The notes below the pieces were generated by a model. That model was not told the origin of the DNA. It saw only the letters and a list, made by a program, of their open reading frames with translations, and ran no database searches. A program made the position numbers and the translations under genes. Positions 1 through 64,000 of a stretch of DNA of 64,000 nucleotides are shown piece by piece (the first letter of the stretch is position 1; the number at the start of each line of letters is the position of its first letter). The stretch comes from Anthoceros angustus (Eukaryota; Plantae; Anthocerotophyta): positions 558,001-622,000 of the forward strand of contig MU008152.1 in assembly GCA_010909165.1 (NCBI GenBank), given 5' to 3'.

Positions 1-92
1 ATACTACTTAAATTACATAAATAAGTCTTAAGTTGAATGAATGAATATAAGTCTAACAAGTAGTCACATTATTAGACTCTAAAACATTCCGT
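1..92. repeat. AT-rich dispersed repeat fragment (family A)
   Basis: atactacttaaattacataaataagtcttaagttgaat... recurs at 3122-3140 continuing at 4666-4745, and in diverged form at ~18100-18135. Confidence 0.8.
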
Positions 93-844
93 ATGCTAGT
101 CCAGGAGAGCCAATTTGGGCTAAGGCATATGCTGGTCAAGGAGAGCCAATTTAGGCTAAGGCCGACATGTGCGGGTGAAGCAAACAAAAGAGAATTGTAC
201 ATCATGCTTCTAGGTTACTGCAGTTGTTCATACAATTGTCTGTTTATGCCTAGTTGCTCCTCTGAAATTCTTGTGTGCTATCTCAACTCAAACTCAAGCC
301 TTTGTTTGTCCCCTGAAGGAATCCGCACCCCTTCCGGGTAAACGGGTGGGGGAGCAAGATTCATGTTCTGGACCTCCTCAATTCCTTGATGTGCTGTAGT
401 GTAATCATTTTTATATCTCTCTGCAGGGCTCATCTACCACCTCATTCAATTTGTGTTTACAGACCGACTATGCTCACTAGTGGTGCCATGGCTGGAACCA
501 AATGGCGCTTTGGTTATCTTGTAGACTACCAACCTAAACTCCAGTTGTTCATTGTTTCTTGCCTTCAATATAGAATTGCTTGAGTCGGCTTCCCGATCCG
601 ACAAGCATCACATCTCTTAACAAATTGGTGTGTTTCATACATGGTGGGCCACCGCATCTACCTCAAGATTTTCTTGGTGGTGACTGTCTTTGCATAATGT
701 CCACCACCCAGGTCCTTCGTGCATCCCCTTTATTACCACCTCCGCTTCACTGCTGAGGTACTGCTCCACAGTCCGCCCCACCTTAAAGATGCAACAGAGC
801 AGTTAAAAGGGCGAGCGAGTGCACAAAGGCTCGCTGGCTGACCT

Positions 845-1633
845 TTAGTCCGCTTGGTAGTTCCATCTCCCATAGGTACCGTTCCAACTCCGCATAAGAG
901 GGCCGCCCCCCTTCTCCGCTTCTGCCGTGGGTCCACTGTTCACAAGCTTAGGGTTTGTCCGGCTGCACTCCTCCACGTCTTCCTCCACCACGGCTACCAA
1001 TTCTTCGTCCGGGAAGGTGTCCTCCTGATCCTGCAGGACCGGCTCTGTCTTTAATGTGGACAGGAAGTCAGCGTTTTGGTGTTGCCGCCCTTGCCTGGTT
1101 TCCACCTTAAAGGTGAACTCCTGTAGCAACAGAATCCACCTCGCAATTTGCCCGGACAGATCTGCTTTGTTCACCAAATGCTTGAGCGCAAAGTGATTGA
1201 CATAGAACACAAACTCATTGGGCAGAAGGTAATGCCTGAATTTCTTAACTGCGTATACCATCCCCAATGCTTCGCGCTCCGTAGTAGTGTACCTCCGTTC
1301 TGCATGCGTGAGCTGTCTTCCGGCGTAGTAGATTGGATTATCCCTCCGCTTGTCGTCCTTTTGACTGAGCACTACTCCGATGGCAAAGGCCGACACATCC
1401 ACATACACGTGGAATCGCTTTCCCCAGTCCGGACCTTTTAATACTGGGGCACTGATCAGGGTGGTTTGTAGGTCTCTGAATGCCGCCTCCCTTTCTGGTG
1501 TCCAGGTCCATTCCTCCTCCTTCCTGAGTTTCGGCATTATTGGGCCCTGCTTATCATGCAACCAGCGGAAAACTAGATTGGGGGCTATGCTTATGGACGA
1601 AGACCTGTGTGAGTTACATCGGGTTATGAACAA
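845..1633 (-). pseudogene. pol: Ty3/Gypsy pol fragment (RT connection + RNase H)
   Basis: ORF carries FHVYVDVSAFAIGVVLSQ, IYYAGRQL..AERRYTTTEREALGMVYAVKKFRHYL and GQIARWILLLQEF, the Ty3-type RNase H motifs. FPDEELVAV is shared with the large element at 24.6-30.6 kb. Confidence 0.9.
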
Positions 1634-1869
1634 GTTTGGTCATAGATCGCATAGTGCATCTGCAAGGTGTTGGGGAATTCTCATTTCAGGGTTATTGTGA
1701 CTTGTGTCATGTTTGGCTTGGACGAAATCTTCAGGGTTTGAAGCAAGACTTACGGGAGACCATGAATCAACTTGGCAAGACCTTGGTTCAGGGACCACCT
1801 AGATTTTGCACTATATCTGCCTTAGTTGCGGAATGGCAAAAATCTTTGAAGCAGACCCCGCTGGATTTT

Positions 1870-2160
1870 GAGGAGACCATGAATTCCCTGCCCCATTCCT
1901 GGCAATGGCTGCAGGAACTATATGAGCTGGGGGCTCATGTCTATGAGGGAGTCCAACATGGTTCTTTGTTGCCTCCACAAATTCACCTCTTCAAGACTCT
2001 AGATTTTGAGGAGATGTAGAGCACAAATTTCATGCCCTATAATTCCTGGCAGTAGCTAAAGGAACTACTAATGGGCTGGGGGCTCACATCCATGATCAGG
2101 AGTCCAATAGGGTTCTTTGCTGCCTCCACATGTAAATCGACCTCTTCAAGACTCTCCTTT
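1870..2160. repeat. Degenerate ~155-bp tandem duplication
   Basis: catgaattccctgccccattcctggc...ggggctca...gagtccaacatggttctttg...cctcttcaagactct occurs at ~1878-2000 and again at ~2031-2155. Confidence 0.7.
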
Positions 2161-2339
2161 AGCAATGTGTTCTCCTTTCCTAGCTGGAGGAGTGGGCTAG
2201 GGCCCCAATCCCCTCATACTTGCATTACGTCATGTCTTGGCTGAAGGACCTAGCCTAGGTTCTTTTTGATTCCCTACACCTTGTTGTTCTTCACTACCAT
2301 TTTTGACAATTACAGGTTCTTGCTCGATTTTCCTTATGT

Positions 2340-2640
2340 AGCTTCTAGGTGATGGGTGTTTTGGGTGTCTCCCTCCAGCCTCTGCTTGCCTATTGTTGTT
2401 TCAAGTTCTCGACTACTTGTTTTGTTTTGTCAATGCCATCGCTTTCTAGAGTGATAGGAAGGAATCGGGAGGCGCAAAAAAACACAATTGTAGGACCTAT
2501 AAATATTAAAAGCTATCAGGACAAGCACACATTCAAGATTGTAAGGCCTAGAAATAGCAATAGTCAAATTGTCTTGTCATCTGGTCAACGTTGGCCTCTA
2601 CCATGAGAATCTGAGTGAGTCTTTAGTATGTACCCATGAC
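2340..2640 (+). repeat. Direct repeat of 7545-7915; promoter-like block with a TATA box (cctataaata ~2496)
   Basis: Near-collinear match to 7545-7915, e.g. ctagagtgat[a/c]ggaaggaatcggga and taggacctataaatatt. Both copies precede pieces of the same unknown gene. Confidence 0.8.
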
Positions 2641-2698
2641 AGACAACAGAAATCAAGCGGCTTGGTGGTTAGAAGACTTGACCTAAGCGGGGCGTGAT

Positions 2699-2992
2699 AT
2701 GGCGCGACCAAGGTGGCAGTAGCAGCAAGCACAATAGTAGGCGATGACTAGACGTGCCGCCAGAAGGAGGAGGAAGCCCGTGTTCGACAAGGCTCACTTT
2801 TGCACCATCGGCCTGAGTGATCAAGGCCTTGACCCAAAAGACGCTCGTGCCTTGGACCGGATTGTGATCAAACAGGACTTGATGGACGAGTTCGGCTGGA
2901 CCAGCCATCGTGGTCCCATCAACCTCAAATGCGCTCGCACCATAGAGCTCCCATTTCTGAAAACCCAGAGGAACAAGGTGTATTCTCTCTGA
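2699..2992 (+). pseudogene. Unknown gene family X, N-terminal half
   Basis: HFCTIGLSDQGLDP...DEFGW...ARTIELPFLKT..NKVY aligns with the 14122-15707 protein. ATG at 2699 is followed by premature TAG codons. Confidence 0.8.
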
Positions 2993-3004
2993 TCCTCAAG
3001 TATT

Positions 3005-3140
3005 TTATAGTCATCCCTTCAAGTCTAACTCCCCAAGTGGAGTCTAGCATGCCCCTATTGTAGGGACAACATCATTTATGCACACTACATATATCCTCAA
3101 AATGTAATAGAGAAAGTAGAAATACTACTTAAATTACATA
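3005..3140. repeat. Family A repeat, left of the LINE insertion
   Basis: aactccccaagtggagtctagcatgccc...ggacaacatcatttatg...aaaatgtaatag matches 18005-18090. Confidence 0.8.
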
Positions 3141-4665
3141 CATAACATAGGATTATGTGGACGCGGCTTTGGCTGAGGATTTGGCGCACATCGACGACCT
3201 TTCTCAACTGGGAGACCCGCAAGTGGCGTTTGGGATCCTCTTCTTTTGTTTTGTGTGCCGGCCAGGGTACCTTCTCCGAACGGTTGCCCCCTCCTCGGTT
3301 TTTTTGTCTAGCCTAAGGAATTTCGACAAGCGGCTTATGTAGGTTTTAGGCGACATCATCGGCCCAGGCACCTTTGAGTGTGCGGCCGGGGATCTTGCGA
3401 AGCGGCAGGCGTTCCCTCCCATCGCTTTTGGGGGCACTGGTTTGCTGGTCACGGAGGCCTCCGTGCTAGCGGCTTAGGAGCCGGCCTCTCCCATCTTGTC
3501 CTCCCGTTTCTTGATTCACATATCCTAGAGGCTTTTGTCGCGGGCGTTGAGGAGGGGACTTTTCCCATGCAGGCCTTACTAAGATTAGCCTAGGACTCTT
3601 TATCCTCCGAGGCGAGGACTGCCATGCCGTCTTTTTCCTCGCTTTCCAAGGGTGGGCTCCGGGGGCTTTAGGCGTCCCTCCTGGAGAAACAATACGGGCA
3701 GGCGGAATTGGCCCTCCTCCAGGATTCCTCCATTTCTAGGCCCACTCGGGCTCGTCTCCGCTCTTGCTCAGGAAAGGGGGCAGGTTCCTGGCTTATGGCT
3801 CGACCTAGTATTCAGGTATTCCACATCGCACCAGCAACTTTTTCCACCGTGATGCGTTTTCGCCTTGGCTTAGTCCATCCTCTGGCTTGCTCTCTTTCAA
3901 CTTGTAGCTGTGGGGCCCCTCTCGATGACTCTGGGATGCACTTGGCTTGTTGTCCCGCGGGTGGATAGCGTATCGCTACACATGACGCCGTCCGGGACGT
4001 CATGTTCTCTATTGCTAGGGAAGGCGGGTTCCTTCCATTTAGGGAGCGCTCTTGCACCTTGCTCAACGGGGTTTCGCTTAGGGCAAACCTATTTTTGACC
4101 CAGGGGGATCAGGTTTCGGTTGCTGATGTGGTTGTAACCGATCCCACCCGGGAGAGTGTCTGTGAACATGTTATTCTTAACCCTTCAGGTTGGGCGGCGG
4201 AGGGATGCGAGATGGCTAAGGTCCATAAGTACTCTCCTATGCAAGACGGCCATACCTTCGTCCCCCTTGCCATTGAGACTCACGGAGCCATGGGCAAGGA
4301 TTTCTCTAGGTTCGTCAAGGCCTACGCCAAGGCTTATCATAGCCGCAGGAATGGGGTTGGCCTCCCCATTTCTGGTATTGTTGCTTTCTTCCGGCAGAGA
4401 GTTTCCATCGCTCTGCAGAGGGCGTTGGCTAATGCAGAATATAGAATGACAGCGAGCGCGGGAGATGCAGCTTCTTCGACACCGTTGGTAAGTAGGCCTT
4501 TTCACATCCCTGACCACGAAGTTCTTCGGGCGGTTGGTAGTTTTGAAATGCGTGATCGTGGGGGGTAGTCCCCCTGGCATGGTGCCCTTTGTTGGGTTTT
4601 TTCCCCTATGTTTTTTGGTGGATGGGTTTTTCCCATCTCTTTTTTATAATAAAGTCTTCTTTTCC
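3141..4665 (+). mobile_element. 5'-truncated CRE-like non-LTR retrotransposon (restriction-like endonuclease type)
   Basis: Broken frames give a post-RT region (LGDPQVAFGILF..RPGYLLRT), a Zn motif (RLGL..CSCG..LDDSGMHLACC..GG..HDAVRD) and an RLE-like region (VADVVVTDP..EMAKVHKY..FVPLAIETHG). Flanked by the 13-bp direct repeat cttaaattacata (3128-3140 and 4666-4678). Confidence 0.85.
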
Positions 4666-4862
4666 CTTAAATTACATAAATAAGTCTTAAGTTGAATACA
4701 TGAATACAAGTCTAACATGTAGTCACATTATTAGACCCTAAAGCATGCAGACCTCGAAGTCTATATGTTTGAAGTTGAAGTTGCATAAATAAGTATTAAG
4801 TGGAATACATGAATATATACAAGTTGAATTAGTAGCCATATTATTCGACTCCGAGACATGTA

Positions 4863-5258
4863 GACATGGAAGTCTAAATATTTGAAGTTGCATTCTGTAG
4901 ATCTAAAATCAACGACATGGAAGTCTAAATATTTGAAGTTGCATTACGTAGATCTTAAATCAACGACATGGAAGTCTAAATATTTGAATTTGCATGTAGA
5001 TTTTAAATCAACGACATGGAAGTCTAAATATTTGAAGTTGCATTACTTAGATCTTAAATCAACGACATGGAAGTCTAAATATTTGAATTTGCATGTAGAT
5101 TTTAAATCAACGACATGGAAGTCTAAATATTTGAAGTTGCATGTAAATCTTAAATCAACGACATGGAAGTCTAAATATTTGAAGTTGCATGTAGATCTTA
5201 AATCAATGACATGGAAGTCTAAATATTTGAAGTTGCATGTAGATCTTAAATCAAAATT
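4863..5258. repeat. 48/51-bp minisatellite, about 8 copies
   Basis: Unit gacatggaagtctaaatatttgaagttgcat(tac)gtagatcttaaatcaac starts at 4863, 4914, 4965, 5013, 5064, 5112, 5160 and 5208. Confidence 0.95.
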
Positions 5259-6480
5259 GATTCTTAGAAAACTGGGCCGATGGAATGGTCCCTCCCTTGT
5301 GCGCCTCGGGTATCAAATATGTTTGCTGAAAATGGCGTACCTTCCACGTTCCAGGGTGACTTTGGACTGTGACGTCCTCGGGCATCCTGGCTTCTCCTCT
5401 TATGGCTCGCAACCGCCGCGCACACTCCTGCACCAATGTTGGGCTTGAAAAGTGCCATCCAGGCACCAAATACAACCTCTCCATCTTCAATTCCTCAGCA
5501 TAGCGCTCGAAAGCGTCCAAGCCTTGAGGCGAAATTTGGATGGGGCGGCAGTCAAACTCGGGCATGGGATGCTTTTTTCCTTTGCCTCGAGTAGGAGGTG
5601 TGGGCGGCACTGCCTTTCTTCCATCCCCTTGAGTTGGGGTGCCACCACCCGTCCTCACAATTCTCACCATCTACACAAGCACACACAAGGATAGAATTTG
5701 GAAGGTAGGGGGAAGCAACCTATCAGGCTAGAGAGGAAGATCTTCGTAAGCAAAGAAAAAGGCACCAAGGTCGCCAATCAAGAGGTCTCCCTCCCTCGGA
5801 CTGGAACCAAACCCCACAAACTCCTCGCTTGCACTTGCCAAAAAGGCAGCTCCTCTTCTCCAACAAGCTCTCTCCCTCCTAGCTCCTCTCCAACTTGCGC
5901 ACCTTCACAATTCTCAGCTCAAACACCACCTAGCACCTACTCGCTTCTTCTCCAGCGAACTCTCTTGGTCTCGTGTGCCCAAGCCAAGCCTCTACTTCCA
6001 GCTCGCTTCGCGCCCCTTCGCAATCGCTCCCTTCAAACAAGTCGGGGCACCGCCTCGCGCCTCTTCCTTCCTCACTCCAGAAAACGCTGGGGGTCCCCCC
6101 CCTTCTTGCCTTCGCTCGAGAAATTCTGCCTCGCGCGCAAAAATTCCAGCTTATGTGCGCTCGCAGATGTCTTCCTCCTCTTGTTCGCGGCCGCCGACTT
6201 CTTCAGTTTACTCCCAAAATGCCCACACCCCGGCTTACTGAGGGTTTTGCCGGTACATGCAGATCTCAATGGCGATTTTCCCAATTACGCTCCATCATGA
6301 TGTCCACCATGTGGCACCATCGATGGTGCTTCTATTCAAAAACTTGATTTGCTATATCTGCCCCCCCTTTGCATATATAATAGTCTCCTCTGCATGCGCG
6401 ATTTTCGAAGGCCAAGGAAGTTATCTTCCTCGCTCCTCGGAGTAACCGCTCCAACTTTTCCTGCCCGAAGGCCAAGGTTC
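5259..6480 (-). mobile_element. Relic of a related-family LTR carrying the 5' part of the LTR-encoded ORF
   Basis: ORF 5251-5670 (MVRIVRTG...QSHPGTWKVRHFQQTYLIPEAHKGGTIP) is homologous to the ORF starting at 23652 (MVKIVRTG...HPGMWKVRH..YDLIPEAHKGGIIP). Upstream gcatatata (6371) and gaaggccaaggaa (6407) mirror 24261 and 24291. Confidence 0.75.
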
Positions 6481-6846
6481 ACCTACTCCATCCTCCAAAG
6501 ATCAAGGTACTTTTTCCTACCACGATCTACCAAAGACCAAGGACCTTTTTGCTTATAAAACTAAGTGCCATAATTAGTTTGTAAATCCCAAAGGTTATGA
6601 CTCTATTGGAGACTCGAAGTCCCGTTTCTACCGTCCTTCTACCGACTGTCTATGACGACTCGAGTCGCGCTCCTGCTACATTGGTCAGAAACCATCTACC
6701 TACCTTTTACCTAAATGACCAAACTTTTTTACTCCACAACAATCAAGGTTGCATCTTCTTAGCCAAGAGTGCCCTAAAAATAACAAACTTAAAAGTCATG
6801 CATCTTCTGGAAAGTATCTTCTAGAAAGCCAAAAGTAAAGGGCAAG

Positions 6847-6960
6847 TCAAGTGACCAGTAGGATTCAAGGTCAAGTGACCAATAGGCCTCGAGGTCAAGT
6901 AACCAATAGGATTCAAGGTCAAGTGACCAGTAGGATTAAAGTCTAGGACTATATAAGGCC
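6847..6960 (+). promoter_or_regulatory. Four 24-bp tandem repeats followed by a TATA box (LTR U3-like)
   Basis: tcaagtgaccaataggattcaagg-like units at 6847, 6871, 6895 and 6919, then ctatataagg at ~6949. Confidence 0.6.
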
Positions 6961-7196
6961 AAGCCCACCTACATGTGAGGTGTGGTGTGTGCAAGCGTTC
7001 TTGTGTGCTCGTGTGCTAGTATCTATTGTGCCTAGTGCAAATAACCCATATTGTATGGGAGTGTTGTGTTCCCTCTCTATAGAGGCTGAGCTCTTTTCCT
7101 ATCATAAGGCCAACTCCCTCCAGGCAGCTGGGATCCATCGCACCTAGAAAGCAATTTACCCATTCTATATGATGAGCTAGGGGAGCCAATTTGGCT

Positions 7197-7600
7197 GTTG
7201 CTTGTGTAGGTGTTGGGTGATGGATGTTTTGGGCGTCTCCCTATAGCCTCTTGGCTATTCCTTATGTAGGTGCTATTCCTTATGACTATTGCTTATGTAG
7301 GTGCTATTCCTTATGTAGGTGCTGGGTGATGATGTTTTGGGCGTCTCCCTGTAGCCTCTTGACTATTCCTTGTGTAGGTGTTGGGTGATGGATGTTTTGG
7401 GCGTCTCCCTATAGCCTCTTGGCTATTCCTTATGTAGGTGCTATTCCTTATGACTATTGCTTATGTAGGTGCTATTCCTTATGTAGGTGCTGGGTGATGA
7501 TGTTTTGGGCGTCTCCCTGTAGCCTCTTGACTATTCCTTATGTAGGTGCTGGGTGATGGATGTTTTGGGCGTCTCCCTGTAGCCTTTGCCTGGCTATTGT
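7197..7600. repeat. Higher-order tandem repeat (168-bp period built from ~59-bp and ~20-bp subunits)
   Basis: ctt[g/a]tgtaggtg..gggtgatggatgttttgggcgtctccct at 7201, 7369 and 7537. Confidence 0.85.
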
Positions 7601-7935
7601 TGTTTCTAGTTCTGGCCAGACTTGCACAGGGTTAAACCGCGGAAGCAGCCGCCCCAGCTTACAACGGCTAAGGTATTGACCTCAAAGCTCTGTTTTTGTC
7701 AATGCTATCGTTTCTCTAGAGTGATCGGAAGGAATCGGGAGCCGCAAAAAAACACAGTTGTAGGACCTATAAATATTGAAAGGACAAGCACACATACAGT
7801 ATGTACAAGATTGTAAGGCCTAGAAACAGCACGAGTCAAATTGTCATGTCATCTGGTCAACATTGGCTTCTACCATGAGAATCTGAGTGAGTCTGTAGTA
7901 TGTACCTATGACCATCACAGTTGTAAGTTGTAAGC

Positions 7936-8988
7936 AATTGGAGCCACGTGAGCCTCTGCTTTGCGAGAGGGGCCATCGCCACGCGCAGAGGTCTGCAAGT
8001 GGATTGGGCAACCTTCGCCTTCGATTCCCAGTTCAGAGGCGGATACCCCCAGGACAGGACAAGATCCACCTGTGAGCACGGCTGCTTCTGCTTCTGCTCC
8101 CAGGCAAGGAGGAGGAGGGGCCGCCCGGTCTGCTCCCGATTTGGTGCAGGAGGCAACATGCGAGGAGAACCGCGGGATGGAGGTACCGGAGGTGGATTAT
8201 GAGACCCGGCCTCAGGGCATGCTTGTCTGTGTGGGCCAGGAGGAAGCGCGCGCCGCTGAGCCCAGGTCTGGATGTGACTCCAAGTTGTACAATGGAGTGA
8301 GCTGCAGCCACGAGAGGAAGAATAGGCTGTACAGCGAGCTCCGAAACTGGGTAAAGCATTTCCGGATGATTGCGCAGGAGGGTACAGAGGGCATGGCGCA
8401 GGAAAGTAGCCCGGGTGAGAATTCACAGGTTGCTCGGGATCTGGAATCGAGCCATCGTGAGCTTGGCCCGGTTAGACCGAGTCCACAGCTGGACTTGAAA
8501 GACGAAACGCACATGGATATCTCCGGTGGCCAGGAATCAGCTTGCTTGCCCCTGCCACAGCCCTGGACAAGCCCCAGGTTTGAGGATATTAGGCCCTTGA
8601 CAAGCAGGCCTAGCGTATAGCATCCAAAGCCTCGTCCTCAGCCTGCGTGCCCAGCTGCTTCTCGTGGTGAGTTAATTCCGTTGGACCCATGATTCACAAA
8701 TTTCAGGGCATGCTTAACTTGTATGTGCTTAATTGTCTGATCTGTGATGCTTACTCATGTGTGTACATATGTAGAGGGCATGGTGAAGGGAAGTGGTCGC
8801 CCGGGTGTGAAATCACAGGCTGCTCAGGATATGGAAGCGAGGAATCGTGAGCCTGACCCGGCTGGACCGAGTCCACTGGTGGACTCGAACGAAGAAATGC
8901 AGGTGGATGTCCCCTGTGGCAAGGAATCCGATTGCTTGGCCCTGGCACAGTTCAGGGTCCCGGGTCTGAGGATATCAGGCCCCTGGCA
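7936..8988 (+). pseudogene. Unknown gene family X, C-terminal half, with intron 8667-8774
   Basis: Inverted homologue of 14370-15380 (RGAIATRRGLQVDWATFA). GT..AG intron at the same position as in the 14.1-15.7 kb copy. Premature stop at 8618-8620. Confidence 0.8.
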
Positions 8989-8989
8989 T

Positions 8990-11657
8990 TGGTCATCGTC
9001 CTCAACTTCTCTGCTCCATCTGGGAATCCACCCTCAATGGAGCAGCACAGACCCAGGCCCCTCGCCCACAGCACAGCAAGCAAGCTTGAAGCCTGGCAAG
9101 CAGCGGGCTTTCTCACCACCGTCAGACCTCTCACATGGAACTTCCATTGTCGGCTCTAATTGCTCCCTCACAGAGCGCCAGCAGGAGGATTTTCAAGGCC
9201 TTCTCAACAAAGGCAGGGACTTGGCGAAATTTGATGAGACTGGAGGCGCCTACAGCTTCCGGAGCCTCGTCAGGAACTCCAGTGTACCCAGAGGTGTTGC
9301 AGGGTGGCAGCCCAAAGAACCGGCCACCACTGAAGCTGGAGGAAAGGCCGGTATCCCGAAGCGAGCAGTACTTTCTGAGAGCACAATGGAAGAGTTGTGG
9401 AGAACCCGTCTGAGCCAGGCTTCAACAGCTTTCCATGCGGCGCGAGCGAAGTCACACCTAAAAAAGATATGCTCGGTTTTATGTTCTGAACCCTGATCGC
9501 ACATGATGCAGGTGGACACACCTGCCGCCTCAAAGCCCATTCCACCTGTCGGAGTTCGGCAAAGCCGTCTGCCACATCTTCCAAATGGTATACCTGTGCT
9601 TCTCGATGATCCTCTTTGCTTTCCAAAGCATTCTTAGCATGTGTAATTGAGTGGGTGAATTCAACAAGCGGCGGGGAGTCAGCGTCTTTCTGCCCTTGGG
9701 CTGCAGTTCTTTGATAAGTAGTCGGTAGATCAATGAGGTGCTCACATTCAGGAGGGAGCTAGTGGCAGGAGTGCCAGTAGCAGCAGCATCTCCAGTGGTG
9801 AGGAGAGATAACAAGTGAGGACTCATCAGTCATGCCAGCCCAACAAAAGCACCCCGTCCCCCAGCATTCGGGGCTGCACAGAAGTTTTTGTCTCAGGAGC
9901 CATTATCGAGAGGTAGCAGCACCGAAGAGAATAACAACAGGAGACAGAAAAGCACCCTGTAAAACAGCCTCCCTCTGTGTAAGCGAGAGGATCCCTTCCC
10001 TCGAGCTGGGTTTGTAGATGTCAGCCAAGAACCCGGGGCCAACCTGTCTGGTGATATAGAAGACCGAATCGCCCAGTAACATGGAAAATCACCAAAGGTA
10101 ACCTCATCCCCCATTTCCAAAGCGGAGTAAACAGCGTCTGCCAAAGCCGTCTGAACAGATGACAGGAGAAACTTGGCACAACGGCTGTTGATGTTGAACT
10201 CGTACATAAGGTCGTCAGGATGCTTCCAACGCTCAGTGGCTAAGTTCCACACGTGCCGAATGGCGTACAGACCCTGCAGGCTGGCATTTTTGATATGTTG
10301 AGAGCCACCCATGCGGATACGGAGTTCTGGTTTTCATACATGGCAGCATCCGTGAATGGGAAGAGACAGGGGCTGTGCTCTGCTAACGGGCGGGGTCCAG
10401 GAACACAGGTTAGTAGCCCGTTTGAAACTGCTCCAAATCGCATGCCACAGAGAGGAGCCTGATGGGTCATCAAAACAGGCAGAAGGCGATGGGTAATCAA
10501 CTTGGGCTCAGGGCTTGAAGAATCCATTGCCCATGCAAAGCCGTGCTTTTTACAAACGGATCGACAAGACCGAGACCCCCAACGGCCTTAGGCTGAATTA
10601 GGAGCCGCCAGGCCACTCTATGGGCCTTGCTGCCTGCTTCCAAGGGCCCCTGCCCCACAGAAACTGCAAGATTAATTCCTTCAGTCTGGCCATGTCGGCC
10701 TTAGACGGAGCTCAGACAAAGACATAGTACCAAAGTGAGGAGGTAAGGATATGGTTAATAGCGATGGCCCTCGCAGGAGTGGACAGCTGTAATACTTGTA
10801 CATTGCGCGAGCCTTTCGAATGAATTTGGAGAGAACATATCTTCCGATCTCCATTCTCATCCCCTTCTTGCAGTGGGATACCCAGATATTTGTGAAAGTC
10901 GTTACCCTGCACCTTGTGGATGTGTCTGACGGAAGCAGGGACATCATCCCCAGCTTAACACAAAGCATAACCGTCTTGCCCCTATTGACCTTACATCCAG
11001 AGAGAACCCCAAATGTGTGCTCAATATGCAACATGGTGGAGAGGATCTGTCATCAGCTTTGGAGAACAACAGAGTGTCGTCCGCCAGACATGAGATTCTG
11101 GGCTCCTTCCCTGAGGGTCCTGAATGCTCACGATGTGTATTGGCGCATACAGCGCCACATAAAGTGCCACTCTATGGCACCGTAAGCCTTGCGGAAATCC
11201 AGAGAGATGATGATAGCTAGAACCTTTTGTTTGTGAAGCCACCACTTCACCTCGCGCACCATAGGCAGGTTGTCTAGGATGCAGCGCTTTTGATGAATGA
11301 GGCCTCTCTGCTCAGGAGCAACCCATTCATGGAGGAAAGGAACAATGCAATGCGGTTGGCCATGGACTTCGTCATGAGCTTGTAGATAGTGTTAAGCAAG
11401 CTGATAGGCCTCCAGTTGAGAAGGATTCAACCGCGTTGAGTTTGGGAGGAGGGTGATCAAGCTTTCATTGACAGTGGATCCCATAGTCCCTTGTGTCCCA
11501 GATATCTGCAAGAGCCCGCATAACAGCAAGTAAAGAATTGTTTTGGTCCAGGGACTTGCCAAGAGAGAAGTCCAGTGAAAGGCCTTATGCTGGAAACGAA
11601 GACATTATGTAGTAAGACGAGATACCCGTCCAAGGAGGACTAGCCCCGCGATCGCCT
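8990..11657 (-). pseudogene. L1-type LINE ORF2: RT and C-terminal zinc-finger region, degenerate
   Basis: Reverse-strand translation gives LITLLPK, NWRPISLLNTIYKL (~11400), LDFRKAY (~11190), SGCKVNRGKT, KYLGIPL and CIMC..TEHIFFRCDFARAAW (~9450). Many stops and frameshifts. Confidence 0.9.
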
Positions 11658-11658
11658 A

Positions 11659-11936
11659 TTTTGAAACTACCTACGCTCCGAGAATGTCGTGGTTTTAAAC
11701 TACCTACGCTCCGAGAATGTCGTGGTTTTGAAACTTACCTACGCTCCGAGAATGTCGTGGTTTTGAGAACTTACCTACGGTGTTAGAATGTCGTGGTTTT
11801 GAAACTTACCTACGCTCTTAGAATGTCGTGGTTTTGAAACTTGCCTCCACTCTTTGAATGTCGTGGTTTTGAAACTTAATTACGCTCCTAGAATGTCGTG
11901 GTTTTGAAACTAAGTACGCTCCGAGAATGTCGTGGT
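11659..11936. repeat. ~35-bp minisatellite, about 8 copies, inserted in the LINE
   Basis: ttttgaaacttacctacgctccgagaatgtcgtgg repeated. Confidence 0.95.
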
Positions 11937-12059
11937 CTGGATATGAAAAGGCCTACAACTACTGGTGCTGAAGACGTGGCATCCTGCGTTATGAAACAGC
12001 CTATCTACCAGTGGTGTTTTGAAGATGTCGGCCTGGGAGATCGCCCTCTCGAGGGCGAT

Positions 12060-12160
12060 CGACGCCGTCAAAGAATGCAGGACGATCGACACCCGTTGTC
12101 AAAGAATGCAGGACGATCGACACCCGTTGTCAAAGAATGCAGGACGATCGACACCGTTGC
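12060..12160. repeat. 31-bp tandem repeat, about 3 copies
   Basis: ccgttgtcaaagaatgcaggacgatcgacac repeated. Confidence 0.9.
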
Positions 12161-12199
12161 CAGAAGAAGGCAACCACGAAAGAAGAGGAAACCAAGCCT

Positions 12200-13450
12200 C
12201 TGCTCAAAGCCGAAATGCCTTTATGGACTTGCGAGGGAGTGAGCTCTTGTCAAGTAGCAAGGGTTGAGAGGCCGAAACTTTCGCAGGAAAAAGATCATGA
12301 GCCTCTGCCCAAAGCCGCTCCCACTCGTCAGGCTTAACAGTACTGGCAAAGAACTCCTTGAAGTGGTTACCAATAAATCTTTGAGCGCCACAGGGTCATC
12401 CAGCCTGACACCGTTTTCGTCCGGCAGGGAGGAATCAGGTTGCGTTTACGGCTTTGCTGGCGAGTGTTAAACAAGAACTTCCTCGGTAAGTCTCCCTCAG
12501 GGGCCCATTTTATGTTTGCCCTGCGCTCTGGCTTCTTCGAAGCACTCCAGTTTAAATCTTGCTTCTCGAAGCAAGGCGGCGGATTCAGGACACAGACGGC
12601 CAAGCTCAGCACCACGCTGAAGGTTGGCCAAGGAGTTCTCAGGTCCTGCTCCTCTTCCGTTCCTCGTTTCTTAAGGGGGTCATCGGGTGCGCATACACCA
12701 GATGACATGCGAACGGGCGGATCAATGCTGGGATGGGGAACCATCCTTTCACAATCTTTCAGCCCGGTCGGGCAAAAATAACAATCTTTGAGCCTGTTTG
12801 GGTAGTCGTCCTAGTCTAGTAAAAGTCGTCTCGGTCTACCTGGGCGCGCCGACCTCCCTATGTGTGGTCATTGCGCGAGACTCTCCCTGAAATCATCATC
12901 ATCATCAAGATCAGCACCAAGCTTGCAGAGGAATTTCAAGGATGAACTACGTCTCATCCCCTTCAGAAGATTGTCAAGGCCCGATAGCTCAGACATAGAA
13001 GCTTGTCAAGGCCCGATAGCTCAGACATAGAGCTCGTCTGCTGAAATATCTCCATGATCCTTTCTTCCACCCCTGGTTTCCTAGTATCCTGGACAGAGCT
13101 TGATAACCCCGGATTCGGTACAGGCCAGACTGATTATAATCGGAGCATGGTCAGATAGGGAGGTACCAGGTATGATGGAGTGAGCCTGTACTCTATGGGA
13201 TATAGGCCCGATCCAGTCTGCGAGCAATCAAGTTGGACTGCTGGTTATTCCAACTAAAGGAAAGGGAGCCACGGCTTTGAAGAGCAGGGCAGGCTGTCCA
13301 GGGATCATCCAAGGCAAGCCAGCTATCCTGCAGGTCCACCCAAGCACGACATCTGGTGAGCGGATCAGAGGAGCCGCCTTTGCAATTTGTTAGAATTCTG
13401 CAAGATTTGCATGCTTTAAACTATGTCTGAAGACTGATTACAATATAAAA
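12200..13450 (-). pseudogene. L1-type LINE ORF2: APE endonuclease C-terminal half and linker
   Basis: SFSWNNQQ..ARRLDRAYI (~13200-13260), SLSDHAPII (~13140), KWAPEGDLPRKFLF and HFKEFFAS. Confidence 0.85.
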
Positions 13451-14121
13451 ATTTGTAAACTGCAGAGAATTGAATCAAGACCAACAAGGGAACTTTCCCC
13501 AAAATGGGAAGCCTTTCCAACAATGAACAGGCTCTCTATCGCCTCCTTCCTCAAAGGATGTCAACGGCGTGCTGATGTTTATTGTTGAAGGCCCCCCCCT
13601 TACCCTCTCCCCGCCCAGCCCCTGCTCCCTTTCATGGATTTCCTCACTCCATCCGTCACTGCCATTCTATCTCTCCCTCCCCCCCATCCGACAGACCGAC
13701 TCCTCCTCACCATCCCCAGTATCCTCCTGCTCCCCTCGCTGTTCCCCTCCAGAGTCATCTTTCCCAGACTGTCCGTCACCACCTTTATAACAACTTCATC
13801 TCGAACATCTTCTTGCCAAAGCTCTCCTGCACCTGTGGAAAAAATCTTGACTGGCCAACTCACCCGAGAAATTGATACTCCACATGGCCGCTACTACTCT
13901 TGAGTCAGTGGTCGAGCCCTGTTGCAGAGCTTCCGGATTAGCTTGATAGCATTAGAGCAGCTGCAACCTCTGTATGTTTCGAACCTCTAAAATTTCGAAT
14001 TTGGTTCCAGTGAAGTAAACGTAAACTCACCCTACCAAAGCGAAATTGAAGTATCACTTTTTTTTACGTCCGGCGAGATGATTTCCCCAAGTTGAACATT
14101 ATCCTTGAGAGCTCTAGCAGT

Positions 14122-15707
14122 CTAGGGTCTCCCCTCAGACCTGCAATTAACACCAAAAGAATCTCGTTTCAGTTCATGACATGCTGCGCAGTGCTTGCAC
14201 TTGAGGAGCAAAGTAGATGACATATGTGAATCCATGGAACAAAACCAACTCACCGGTAGAAGCAGCGATGCACGCAGGTTTAGGACGAGACTTCGGAGGC
14301 TGTACGTGTACAGCTTGCGTCCCTCCTGGCTCAGTTCCACACGAAGCTTTAGAGGCTGTACGCTAGGCCTGCTTGCCAGGGGCCTGATATGCTCAGACCC
14401 GGGGTCCCTGAACTGTGCCAGGGCCAAGCAACCGGATTCCGTGCCACAAGAGACATCCACCTGCATTTCTTCATTCGAGTCCACCTGTGGACTCGGTCCA
14501 GCCGGGCCAGGCTCATAATCCCTCGCTTCCAGATCCTGAGCAGCCTGTAATTTCACATCCGGGCCACTTCCCTTCGCTATGCCCTCTACATCTGTACACA
14601 CCCGAGTAAGCATCAGACAAATAAGCAAAGACAAGCATGCCCTGAAATTTGTGGATCTATGGAAAACGGAATCAACTTACCGCGAGAAGGAGCTGGATAC
14701 GTAGGTTGAGGACGAGACCCCGGACTTCGCCTGCTTGCCAGGGGCCTGATATCCTCAAGCCCGGGGTCTGTGGACTGTGGCAGGGCCAAGCAAGCGGATT
14801 CCTGGCCACAGGAAACATCCAACTGCATTTCTTCATTCAAGTCCAGCTGTGGACGCGATCCAACCGGGCCCGGCTCCAAATCCTGATCAGCCTGTGAATT
14901 CTCGCCAGGGCCACTTCCCTGCGCCATGCCGTCTGTACTCACCTGCGTAAGCATCCGGTTAGGCTTTGGCCACTTTGCGAGGACATTGCTATAGAGCCTA
15001 TTCATCCTCTCTTGGATGTGGCTCAGTCCCATGTACATCTGGGAGTAAGATCCAGACCCGGGCTCGTCCGCGCGCGCTTCCTCCTGGCCCGCACAGACAA
15101 GCATGCCCTGATGCCGGCTCTCATGCTCCACCTCCATCGCGCGATTCTCCTCAAAAGTCGCCTCCCGCGCCACATCGGGAGCATTACGGGCGACCTCTCC
15201 TTCCCCTGGCCTGGGAGCAGAGGCAGAAGCAGCTGTCCTCACAGAGTAGACATGTCTCCTCCTCTGGGCCAATCTGCCTATGAACTGGGCCTCGAAGGCG
15301 AAGCTTGCCCAGTCCACTTGGAAACCTCTGCGCGTGGCGATGGCGCCTTTGGCAAAGGTGAGGCTCGCCTGGCTCCAATTCACTCCTCTGTGAGGATATA
15401 CCTTGTGTGTCAGGGTTTTCAGAAATGGGACCTCTATTGTGCGAGCCCATGTGAGGTGGATGGGACCCTTGCCCACCCAGTCGAACTCGTCCGCCAAGTC
15501 CTGGTGGCTAACAATTCCATCCCTGCCATGGAGGTTTCTTGGATCAAGGCCCTGGTCGCTGAGGCCCATGCTGCAGAAGTGGGCCCTTTCGAGCACAGGA
15601 CCCCTCCTCCTGGCGTCACCTCCAGCCACCGCCATCTCCATCTCCATCGCCATCGCCTGCTGCTGCTCTTGCTGCTGCTGCTGCTGCTGCTGCATTGCTC
15701 GCGCCAT
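14122..15707 (-). CDS. Unknown family X protein, predicted 496 aa, 2 exons (15707-14681 and 14585-14122)
   Basis: ATG at 15707 (MARAMQQQ). GT-AG intron 14586-14680 splices in frame, giving 1491 nt. It joins ORF-track entries 14613..15866 and 14122..14634. Poly-Q N-terminus, conserved core, duplicated acidic module. Confidence 0.6.
15655..15695 (-). repeat. (CAG)n microsatellite encoding poly-Gln
   Basis: tgctgctcttgctgctgctgctgctgctgctgc on the + strand. Confidence 0.9.
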
Positions 15708-16334
15708 GCCACGCCCGGCCCCGCTCAGGTCAGGTCTTCCAACCCCAAGCCGCCTGCGTTCAGTTGGCGCCAATAGGGAAGGGAGGGGGCAGGTTGGACA
15801 ACTGAAGTTCACTATCCCCGCCCAGTTCTGAGTTAACAGCCTCCAGACGTACAGAAACCCTGGCATTGTCCTTTGCGGAACCTAGAAACGGGATTCGAAC
15901 ACTTGACCTCGTTTCCATGAGAAGCTGGCTTTACTAACCGATTACCCCGCTCACAACGCATTATCCTCTCATTAATTCACGCGTGTCCAGCGAGTTCACG
16001 AGTCGTAAACACGCTGAACCGTTTCGCCAGAAGGAAGCGGCTCGAGCTTGACAGGGGTAGTTCTGCAGCATCGGCAGGCCCGGCAAATGATGCAGAACAG
16101 CGCAATTACACACACCACCGAGACCACGCGAACGGGAACAACCACCAGGAAGAGCTTGGCAGCCTCCAGACCGTCACGGGCCCCGCACCCCGGGTACCGC
16201 ACGCATCCTTCTTTAGATACGCAACATACTTCACTTTCGGACCCCGCCAGAGTGCAGTTTGCAGCGTGATGCAGCTGCTGCTACAGGCCGTTCGAGGAGG
16301 CGGAGGTGACATGGCTGGAAACGTGTCCCTTTTT

Positions 16335-16715
16335 TCAAGCGGGGCCTTGTCCTCCTTCCTCCCCGACGAATCCATCTCCTCCACCCTGCCTCTGCATCCG
16401 CCTGCTCCTCCACCTCCCGTCCCCGTTCCCGTTCCCTTTCCGCAGGAGCAGATGCAACAGGAATCTCAAGTGGTAGCCCACAGATGTTAAATTCGAGAAT
16501 CTGTTCATCTCTTTCTTGACCCTCAGCAGCAGCACCTCGTCCATCTCCGCCGCCAGGCCCAGCTGCTCCGACGCTATCTCCAACTCCAGCCCCATGGCAA
16601 TCATTCCCATCTTCACATCCTCTCCTCCGTAGCCAAATCTTTTCTCCCAGTTACCACGTAAAAACAGATCTCTCCTCCAGGCTTTCCCTTCCCGATCCTT
16701 TCGCTTGAAGTTCAC
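16335..16715 (-). CDS. Hypothetical ORF, no recognised domain
   Basis: 126-codon ORF with a helical-looking segment (LELEIASEQLGLAAEMDEVLLLRVKKEM). No other support. Confidence 0.2.
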   Translation of the reverse strand: MNFKRKDREGKAWRRDLFLRGNWEKRFGYGGEDVKMGMIAMGLELEIASEQLGLAAEMDEVLLLRVKKEMNRFSNLTSVGYHLRFLLHLLLRKGNGNGDGRWRSRRMQRQGGGDGFVGEEGGQGPA

Positions 16716-17340
16716 AGTTCACAGCCGGGCAACGTGCTCCAAGACGTATTCTTTATTTCACGCTCAAATAAATCAAATATCCACAGTAAATTCACTAGAT
16801 CCACAATTATTTATATTTTCACACATTAGATTCTCTGCTCACCCCGACGGTGCAATAATCGTATCCGTGCAGAACCAAGCCTAGCTACGAAAATTTAGGA
16901 GGTCCCATCTCTAGGGTCTCCGCGGACTGGGTCCCCCTTTTCAGAAGGTGAGGATGTCGGCTTCGGCGTATAGCCAAGCTTGGACCTGTTTTGCTATACC
17001 AGGTAGGTTACTTAGTTTGGTTATTAGAGTTTTGGGATTTCTAGATCAAAAGGTCAAGCCATGAGGTAAGATCTTTTCTTGTGGCGATCATCGTAGCATC
17101 ACTTAATCATTTATAAATTTTATTAGAATGAGTTATGGGTATGAGAAATATCTAGTATAAATAATAAGAAAATAGGAATAATATATTTTACGGATAATTT
17201 TGAGATTCTTGTTTCATCCTCTTTTTTATAGAGATGTGATGCTTGTTTCATCCTCTTCATCATCCATGTCATTAATTATTTTTGTTGGCGATGTAAATTA
17301 GTTTAGGATCAATTAGCTTGCATTGCTTGCAGAAGCATGT

Positions 17341-17532
17341 TCTAACTCTCTCAATTGGTGTTTGTATTGTAATGCAGACGACTTGCATTGCCAGCAAGTG
17401 AATCTTGGTGTTTGTATTCTAACTCTCTCAATTGGTGTTTGTATTGTAATGCAGACGACTTGCATTGCCAGCAAGTGAATCTTGGTGTTTGTATTGTAAT
17501 GCAGACGACTTGCATTGCTAGCAAGTGAATCC
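17341..17532. repeat. ~50-bp tandem repeat, 3 copies, with a small hairpin
   Basis: ttggtgtttgtattgtaatgcagacgacttgcattgccagcaagtgaatc, containing acttgc...gcaagt. Confidence 0.85.
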
Positions 17533-17721
17533 TATTTTGAATTTCAATGGACTACATACTTATCCAGAATTAAATTATATTTAGAATAAGCTATATGTAT
17601 ATATATCCTAAAGTTTTAAGCTTGTAAGAACTCTGAAATTGTATTGTCATAATTGAGTGTATCATCATTGTCATCATTAACTAAGTAGTCTTCCGCGTAA
17701 TAACTTGTACGAAGAGTCTAA

Positions 17722-17953
17722 GCTTAAGGATGCCCAACTATGTGACGACGCAAATAGTCAAACAATTAATTAAGGGTGCCCAACCATGTGACGACACAAA
17801 TAGTCAAACAATTAATTAAGGGTGCCCAACTATGTGACGACGCAAATAGTCAAACAATTAATTAAGGATGCCCAACTATGTGACGACACAAATAGTCAAA
17901 CAATTAATTAAGGGTGCCCAACTATGTGACGACACAAATAGTCAAACAATTAA
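17722..17953. repeat. 46-bp minisatellite, 5 copies
   Basis: gg[g/a]tgcccaactatgtgacgac[g/a]caaatagtcaaacaattaattaa at 17728, 17774, 17820, 17866 and 17912. Confidence 0.95.
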
Positions 17954-17959
17954 GTGTTA

Positions 17960-18135
17960 GTGGTCTCAACCTCCCCAAGTTGAGTCTAGCATGCCCTCAA
18001 TGATAACTCCCCAAGTGGAGTCTAGCATGCCCTAAGGCAAGGACAACATCATTTATGTACATGATATATATCCCCAAAATGTAATAGTGGAAGTAGAGAT
18101 ACTTAAGTCGCATAAATAAGTCTTCAATTGAATAT
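17960..18135. repeat. Family A repeat, without the LINE insertion
   Basis: Matches 3005-3140 followed directly by aataagtctt, the sequence that resumes at 4679. Confidence 0.75.
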
Positions 18136-18580
18136 GTCGCACCATAGCCGCATAGCACTCATGACACTTCGAAGCTCCTGTATTACAGCAACCATCACAT
18201 GCTCTGGACTCAATCAAAGACTTTGTATAATAGCTGAAACATAGACTAAGTATTGCAAACACGATCCTAAGCCAAATTGCAAAATCAACTTAGCCTTGCA
18301 TTTAGACAAGCCCGTCGACGCCCCACCCCGGAGCTTACACGAGAAAAGGACCTCGGGATCCGTATGGCTGCCCTTACGAACAAATATCAGCAATCCACCT
18401 TCCTCCGTGGATTGCCTTCCTCTTTATGCTGCCTACGCGCTTAGCGCCGCTTCTTTTCTTAATTCTGGCTTCGGATCTCGGGATGCACGAGTCCTGAGGG
18501 CCGTAATCCCGCCAGATACGACTTGACCCTTACCACTCATACACCATTCATACATCTCATGTCCATGTGACCACACCATC

Positions 18581-18740
18581 ACCATGCACATGGGCATGCT
18601 CACATACTTGCATACATATCCTTCACACACTAGCACCATGCACATGGGCATGCTCACATACTTGCATACATATCCTTCACACACTAGCACCATGCACATG
18701 GGCATGCTCACATACTTGCATACATGCCCTTCACACACAT
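18581..18740. repeat. 54-bp tandem repeat, 3 copies
   Basis: accatgcacatgggcatgctcacatacttgcatacatatccttcacacactagc at 18581, 18635 and 18689. Confidence 0.95.
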
Positions 18741-18789
18741 CTGACAACGTAGATACGCCTCACACATCACAATATCTTGTATGTCATGA

Positions 18790-19850
18790 CAGCTATCGTG
18801 CCATAGCCACATAGCGCTCATGACACTTCGAAGCTCCTATCCTACAGCACCCATCACATGCCTTGGACTCAATCAAAGACTTTGTATAATAGCTAAAACC
18901 CAAACTAAGTATTGCAAACACGATCCTGAGCCGAAATTGCAAATGGCCCCCCTGCCAAAGTTGTGGTAACCACCATCTTCGGCTAGGTTGGAGCAGCACT
19001 TTGGACACTCAAATCTCATAAAACCTTTGATAAAATCGCCTGAACATGCTGTCTCGAAGTTGGGGCTAATAAGGTTTCTCATACTCTGTTTTTCCTGTGG
19101 CTAAGAGAGCCGCCACTCGCCTTTCTTCGGGATCAAAGTACTCATCTACTTGTGCCTTTCCCAATCGTTACCTCTCCCTGGCCCGATGTCGAGCCATCAG
19201 TTCCTCTTCCTCATCACCGTGAAGTTCGGTTTTGACCCTGGGAAGCTGGGGTCCATTCAACCCATCCACATAGTATTGCTTCTCAATACATTGAGCACCC
19301 AAGAAGTCTTCCACATTATCATTGAGTAAGTACTAGCACTCTGACGTTGGCTCATTCCACTCCAGAATTCCTGTACACAAACAAGCAAACAACCTGTAGA
19401 AAGCTCTGGGATAGCCGATGGCAAATCGTCCACCTTTCTTCCAATGTAAGTGAGTAAGCTAAACCTTCAAACTTTGCAAATCCGCAGGTTCTCTTGCTGC
19501 TTGTAAGATAAAAAGCCTTCCTTGGGCCACTCATCAAAAACCTGATGCATGAAGAGATGGTGTTCCAGCTTGCGAAATGCTCCTTCGCAATAATTGGTCC
19601 ACATAAAAGTTTGCCTGCTCATACCTCTGCCTGCAACCTCAAAAAGATCTCGATGGTCGTATGGAAAGTTTTCGATGTTCCAAGTCTCATGGTGGGACTC
19701 CACATATAGCAAAAAGGCTTGCAGTTCCAGGAATGTCTCTGGACGTTCTGGTTTTCCAGGCTGATACTATCGAACCAGAGGAGTATGCCATTTATCCTCC
19801 CATGGCCGCTCAAGAAATTGCGGCACACTATGGTGCATCCTGCAAAAACA
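18790..19850 (-). pseudogene. Degenerate ~350-codon ORF, probable 3' accessory ORF of the PHD-Gypsy element
   Basis: Manual translation gives long protein-like stretches broken by stops and frameshifts (PQFLERPWEDKWH..YVESHHETWNIENFPYDHRDLF..HWKKGGRFAIGYP..DNVEDFLGAQ..), ending in a Cys-rich tail (CDGCCRIGASKCHE). Same strand as the 46.7-49.2 kb pol and downstream of it once the nested array is removed. Confidence 0.5.
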
Positions 19851-20856
19851 TGTTTTACACGTGTGATCTGCCTCTAAATCCGTTGTCAACAAGCTGCTTC
19901 TCTGAACACAAAATACCCCACACACACCTATCGCTGATCACTCTCACTTTGCAACCATCTACCAAAACAACTAAGTCAACATTTTCCCCCGTTCACACCA
20001 TCATCACCCTTTTGGTTGTCCTACTGACGTTTTTCCAAAGCTGTAACATAGGCTGATCAGTCCCTATTAATGAGCAAGCGAAAACAACGACTTCACCGTG
20101 TTTGATACTCCCTCAAACTGTCTTCACTAGTCATTGTGGTAGGTTTGCCTCGGTCACCCGGAGCTCGCCTCGGTGGCCACACTTATCCCACGGTCGTTGA
20201 ATACGTAGGTTCGATCCCAAGAGATTTGGTTCGGATTGTTTGCGAGTCGTTCCTCTCACTCTCTCACTCTCGTCATTCTGCCCCGGTCTACTTGTCCTCA
20301 GTGTGGGCAACAAAGCGGTGTTATGCGTTTGGGTTATCGGCCGGCGCGCCTCCACGCCTTCCGTGATTCCCTCCACCTCAACACTCTCCTCCGCCAACTA
20401 CAACGATCAATTCACTCTACAACGACACACCCATAGCCAACCTCTTCACCATTCTCAAAAGAAACATAGCTCACAGACCACACATACGGACTCACTTCAT
20501 TCGATCCCAAATCTAACTCTACCATAGCGTTCGCGGTTGCGCGCCTCCCTTGCGGCTGGCACAGGGGTGGACTAGCTGGGTATTTCTCTCGGGCCGATTG
20601 TCAGGTACGAACACCGACGCGAGCGTAGTCGGCCGATCACCTGCGAGGCCACCCAAAACACAAAGCACATCCAACAACAATCTTTCACGAGAGGAGGAGC
20701 TGCGTTGAGCGAACCCACCGCGAGGGCCTCCGGCCGAACCCACCTTCGCCTTCTCGTCGCTTGGCGGTCAGCTGCACACACACACAAAGGGATGCGCCGG
20801 AGGCGAAGAATGCATGACAAAGCAAGGTCCGTGTTTATTCATTCTTCCACCCTCCC

Positions 20857-20863
20857 TTTTATA
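20857..20863 (-). promoter_or_regulatory. TATA box of the LTR genomic-RNA promoter
   Basis: cctataaaagggagg on the minus strand. The same motif is at ~31590 and a variant at ~42342. Confidence 0.65.
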
Positions 20864-21005
20864 GGTGGGGAGTCGGTAGCCACTCGTGCTAGTTTAATGC
20901 TAGGCGACTTGCCAAGTCCAACAATAGGACTCTTTGCCACAGTTCGTCCTCTCGGCTCGATCCGGCTCACCTTGACGAATATCCTGTCATCTATCACCGC
21001 CACTC

Positions 21006-23652
21006 TTAAATACTCACACTTCCCAAGGTGTGCACCACTTGGGACAAAACGTCCTCTTGAAAAGGTCCCACCGACATCCCACGTCACGCTTTTGTTCGCC
21101 TCAGCCTTCAATGTCTTCCCTTCGATGGGTCGCTTAGCCTTGCCCACCTCCGAGTCTTCTCGGGACTATGCACAGTAGCCTCACGTGCCATCTGGTAGGT
21201 CTTCCCTTTGTGGTAGGAGGTTCCATTCCTCCTACTCGTTCATCCTCGATGGGTTCCTCCCCACTGCTCGCCTTCTCGTCTTCTTGGTAGGCGGTTCGTC
21301 TCCTACCTCTTTGGATCTTGCTATGGGGTACCTTCCCTCACTGGTTTCAGACCGGAGGTACCCTTCCTTCCGGGGTCACCTCCTCCTCTTCAACAGTTCC
21401 TACCTGAGTAGGAACTTTGGTAGGTACCATCCTACCATCAGTCTCTTCCTCCCCGCTTGATAGCTCCACCGTCTCGGGAGGTTCTACTGGCGTCGCCGTA
21501 GGTGCTTCTTGACTCGCTCGCTCGGCTATGTCCAGCCCAGCCTGGCTTTCCTTGTACCAACTCAAAGTTTGACCTCCGTGCCATTCCACTTGGCGTCGAG
21601 CGGTGAGGTGCATTTCTTCGTCTTCCTCCATGGCGTTCCTCAATCGCTTCGGAGGTTGTTGTAGTAGGTCGCCACCCTACCACTCTCCTTCTTTGTCGTC
21701 CATGATGCGGACCCTTAGTGGGATGGCCTTTTCGTCCCACCGATTTGTCACTCCTACCAATGCGGCCTCTTTCTCCACTACCGCTCTCCAACTCCGGGCA
21801 AGCCTCCCAATCTCCTTATCTTTCTCCATGGCTTCCATCGCCATGCGTTTCACTATGCGTGATCGCTCTCTTTGCTCCCTCGAATGACCAAGACCCTCCA
21901 AAGATCGTTGGGCCATCAAAACCTCCTTCCGTTCCTTGCCTCCGTTTCATAGGCGTGGGTAAGGTCGTCGGCCTTCTTCGTTCTTTGCTCCAAAAGTTCT
22001 CTCGTGTCTGAAGCTCCTCTTTGTGACCCTTAGTCACATTGTCCCATCCTTGTCGTTCCTTCACCAAGGTATTTTCCCTTGTAATGCTCCTTCCGTTGCT
22101 CCATGGCAACTAACTTCTTCGTAGGAGGTCCTTCTCGTCTTCAAGGTCCCACCGTAGGTCCTCCTCTTGGCTGATTTTGCCTCCTCCTTGCTGCGTTCGA
22201 TGTGTCCTACCCTTGCTAGGGTAGCTTCCAACTTCTTCTCGCCTCCTTCTGGCCCAACTCCTCGCCCTCTTGGCTGATTTTGCCTCTGTCCTAAGACACG
22301 GTCAATCATTTCCCACATTCACCAACTTGGTGGTCATCTGTCGCTCTTTGGCGGATCTAGCACGGAGTGTTGCTTCTCGGAGGTGGTTTTGAGCTCCTCT
22401 CAATTTCTTCTCGGCATCCTCCGGCTCCTTTCGTAGGTCTCGAGTTCAACGAACTTGGTCACCTCCGACACGGTCCACTAGGGCGTCCATAGATCCTGCG
22501 CCCACTTCCTTCGCCTCCTCCTTTGGTCGTAGGAACATGCTCATAACCTCCTCCTCCTCCTCCTGGTGCGTAGGTCACCAACGCTCCTCGGCGTTCTTCT
22601 CGTCACTGCCTCAAGTCTTGTTACTACTTCTTGGTGAGGTAAAGCTCCTACCGTAGGTCCTCCGTCCTCCACAGGTCCCTCTGGTAGGGGTTCACTCCTA
22701 CCCGGTGTTGTCGGCCTTCCAATCCTCAACCCTCGGTAGGTGGTCTCGTATCCTTTCCTCCTTCCTCCGTAGGAGGTGCTTCTATGGCCTTCTTCCCTTT
22801 CTCTTGTTGGGTTCCCGATCCACGAGGCCTCATGTTGGTTCGGGCGTGGCGGTCTCTTGCCCGGGGCCTCTGTCCTGTCTCTTCATCCTCCGGGGCCGAT
22901 GGCTCTCCTTCCGCTACCCTCACGAGTAGCTTCTATCTTGGCTTCTTCCAGCTCGTCAGCTGTAAGAACCTCCTCCCTCTGATATAGGTGTACGAGGAAG
23001 GTAGAGACAAAGCGATTCTTGCTCCTCCATCACCAAATGGTTTGATGAACCTTTGTTCATCTGAATGGTGGCCCAATCCACCAACTTCCCCGAGACATCT
23101 CATACATCATCATTAAATGGGAATTTCCAGTCGTCTTCCTCGCCCGCATTGGTCAGCCATATCTTGGCGAATAAATTCCACTTCCGCTCCTTGAACAAAG
23201 AGATCCTCCAGCCATTGCCTTGCGACCATACTTCCTCCTTTGGTCGTAGGAACATGCTCATAACCTCCTCGGGATCGATTCTTGGAGGCCCAGGCTGGAA
23301 TGATCCCTCCCTTGTGGGCTTCCGGTATCAAATCGTATCCACAATGCCGTACCTTCCACATCCCGGGATGACTTGATTGTCGCATCCTCGGGCGGCCGTC
23401 GCCTTGGTCACTCTCATTCGTCGCGCACACTCGAACCAAGGCGGGGCTCGCAAAGTGCCACCGGTACCAAGTACAGCCATTCCATCTTCATCTCGGGCGT
23501 GGCTCGAGCGCCTCAAATCTCGAGGTGAAATTTGGGCGGCCTACACTCGAACTCGAATTGGGTGTTTCTTACCTTTTCCCTTGTGGGCGGTGTGGCGGCG
23601 GAGGTTTCCTCCCGTGGGAGTACCCCGTTCCCGTCCTCACTATCTTTACCAT
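21006..23652 (-). pseudogene. LTR-internal ORF, copy 1 (~880 codons, frameshifted in this assembly)
   Basis: ATG (MVKIVRT) at 23652 and TAA at 21006. The fragments tile collinearly with copies 2 and 3. Confidence 0.7.
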
Positions 23653-24260
23653 CCGCAGGGGAGCACACACAAGGATAGCAAAATTGGAGAGATTGGAGTA
23701 ATCTATCGGGCTAAGAGAGTGGAGAGCAAAGAGGTGGTGGTTTGGGTGAGAGGCAGCAAGGGGAGCTTCCGCGCTCCTCGGCGCCTCAACGCAACCACTA
23801 AGAGGTGGCCTTGGCCCCTTCAATCTCCCCTCCAGAACTTCTCCACCTTGCTCGCCTTTTGGCATATATAGCCATGGCCTCTCCTTCCTCGGCGCCTCTA
23901 CACGCCTCCGCTCGAGCACCTCCACTCGCGCCTTGCGGATCCCCCTCCGAACTCCTTTCCGAATCGCTCATGCCCGCTAGCTCGTGTGCCTCGCGCTCCT
24001 CGGCGCCTTGAGTTCGCTCCTTGACTGCCTTGCGCCTGTCGGCAAGGCCCGCTCACTGCGCCTTCCTTCTTGGCGAATAAATTCCACTTCCGCTCCTCGG
24101 CCGCCCGGCTGCGGTTCGCTGAAGGCGCCCGTTCAAAACCACAGCTAACGAGTTTGCGGTACATACCGTCGCCTTAATGGCGCTCCTCACGATGGGCGCC
24201 ACGTGTCCGGTTCAAAACTCCTGTAGCCATTTTCCATCTACAACTTAACTAGCCCTTTTG

Positions 24261-24270
24261 GCATATATAG
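24261..24270 (-). promoter_or_regulatory. Second TATA-like box upstream of the LTR ORF
   Basis: ggctatatatgcc on the minus strand about 610 nt before the ATG. Conserved at ~34981 and ~45727, with an analogue at 6371. Confidence 0.5.
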
Positions 24271-24556
24271 CCATGCGAACCTAAATAATTGAAGGCCAAG
24301 GAACTTCTATCCCGAATATTCCTACTCCCCATGGTCCAAGGAACTTTCGGAACCTATCATGCCTATATATGCTTCTATCTACCCATACTTTCTACCCGAT
24401 CGAACCTCCTGACGCCGATTCGATTAAGTCCGAACTCCCTCGGACGTCCTACCATCTTCCTACTGTTTCTATCGACCTACCTACCTACACACGAACCACT
24501 ATTCATCCTTCGTCGGTCTCTCCCGTCTTGGGTGACCAAAATTCTTCGTTCCACAT

Positions 24557-24570
24557 GCTCCTCTCCCCAT
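24557..24570 (-). other. Polypurine tract
   Basis: atggggagaggagca immediately precedes TGTGG on the minus strand, directly after the end of integrase. Confidence 0.85.
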
Positions 24571-27500
24571 TTGTTTGCGCTCATAAACATCCTGTGTAAA
24601 GTACTTCTTGATCTTCCACCCATTCACTCTGGTAGGAAGTAGTTCCCCGATCTTCCAAGCGCATTTTCATAGTACAACCCGCATAGGCCCCATCCATCTC
24701 GGCGTAGCTTCCGGAAAATCTAAATACCTACTATCGTAAAGGAGCACCAAGTCTCCCGCTACTCGGTCTGGTGAAGCCTCCCATCGTGCCTCTCCTTCCT
24801 CTGTTCTGTACTGTGTCTCCTCTAAGGCATCGTCCTAGTTTCCTCATGCCTATAAATTCTTCCAACTGGCTTGTTCACTATCTTCCACCGTCATTCGCTC
24901 ATCTTCCATAATTCTATCGTTGGTACCTCAAATTCGGGCATTACGGGTGACATACCGTATGTCGAGATAATCTGATGTCTTCTTGTGGTCACCTTCTCCA
25001 TGATCCACGAAAGCCCATAGCAGTGTAGCTTGGTATCGATCATACATATGGGAGATCACTTTGTCAAAATGTTGCATAGTAACCCATTTGTCTTCTCCGT
25101 GAGTCCGTTGGCTTTCGGGTTGTAAGGCGTAGTCTTCTGTCGAATGTTGAAATAAGCGATCACGGACTCGATTATCTTTGTTGAAATCGTCCCTCGATCG
25201 CTAACAAGTTCCGGTGGGCATCCATACCTTGTGATAATCCGTTCAAACAAAAACTTGGCGGCGGTGGGCGCATCATCCTTCCTTCCGCCTCGACCATCTT
25301 TGTGCGATGTCATGCAACGAATGTCTTGTCGCTGGTCCGGTGGTGGTCGAATAGGTCCCACAAAATCAATTCCCCATTTTCAAAAGGTGCGGTGGTAGGA
25401 TGTCGTTAGAGGCCTTGGTCGTGGGCCTCCCGTTCGTGACAAGCATCACAACTCGATGAATAACCATACATCTCGATACATTGTATCCCACCAAAACCGG
25501 TTAGAATCTTCTTTGTTGTGATTGTGGCGGAATAGTGTCCTCCTGCTTCCTCGTGTGCAAGGCTTCTATCACCATGGCTTTCTCATCCCCTCAAACATCT
25601 TGAATCACCTCATCATTTAATTTGTACAATACTCCCTTTGATGCAATATGGTGCCGCCTGTATGAATACGAACTCCTTCCTTTGATAAATCCACCGCAAC
25701 TCCCCATGCTCTAAATACCTCGACCTCGGCGTTGATGAGTGTCGGACACGCACGCCCTCCACTTCTTCTTACAGTGCGGGGTTTACGTCGCGGGTTGCGT
25801 AGTCCTTGGTCCTGTGACGTCCCCCTCCGGTTCTCAGTCTGCTCGCGATATCCGGAGGAGTCCCCGAGCTCCGCCGTTTTCTCAGTCCGTCCTTCCTGCA
25901 GTGCCTCCTGCCGTCTTTCGATCATGCTTTCGGCCACGGCTACCAACTCCTCATCTGGGAACTTATCGTTCGGTGGTGGCCTTCCTTCATTCGTAGTCGA
26001 GAAATGAAGTCGGCGTTCACATGTTGCTTCCCCGTGTTTCCACCTCATAATCGAATTCACGTATGCCATCCGCGATTCGTCCGGATAGATCGGGTTTGTT
26101 TACCAAGTACTTCAATGCGAAATGGTCCACATGGAACACAACTTTGCAAGCCGAGATAGTGTCGAAATTTCTTGCGAGAATAGATGATGCCAAGAGCTTC
26201 TCTTTCGATCGTGGAGTAGTTCCGTTACGCATCCGAAAGTTGGCGTGCATAGAAGATCGGCCTATCATGCTTCTTTCCATCACGTTGACTCGGGATGGCC
26301 CCTATGGCATGTGATACATCCACAAAGACATGAAAAGGTTCTTCCCGGTTGGGGGTTGCAATCGGTGCCCCGCCAAGCTCTTTTCAAACTTAGCGCTTCA
26401 CGCTCGGTCCATCAAAAGGAACATCTTTCTTGATGGTTGCGTGAGAGGTGCGCCTTCTTTGCAAAATCAATGATGAATCTCTGTAGTATCCCACAAGCGA
26501 TGAAGGCTCGAACTTGCCTTACCGTTTCCGGAGCATCCATCTCTGTGATGACTACGACCTTTTCCCTATCCACCTCCAAACCTCGCTTCGAAACACGATG
26601 TGCCAGCAGTGATTCCTTCTATCATTCCGAAATAACATTTGCTTGGGTGCAACTTCAAATTGGTTTCTCTACACATAACCTTTGGCGAAGATGTCCCAAG
26701 TGCTGCTTCTCTTCCCAAACACACAAAAGTCATCCGAAATACTTCCATGAATTTCCTCGGTACTCTCGGAAAATGGTATTCACTACTCTGAAGGTGGCGG
26801 GGCATTGCAAAGACCAAAGGGTAATTTGGCATATGCAAACGTCCCCAATCGATGGTAGCGTTGTTTTGTCTGATCTTCCTTTCTCGAGTGATCGATTGTA
26901 TCCACGAATACCCGTCTAAGCTGTACATCTCATGCCTGCGGGTGTCCAATACACTATCCATAAGCGGCAAGGGTGATGGTCTTTCTTAGTTGCCTCATTC
27001 AACTTCACGAAATCTGACCCGAACTTTCCCTGTTGCTTCTTAGGCACAATCACAATCGGTGCCACCCATTCGCTTAGTCTGGGATAGATTACTCCGCCTC
27101 CGAATCTTGATCCAATTGCTCCTTCACCACTAGAGAATACTTTGGATTGAGTCGTCTTGCTTGATCCTCACGTCGCTCCTTCCTTCAAGTCGATTCGGTG
27201 CACTCCCAACTCCTCAGTATCGGTCATTTCGGTTACCTTGAGCGAAACAATCTATGTATTCCAACAACGGTGATGGAGTTGTTTCTTCTCTTTGTTCGCG
27301 ATGCTCGCATACCATGACTTTCTTCCGGGGCCAGCTCCATTTCCTCTAAGGCTCGGATCCCTTTGGTCCGTCCGGACAACTTCCTAGTGCGTTCCTTCAT
27401 CCGGAAAATCTTCATTGTCGGCTTTCTTATCCAAGGATGCTTTCTCCGTCCCTTCTCCATTGTACTCGATTCTTCTTCTATCTCGACTTGGAAGCGTCAA

Positions 27501-30500
27501 CAAGCGGGACAATACGTTTGATCATCGATCGAAGAATTTTCCTCTCCTCTGTCTCCTCCCCAACCTCGGAGGTGTACTCCTCGGTGAGGGATTAGTTTCC
27601 CCTTCATAGGTTTCCTTGCTCCACTCACGAGGCATGAGCCAGCGGCATGCCCTTGAGCGATCTGAAATTTTCCTTCTTCCCCAATCAAGGCTTTTCTGCC
27701 GTATAGCCATGGCCTCCCTATCAACACTTGATACCCCGGTCGGGTGGTCGCATGACCACATAAGTCAAAGGAAAACAATGCCTCCAATGTTAGTGGGTAC
27801 CCGATACAGTCGCCGCGTCGATCCGCCATTCGAAGAATGGTGCGTGTCCTCGAACTTGGTGTATCCTAGTTTGCTGGCCGTTTCTTCCATCATCAGTTAA
27901 CACGAGCCGGAGTCGATGGTACCGCCTTATCAAGCATCCGTTCACTTGACCGATATTTCACGGCACCCAAATCCATGAGTTCCACAACTCGTACATCCGT
28001 AGTCGTTTACGGTTTTACGTATGAGTCCCTTTCATCGCTTCTCGCATCATCGTCGATACTTGGGGTTGTCGGACAAGAGTTGTCGAAATGTCACAAGGAA
28101 TTCTTGATCCAGCAGATTGCCGGTGACCTTCTCGGTGAGAGGGTCTTCTTTTCCTCAGCCGATTACTTCTTCTTGGTAACCCTCCATCTTTTGTCATCAC
28201 TCCTCTGGACCCATGGTTTCTGGGGGTGCATGTTTCTTCGCCTGCTGAGTGAGTTTCCGTAATTCGGCATCGAGCATGCCTGCCACCTCCTGGCTGATGT
28301 CAGGTGCAAATTCGAAGCCTTTGGACCGCCCTCCCTCAGCGGCCCCGGTCTCGTGGCCGTTTCTTCATCTCTCGATGTCGCTTCCTCTGGCATTCTTCTT
28401 TTCTTTCGCTCGGATTCCGCCCATCTCCGCCGAACTTCCAATTTCCGAGCATTCCCCTTGTCGTCGAGGTGTCGTCCCTCCTTCCGTCTTGACCGAGTGG
28501 CGACGCGTGCGACCAACTCGTCTTCTCCGGAGATATACCCGGAGTCCTCTTCCTGTACTTCCAACCATTCGCCTTCTTGCTCCTCTCCCCAGCGTTCGCG
28601 TCTTCTACTTCCACTGTCTAGGGGTGGGCACGAGAGGCATCTGGGTTTGGTGGAATCTCCTCTGTCACCCGGGTTAGCGAATCGTACCCCTGGCCTGGCG
28701 AGAATGGTCTTGGGCCCCGTACATCTTGCATCTCCCGCTATATGACTGGCGCCTTGCAGACTGTGAAGAGTGTACCCAATCATGGTTACGGACATGCATT
28801 CGCATAATGATCAGGCGCCACGTTGTAGCAATGGCGATACATTGGGGTCGAGAGGATTCCGCCATTGATTCGCGATTTTGCCTTGGACCATACCTCATCC
28901 CTTTGGGTGATGGGTTGATAGGTGGCTCTCATGGATTGAGGCGGTCGAGCTCTGTCACGCATCGATACACCTCCTCTCACGAATAGTATGGGTCTAGATC
29001 GTACTCCACCGATTGACCCATCGTGTCTTGAGACGGCATTCACGTGCGTATGGCTGGTGATGACAATTGCTACAAAAGACTTGCGCCGTAGGGAAGGAGA
29101 TCGTCGCGTCGGTCGATTCTTGACTAATTTGATCTCGATGTCACTTCCTCTTGCCACTCGCTTTCTTCCTCTTGCCACTCGCTTTCTTCTTCTTGGTGGC
29201 GACCTTCCATTCGTTTCCCTTTTCCCTTCTCTGAAACCTTCGTGGCGTTTCTCTTGTCTCTCTCCTTCTTCTTCAGCAAATGTTCCAAGTCTTTTTTCAC
29301 TCGCTTATGATGTGCTTCTTCCGATTCGCTATCATCCGTCCCAGATGTTGAATTCTCTTCAGATGATGATGGTTCCGACTGAGTGTCTTCGGACGTCGAT
29401 TCTTCTGACGAACTTGAAGACTGATGTCTCTTTCCTTTCTTCCTCTTGCCACTCGCTTTCTTCCGTCTTCTCCTCCCCAGTAGAGCGGCCTCCCATGCTT
29501 CGGCTGCTCGAATGCCTTCCTCCAAGGTATCATTGCCCCTGCGGCAGTGAATCTCCATCTTTCGTGGTAGTCCAGACGAACCAATCCAACGCTTGTTCTT
29601 CCGAATCGCTTGTGATTCTCCTCCGTGTTGTCCACTCGGAGGTATCTTCTCCAGCGTAAAACCGTTCCACATAATCGAGCAAGGATTCTTTCTTCTTTCG
29701 GAGTCACGAAGTTTTGTTACATGGGTAGTGTGGCTCAAACCAGCGAATAAGGAAATCAGCTCGCAACAGCCAAGCGGTGGGTGGGGTAGAGAACTTCGGC
29801 ATACCATTGTTGCGCGGTCCTGTGATCTGGAAAAATTCGTACCCGATCTGTCGAGGAATCCTCGATGTTAGCCCTCGAGATGGATTCGAAAAGTTTTACA
29901 AAACTTTCGGCATCGATGTCGTCCTCCTTCTTGGATCCAAATTTGGGATACGGCTGCCTTGTGTGCGGGTGATGAGGGCTTGCTCCTCCTGTACTGGTTC
30001 CTCCCGCTCCACTCATGGCTATGGGTAAAGGTGTCAGTACTGTCGAGAACCGGGTCGTCACCTGCCTGAGTAAGTGAGAAACTCGGGCAGCTCTTGCTCG
30101 TGGGTTGTGGACTTGGTTGTGTCTTCGCTCTGATCCCACAATTCTTGCTTCTTCTCTTGCCACTCGCTTTCTTCCTCAAGCTTCCGCTCGAGCCAAATGA
30201 TCGAGATATCGTCGATTGTAAGTGTCCCAATCCCTTGCTCCCTGTTGGTCGGCGATCAACGCCGCCCGTATGGCTGCCTCCCGAGCCCTCTCGGTAACAA
30301 ACTCAGCGTGTCGCTCGTTGACTCCCCTCCGGAGATGATCTCTGTCAAACAAGGCGTTTTCTTCGTCAGGCTCTGAGTCCGAAAAATCTTCTAAGGTGTC
30401 AGCGTCAGAAGAGGATGCAGGTGCGTTTCGGACGGGTGGTAATGGCAGGACCACCCCTACTTCCCCTTCAGAGTCCTTCACACCGTTCGTGGGTGATACT

Positions 30501-30600
30501 AACTCCACGGTCGTGACTTCTCGAAGGGTTCGCAAAGAAATGAGCTCGGCCTCCGTTACTGGTTCCGCTCTGTCTTCTTGATGTTCCAAAGTACCACGGC
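24570..30600 (-). pseudogene. gag-pol: gag-pol, copy 1 (gag, Zn knuckle, protease, RT, RNase H, integrase), heavily frameshifted
   Basis: YPKFGSKKEDDIDAESFVKLFE (gag), CYN..DHYANACP (~28800), TIDSGS (~27915), LDGYS and FMEVF (RT), HVDHFALKYLVNKPDLSGRIA (RH), WGIDFVGP, LVSDRG and NGLTEKTN (IN). Confidence 0.9.
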
Positions 30601-30880
30601 TCCCCGTCCGTGGAGTAGGCGCTGTCGGACCTTTCTCCGCAAAACAATCGAGACAACCTAGCGTGGTGGTCGTTGTTGCGTACTTTCTTCCTCGGTGAGC
30701 TTGCCCGCTGACCGCTTACCTCCACTCTAGCCGCGATGGCTCGGCTAACCTCTCGGGATTGCCTCTATCCGTCGATACTCATCCCTTCCGCCGCCCTTTC
30801 ACGAGTTGAAAGGGGATGATTCGCAATGCCCGTTTACTCCCTCTGTCATCATTCACTCACACACAATCCTCAAGCGGCAA

Positions 30881-30895
30881 ATCCCGACAGCGCCA
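30881..30895 (-). other. Primer-binding site TGGCGCTGTCGGGAT, 4 nt from the LTR
   Basis: atcccgacagcgcca-aaaa-tgtgg on +. The second copy at 41640-41655 reads cccgacagcagcgcca. The priming tRNA was not identified. Confidence 0.8.
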
Positions 30896-31739
30896 AAAAT
30901 GTGGTAGGTTTGCCTCGGTCACCCCGAGCTCGCCTCGGTGGCCACACTTATCCCACTCGTTGAATACGAGGTTCGATCCCAAGAGATTTGGTTCGGATTG
31001 TTTGCAGTCGTTCCTCTCACTCTCTCACTCTCGTCATTCCGCCTTGTCTACTTGTCCTCGATGTGGGCAACAAAGCGGTGTTATGCGTTTTTTTGGGTTA
31101 TCTGGCGCGCTCCACGCCTTCGATTCCCTCCACCTCAACACTCTCTCCGCCAACTACAACGATCAATTCACTCTACAACGACACACCCATAGCCAACCTC
31201 TTCACCATTCTCAAAAGAAACATAGCTCACGGACCACCACATACTCACTTCATTCGATCCCCAAATCTAACTCTACCATAGCGTTCGCGGTTTCGCCTCC
31301 CTTGCGGCTGGCACAGGGTGACTAGGGTATTTCTCTCGGGCGATTGCACGAACACGGCGCGGCGTAGTCGGCGCCGATCCTGCAGGGCCACCCAGAAACA
31401 CAAAGCACATCCAACAACAATCTTTCACGAGAGGAGCTGCGTTGGCGAACCCACCGCGAGGGCCTCGAGAACCCCACCCTTCGCCTTCTCGTCGCTTGGC
31501 GGGCGGTCAGCACACACACAAAGGGATGCGGAGGCGAAGAATGCATGACAAAGCAAGGTCGGTGTTTATTCATTCTTCCACCCTCCCTTTTATAGGTGGG
31601 GAGTCGAGCCACTCGTGCTAGTTTAATGCTAGGCGACTTGCCAAGTCCAACAATAGGACTCTTGTCGGCCTTCTTCCCTTGTAATGCTCCTTCCGCTACC
31701 CTCACCTTGACCGAATATCCTATCTGTCTATCGCCACTC

Positions 31740-34376
31740 TTAAATACTCACACTTCCCAAGGTGTGCACCACTTGGGACAAAACGTCCTCTTGAAAAGGT
31801 CTCTGACATCCTCGTTCTGCTTTTGTTAGCCCTCGCTTCAATGTCTTCCCTTGATGGGTCGCTTAGCCTTGCCCACCTCCGAGTCTTCTCGGGACTATGC
31901 ACAGTAGCACGCCTCGTCGGCCCCCGGTGGTAGGTCTTGTGGTAGGAGGTTCCATTCCTCCTACTCGTTCATCCTCGATGGGTTCCTCCCTCAGTTCTCG
32001 TCTTCTTGGTAGGCGGTTCGTCTCCTACCTCTGTTTGGATCTTGCTATGGGGTACCTTCCTCCACGGCTGGTTTCGTGACCGGAGGTACCCTTCCTTGGT
32101 CACCTCCTCCTCTTCAGCAGTTCCTACGAGTAGGAACTTTGGTAGGTACCATCCTACCATCGGTCTCTTCCTCCCGCTTGATAGCTCCACCGTCTCGGAG
32201 GTTCTCTGGCGTCGCCGTAGGTGCTTCTTGACTCGCTCGCTCGGCTATGTCCGACTGCTTTCCTTGTACCAACTCAAAGTTTGACCTCGGTTTTCATTCC
32301 ACTTCCTCCTTCCTCCGTAGGAGGTGCTTCTATGGCCTTCTTCGTCTTCCTCACCGTAGCGTTCCTCAATCGCTTCTAGGAGGTTGTTGTAGTAGGTCGC
32401 CACCCTACCACTCTCCTTCTTTTGTCGTCCATGATGCGGACCCTTAGTGGGATGGCCTTTTCGTCCGGCACGATTTGTCACTCCTACCAATGCGGCCTCT
32501 TTCTCCACTACCGCTCTCCAACTCCGAAAGCCTCCCAATCTCCTTATCTTTCTCCATGGCTTCCATCGCCATGCGTTTCACTATGGTCGCTCTACTTTGC
32601 TCCTCGAATGACCAAGACCCTCCAAAGATCGTTGGGCCATCAAAACTTCCTTCCGCGGTTCCTTGCCTCCGTTTCATAGGCGTGGGTAAGGTCGTCGGCC
32701 TTCTTCGTTCTTTGCTCCAAAAGTTCTCTCGTGTCTGAGCTCCTCTTTGTGACCCTTAGTCACATTGTCCCATCCTTGTCGTTCCTTCACCAAGCGCCGT
32801 ATTTTCCCTTGTAATGCTCCTTCCGTTGCTCCATGGTTCTTCTTCGTAGGAGGTCCTTCGTCTTCAAGGTCCCGGGGCCTTGCTAGGGTAGCTTCCAACT
32901 TTCGCCTCCTCCTTGCTGCGTTCGATGTGTCCTACCCTTGCTAGGGTAGCTTCCAACTTTCGCCTCCTTCTGGCGGTTTCCAACTCCTCCTCTTGGCTGA
33001 TTTTGCCTCTGTCCTAAGACACAGTCAATCATTTCCCACATTCACCAACTTGGTGGTCATCTGTCGCTCTTTGGCGGATCTAGCACGGAGTGTTGCTTCT
33101 CGGAGGTGGTTTTGAGCTCCTCTCAATTTCTTCTCGGCATCCTCCGGCTCCTTTTCGTAGGTCTCGAGTTCGGCCACGAACTTGGTCACCTCCGACACGG
33201 TCCACTAGGGCGTCCATAGATCCTGCGCCCACTTCCTCCTCCTCCCTCTTGGCTGATTTTGCCTCCTCCTCCTCCTCCTCCTCCTCCTGGTGCGTAGGTC
33301 ACCAACGCCTCGGCGTTCTTCTCTCACTGCCTCAAGTCTTGTTACTACTTCTTGGTGGTCACCTCCTCCTTCCTCCTTCCTCCGTAGGAGGTCCTTCTTC
33401 GTAGGAGGTTGTTGTAGTAGGTCGCCACCCTACCACGGTGTTGTCGGCCTTCCAATCCTCAACCCTCGGTAGGTGGTCTCGTATCCTTTCCTCCTTCCTC
33501 CGTAGGAGGTGCTTCTATGGCCTTCTTCCCTTTCTCTTGTTGGGTTCCCGATCACGAGGCCTCATGTTGGTTCGCGGGCGTGGCGGTCTCTTGCCCGGGG
33601 CCTCTGTCTCTTCATCCTGGGGCGATGGCTCTCCTTCCGCTACCCTCACGAGTAGCTTCTATCTTGGCTTCTTCCAGCTCTCGTGTAAGAACCTCCTCCC
33701 TCGATATAGGTGTACGAGGAAGGTAGAGACAAAGCGATTCTTGCTCCCTCCATCACCAAATGGTTTTATGCAACCCTTTGTTCATACTGAATGGTGGCCC
33801 AATCCACCAACTTCCCAGACATCTCATACATCATCATTAAATGGGAATTTCCAGTCGTCTTCCTCGCGCCGCGTTAGTCCAGCCATATCTTGGCGAATAA
33901 ATTCCACTTCCGCTCCTTGAACAAAGAGATCCTCCAGCCATTGCCTTGCGACCATACTTCCTCCTTTGGTCGTAGGAACATGCTCATAACCTCCTCGGGA
34001 TCGATTCTTGGAGGCTGAAGCGAATGATCCCTCCCTTGTGGGCTTCCGGTATCAAATCGTATCCACGGAAATGCCGTACCTTCCACATCCCGGGATGACT
34101 TGATTGTCGCATCCTCCAGGGCGGCCGTCGCCTTGGTCACTCTCATTCGTCGCGCACACTCCACAGACAAGGCGGCTGAAAGTGCCACCGGTACCAAATC
34201 AGCCATTCCATCTTCATCTCGGGCGTGGCTCAGGCGCCTCAAATCTCGAGGTGAAATTTGGGCGGCCTACACTCGAACTCGGGGTGGGTGTTTCTTACCT
34301 TTTCCCTTTGTGGGCGGTGTGGCGGAGGTTTCCTCCCGTGGGAGTACCCCGTTCCCGTCCTCACTATCTTTACCAT
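31740..34376 (-). pseudogene. LTR-internal ORF, copy 2
   Basis: ATG at 34376 and TAA at 31740 (2637 nt), with internal frameshifts. Confidence 0.65.
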
Positions 34377-35016
34377 CCGCAGGGGGAGCACACACAAGGA
34401 TAGCAAAATTGGAGAGATTGGAGTAATCTATCGGCTAAGAGAGTGGAGAGCAAAGAGGTGGTGGTTTGGGTGAGGCATGACAGGGGAGACCCGCGCTCCT
34501 CGGCCTCGCCTCAACGCAACCACTAAGAGGTGGCCTTGGCCCCTTCAATCTCCCTCCAGAACTTCTCCACCTTGCTCGCCTTTTGGCGTCTAGCCTGCTC
34601 ACCCCTCGGCGCCTCTACAATCGCCTCCGCTCGAGCACCTCCACTCGCGCGCCTTGGATCCCCTCCGAACTCCTTCCGAATCGCTCATGCCCCGGCTAGC
34701 TCGCTGATGGCCGCCTCGCGCTCCTCGGCGTTCTTCTCCACCTTGCTCGCCTTGGTCACCTCCTCCTCCTTCCTCCTTCCTCCTTTGGTCGTAGGAACAT
34801 GCTCATAACCTCCTCCTCCCTCGGCGCCTTGACTGCGGTTCGCTGAAGGCGCCCGTTCAAAACCACAGCTAACGAGTTGCGGTACATGCAACCGCCTTAA
34901 TGGCGCTCCTCCCGATGGGCGCCGTGTCGGTTCAAAACTCCTGTAGCCATTTTCCATCTACAACTTAACTAGCCCTTTTGGCATATATAGCCATGCAGAA
35001 CCTAAATAATTGAAGG

Positions 35017-35726
35017 CCAAGGAACTTCCTATCCCGAATATTCCTACTCCCCATGGTCCAAGGAACTTCCTATCCCGAATATTCCTACTCCCCATGGTCC
35101 AAGGAACTTCCTATCCCGAATATTCCTACTCCCCATGGTCCAAGGAACTTCCTATCCCGAATATTCCTACTCCCCATGGTCCAAGGAACTTCCTATCCCG
35201 AATATTCCTACTCCCCATGGTCCAAGGAACTTCCTATCCCGAATATTCCTACTCCCCATGGTCCAAGGAACTTCCTATCCCGAATATTCCTACTCCCCAT
35301 GGTCCAAGGAACTTCCTATCCCGAATATTCCTACTCCCCATGGTCCAAGGAACTTCCTATCCCGAATATTCCTACTCCCCATGGTCCAAGGAACTTCCTA
35401 TCCCGAATATTCCTACTCCCCATGGTCCAAGGAACTTCCTATCCCGAATATTCCTACTCCCCATGGTCCAAGGAACTTCCTATCCCGAATATTCCTACTC
35501 CCCATGGTCCAAGGAACTTCCTATCCCGAATATTCCTACTCCCCATGGTCCAAGGAACTTCCTATCCCGAATATTCCTACTCCCCATGGTCCAAGGAACT
35601 TCCTATCCCGAATATTCCTACTCCCCATGGTCCAAGGAACTTCCTATCCCGAATATTCCTACTCCCCATGGTCCAAGGAACTTCCTATCCCGAATATTCC
35701 TACTCCCCATGGTCCAAGGAACTTCC
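35017..35726. repeat. Perfect 41-bp tandem array, 17 copies plus a partial copy
   Basis: ccaaggaacttcctatcccgaatattcctactccccatggt x17 (35017-35713). Only about 1.3 copies occur at 24295 and 45762. Confidence 0.97.
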
Positions 35727-35759
35727 TCCTTCCTCCTTCCTTGGGTGACCAAAATTCTT

Positions 35760-38700
35760 CCAACCAACTTGTTCACTATCTTCCACCGTCATTCGCTCAT
35801 CTTCCATAATTCTATCGTTGGTACCTCAAATTCGGGCATTACGGGTGACATAGTATATCGAGATAATCTGATGTCTTCTTGTGGTCACCTTCTCCATGAT
35901 CTGAAAGCCCATAGCAGTGTAGCTTGGTATCCCCAGTCATACATATGAGGCACTTTTATCAAAATGTTGCATAGTAACCCATTTGTCTTCTCCGTGAGTC
36001 CGTTGGCTTCGGGTTGTAAGGCGTAGTCTTCTGTCGAATGTTGAAATAAGCGATCCACAGACTCGATTATCTTTGTTGAAATCGTCCCTCGATCGCTAAC
36101 AAGTTCCGGTGGGCATCCATACCTTGTGATAATCCGTTCAAACAAAAACTTGGCGGCGGTGGGCGCATCATCCTTCCTGTCTGCCTCGACCATCTTTGTG
36201 CGATGTCTGCAGCACTGTATCCGTCGGTTGGTGGTCGAATAGGTCCCACAAAATCAATTCCCCATTTTCAAAAGGTGCGGTGGTAGGATGTCGTTAGAGA
36301 AGGGTCGTCGGCGTGGGCCTCCCGTTCGTGACAAGCATCACAACTCGATGAATAACCATACATCTCTATACATGTATCACCAAAACCTCGGTTAGAATCT
36401 TCTTTGTTGTGATTGTGGCGGAATAGTGTCCTCCTGCTTCCTCGTGTGTGCAAGGCTTCTATCACCATGGCTTTCTCATCCCCTCAAACATCTTGAATCA
36501 CCTCATCCCCAATTTGTACAATACTCCCTTGCGATGCAATATGGTGCCATACATGTATGAATAACTCCTTCCTTGATAATCCACGGCAACTCCCCATGCT
36601 CTAAATACCTCGACCTCGGCGTTGATGAGTGTCGGACACGCCGCCCCTCACTGCTTCTCTTACGGTCACGGGGTTTACGTCGCGTTGCGTAGTCCTTGGT
36701 CTGTGGCGTCCCCTCCGGTTCTCGATCTCGCGATATCCGGAGAGTCCCAGCTCGCCGTTTCTCGATCCGTCCTTCTGCGGTGCCTCCCGCGTCTTTCGAT
36801 CATGCTTTCGTACGGCTACCAACTCCTCATCCGGGAACTTATCGTTCGGTGGTGACGCTTCCCTTCATTCGTGGTAGAAATGAAGTCGTTCACATGTTGC
36901 TTCAGCCCGTGTTTCCACCTCATAATAATTCCAGAATGCTTGATCCATCCGCGATTCGTCCGGATAGATCGGGTTTGTTCACCAAGTACTTCAATGCGAA
37001 ATGGTCCACATGGAACACAACTTTGCAAGCCGAGATAGTGTCGAAATTTCTTGCGAGAATAGATGATGCCAAGCTTCTCTTTCGATCGTGGAGTAGTTCC
37101 GTTACGCATCCGAAAGTTGGCGTCTGCATAGAAGATCGGCCTATCATGCTTCTTTCCATCACGTTGACTCGGGATGGCCCCTATGGCATAGTGATACATC
37201 CACAAAGACATGAAAAGGTTCTTCCCGGTTGGGGGTTGCAACATCGGTGCCCCAAGCTCTTTTCAAACTTAGGGCGCTTCACCGGCCGTCCTCAAAAGGA
37301 ACATCTTTCTTGAGTTGCGTGAGAGGTCGCCTTCTTTGCAAAATCAATGATGAATCTCTGTAGTATCCCACTAAGCCGATGAAGGCTCGAACTTGCCTTA
37401 CCGTTTGGAGCATCCATCTCGTGATGACTACGACCTTTTCCTATCCACCTCAAACCTCGCTTGAAACACGATGTGCAGGATTCCTTGTCATTCGAAATAA
37501 CATTTGCTTGGGTGCAACTTCAAATTGGTTTCTCTACATACGTAAACCTTTTGGCGAAGATGTCCCAAGTCGCTTCTCTTCCCAAACACACAAAAGTCAT
37601 CCGAAATACTTCCATGAATTTCCTCGGTACTCTCGGAAAATGGTATTCACTACTCTACGAAGGTGGCGGGGCATTGCAAAGACCAAAGGGTAATTTGGCA
37701 TATGCGTCCCCAATCGATGGTAACGTTGTTTTGTCTGATCTTCCTTTCTCGAGTGATCGATTGTATCCACGAATACCCGTCTAAGCACATCTCATGCCTG
37801 CGACCGTGTCCAATACACTATCCATAAGCGGCAAGGGTGATGGTCTTTCTTAGTTGCCTCATTCAACTTCACGAAATCTGAGACCGAACTTTCCCTGCTT
37901 CTTAGGCACAATCACAATCGGTGCCACCCATTCGCTTGTGTACGGATAGATTACTCCGCCTCCGGAATCTTGATCCAATTGCTCCTTCACCACTAGAATA
38001 CTTTGGATTGAGTCGACATGCTTGATCCTCACGGGTCGCTCCTTCCTTCAAGTCGATTCGGTGCACTCCCAACTCCTCGGTATCGGTCATTTCGGTTACC
38101 TTGAGCGCGAAACAATCTATGTATTCCAACAACTGATGGAGTTGTTTCTTCTCTTTGTTCGCGGATGCACATACCATGACTTCTTCCGAGGGGCCAGCTC
38201 CATTTCCTCTAAGGCTCGGATCCTTTGGTCCGTCCGGACAACTTCCGTAATGCGTTCCTTCATCCGGAAAATCTTCATTGTCGGCTTTCTTTATCCAAGG
38301 ATGCTTCTCCGTCCCTTCTCCATTGTACTCGATTCTTCTTCTATCTCGACTTGGAAGCGTCAACAAGCAGCAGGACAATACGTTTGATCATCGATCGAAG
38401 AATTTTCCTTGCTCCTCGTCTTCTCCTCCCCAACCTCGGAGGTGTACTCCTCGGTGAGGATTCCGTTTCCCCTTCATAGGTTTCCTTGCTCCGGCTCACG
38501 AGGCATGAGCCAGCGGCATGCCCTTGAGCGATCTGAAAGTAATTTCCTTCTTCCCAATCAAGCGGCTTTCTTGCCGTATAGCCATGGCCTCCCTATCAAC
38601 ACTTGATACCCCGGGTCGGACTGGTCGCATGACCACATAAGTCAAAGGAAAACAATGCCTCCAATGTTAGTGGGTATCGCAAGTACCCCGGTCAGTGTGG

Positions 38701-41360
38701 CGTCGATCCGCCATTCGAAGAATGGTGCGTGTCCTCGAACTTGGTGTATCCTAGTTTGCTGGCGTTTCTTCCATCATCAGTTAACCTGAGCCGGAGTCGA
38801 TGGTACCGCCTTATCAAGCATCCGTTCACTTGACCGATATTTCCGCACCCAAATCCATGAGTTCCACAACTCGTACATCCGTAGTCGTTTCGGTTTCGAC
38901 ATTGAGTCCCTTTCATCGCTTCTCGCATCATCGTCGATACTTGGGGTTGTCGGACAAGAGTTGTCGAAATGTCACAAGGAATTCTTGATCCAACGAAGTG
39001 CAAAGCGGTGACCTTCTCGGTGAGAGGGTCTTCTCCTCGGCGATTACTTCTTCTTGGTAACCCTCCATCTTTTGTCATCACTCCTCTGGACCCATGGTTT
39101 ACGGGGTGCATGTTTCTTTTCTTAGTGAGTTTTAATTCGGCATCGAGCATGCCACCTCTGGCGATGTCGGTCGGTGAAGCCTTTGGACCGCCCTCCTCGG
39201 CCCCGGTCTCTGGCCGTTTCTTCATCTCTCGATGTCACTTCCTCGGCATTCTTCTTTTCTTTCGGATTCCGCCCATCTCCGAACTTCCAATTTCGAGCAT
39301 TCCCCTTGTCGTTGGTGTCGTCCCTCCTTCCGTCTCGACCGAGTGGCGACGTGTGCGACCAACTCGTCTTCTCCGGAGATATGCGAGTCCACTTCCTGCA
39401 CTTCCAACCACTCGCCTCCTTGCTCCTCTCCCCAGCGTTCGCCGTCTTCTACTTCCACACCTGGGGTGGGCACAGAGAGGCATCTGGTTTGGTGGAATCT
39501 CTCTGTCACCCAGGTTAGCGAATCGTACCCACAGTGCAGCGAGAATGGTCTTGGGCCCGTACATCTTGCATCTCCGCTATATGACTGGCGCCTTGCAAAC
39601 TACGAAGGGGTGTACCCAATCTGTCGCCTTAGTTGGACATGCATTCGCATAATGATCGCGCTACGGTTGTAACAATGGCCGGTACATTACAGGGTCGTTG
39701 AGAGGATTCGTCGCCATTGATTCGCGATTGCCTTGGACCATACCTCATCCTTTGGGTGATCTTGGGGTTGATAGGTGGCTCTCATGGATTGAGGCGGTCG
39801 AGCTCACATCACGGCACGCATCGATACACCTCCTCTCACGAATAGTATGGGTCTAGATCGTACTCCACGATTGACCCATCGTGTCTTGAGACGGCATTCA
39901 CGTGCGTATGGCTGGTGATGACAATTGCTACAAAGACTTGCTGCCGGGTAGGGAAGGAGATCGTCGCGTCGGTCGATTCTTGACTAATTTGATCTCGATG
40001 TACGGTTTCATCACGTCTTCCAAATTGTCTTGGTGGGCGACCTTCCATTCGTTTCCCTTTTCCCTTCTCTGAAACCTTCGTGGCGTTTCTCTTGTCTCTC
40101 TCCTTCTTCTTCAGCAAATGTTCCAAGTCTTTTTTCACTCGCTTATGATGTGCTTCTTCCGATTCGCTATCATCCGTCCGGATGTTGAATTCTCTTGAGA
40201 TGATGATGGTTCCGGAGTGTCTTGTCGATTCTTGACGAACTTGAAGGCGATGTCTCTTCCTTTCTTCCTCTTGCCACTCGCTTTCTTCCGTCTTCTCCTC
40301 CGGTAGGCGGCCTCCCATGCTTGTGCTCGAATGCCTTCCTCAAGGTATCATTGCCCTGCGGTGAATCTCCATCTTCGTGGTAGTCCACAGACGAACCAAT
40401 CCAACGCTTGTTCTTCCGAATCGCTTGTGATTCTCCTCCGTGTTGTCCACTCTCGGGTATCTTCTCCAGAAAACCGTTCCACATAATCGAGCAAGGATTC
40501 TTTCTTCTTTCGCTTGTCACAGTTTTGTTAACACATGGGTAGTGTGGCTCAAACCGAACGAATAAGGAAATCAGCCATGCAATGGTGGGTGGGGTAGAGA
40601 ACTTCGGCATACCATTGTTGCGGTCCCGCCGATCTGGAAAAATCCATTACCCGATCGAGGAATCCTCGATGTTAGCCCTCGAGATGGATTGAAAAGTTTT
40701 ACAAAACTTTCGGCATCGATGTCGTCCTCCTTCTTGGATCCAAATTTGGGATATGGGGCTTGTGTGCGGGTGATGGGGCTTGCTCCTCGTCTTGGCTCCT
40801 CCCGCTCCGCTCATGGCTATGGGCAAAGGTGTCGATCTTGTCATGAGCCGGGTCTCACTGCAGTAAGTGAGAAACTCGGGCAGCTCTTGCTCGTGGGTTG
40901 TGGACTTGATTGTGTCTTGGCTCGGCTCCCACAATTCTTGCTTCTTCTCTCGCGCCTCGCGCTTACATTCAACTTCCGCTGTCGAGCCAAATGATCGAGA
41001 TATTGTCGATTGTAAGTGTCCCAATCCTTGCTCCCTGCTGATGCGATCAACGCCGCCCGTATGGCTGCCTCCCGAGCCCTCTCGGTAACAAATTCAGCGT
41101 GTCGCTCGTTGACTCCTCGGAGATGATCTCACAAACAAGGCGTTTTCGTCGGGCTCGAGTCGAAAAATCTTCTAAGGTGTCGATTAGAAGAGGATGCAGT
41201 GCGTTCGGACGGGTGGCGGCGGACCACCTACTTCCCTCGAGTCCTTCACACCGTTCGTGGGTGATACTAACTCCAGTCGTGACTCTCGAAGGGTTCGCAA
41301 AGAAATGAGCTCGGCCTCCGTTCTTGGTTCCTCTGTCTTCTTGATGTTCCAAAGTACCAC
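35760..41360 (-). pseudogene. gag-pol: gag-pol, copy 2, heavily frameshifted
   Basis: Collinear with copy 1: AAKFLFERIITRYGCP..LVSDRG, HVDHFALKYLVNKPDLSGRIA and TIDSGS (~38800). Confidence 0.9.
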
Positions 41361-41660
41361 GGCTCCCGTCCGTGGGGTAGGCGCTGTCGGACCTTTCTCT
41401 GCAAAACAATCGAGACAACCTAGCGTGGTGGCGGTGTTGTGCGTCTTCCTCGGCGCGAGCTTCCGCTTCCGCTGTTACACCTCCACTCTAGCCGATGGCT
41501 ACGGCTAACCTCTCGGGATTGCCTCTATCCGCGTCGATACTCATCCCCGCCCCTTTCGCGCGAGTTGAAAGGGGGTTGATGCAATGTCCCGTTTACTCCC
41601 TCTATCGTCATTCACTCACACACAATCCTCAAGCAGCCGTCCCGACAGCAGCGCCAAAAA

Positions 41661-44600
41661 TGTGGTAGGTTTGCCTCGGTCACCGGAGCTCGCCTCGGTG
41701 GCCACACTTATCCGTCGTTGAATACGTAGGTTCGATCCCAAGAGATTTGGTTCGGATTGTTTGCAGTCGTTCCTCTCACTCTCTCACTCTCGTCGCCGGT
41801 CTACTTGTCCTCGCAGGGCAACAAGCGGTGTTATGCGTTTGGGTTGCTCGGCCCCAGGCGCGCTCCACGCCTTCGAGATTCCCTCCACCTCAACACTCTC
41901 CTGCCAACTACAACGATCAATTCACTCTACTGGACACACCCATAGCCAACCTCTTCACCATTCTCAAACATAGCTCACGGACCACCACATAGACTCACTT
42001 CATTCGATCCCCAAATCTAACTCTACCAGCGTTCGGTTGCGCGCCTCCCTTGCTGGCTGCACAGGGGTGGCTAGCTGGGTATTTCTCTCGGGCGATTGCG
42101 TACGAACACAGCGGCGTGGTAGCGCCGATCCACCGGGGCCACCCAACACAAAGCACATCCAACAACAATCTTTCACGAGAGGAGGAGCTGCGTTGGCGAA
42201 CCCCACCGCGAGGGCCTCACGAACCCACCCTTCGCCTTCTCGTCGCTTGGCGCGGCGGTCAGCACACACACAAAGGGATGCCGGGAGGCGAAGAATGCAT
42301 GACAAAGCAAGGTCTTGTTTATTCATTCTTCCACCCTCCCTTTTATAGAGTCGCCACTCGTGCTAGTTTAATGCTAGGCGACTTGCCAAGTCCAACAATA
42401 GGACTCTTGTCGGCCCCTTGATTCGTCCTCTCGGCTCGATCCGGCTCACCTTGACGAATATCCTGCTCATCTATCTGCCGCCACTCTTAAATACTCACAC
42501 TTCCCAAGGTGTGCACCACTTGGGACAAAACGTCCTCTTGAAAAGGTCCTCGACATCCGTTGTTGCTTTTTTGCCTCGCAGCTTCAATGTCTTCCCCTTC
42601 GATGGGTCGCTTAGCCTTGCCCACCTCCAGGGAGTCTTCTCCAGGACTCTGCCGGGTAGCACTGCCTACGTCAGCCCCCTCAGCTGGTAGGTCTTCCACT
42701 GTGGTAGGAGGTTCCATTCCTCCTACTCGTTCATCCTCAGTAGGTTCCTCCCCTACTGTTCTCGTCTTCTTGGTAGGCGGTTCGTCTCCTACCTCTGTTT
42801 CAGACCTTGCTATGGGGGTACCTTCCCTCACAGCCTGGGTTTCGTAGACCGGAGGTACCCTTCCTTCCGGGGTCACCTCCTCCTCTTCAACAGTTCCTAC
42901 CTGAGTAGGAACTTTGGTAGGTACCATCCTACCATCAGTCTCTTCCTCCCCGCTTGATAGCTCCACCGTCTCGGGAGGTTCCACTGGCGTCGCCGTAGGT
43001 GCTTCTTGACTCGCTCGCTCGGCTATGTCCTGACTGCTTTCCTTGTACCAACTCAAAGTTTGACCTCCGTTTTCTTCCACCAAGCGTCGAGCGTGAGGTC
43101 TGCTTTCTTCGTCTTCCTCGTAGCGTTCCTCAATCGCTTCTAGGAGGTTGTTGTAGTAGGTCGCCACCCTACCACTCTCCTTCTTTTGTCGTCCATGATG
43201 CGGACCCTTAGTGGGATGACCTTTTCGTCCCACGATTTGTCACTCCTACCAATGCGGCCTCTTTCTCCACTACTCTCCAACTCAGGCAAGCCTCCCAATC
43301 TCCTTATCTTTCTCCATGGCTTCCATCGCCATGCGTTTCACTATAAGATCGCTCCTTGCTCCTCGAATGACCAAGACCCTCCAAAGATCGTTGGGCCATC
43401 AAAACTTCCTTCCGTTCCTTGCCTCCGTTTCATAGGCGTGGGTAAGGTCGGCCTTCTTCGTTCTTTGCTCCAAAAGTTCTCTCGTGTCTGAAGCTCCTCT
43501 TTGTGACCCTTAGTCACATTGTCCCATCCTTGTCGTTCCTTCACCAAGGTCGTATTTTCCCTTGTAATGCTCCTTCCGTTGCTCCATGGCAACTTCTTCT
43601 TCGTAGGAGGTCCTTCTCGTCTTCAAGGTCCGGCCTTGCTATGAATCTGCCTCCTCCTTGCTCGATGTGTCCTACCCTTGCTAGGGTAGCTTCCAACTTC
43701 CTTCCGCCTCCTTCTGGCGGTTTCCAACTCCTCGACCCTCTTGGCTGATTTTGCCTCTGTCCTAAGACACGGTCAATCATTTCCCACACATTCACCAACT
43801 TGGTGGTCATCTGTCGCTCTTTGGCGGATCTAGCAGTGTTGCTTCTCGGAGGTGGTTTTGAGCTCCTCTCAATTTCTTCTCGGCATCCTCCGGCTCCTTT
43901 CGTAGGTCTCGAAGTTCGGACGAACTTGGCCACCTCCCCACGGTCCACTAGGGCGTCCATAGATCCTGCGCCCACTTCCTTCACTCCAGAACTACCCTCA
44001 CAGGGATGCGTTCTCGAACACTTCCTCCTTCCGCCTCCTCCTTTGGTCGTAGGAACATGCTCATAACCTCCTCGGCGTTCTTCTCCGTCACCTGCCTCAA
44101 GTCTTGTTACTACTTCTTCGGTAGGAGGTAAAGCTCCTACCGTAGGTCCTCCGTCCTCCCTGGGTCCTACCGTAGGGGGTTCACTCCCTACCACTGGTGT
44201 TGTCGGCCTTCCAATCCTCAACCCTCTGGTAGGTGGTCTCGTATCCTTTCCTCCTTCCTCCGTAGGAGGTGCTTCTATGGCCTTCTTCCCTTTCTCTTGT
44301 TGGGTTCCTGATCCTGAGGCCTCATGTTGGTTCGCGGGGCGTGGCGGTCTCTTGCCCAGGGGCCTCTGTCCTGTCTCTTCATCCTCTGGGGCCAGCGATG
44401 GCTCCCCCTCCGCTACCCTTACCAGAGTAGCTTCTATCTTGGCTTCTTCCACTCGTCATGTAAGAACCTCCTCCCCTCGATATAGGTGTACGAGGAAGGT
44501 AGAGACAAAGCGATTCTTGCTCCTCCATCACCAAATGGTTTGTGCGCGCTTCATCTGAATGGTGGCCCAATCCACCAACTTCCCCGAGACATCTCATACA

Positions 44601-46025
44601 TCATCATTAAATGGGAATTTCCAGTCGTCTTCCTCGCCGCGCCGTTAGTCCCAGCCATATCTTGGCGAATAAATTCCACTTCCGCTCCTTGAACAAAGAG
44701 ATCCTCCAGCCATTGCCTTGCGACCATACTTCCTCCTTTGGTCGTAGGAACATGCTCATAACCTCCTCGGGATCGATTCTTGGAGGCGCGAATGATCCCT
44801 CCCTTGTGGGCTTCCGGTATCAAATCGTATCCGGAAATGCCGTACCTTCCACATCCCGGGATGACTTGATGTCGCATCCTCAGGCGGCGTCCGCCTTGGT
44901 CACTCTCATTCGTCGCGCACACTCGAACCAAGGCGGGGCTCAAAGTGCCACCAGGTACCAAATCTGACCATTCCATCTTCATCTCGGGCGTGGCTCGAGC
45001 GCCTCAAATCTCGAGGTGAAATTTGGGCGGCCTACACTCGAACTTCGGGGTGGGTGTTTCTTACCTTTTCCCTTGTGGGCGGTGTGGCGGAGGTTTCCTC
45101 CCGTGGGAGTACCCCGTTCCCGTCCTCACTATCTTTACCATCCGCAGGGAGCACACACAAGGATAGCAAAATTGGAGAGATTGGAGTAATCTATCGGGCT
45201 AAGAGAGAGAGCAAAGAGGTGGTGGTTTGGGTGAGCAGCAAGGGGAGTTCTTCCGCCTCCTCGGCGATCGCCTCAACGCAACCACTAAGAGGTGGCCTTG
45301 GCCCCTTCAATCTCCCTCCAGAACTTCTCCACCTTGCTCGCCTTTTTGGCGTCGGTAGCCTTCTTGCTCACCCCTCGGCGCCTCTACACAATCGCCTCCG
45401 CTCGAGCACCTCCACTCGCCTTGCGGATCCCTCCGAACTCCTTTCCAATCGCTCATGCCCAGCTAGCTCCGCCTCCTCCTCCTTCCTCCGCTCCTTGAAC
45501 AAAGAGATCCTCCAGCCATTGCCTTGCGACCATACTTCTTCCTTCCTTCTTGAGCGCAACTCCACCTCCCCTGGGCGCCCGACTGCGGTTCGCTGGCGTT
45601 CAAAACCACAGCTAACGAGTTTGCGGTACATGCAAATCGCCTTAATGGCGCTCCTCACGATGGTTGTGTCCGGTTCAAAACTCCACGTAGCCATTTTCCA
45701 TCTACAACTTAACTAGCCCTTTTTGGCATATATAGCCATGCAGAACCTAAATAATTCAAGGCCAAGGAACTTCCTATCCCGAATATTCCTACTCCCCATG
45801 GTCCAAGGAACTTTGGAACCTATCATGCCTATATATGCTTCTATCTACCCATACTTTCTACCCGATCGAACCTCCTACGACGCCTGATTCTTAAGTCCCG
45901 AACTCCCTGACGTCCTACCATCTTCCTACTTGTTCTATCGACCTACCTACTACCTACGCCTCGAACCACGATTCATCCTTCAAGGTCTCCGCGCGTCTTG
46001 GGTGACCAAAATTCTTCGTTCCACA
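41661..46025 (-). repeat. 5' LTR (4365 bp)
   Basis: tgtggtagg...ttcgttccaca followed by the TSD gtcat. The PBS is adjacent at 41640-41655. Confidence 0.9.
42487..45141 (-). pseudogene. LTR-internal ORF, copy 3 (2655 nt from ATG to stop)
   Basis: Longest surviving frames are 44551..44982, 43541..44452 (303 aa) and 42487..43233 (248 aa). N-terminal globular-looking part, then E/R/G/P/T-rich and coiled-coil-like segments. Confidence 0.7.
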
Positions 46026-46668
46026 GTCATGCTCCAGTTGCCCTTACCATTCGTGAATCCTCACAACGCCCCGTTAAGCTGTGGATGCTTGTGACCATGC
46101 ACTCGACAAAGAATAAGAATCGGATAGGCGGTCGTCGTAAACTAAAGATGCTCGCCCTCTCAATCCAACTTCTATGGTTCTGATGAATTGAGAGTGCAGA
46201 AAACTTCACCCATCACGCGCCAACTTCACTTCCCGCATGAGGTTGCGATGCGGTGATTGTCGCTTGCTCCCTCGTTCACCTATTCTCCTTCATAAGCTCG
46301 TATTGCTCGAGTTGCGGATGCGCATGTGTTGGACGCTATCAACCACCCTCCTATATCAATCTGCGAGTACTCTGCTTTTTGTTGGGACTCGAACTCAACT
46401 GAGACCAGCCCGTTTCTGTGCACACCTCTGTCCACTCCGCACAGTTTGCATGCACAACCTACCTACACGAAATCGTACGAAACTAGAAACCTCATCTCCA
46501 CACCCCCTCCCCCCCGCTTACAAATTCGCCACAAAAATCCTTCTACACTCATCTCCGTGCTACACCGCTATCGCCCCATACTCTCACAAACGCCCCTAAA
46601 CTCCTCACGCTCTCACGCATCTATATTGCCTGCATGAATCATAAACGGGCTTTATACGCCTGATAACC

Positions 46669-47208
46669 CTAACGACACTCAGTTTGGGAACCCGCATCGG
46701 TGGCATGCCGTACGTTTGGCCCCCCAGCCTTTTGACTTGCTTGTTGTGCGATGCACCGGTGACAAAACCATTCACCTTCCGGAATCGCCTTGAGTGGTGG
46801 CCGTAAGCAAAACACATGATAACCTTCATTACACTTGTCACACGGATCTATGACATGACCGCAAAATTCACAGGGTAGGTCAATTGGCGACTTCCACGCC
46901 TGCGGTTGTGTCCTCGTGTAAAGGTTGGGAAGGTGGCAAGGTGCCAAGTGACGCATGTGCCCTTTGCATTGGCATCCATCCTTGCCTTCCAACTCAATCA
47001 CTCCTTGTTCGCCGACGTTTACAACCCGCAAAATCAAACGCCCTATGTTTACATCCAAAGTACCAGAAGGTCGATGTTGCAAGCATATGAAGTCACCCAC
47101 TTCAAACTTTCTTGCCTTGGGTTTCCATGAACCCCCTCTCGTGAACGCATACCTGAGCTGATCCTGGTGTAATGCGATGGCCAAGTTGTCCATCACCATC
47201 GGGATCAT
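46669..47208 (-). pseudogene. Integrase C-terminus with a GPY/F-type region and a PHD finger
   Basis: FEVGDFICL..LRVV..GVIELEGKDG, followed by CEFC-x6-CDKCNEGYHVFCLRPPLKAIPEGEWFCHRC (C4HC3). Confidence 0.85.
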
Positions 47209-49150
47209 ATGTTGAAGTAGCTTGGCTCTTTTCTATAGTTCCGAGAAGCATTCCTCTGGATCCTGTGCCCAATCCACAGGTCTGGAATAGGTATCCGCCA
47301 CAATATTTGGCAACGAGGCATTCCTGCCAAACATGTAGTATGGGCTAAAATCACCCAGTGCCGCTTGCACACTGATTTTGTATCCCAATGAAACATATGG
47401 CAACAACTCATCCCAGCAACTGCGTTCAACCTCCGTACAATACTTGCGAAGAGAATCTTTGAAAGTCTGAGATAGCCGTTCCGCCAAGCCATCAGCTTGA
47501 GGATGGTCTCGAGATGTGCGTCTGTGGTCTATCAAACTTCTGTCTAACAGTGCTTGAAATTCACCCCGAAATTCATTGCCTTGATCAATTAATACTTCGG
47601 CACAACTCCCATACCTGCTGAGAACACATTGCAGAAATCCTCGAGCCGTACACTGTGAGGTTCTGACCGGAAGAAAAGCCAACTCTACCCATTTCGAGAA
47701 GTTTTCTATCATCAACATGCAGTGCTTGTTACCCTGTCTTGTCACCGGCAACTCAGGCATCAAATCAACGGACCATCTAAAGAAAAGTCCCCTAATGGGC
47801 AGCGAGTGCAACACCACATCCTGGCTGTTAAATCTTGCTTTCACCGCATAAGATCTGGCCACCACTTGTTCAACGTCAGTATACATGCCTGACTAGAAGT
47901 ATGCATTTTTCAGCATATGATGTGTTCGTTTCACACCAAAATGCCTTGGCGTTCTATGCATCTTGGTCACCAATTGCTTCCTTTCTTCCACAGGTGGTAC
48001 CTCCTTGCTTACCCCACGATCGGCCCCGAACACCTTACCAGCAATGAGTATAACGAGCAATACTTCGTTGGAGCTTCTGAAGCGCTGCCACATCCAAACC
48101 GGCCACATGTCTGTCTCTTAGCAACTGCATGGCCTGCTCGTGCTTCCATATGTCTCGTCCACCCTCAGCAAGTTGTCCTTCACTTTCTTGCTCCATGGAC
48201 AGCAGCGCTATATATAAGTGGATACATTCTGAGTGAATTTGAAATCTTGTCGTGCCCCAGTTACATCCCCTTTATTGCACACTGGGTTCCTGCTGAGTCC
48301 GTCAGCGTTGAGATGTACCGTACCTGCTTGGTGTATAATCTGCATATCATACTCTGAGAGTAAAAGTGCCCATCCGGCAAGCTTTCCGCTTAGTTTCATG
48401 TTCGTCATCAGCTAGTGCAATGGCTGATGATCAGTAACAACCTGAAAACTTTGACCAAACAAGTACACTTTGAAATGCACACCAAGACGTCATCAATGTA
48501 GCATCTTACAAATGATAGCCCCTGTAATTCTAAATCAGCTACCCGTTGAAAATATATGGATGCATTCTTTAGGCCAAACGACATTGTTTTCCACTCCCAA
48601 AGCTGTTCCTTGCCCATAATGCTGTCTTACATTTTTCTCCTTCCTCAATGACAATTTGATTGAAGCCAGACTGAAAATCCAACGTGGTGAAGTACTTGGC
48701 CTCCCCAATTGCATCAAAAATCTCGTCAGGAGTGGGCATGGGGTATCGTTCCATGGGTGTCACTTCATTTAGGGCACGGTAATCTCCACACATTTGCCTG
48801 TCCTTCCATTCACCATTTTCGTCCTTCTTGAGTGGCAACATAGTGGCTACATCATATTGAGAACTCGAATTCCGATCAGCCCAGCTACAGCCAGCTCCTT
48901 GCATCGTTTATCCACGATATCCCATTCCATGGGGCTCAACTTTTGTCTCCTCCTGAATACAGGCTCATTAGTGGTGGTTATGATCTTGAACTTTATATGG
49001 TCATATCGCCCCAGTTTGTCCCAATTGAATGCAAAGGTGTTTCGATTTCTTTGAAGCATGTCCCGGATCCTTTGCTAGTTGGCCTCATCTAACTCTTCGC
49101 ATATTTGCCAGCCGTGTACCGGGTTCATGTTATTTCCGCCTTGCTGTTGA
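47209..49150 (-). pseudogene. pol: Ty3/Gypsy pol (RT, partial RNase H, integrase core) of a second family
   Basis: MCGDYRALN..YPMP..YFTTLDFQSGFNQI, MSFGLKNA, YIDDVL, KLAGWALLLSEYD..HLNADGLSR, FRWSVDL..IENFSKWVE..DQGNEF..HPQADGLAER. Confidence 0.92.
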
Positions 49151-49726
49151 GGAACTGCCCCTGCAGTGTTTGCAGTATGAACCATTTTGCATCGTTCAGC
49201 TGGGAAATCGCTTTCTTCACCAAGCATTTGTAAATACTTCCTGCGTTCCACACGACATGTGACACATACAAATAGAGATAGAGATCATACTGTATACATG
49301 GGGTAATCGTAGAGACCACCTAGGGCAGACGTCCGTGGCGAGCGATTTCAACTCTAATTTAAGACATCTAACAGTTACCCAACCGGGCTACGAATGAATG
49401 AAACTTATGAGACAAAATGAGAATTTATGCCCCTCAAGATTCAGAGATACCAGACCATAGGAGGCCAACGTTAACAGATCCCAAAAAGCACCTAGAAACG
49501 ACACTAGAAGGTGCAGTTCATTTAGCTTTTCACACTCCAGAAGATGCAGAATATTGTACAATCTTCTACAACTTCCACATGTGGCTTCAGATTCGTGTGT
49601 CCTACACCTCATGGCACACTTTCATGAGGATCAAAGGAAATGTCATTGGCTTAGTGATAAAAAGTTTCACATTATGCTAACCTTAAGTTGTAAGGAGAGA
49701 TCGAGATTGATCATAGGACAAATGCA

Positions 49727-49990
49727 GGCCTAGTTTATATAAGCACTAGTCAACCATAGGGGTTGTCACAAATATATATCAAAATATATCTTTAAATATT
49801 TTAAATATATGTGTATTATCAATAAAAATAAAAGTCAAAATTATGAATATGAAAGTGATTATGAGTCAAATCTTGGCCTAGTTTATATAAGCACTAATCA
49901 ACCATAGGAGTTGGCACAAATGTATGTCAAAACATATCTTCAAAGATTATATATATATGTATTATCAATGGAAATAAAAGTCAAAATTAG
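49727..49990. repeat. ~150-bp AT-rich direct duplication
   Basis: ggcctagtttatataagcacta.tcaaccatagg...tattatcaat..aaataaaagtcaaaatta at ~49727 and ~49876. Confidence 0.85.
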
Positions 49991-50059
49991 GACATGCCAC
50001 CCTCATCTTGGGAGCAGGTGCAGAGGAGAAGTCATTCACTTCAGCCACGATCTTAAGGA

Positions 50060-50383
50060 ATTTTGATTTAAGATCTACATGCAACTTCAAATATTTAGAC
50101 TTCCATGTCGTTGATTTAAGATCTACATACAACTTCAAATATAGACTTCCATGTCGATGATTTAAGATCTACGTAATCCAACTTCAAATATTTAGACTTC
50201 CATGTCGTTGATTTAAGATCTACATGCAACTTCAAATATTTAGACTTCCATGTCGATGATTTAAGATCTACGTAATGCAACTTCAAATATTTAGACTTCC
50301 ATGTCGATGATTTAAGACCTACGTAATGCAACTTCAAATATTTAGACTTCCATGTCTACATGTCTCGGAGTCGAATAATATGG
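50060..50383. repeat. Inverted copy of the 48/51-bp minisatellite block at 4836-5258
   Basis: Reverse complement matches, including the unique flank ccatattattcgactccgagacatgtagacatg and the end cttaaatcaaaatt. Confidence 0.92.
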
Positions 50384-51497
50384 TGTAATGGTCATGAGAC
50401 TAGGTCGGGTGAGCCCGCGCGCGAGAGCAGTTCCACACGAAAAGAGCTGCTTGCTTAAGTTGAGCCGTGGGCTTTGTACAATGGAGGGGCGCAATAACGG
50501 GCCCTGGTTACGCCATTTACCTGGCGCGTATTCACGGCCCGTGATCCTAGCTGCTCTTCTACCCGTGATCGGCGTTAGGTAACTTAGGCTGCAGACCAGT
50601 CACTCAAGCGGGTTATCGAATCAAGTGGTCGTAAAGTCGCGGCCTCGTCTGGGGCCTCGACGCGCCCAGTTGATTTTTTTTCGGGGTAGTGGAGGTGAAT
50701 TTTTAGAGAGAGAATTGACCTTTTGGTCATTTTTTTACCCAATATAGTAAAATTCATTACAATATAGTGAAAAACATGCCAAGTGGAGTGAAAATGATCT
50801 ACCATCAAGGTAGAAAATAGAGCACTAGAGTAGAAAAAATGACGACCAAGTGAATACCAGGTGCATCTAGTAGAAGCTCATTCTAGAAATCCCATCAAAA
50901 TCGCTAATCGACAAAACATTTTTCTTAAATAATATTCATGCGGATCCGTGGATATACAAAACCAACAAGAAACCTTTTCTTTGCAGAGTTTCGATATCCG
51001 TAATGGCATGAAATACAAATTCAACTAATGAAGAGTAAATACCAATAGATTGAACTCGCTTCAACAACAATGAAACCTACAAACAAAACGAAAATTAGCA
51101 CCCAAACCGTAATTAGGCTACTAGAAAACACCGGAAATAATCATAACAAATACTTACAATGATACTCACCTTATTTTGGGAAATTAACGTAATTATATGA
51201 TTGAAAATGTAATTTTCACGACCACTTGGCTTGATTGGCACTTGTACAAGATTATCATAATTGGCAACCAATTGATGAAGCGAGGACTTGACGAAATTGT
51301 CCCTTCAAGGTCACAACCTAATAAACACAACCATTAATTTTCAATCTATTAAAATAAAGAGCATAATAAAACTTACCAATCTCGACGGATTTTCGATATA
51401 AAGGCATATCTCGAGGCACATTCTTCCGCCATGTTGTCTTTCCCACGCAATCTCGAACCTCTTGCTTTTTCGCCGCCGCTTGAGTTTCTCTTGATGC

Positions 51498-51761
51498 TTA
51501 ATGCTCTTGTCTCCTCTCCACATTTCTCCGCCTCAATCTCAAGGGCTTTCTCTTGCTTAGAGACTGTAATTCAACCGCACGCCTCTCTATAAGTGCCTCC
51601 AAATCCTTTTGCTGAAACCCCCTGCTTCGCTTATCATACTCCACCTGCTCGAGATCTCGAAGCCGCTCAAAGCACTTCCATTTCCATTTGCTGTGCAATA
51701 TATCCAGAGGTGCTACCACAGCCACACTTCCTGGCCCGGGGATGATCACACTCACGCACAA
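51498..51761 (-). pseudogene. Charged coiled-coil-like exon downstream of the recombinase gene
   Basis: CFERLRDLEQVEYDKRSRGFQQKDLEALIERRAVELQSL. Linkage to the recombinase gene is inferred only from strand and proximity. Confidence 0.3.
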
Positions 51762-52499
51762 TGCCCTCCAAGAGGGGCCATCGCATCGACTTCCATCGTC
51801 AGTATCAATGTTGTGAGGGATGTAAGGTCGCTTACACTAGTCGCAGGATTCACAACGCCAAGAACACAATTAGAAACTCCAAAAGAATGAAAACAACAAA
51901 CAAATGACAAAGAATCAACCTTGTCAACATATGGAATTTTCAAGAACACTCGTTGGTCCGCTTTATCCATCTGGATGCCTTGGCCACCGCTTGGAGGTAT
52001 GTTTGCAACCAAAACACCACGCCTCCCACCGCCAAGAATAAAACCAAGATGATTAAAAATCATCCAACATGGCCTCTACAACAAAGGAACTTGACAATAC
52101 CAACTCGAACTTCAGACACAATGGACCACATGGTGCGAAAACTCGCACATTGTTGGTCCGCTTTCATGATGAACAACAGGAGTGGCCACAGAGTAAGACC
52201 GATAAAAACAAGTCGACACGTGGATTTTGACAAAGTCCCTATACTTGCAACAAATCTCAAACACTTACATTGTTATATGTTGCACTTGCAAGGCGCCGAT
52301 CTTCGCCGACTAAAATACTATTTCGTGAGTCACATTCGACTGATGGAAGAACACCCTTAAATCATCCCGCATCCGATTGAGTTCTTCGCTCAAAGCTCTG
52401 ATAGGATCGCTCACCGTGAACAAGAACTCTTGTTGCACTGTTTGCTTGACCGACATATCTCGCAAAACATCGAACGTGTGAAGGAGCATACAAAGGACT

Positions 52500-54433
52500 C
52501 AAATGTCACAAGCTTTCACATATTACCTTGAAAATCCAAAGATCCGTTTTATGGCCACACACTTCTCCCAAAGATCAAGGCACCGAGCCATCACGCGTGT
52601 AATCATCACATACGGCAGCTCTTATTGGTGTAATAGCCAACAAGCCCAGCCATCCATGGTCTTCATAACCTTGACATTCCTTTCGATACACGAAGTTTTG
52701 CATACCAAGCCTAGCCAAGAAACATACAGTTAGAAAATTCAAACCACAAACTCAAGCCCAATCAACCACAAACTTACATTTGATCTTGGGTTATCAATGG
52801 TTGAATTGAAGAGAAACCCCTGAATTGACACATTCTTGTCGTTTGCAGACCACTTAGGAGAGTGATCAATAACTTTAAAAGTTTCAATCACGTCCTTTTC
52901 GTAGTTTTTGACCTTTTGGCGGAAATGCTCACTCTGGTAATTCTTCATGTCCACTCTGTAATTTTTTGAAAGCCGTTCTTCATACCTGCAAATGAAGACG
53001 AGCACATCAAAACGTCAAAGAAACAATAAAACAGTACATCAAAACATCAAGACAGAACATCAAAACAAAGTGACAATAAAACAAATCAACCAAAACATAC
53101 TGAACGAAAGGTCCGCCTGAATGTGATGAAAATGAGAAGTCCCTAATGAGCAGGTTATGCAACTCTTCACCACCTCGAACTCCAAACCTCATGCAAAATA
53201 TGCACACACGCAAACAATATATAAGAGCTCTGTTTAAGACCATAAATGAACAATCAAAGTGCACCCCAAAACCAACAATATTACCTTTTTGAGCCCCCCC
53301 AAATGAGCATTGATGATCTCGTGAAAGAATCGCTCATCATCGAAATCAACTTCACCTCTTTCGACATGACACAATCCCAAGGTCCTTGCTTTTCATGGAC
53401 GCAACACGGACCCATGGAAAATTCCATGAAACATGTTGATCAGGAACATCGTAACTAAGCCGGCTTTGGTTGTGATGCACTTCCTTGTTAAAATTCGGTT
53501 AAAACCCACGAAGAAAGACATCACCGCAAGTGAAGATCGAATCATCATGTGAAAGAAAGTCGAACTATCAAAATCATCAAGATACTTACGCTTCGGAGAA
53601 AATCTTGTCCTTCGAGGAACTTGATGGAAAAAGGATATCAGAATAAGATTCAGATCCTTGAGAGGAATATCCTCAACAGCACTGTCCCATCCCCTCACAC
53701 CACTCACTTTCATAAAGGCCTTTAGACGACTTTGACACCAGTTATTTTGCCTTTTAGACCTATCCTCCCCACCACTCAAAGCATCATTCACAGCTCCCTC
53801 AGAGACAACGGGATCAAACCCCTGCTCCCTAAAATTTACTTCATCATCGATTTCCTCCATACCCATAGCAAAGTCATCTTCGGGACCAGCACACTTTAGC
53901 CTCTCAAACATATCAAGGACTTCTTGATCAGGGATGACTCCAGGGTCAGGAACCAAAACAGGCATGGAAAACTGGCCAGCCTGTAAACCATCCTGTTCAA
54001 CCACACCACACAAATCTCTAGACTCTAGACAGGCTTTGGCGGCGGTCACAACCATGGGATCGTCAGTTATCAAAATCATTCTCCCTACAAAGCTGGACCC
54101 CTCTCTCGGACCTTTGGGACATAGTTAGTAATGCTCGAAAGGACCTTGATACCCACGGGTTGAGTGTCACCCTTCTCCTCTTACTGAAACTGTGCCCGTC
54201 AGGCATCCTTCTTGGATGAGAAGTGCCTTGGCGGTTTAGGAATGCCTTTTTGGAACTAAATATGTTCCTTCCACTGCCGAGACACCATCAACTTTACCAT
54301 CATCCTGCGATTGGATGAGTTGCGATGTGGAGAGAGCGGTGACTTAACTTTAGTGTCAGTGTTAGCCATGACTTCCATGAGGACCTTGCTTCTTTCCGGT
54401 CGAAGGCCCGGTGGGTTTCCTTTTAGGTGCCAT
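52500..54433 (-). pseudogene. Crypton-like (DUF3504-type) tyrosine recombinase with spliceosomal introns
   Basis: MAPKRKP start at 54433. Motifs: NNWCQSRLKAFM..DLNLILISFFHQV, FGVRGGEELHNL, YEERLSKN, AWY, AGLVGYYTNKSCR and CGHKT. GT-AG introns 52986-53100 and 52711-52777 splice in frame. Stops and frameshifts are present. Confidence 0.75.
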
Positions 54434-57049
54434 CTGCAAGACACAACAACGTTAGAGTGGACAAGGAACACCAACATCCTAAAGAGAACTTGACAAACAA
54501 AAACCACAACAAAAAACACACTTATGTGGTGTTCAGAACTTCCAAATAAGAACTTCCTGCTGAAGGGTCTAACAGATGATTATAAAACAATTCAAGACGA
54601 AGGGAGGGGTGTGGGGGATATGGCACAGAACATTCATTGAATCTACACATTGTTAAATTTAGAGATCCCCTCCACTTTATGTTAGTGAGAACAGAGGACT
54701 CCTTTCCCAAAAGTACCCACATACTTCCTGTAATAAGACCCTTTTGCCAAATAATAACAAAAAAAACAAATAGCAAAAAATGTTAGGCCAGTGCACAAAC
54801 AGCTACGGACATCGCATACTAGGAGATTCAATCGTGACTAATCAGGCAAGAAGGTTATCCTGATTCACAGACAGACCAGAGTCTGAACGTTGGCAGGCCA
54901 ACCCTTCACACGATGAGCAGCAATGCCTACACACACAATTTGATGGATTAGATAACTTAAAAGTGGTACCAAAGCAAACTTGACACGACAAGGGCATATG
55001 ACCAAACATATCACAAAGGAATCATGAGGTCTAAATGTAAAGTTGACATACCAGATCAAGGGTTACACCATGGACAAATTTTCTCAACCCGACAAAGCTT
55101 GTCTGCACCAAAAGAAAACCAATAAGAACAAGAAAGCACGCTTTGCAGGCTTAAAAAACAAACAAACGATACAGAAGCATGACAGCAGGCTGCTTTGATG
55201 CAACAGGCTGATAAATGTAAAACACAGGACAAATGTAAACTGCTGTAACAGTTTAGACACCCTGTTTACCAACCCTGTCTTACGTCTAGAAAATCTTGAA
55301 ATTACTTCCTGCGTCAAACACAAGAACATAAGACAATGAGAAACTAATACTGCTCAACATTATGAAATAATGCAAGCTACTGAAAAGAATATAACTGACA
55401 GCATTTTTCAAAAGCAGCATCTGCGTAAAGACAGTATTGAAACAGAGTTTACACAAAGGACGTTCGTTGACGTACCAAACAAAATCCCGAAATGTGTCCG
55501 CCACTTAGACCGAAAACATGACTGCATCAAAAACAGCGAGGAGAGAGTAAGAACACACGAGGAAAGCGAACCCTGTCCAAGGACCGAAAACTTATACACA
55601 ACCTTCGACTGCTTAGTCACAAACACATATTAAAACGTGAGAGCAACAAAACAACACAAAGACATCGATGGCGAAACCTAAACAGAAGTTAGATCGGACA
55701 GCGCGGCGAGACAAGAAAGCGGCGTGAGCAAAACAAAACCAAAGCATGGAACGGAGCGGCATCAAGCGGTAGATAAAGAGGTCACTTCAACAAAACAAAA
55801 CAAAACAAGTTATAGCGGCGTTCTGAAGGTGAAAAAAAACAGGAAGGTGAAAGTATGGCACATGGAGCAGGACCTACAAAACAAAACTTAGCCTAGAAGC
55901 AACCAGGCGAAACTACGGGGCGAAGGCGATTCTTCTGGTCGATTTCAAAAAAGCGAGACACAATAGATGGGCTGGCGTCAACGGCAAAACAAGTCAACAA
56001 GAGAAATGCGATGCGAGAAATCGGCTAGAACCAAAACTTATCTGAGAAAGTTAAAAGCTGTTTAAGCGACAAACACATATCAAACGTCACGGCAAAACAA
56101 GAACACACGGCGAAGAATAAAGTCGGATCGGAATCAGAACACGAAAACAAGCGAGATGCAAGCGTACCAAGCCATGGAACCAGACGACAACAAGCGAACA
56201 GATAAATGGTCACTTCCAACAATCAAACAGAAACGACCGTTTAGAGAAGGTCAAAAAAGAACACAGGTATCACACATGGAACAGACATGAACAACCTTAG
56301 CCTAGATGCAACAACAGAAGAAGGCTCCAGGACGCAGACAGTTACTGCTGGTCATTTTCACAAAAACGAAGCAGACACCATCGACGCTGGCATCAATAGA
56401 AAACATGATAATTTTTGAAGGGGGTGAATAATCTCGAAGGTGGTTTTCCGCAAATAATCTCTGAAGGGGGTTTTTGATGGGCCTAAAGCAGCGTTTGAAG
56501 GCATTCAACTCCGAAAAAGGGTGTCACCAGTAAAGTTACTACTTTCCATCCGGCAATGTTTGTATGGGAATGGTGTAAACTCAAACCTACGGGAATAATG
56601 CAAAGTAGGAGCGGTGAGAAGGCCGTTCTGCCGGGAAGACATTGTAAACTCGGTTTGGGAGGAAAATGTGGTTTTTTATGACACCACAAAAGCCACAGAC
56701 GAGTATTTCCCTACGGTAACATCGGCAACAGACTTACAACATTAACTCAGGACCCCGGGAAAAACGAGATTTCTTTCCTCATCCCCGAGTTCAATCCTTC
56801 GTCATCACTTGGTCCAGCTTCTCCTCCATTGTCATCATTATCGCTGCACTTTGACTCATGAGGTTGTATTAAACCACTTCATGAGCTTATCCCTGCTCGC
56901 TTTTTGTCCACATACGGATGTTTAGGAGAGTACCCTCTACACTCACCGACCAAATCTGAGGCTCGATTTGATGGCATTTGCTTCTAAGGTTAGCCTTCAT
57001 TCAAGGTTGCTTCTAAGGTTAGCCTCTGAATTTTCGATGGAAGTGCCCG

Positions 57050-57965
57050 CGTGCGAGAGTGCGTGGAAGGGAGGGCCACAATGGGCACGCGAGGAGGCGG
57101 CGGCGGCGCCTCTCGTTCGCTCCACCGTCGGGCATAAAGTGCGGTGGTGCGGAGGAGGTGCCGGCGGCGGCGCCCTCCCTCACCACCGGCCTGGTGGCGC
57201 GTGGAGGGCGCCGGCGGCCGGCGGCGGCGCCCTATCCACGCACCGTCGGGGTTTACAGGTGGTGGCGGAGGGATGGCGCCGGCCGGCCGGCGCCTCCTGC
57301 ACCACCAGCCGTATGCCCGACGGGTGGAGGCGCGACGGGCGGCCGGCGCGCGCCCTCCTCACGCACCACCCTCGTAGCCCGCGGGTGGCGGCGTGGAGGC
57401 GCGGCGGCGGCGCCCTCGCTGCTGCGCACCACCGTTGCCCACCCTACGGGTGGTTGGCGTGGCGGCCGGCGGCGGCGCCTCCCACGCCACCCATCGGTGG
57501 GCCTCGGGTAGTCTTGGAGCGGGCGCCGGCGGCCCCTCCTTAGCACCCGTCGGTGCAGGCGGGTGGAGCTAGAGGCGGCCGGCCCGCTGCCTCCATGAGC
57601 GCCGGCCGGCGCCCTCCCCAACATGCCACTGCTCATGGGCGGCCGGCGGCCGGCCTCCCCTAACACACCCTGCCCGGGGCGCGGCAGGCGCCCTAACTGG
57701 TGCCGCCCATGGCGCGGCCCGGCGCCTCCTACACACCACGCCCATGGGCGGCCGGCGGCGTCCTCTGCACACCACGCCCCGTAATGCCGTTAGGCGCCCT
57801 CCCTAACACACCTGCCCATGGCGCCCCCCCACCCGCGCCCTCCCTTGGGCGCCGCCGGCGCCCACCAACATGCCATGCCTTGCCTTGGCCATGGGCCGGC
57901 GGCGCCCTCCCCTGCACACCTTGCCCTACCTATAGGCGCCGGCAGGCCGGCGCCCTCCTCATAGG
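57050..57965. repeat. Very GC-rich low-complexity island with recurring ggcggcgccctcc and ccggccggcg motifs
   Basis: Abrupt compositional shift, with the motifs in both orientations. Confidence 0.75.
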
Positions 57966-58149
57966 TTGTCTTTAAGAAAATTAATATGTAGTGGCTCAAT
58001 TGATTTGTAACTTGGGATTGTTGGTCTAGTGTTTGGGAAAAAGGTTTGGTAATGAATAGGTTCGGGGTTCAAAACCTATATCTTTTTAATAACTCAACTT
58101 TGTTGATTTTAAGGATGCTTGCATGGGCGCATGGGCAACTAACTTTGTT

Positions 58150-58520
58150 CATTTTAAGAATGGCATTGCCTTAAAGCCCAAGTGGTTGCATTGAGTGCGG
58201 AAGGTTGAAGACTACATTGGCGACCTTTTGGATGAGGTCGACAAACCCTAGATCTTTGTGTGGCGGTCCACCGTCGGATAGTGGGCCGGGGAATGATACT
58301 ATTGAAGCGAGCAAGCAATGGAGAGCGATAACTTTGAGGCGGGCGATATGGACGCATCCGGTATGGTGGTTCTTGACTCGATGTCGGTGCAAGGCATGGA
58401 TGAGTCGAGGCCACTCTTCAATGACTATTATCGATGGCGATGACCACTCCCTCCTTTAGCGGATGTTTGTTGCAATGTTCTTCTGACGATTAAAATGAGA
58501 CTCCCTCTAGTACAGTTGTT
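58150..58520 (+). pseudogene. Possible CACTA transposase N-terminal remnant
   Basis: An acidic stretch followed by AMTTPSFSGC, weakly like the A-x-TPL(Y/F)-x-GC motif of En/Spm transposases. Very degenerate. Confidence 0.25.
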
Positions 58521-58559
58521 TTCATTGTGTTCCACCACTTCAAAGTAAAAGTTTTGGTT

Positions 58560-59990
58560 GTAATAAACATATAAAAATGGCAGCCCTCTAAACATTCTAC
58601 AAAAGCGCGGGCCCGCACCCTCATGCTCCAGTTCTAGGGTAGTGTTCACTTGAAAGTCGTCTTTTATCAAGGTATGACCTCGGAAAGGGTGTGTGCATTA
58701 TCAAAGTAGGGCACATATGCTGTTCTAGGTAAGGTGTTCTTCGTGACAAGGGGGTGCTGTGGCGACCGAAGGGGGTTACTATATTCCCCCCCTTCAAAAA
58801 TTATCGTGTTAGAAAACAAAATCAACAAAGACAACCTACAGCAACGAGTAATCAGCTAGCAACAAAGAGCTATCGGCGAACACAAACCAAATACCATCCT
58901 AGCAAAATAGTCATTCCCTATCATTTAGGAACCGCCTGACAAAAACAACATCGAAAGCGGGGCAAGGAAATCGAACAAGCGATACAAAAGCCAAAATGGT
59001 GACGGTGAACACAACACTAAAACCGCTGCCCAAGGCAAAAACCGCGAACATACGCGGCGAGAACTTACTCTGGGCGTATACAACACAACATAAGCGCACA
59101 AAACAACAAAAGCGAAACAATAGACATCGGGACAACACAAAACAACGTAAGCGCAAATGGACAGCGACTTCAAATAAAGAGGGGCCCAACCTTTAAGCTG
59201 ACGAAACCTCGGCCTTGATTGCCAATCAATCTTAGCGCCGGACTAAGCAACAAGCTAACACGAGAGGCAAGGACACCTTGACCTTCGGACCCGAAACCCC
59301 TTGGCCTTGAAAAGAACCGATGCGGACCAACAACACCTTGGCCTTGAACAATCTTCACGAGACCTTGGCAGCGAAGGCGGGAAAAACCTTAGCCTTCGAA
59401 AGGACCTGAAAGACACATTGGCCCAAAAACTTGAACAAAAGCCTAGAAGCCTAGAAGCCTAGAACACCTTGGCCTTCAAAAGAAGGCTACAAAAAGAGCT
59501 AAGCCTTGAGGCGACAATCCTTAGCTGCGAAACTAGAACTAGCACTCATAAGACTTGACAAAGCACAGAAGCATGCACAAGGCATTGGCCTTGGCCCTAC
59601 GAAAAACAACAGGCACCAGGCCTTGGCCTTCAAGCAGAGGAGGAAAGACCTTGGCCTCTGAAACTAGGCGAGCAGGGCCTAAGCTTTCGGACGGACCTTT
59701 TGGACCACCTCGGCCAAGAATGACAGAATGGGAAAAGACCTCCTGCTTTGGAGAAGCCATTTATATAGGCCAGGAAACCCTAAACCTTCTCCCTCTGGCG
59801 GCGCCGCCATTCTCTCTCTACCAAAGCAAATTTGAATTAACCAAACCTAAGATTCCGAGCCGGATTCCAAACCTACTTAGGTTCGCCATTCGCTGCCGCC
59901 GCCGCCCTGTTCAACCAAACCTAGGTTCTTGATTCCAAACCTAGCCTAACCTTTCAAATCGATCTCGAACCCCGATGCGTGGCGTAACGA
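58560..59990 (-). mobile_element. Possible non-coding LTR-element remnant
   Basis: The minus strand has a PPT-like aagggggggaa followed by TATAGTAAC (~58786), and a TATA box cctatataaatggc at ~59760. No partner LTR was found. Confidence 0.3.
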
Positions 59991-61726
59991 ACCGTCCAAC
60001 CACGGGGCCACGCCACATTGCCGTCGAACCATCTAGAACTTTCAGTTTTCAGTACTTAAACAGCACACATAGGGTTTTTGTTCACTTCTGCCCAACATGC
60101 CGCCAGGCTGCTCGCGGAGGATGTGGCGGTCGGCGCCATCTGGGTTACGATCAGTGCCTTCGACAGAGTGCCTCTTGCTCAAAGTTTGGCAGGTGTCCTC
60201 GGGGAAGGTCTGACGACGCAATCGGCTCCACGTTCCCTTCATCTCGGTACTGCCCACCACACGTAACAGGCGTCTGATGGGCTTCTTTCTTCAGTTGCCT
60301 AGTTTCTTGGTTCTAGTCCCTAGGTGGGTACACCAATTTGCACTCTCTGATCTTCTGCCACAATCTGATCACGTCTCTTTTTGCAGCTCACACCGGTGGC
60401 ATCCAGCTTACGCTTAGCTCACGCCCGCCATAAGACAACAAAGTCTCGCTTTGGCGTCGCCGTGGAAATGCGACGTCAAGCTCACTAACGTCGTGTCGGT
60501 TCTCCTCTATATTCGTTGAAGTCCTTTCGCCCACACCCAGCTATCTCGTGGGCTCTTGCTTCCAGCCATTGCTAGTGCATAGGCTATAATCGCTGCTGTG
60601 AGTTTGCTATTGAGAACTGCCATTCTTATCCTGTGATTTGTCGCTGTAGAAAGTCTCAGAGCCCAGCGCTGCAAAAAGCCCCTTCAAGTTCCAGCGCCAC
60701 AAGAAGTCCTCAAAGACATTAACAGGCCTACAGGTAGACAAACTGACCTTATTACCTTGGTTCTTTCCTTTCAAAGTCGGGCTAGTGCAGATCAACCGCA
60801 AGCTAGCAGGTCTTCGACAGTCTTGTCTTTGATCTGCTTGACGTTTGCGATACTGGCTTAATCTTCTGGTTGCCTTTCACCCAGGTCACGACACGCGAAC
60901 TGGCCATAAGCGATTAGTGTGCGGTCACCACAAGAACCTCTACAAGCGTAAGTCCTTCCTTCAACTGCTCTTAGAAGCTTATATCAGGCATGCGATGAAT
61001 TACGAGCATGCCTCCCGCCTTGATAATCGCGGGCATGGCGATTCGCGAAGCATGCACTGCCATTTGACTCGGGCGTAGCGATGCGGTGGTGACTCGGGCG
61101 TGGCGTGTGCGGGCCACAGCATGCTTGGGACTGCAGCTAACGCCTGCAGTCTCAACCTTCAGCGGCTGCAGTCGTATGCGACTGACATATCCTTTCCTTT
61201 CCTTTCGTTTACAGGTAGGTCGCTTGCACCTGCAGCCGTAACCGCAACAAGCCGCATGCCGTTTACCATCGGTTGTGCGTTTAACAGCGGTTGAGCTTGC
61301 ATACGTCTACAGCCATCAGTACTTCCGTTTTCATCTGTCTTCGAGGTAAGATTCTAGTATCAAAAGCTCCAGATTAATATCAGTCCTCAGGTTTTGAATT
61401 TAGTTAGAGTCAGCAACGTGTCAGTCAGCAACGTCACATGTTGTGATCAGAGTTCTTGACAAACTAATTCTTACTCCGTGTGTAGGCAGCAAGAAGCATC
61501 TTCGAGTAAGGCGGTCACGCCCGCCTCGTACCAACAGTAGAACACATCAAGTGGTCGTGCTTAACATTTTCCGTTCCTTGTGTAGGAAATCTGAACGGTT
61601 ATACTGAAAGGTTGGTATCATTTTGTTTTTAAACGCTCTGTAGAAGTAACAATGTGGCATGCACACAGCATGCAGTACAGAATCTGAAGGTACGGGCATA
61701 ATCGCATGATCCAGCACAGCAGTTGA

Positions 61727-62405
61727 CACTACAAGGAGGGGCTACCTTTTACAAATGGGTCTAAGTTTAGTTAGAGGAAACTACAACACTCTTTTCTGAC
61801 TCAAAGCCTGTTGTAAGTTTTTGAACATTTACAACAAGGGTTCCTAACTAATATGATGTGGCATGGATTTTACAACGGGGTTTGTTGACATGGCATGTTG
61901 ACACAATTTTACAACGATTTGTTGACATGGCATGTTGACACAAATTACAACGGGGTTTGTTGACATGGCTTGCTCGTTGTACATGGCGTTGTTAATTGTG
62001 CATAAACTCTTTTGATTTAGAAAACTATGGGGGTTATTTGTTAATAAAACTACATTTTGTTGAATTTATAATGACGTGGCATAAAGGATGTTATAAGCGG
62101 TACTTGTAAAAGGCGTTGTAAACCATGTTTGTTGTAGATGTGGTTGTAAATTGTGCAAGACTTGATTTTTGGAATAATACCATTTATTGGAATATCTATG
62201 AATAGATTTATTATTTGCTGATGTGGCAAGTTCGTTGCAAATGATGTTGTAAATATGTTTCTCTGGATTTATGTTAGTTATGGGATTATCTTTTTTTTTT
62301 GTATTCTTGGCGTGTCACATGCATTGTAGCTATGGTTGTAAAAGCATGAAAACCATTTTATATAAATATCTATAAATAAATTTATTATTTGCTGCAAGCT
62401 CATTG
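61727..62405. mobile_element. CACTA (En/Spm) element terminus with subterminal repeats
   Basis: CACTACAAG at 61727, followed by many tttacaac(g) and (g/c)gttgtaaa motifs in both orientations. Cut off at the N at 62406. Confidence 0.75.
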
Positions 62406-62406
62406 N

Positions 62407-63830
62407 CACAACCATGGGATCGTCGGTTATCAAGAAATCATTCTCCCCACAACCGGACCCCTCTCTATAATCGGGACATAGTTAGTAATCTCGCAAGAGG
62501 ACCTTCAACCAATGCCACAGTCGAGTGTCCACCCTTCTCCTCTCGAACAAACTCACGCACGTCGAGCATCCTTCTTGGATGAGAAGTGCCTTGGCGGTTT
62601 AGGAATGTCTTTTGGGAACTAAATAAGTTCCTTCACTGTGCACCAAGACACCATCAACTTTACCATCATCCTGCAGGATGGGTTGCGATGAAGAACTGCG
62701 GATTTGACACTGTCTTGTGTGTACGGCTTAGCCATGACTTCACCAAGGACCCTTGCTTTTTCCGTCCAAGGCTGGGTTTCCTTTTAGGAGCCATCGCAAA
62801 GCCAAAAAGAATTAGAGTGGACAAGGAACAAACCATCCTAAAGGAGAACTTCAAACAAAAATCAAAACCAAAAACACTTACGTGGTGTTCGAACTTCCAA
62901 AACGAACTTCCTCTGAAGGGTCTAAGATGATTATAAAACAATCCAAGACAAAGAGAGGTGTGGGGACATGGCATGAACATTCATTGAATCTACACATTGT
63001 TAAATTTAGTGATCCTTTCCACTTTATGTTAGTGAGAGAAGAGCACTCCTTTCCCAAAAATACCCACATACTTCCCGTAATTAGACCTATTTGCCAAATA
63101 ATAAGAACACAAAAACTGTTAGCCCAGCATAAACAAACAAAGACAGCATAACGACGAACATTCAATCGACTAATCAAGCAAGAAGAGGTTATCCACGATT
63201 CACGAGACGAATCGAACGTTAGGGCCAACCCTTCACACGATGAGTGAAGCCTACACACAAAAATTTGAATTAAATAACATAAGTGGTACCAAAGCAAACT
63301 CTTACCACAAAGAAGAACCAAACAATGACGAAAATGACAAAGACCATCGGTCAATACATCAAGAATCATACCATATCAAGGATAACAACATAAACAAAAC
63401 TTCAACCGTCGGACCAAAGCTTGTCCGAAAGCTTGTCGCACCAAAGCGAAAACCAATAAGAAAGAAAGCACGTTTTGCATGACAAAACAAACAAACGACA
63501 TGTAATTATAATTGTCAATGCAAGAGAAAAAGTAAACCAGGACAAATGTAACTCAAGTCACAGTTTGCACAGACTGTTAACCAACACTCTCTTACATTAA
63601 AAAATCTTGCGGCCAATTACTTCCTGCGTCTCAGACAAGAATACAAGACAATTAAAAAATGCTGCTCAACATAAAGAACAATGCAAGGTACTGAAAACAA
63701 GATAACTGATAGCATTTTTCAACAACAACATATGCGTAAAGCTAGAGTAACAAAATGACACAAAAGACGTTTCCTGACGTACCAAACAAGGTCCCAAACT
63801 GTGTCCGCCACTACATTTGAAACCTTGTAT
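62407..63830 (-). repeat. Second, indel-rich copy of 54047-55640 (5' region of the Crypton-like gene; MAPKRKP ATG at 62794)
   Basis: Collinear match from cacaaccatgggatcgtc onward, beginning immediately after the N. Confidence 0.85.
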
Positions 63831-64000
63831 TAGGAACGCCGAAGGCGTCACGGCGAGAACGGTCGAGGCCGCAGGCCGAGACCGTTTCAGGCCGTGGCGC
63901 CCGACGAGCGCTCGCTCGGGCGTAAGGGAGCGCCGAGGGCCGAGACGCCACCACTCGACTTCGACCGAGGTGTAGCCGAGGTCCGTATGCATCTTTAGAA

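Follow-up and report, generated by a model that had tools for sequence, protein, structure and literature searches.

A coding region inside the long terminal repeats of a likely Athila-like Ty3/Gypsy element in Anthoceros angustus

A 64,000-bp stretch of the Anthoceros angustus assembly (the window; GCA_010909165.1, contig MU008152.1, positions 558,001 to 622,000) was found to contain a Ty3/Gypsy retrotransposon whose long terminal repeats (LTRs), which are normally non-coding, each carry a coding region of about 2.6 kb. Sequence comparison with a second, diverged family indicates that this coding region is real and under purifying selection. We favour, at a probability of about 55%, a Ty3/Gypsy element, likely Athila-like, with an accessory gene of approximately 880 codons in U3, likely with its own promoter and with a product predicted to be a soluble nuclear helper of the element's own expression, acting in trans. 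A wider proposal falls just short of even odds: that a plant Ty3/Gypsy clade moved a complete gene of about 880 codons and of a new family, together with promoter and poly(A) signal, into U3, so that each insertion would hold two copies and solo LTRs would be independent trans-acting expression units (transactivator or silencing suppressor). More tentative still is the assignment of the product as a transactivator or anti-silencing factor.

The element is made up of the following features:

20130 to 20134, no strand: target-site duplication (TSD) GTCAT, left
20135 to 24555, minus strand: LTR A, the 3' LTR, 4421 bp, with TGTGG..CCACA ends
21006 to 23652, minus strand: LTR-borne coding region, copy A, with ATG at 23652 and likely stop at 21006; many small indels as assembled
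24558 to 24568, minus strand: polypurine tract (PPT), adjoining the integrase end
24569 to 30899, minus strand: internal region 1, with gag, protease, RT, RNase H and integrase pieces in Ty3/Gypsy order, frameshifted as assembled
30880 to 30895, minus strand: primer binding site (PBS) past LTR B, starting TGGCGCTG; its leading 6 nt match the Athila tRNA-Asp PBS
30900 to 35760, minus strand: LTR B, the shared middle LTR, with coding region at 31740-34376; its outer end holds 17 identical 41-bp units and is without terminal bases, PPT and integrase end
35761 to 41660, minus strand: internal region 2, with PBS at ~41641-41656
41661 to 46025, minus strand: LTR C, the 5' LTR, with coding region at 42487-45141
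46026 to 46030, no strand: target-site duplication GTCAT, right

These form an LTR-internal-LTR-internal-LTR array on the minus strand, flanked as a whole by the GTCAT duplication, with the junctions GTCAT/TGTGG at 20130-20139 on the left and CCACA/GTCAT at 46021-46030 on the right. The three LTR copies (20135-24555, 30900-~35760 and 41661-46025) show 88% pairwise identity, the outer end of the middle copy being damaged, and the element size is 15 kb. The purine tract GGGGAGAGGAG at 24558-24568 lies 2 nt off the start of LTR A, and the PBS-like sequence sits 4 nt past both LTR B and LTR C. Domain motifs read by eye gave the order protease-RT-RNase H-integrase on the minus strand. The RT-RNase H of internal region 1 was placed by tblastn with a Pfam-positive fragment located at 845-1639 (E 2e-20); Pfam itself gave no match on the fragments of internal region 1, which are heavily broken, and Rfam gave none across 20135-46100. 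With TG..CA ends, TSD, PBS, PPT and this domain order, the array has the makeup of a Ty3/Gypsy LTR retrotransposon. The LTR limits given in the preliminary description (TGTGG..CCACA ends, GTCAT duplication, PPT after integrase and PBS at the other end) hold, and the PPT proposed there is the purine tract described above.

A 5-bp TSD fits the Athila clade (OTA, non-Tat); Phygy and Selgy have a TSD of 4 bp. The leading 6 nt of the PBS (7 of the first 8) match the FIDEL PBS (PMC2844528) before the two diverge, in a comparison of one element with another. As far as can be judged from the heavily broken fragments, there is no room for additional domains between protease and RT, or past integrase. 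The 5-bp TSD, the tRNA-Asp-like PBS and the lack of room for an aRH or a chromodomain are Athila traits, and on these the element is likely of an Athila-like lineage.

The ATG at 23652, the TAA at 21006 and a span of 2637-2655 nt in three LTRs, as described earlier, were all recovered; the three spans are 2647, 2637 and 2655 nt, with equivalents of both codons in each copy. The coding region lies wholly inside the LTR, as had been claimed, since both ends of the element carry it, bounded by integrase-type ends and a target duplication, and the second family has the same arrangement. In LTR C the gene (45141-42487) is inside the LTR (46025-41661) with the PBS beyond, placing it between LTR start and PBS, and a check of the three copies for a second LTR start downstream of the gene revealed none. 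The ORF of about 880 codons is not present as assembled: none of the three copies has an open 880-codon frame, each of the nine sense frames contains 16-36 stops, and uninterrupted reading reaches at most 125, 130 and 304 codons. An 880-aa protein is unreadable from the window sequence. The broken frames are probably assembly noise, since gag-pol is equally broken and most of the differences between short-read contigs and the window are small indels. Copies A and C differ by 19.1 gaps per kb in the gene, compared to 28.5 for the two internal regions against each other, so that the breaks are not gene-specific. A contig from run X1, which may be the same sample as the window, shows 13 gaps and no substitution along 24328-24553, and its end lies 2 nt from the LTR edge. 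Contig depth, when summed, is greater across the LTR gene than across gag-pol, a figure that does not measure copy number.

The second family is represented in the window by these features, listed with the part of LTR A that was compared to it:

845 to 1639, minus strand: open RT-RNase H fragment of a related family, on the same strand as the second-family LTR
5251 to 6738, minus strand: partial LTR of a second, diverged family, with start TGTGGAGT at 6738 and TATA-like box at 6379
5251 to 5670, minus strand: start of the homologous gene, a 139-codon open frame from the equivalent ATG; homologous part 5281-5670
23280 to 23652, minus strand: stretch of LTR A selected versus the second family, comprising the basic N-terminal stretch and the start of the globular domain; dN/dS 0.07

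The second-family LTR has no PPT ahead of its start and is cut off by a 48/99-bp satellite. Its gene begins 1068 nt inside the LTR start, where 20 of 30 nt agree with the start of LTR A. Alignment of the 5' LTR regions of the two families scores 252 versus 194±10 for 200 shuffles. In run X1 another high-depth repeat starts exactly at 6739. The fragment at 845-1639, whose closest solved relative is the Ty3 RT, may belong to the same element. ACAAT/TG at 232 and 2484 was considered as a TSD partner of this LTR and rejected as chance, there being no LTR-end similarity at either position.

The homologue noted earlier at 5251-5670 is indeed open from the equivalent ATG. Over 72 codons it shares 79% amino-acid identity with the LTR gene, with no stops, and the substitutions fall 8, 7 and 36 at codon positions 1, 2 and 3 (pN 0.11, pS 0.66, Fisher p 4.8e-14). 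The resulting dN/dS of 0.07, a check suggested by the preliminary description, is far below 1, and is only rough because pS is close to saturation. The other five frames contain 1-6 stops and give dN/dS values of 1.6-3.0, with the exception of the antisense shadow frame at 0.20. Single-copy comparison repeats the result; for copy A, 33 synonymous and 16 non-synonymous codon changes were found among 81 codons. It is on this open 139-codon frame, its identity and its dN/dS that the gene is taken as real. The selection covers the first ~130 codons, the extent of the diverged homologue. X1 variants on the second-family homologue fall at the third codon position in 5 of the 10 listed, which is uninformative.

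A weaker coding signal, on the sense strand only and with modest statistics, spans most of the 2.6 kb. Scored on blocks that the three copies share without any difference, the gene reached a coding z of 2.3 in its first third, 2.9 in the middle one and 2.4 in the last in the sense direction, compared to at most 1.0 antisense, 0.3 and 0.9 in the LTR parts outside the gene, and 3.8 and 3.2 in the pol and gag controls. All 30 such blocks of at least 30 nt in the gene are open in some sense frame, where 3.1 would be expected to be closed (P 0.017), as are 12 of 13 outside it; the final 200 nt ahead of the stop contain no three-copy block of at least 30 nt wholly within the gene. With blocks common to any two copies, P was 0.054 for the whole gene, the N-terminal part was without signal (period-3 z -0.1), and 3 of 29 gene blocks were closed in all frames, compared to 3 of 30 for pol.

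It is unlikely, though the best of the alternatives, that the coding region is real without being a single 880-codon frame, and is instead either divided between a shorter N-terminal gene and another ORF or spliced. No copy is open, selection is seen for codons 1-130 only, and the stop is not fixed since all three frames run open for some distance near the 3' end; a TG-rich motif directly ahead of the ATG, common to the second family, could be a splice signal. Against this, the coding signal is about equal in the three thirds and confined to a single strand, base composition is strongly skewed throughout, and the spans are nearly equal.

Across 12 sense frames no 19-residue window exceeds a Kyte-Doolittle value of 1.41, which indicates no membrane segment and agrees with the earlier claim that a transmembrane helix is lacking; T makes up only 15-16% of the sense strand in the three copies. 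The coding region is predicted to specify a basic stretch and charged helical segments. Pfam searches with the 130-aa open homologue and five fragments matched no family at E values up to 10; the domain is incomplete in them, and HMMER filters lose weak matches. No homologue was found for the 75-aa fragment of copy A among longer proteins, for the 130-aa homologue among longer and near-length proteins, or in metagenome and viral contig scans, and no PDB sequence scored below E 0.45. HMMER searches of 1.84 billion representatives with the 75-aa fragment only gave two matches, both repeat proteins, which were rejected. A single-sequence model was poor (pLDDT 47), and fold searches with it were uninformative (best Z 4.0, best E 0.14). 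Its predicted order of secondary structure, helix-helix-strand-strand, is reminiscent of the ATHILA ORF-1, Transposase_32, PMD and Transposase_28 domains. The protein would have a basic stretch at its N-terminus and a single globular domain, along with acidic linkers and charged helical segments, a plan resembling the domain-plus-coiled-coil accessory proteins of Athila/Tat elements.

Such a protein could instead act at the particle or integration step, as a Gag partner, in nuclear import or in tethering the integration complex, rather than in transcription or silencing. The charged helical segments, the basic stretch and the apparent absence of a chromodomain after integrase are in keeping with this, and a part in nuclear import has been suggested for the products of extra ORFs (PMC7264820). 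A separate conserved promoter in each LTR would, however, better suit an early trans-acting factor than a Gag-coupled protein, and we consider this role slightly less likely than a split or spliced gene.

Three motifs bear on the placement of the gene:

24263 to 24269, minus strand: upstream TATA-like box, likely LTR-gene promoter, in 3/3 copies and the second family (6379)
20857 to 20863, minus strand: TATAAAA, likely genomic-RNA promoter (putative role), in 3/3 copies
20834 to 20839, minus strand: AATAAA, 24 nt past the TATA start, with a TG-rich tract behind it; likely poly(A) signal (putative role)

The position of the AATAAA likely implies a very short R, and from the TATA and AATAAA positions the best reading, as previously suggested, is that the coding region is in U3. 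The proposed promoter of the gene is this conserved upstream box (TATATAT at 24269 in all three copies), a motif-based assignment. The leader between box and ATG has 6-8 upstream ATGs per copy. Repeats of CCTCGGCG occur in the leader and often in other parts of the element; the second family lacks them. Run X2, only guessed to be RNA, barely touches the locus.

Were the box at 24269 the main promoter, the gene would lie in a 3.4-kb R or in U5, and the genomic RNA would carry it as its first cistron; 5' extra ORFs of this sort are known from Ogre and Tekay elements. The distance of ~290 nt between the LTR start and the box would make a U3 of ordinary length, and the second family has kept the box. 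This arrangement is improbable, since the AATAAA at 20839 would cut the RNA ahead of the PBS, a canonical TATAAAA stands just ahead of that AATAAA in 3/3 copies, and minus-strand strong-stop DNA would exceed 4 kb.

With the gene in U3, its transcript would start ~30 nt past the box at 24269, run through a 600-nt leader and the gene, and end at the AATAAA at 20839. The genomic RNA would start ~30 nt past the TATA at 20863, at or just beyond the AATAAA, and would therefore escape early cleavage in the 5' LTR, leaving an R of only ~20 nt. Primed at the purine tract behind integrase, plus-strand synthesis would carry the gene and its promoter over into both LTRs. As to origin, a sense 3' extra ORF of the ordinary sort may have entered U3 as priming shifted to a purine tract upstream of it.

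Athila elements likewise are non-chromoviruses with a 5-bp TSD and a tRNA-Asp-like PBS, and the 15 kb found here is within their range. Their sense 3' extra ORFs (env-like, or ATHILA ORF-1 PF03078 and Transposase_32 PF20167) share with the LTR gene its orientation and its position downstream of integrase. Here, however, the PPT precedes the gene, which is therefore duplicated in both LTRs; the gene has no Pfam match and lacks the transmembrane segment of an env-like protein; and it appears to have its own promoter, whereas env-like ORFs are described as spliced. For Athila4 and Calypso, PMC2829016 reports an additional PPT between pol and env, in the linker. Grande gene23 and the Retand/Ogre accessory ORFs (Transposase_28 PF04195, plant mobile domain PF10536, coiled coil) are also comparable: the accessory gene of Grande has a promoter of its own and encodes a nuclear protein, of which the promoter is likely and the nuclear product predicted here, and the domain-plus-coiled-coil plan (PMC4408406) is the one that we propose. 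Their ORFs are internal, mostly antisense and part of Tat elements with an aRH, whereas the gene described here has no domain match and its element apparently no room for an aRH.

MMTV sag, lentiviral nef and foamy-virus ORFs likewise place a protein-coding frame on the U3 side of an LTR, according to PMC2664473; there, retroviral LTRs are ~1.3 kb or less and nef merely reaches into U3, whereas the 4.4-kb retrotransposon LTR described here encloses the whole of a 2.6-kb coding region and a promoter-like box. The retroviral genes have no sequence link to this one. Plant LTRs of similar size, 1.9-6.5 kb in Ogre and over 3.2 kb in Retrosat2, indicate that such repeats can be copied; in the accounts consulted, their extra ORFs are internal or upstream of gag-pol, with no mention of a gene borne by the LTR. 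A literature search found no gene-in-LTR layout for retrotransposons. If the U3 reading is correct, the layout is retrovirus-like on a larger scale than sag or nef, and each LTR carries its own copy of a likely helper gene. Solo-LTR formation is the chief route by which genomes delete retrotransposon genes; an LTR-borne accessory gene would outlast it, and 'dead' solo LTRs could still make a trans-acting protein. As a self-contained cassette assayable apart from gag-pol, it would allow a clean test of the role of a plant extra-ORF protein. Since annotation masks LTRs as non-coding, LTR genes would be routinely missed.

An assembly artefact, in which the true LTR is short, the tandem array is joined wrongly and the gene is a normal internal 3' ORF, might be suspected from the visibly noisy assembly and corrupted middle LTR end. 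It is largely refuted and very improbable: the outermost copy starts TGTGG beside the TSD and has the gene ahead of its PBS, the PPT comes before the gene, the second-family gene lies behind an LTR start without a PPT, and the two internal regions differ like real copies (across 1719 sites, 11 isolated substitutions, of which 10 are transitions). Within each LTR copy a 38-nt stretch is present twice and looks pasted from elsewhere in the LTR, and at 23857-23878, in copy A only, the TATA-like box is duplicated.

Self-comparison of the window revealed a 4.4-kb repeat present three times (20135-24555, 30900 to approximately 35760, and 41661-46025) with two 6-kb internal regions between the copies, 88% identical. 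The outer edges of the array read GTCAT/TGTGG on the left and CCACA/GTCAT on the right, giving a 5-bp target site duplication (TSD) and perfect 5-bp inverted ends; 20135-46025 is a three-LTR tandem element, oriented on the minus strand, within a single TSD. The 3' LTR (20135-24555) is preceded, at a distance of 2 nt, by a purine tract (24558-24568, minus strand) that abuts the integrase end, and a primer binding site (PBS)-like TGGCGCTG lies 4 nt past the middle and 5' LTRs (minus strand), so that all of the LTR limits given in the preliminary description (TGTGG/CCACA ends, GTCAT TSD, PPT after integrase, and PBS) were recovered by self-comparison and sequence reading. Pieces of gag, protease, RT, RNase H and integrase follow the Ty3/Gypsy order (motifs by eye; RT-RNase H by tblastn). 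In the outermost 5' LTR, a putative coding region of about 880 codons (the LTR gene; ATG 23652 to TAA 21006, minus strand, in the 3' LTR) sits between the LTR start and the PBS, and is therefore within the LTR by definition. The two internal regions look like real copies, since they differ by 11 isolated substitutions over 1719 sites, 10 of them transitions, and may perhaps have originated by unequal recombination. The middle LTR contains 17 identical 41-bp units (35017-35760), and at a 9-nt microhomology its sequence jumps past the start of the LTR, the PPT and the end of integrase; this skip was not found among the contig joints of X1, a short-read DNA run compared with the window, and the units and skip are probably a read-correction artefact.

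A homologue of the LTR gene was found at 5670-5251 (minus strand) in a second family, represented by a truncated, diverged LTR (5251-6738, minus strand). Counted from the equivalent ATG, its frame stays open for 139 codons before the left satellite array (4675-5254) truncates it. Of 130 aligned codons, 72 were kept (gap-free context, at least two copies agreeing); substitutions at codon positions 1, 2 and 3 numbered 8, 7 and 36, with 79% amino-acid identity and a dN/dS of 0.07 (p 4.8e-14), a rough ratio since synonymous sites are near saturation. This comparison had been proposed as a test in the preliminary description, and the result is far from a ratio of about 1. The same codon-position bias was obtained with each LTR copy taken singly, and the other frames contain stops. 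Judged by these codons, the 5' end of the LTR gene is genuine, and the two families are old, with the frame retained in both.

Coding signal along the 2.6-kb gene was scored as the best frame against dinucleotide shuffles, using blocks identical in all three copies. Sense-strand z values were 2.3, 2.9 and 2.4 for successive thirds of the gene, compared with at most 1.0 for the antisense strand and 0.3 and 0.9 for LTR sequence outside the gene; controls on more sequence gave 3.8 (pol) and 3.2 (gag). All 30 three-copy blocks of at least 30 nt had an open sense frame, where 3.1 closed were expected (P 0.017). Blocks shared by two copies had earlier given a weaker result (P 0.054, with 3 of 29 closed), and the N-terminal part of the gene showed no period-3 signal in that test. 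Support for coding beyond the 5' end is moderate, with the stop position approximate, and a single 880-codon frame is likely.

Of the gene of about 880 codons originally described, the selected, LTR-borne coding region stood while the open frame did not: every one of the nine sense frames across the three copies contains 16-36 stops. The ATG-to-TAA spans were 2647, 2637 and 2655 nt, in agreement with the earlier range of 2637-2655 nt. The frame damage looks technical, because gaps far outnumber substitutions (approximately 120-135 gaps between copies, as against 2-4 isolated substitutions per 1100-1360 clean sites, or 0.2-0.3%), gag-pol is equally broken (28.5 gaps/kb between its two regions, against 19.1/kb in the LTR gene), and X1 contigs differ from the window mostly by gaps (for example, no substitutions and 13 gaps over 24328-24553). 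These contigs gave 325 indel places over 11.2 kb, a measure of disagreement with the window rather than of an independent population, as X1 is possibly from the same sample. Certain stretches resemble pastes from other parts of the LTR.

The layout is common to both families. The second-family ATG lies 1068 nt past TGTGGAGT (6738), a sequence sharing 20 of 30 nt with the beginning of the 3' LTR; the two regions align with a score of 252, against 194±10 for shuffles, and share a TATATATGC box. No purine tract was found ahead of 6738, so the second-family copy is a 5' or solo LTR, and in X1 a different, deep repeat starts at 6739, as expected for an insertion edge at 6738/6739. A non-coding motif upstream of the ATG, CTATCCTTGTGTGTGCT (sense strand; 23653-23680 and 5671-5700), is identical in both families despite the near saturation of synonymous sites; it is possibly a splice or translation signal. 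From sequence comparison, an LTR-borne, selected coding region is present in two diverged families.

Judged by its features, the element appears closer to Athila than to Tat, Phygy or Selgy: the TSD is 5 bp long, the PBS agrees with the tRNA-Asp PBS over the first 6 nt, and there seems to be no room for an aRH or chromodomain. The types of the neighbouring elements suggest that the host is probably a non-seed plant or a streptophyte alga. In the literature searched, covered mostly at title and abstract level, no LTR-borne gene was described for a retrotransposon; element lists in the supplements of PMC6317226 could include LTR-overlapping ORFs. In the portions available, extra ORFs of plant elements are placed either internally or ahead of gag-pol (PMC7264820, PMC6317226, PMC3485330, PMC6431247, PMC11963269, PMC11728184, PMC4408406, PMC2844528, PMC2829016), and LTR ORFs in retroviruses (PMC2664473).

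An AATAAA lies 24 nt past TATAAAA (20863), the likely genomic-RNA promoter, and is followed by a TG-rich tract; both motifs are present in all three copies. In a scheme based on motifs, genomic RNA would start approximately 30 nt past TATAAAA, at or barely beyond AATAAA, and would thereby escape cleavage in the 5' LTR. The LTR gene likely has its own transcript, which would run from the TATA-like box at 24269 and terminate at the same AATAAA, giving a U3 of about 3.7 kb, a very short R and a U5 of about 0.7 kb. Athila4 and Calypso are described, in the part of the source available, as having an extra PPT in the linker ahead of the env-like ORF (PMC2829016); priming at such a PPT would convert an accessory region into U3, a possible origin of the arrangement seen here.

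The product likely has a functional role. Its first 130 residues were modelled, at low confidence, as two helices followed by two strands, a basic KGKKHP stretch is retained in both families, and later blocks are acidic or charged-helical. No membrane segment was found, in keeping with the earlier remark that no transmembrane helix was visible. Pfam, sequence, metagenome/viral contig, PDB and fold searches with fragments and the 130-aa homologue gave no protein family, homologue or fold; the N-terminus may resemble those of ATHILA ORF-1, Transposase_32 and PMD.

Neighbouring features of the window were as follows.
3969-4568, plus strand: open 199-codon frame
4675-5254 and 50058-50356, opposite orientations, 45 kb apart: 48/99-bp satellite
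7936-8988 and 14374-15380: inverted repeat pair, 80% identical, with long open frames
46669-48907, minus strand: Gypsy element with integrase ending in a PHD finger (Pfam PF00628, E 3e-7; rve, E 4e-10)
53393-54124, minus strand: open 243-codon frame, partly repeated at 62407-63812
57000-58000: 73% GC island containing a 180-bp imperfect palindrome (57193-57370)

The PHD-finger element is inserted near the 5' LTR. Neither the long open frames of the inverted repeat pair (no family at threshold) nor the 243-codon frame had a Pfam match; the latter is reminiscent of the N-terminal part of Crypton/DUF3504-type recombinases. The 199-codon frame resembles the terminal, restriction-like endonuclease portion of CRE/R2-type LINEs.
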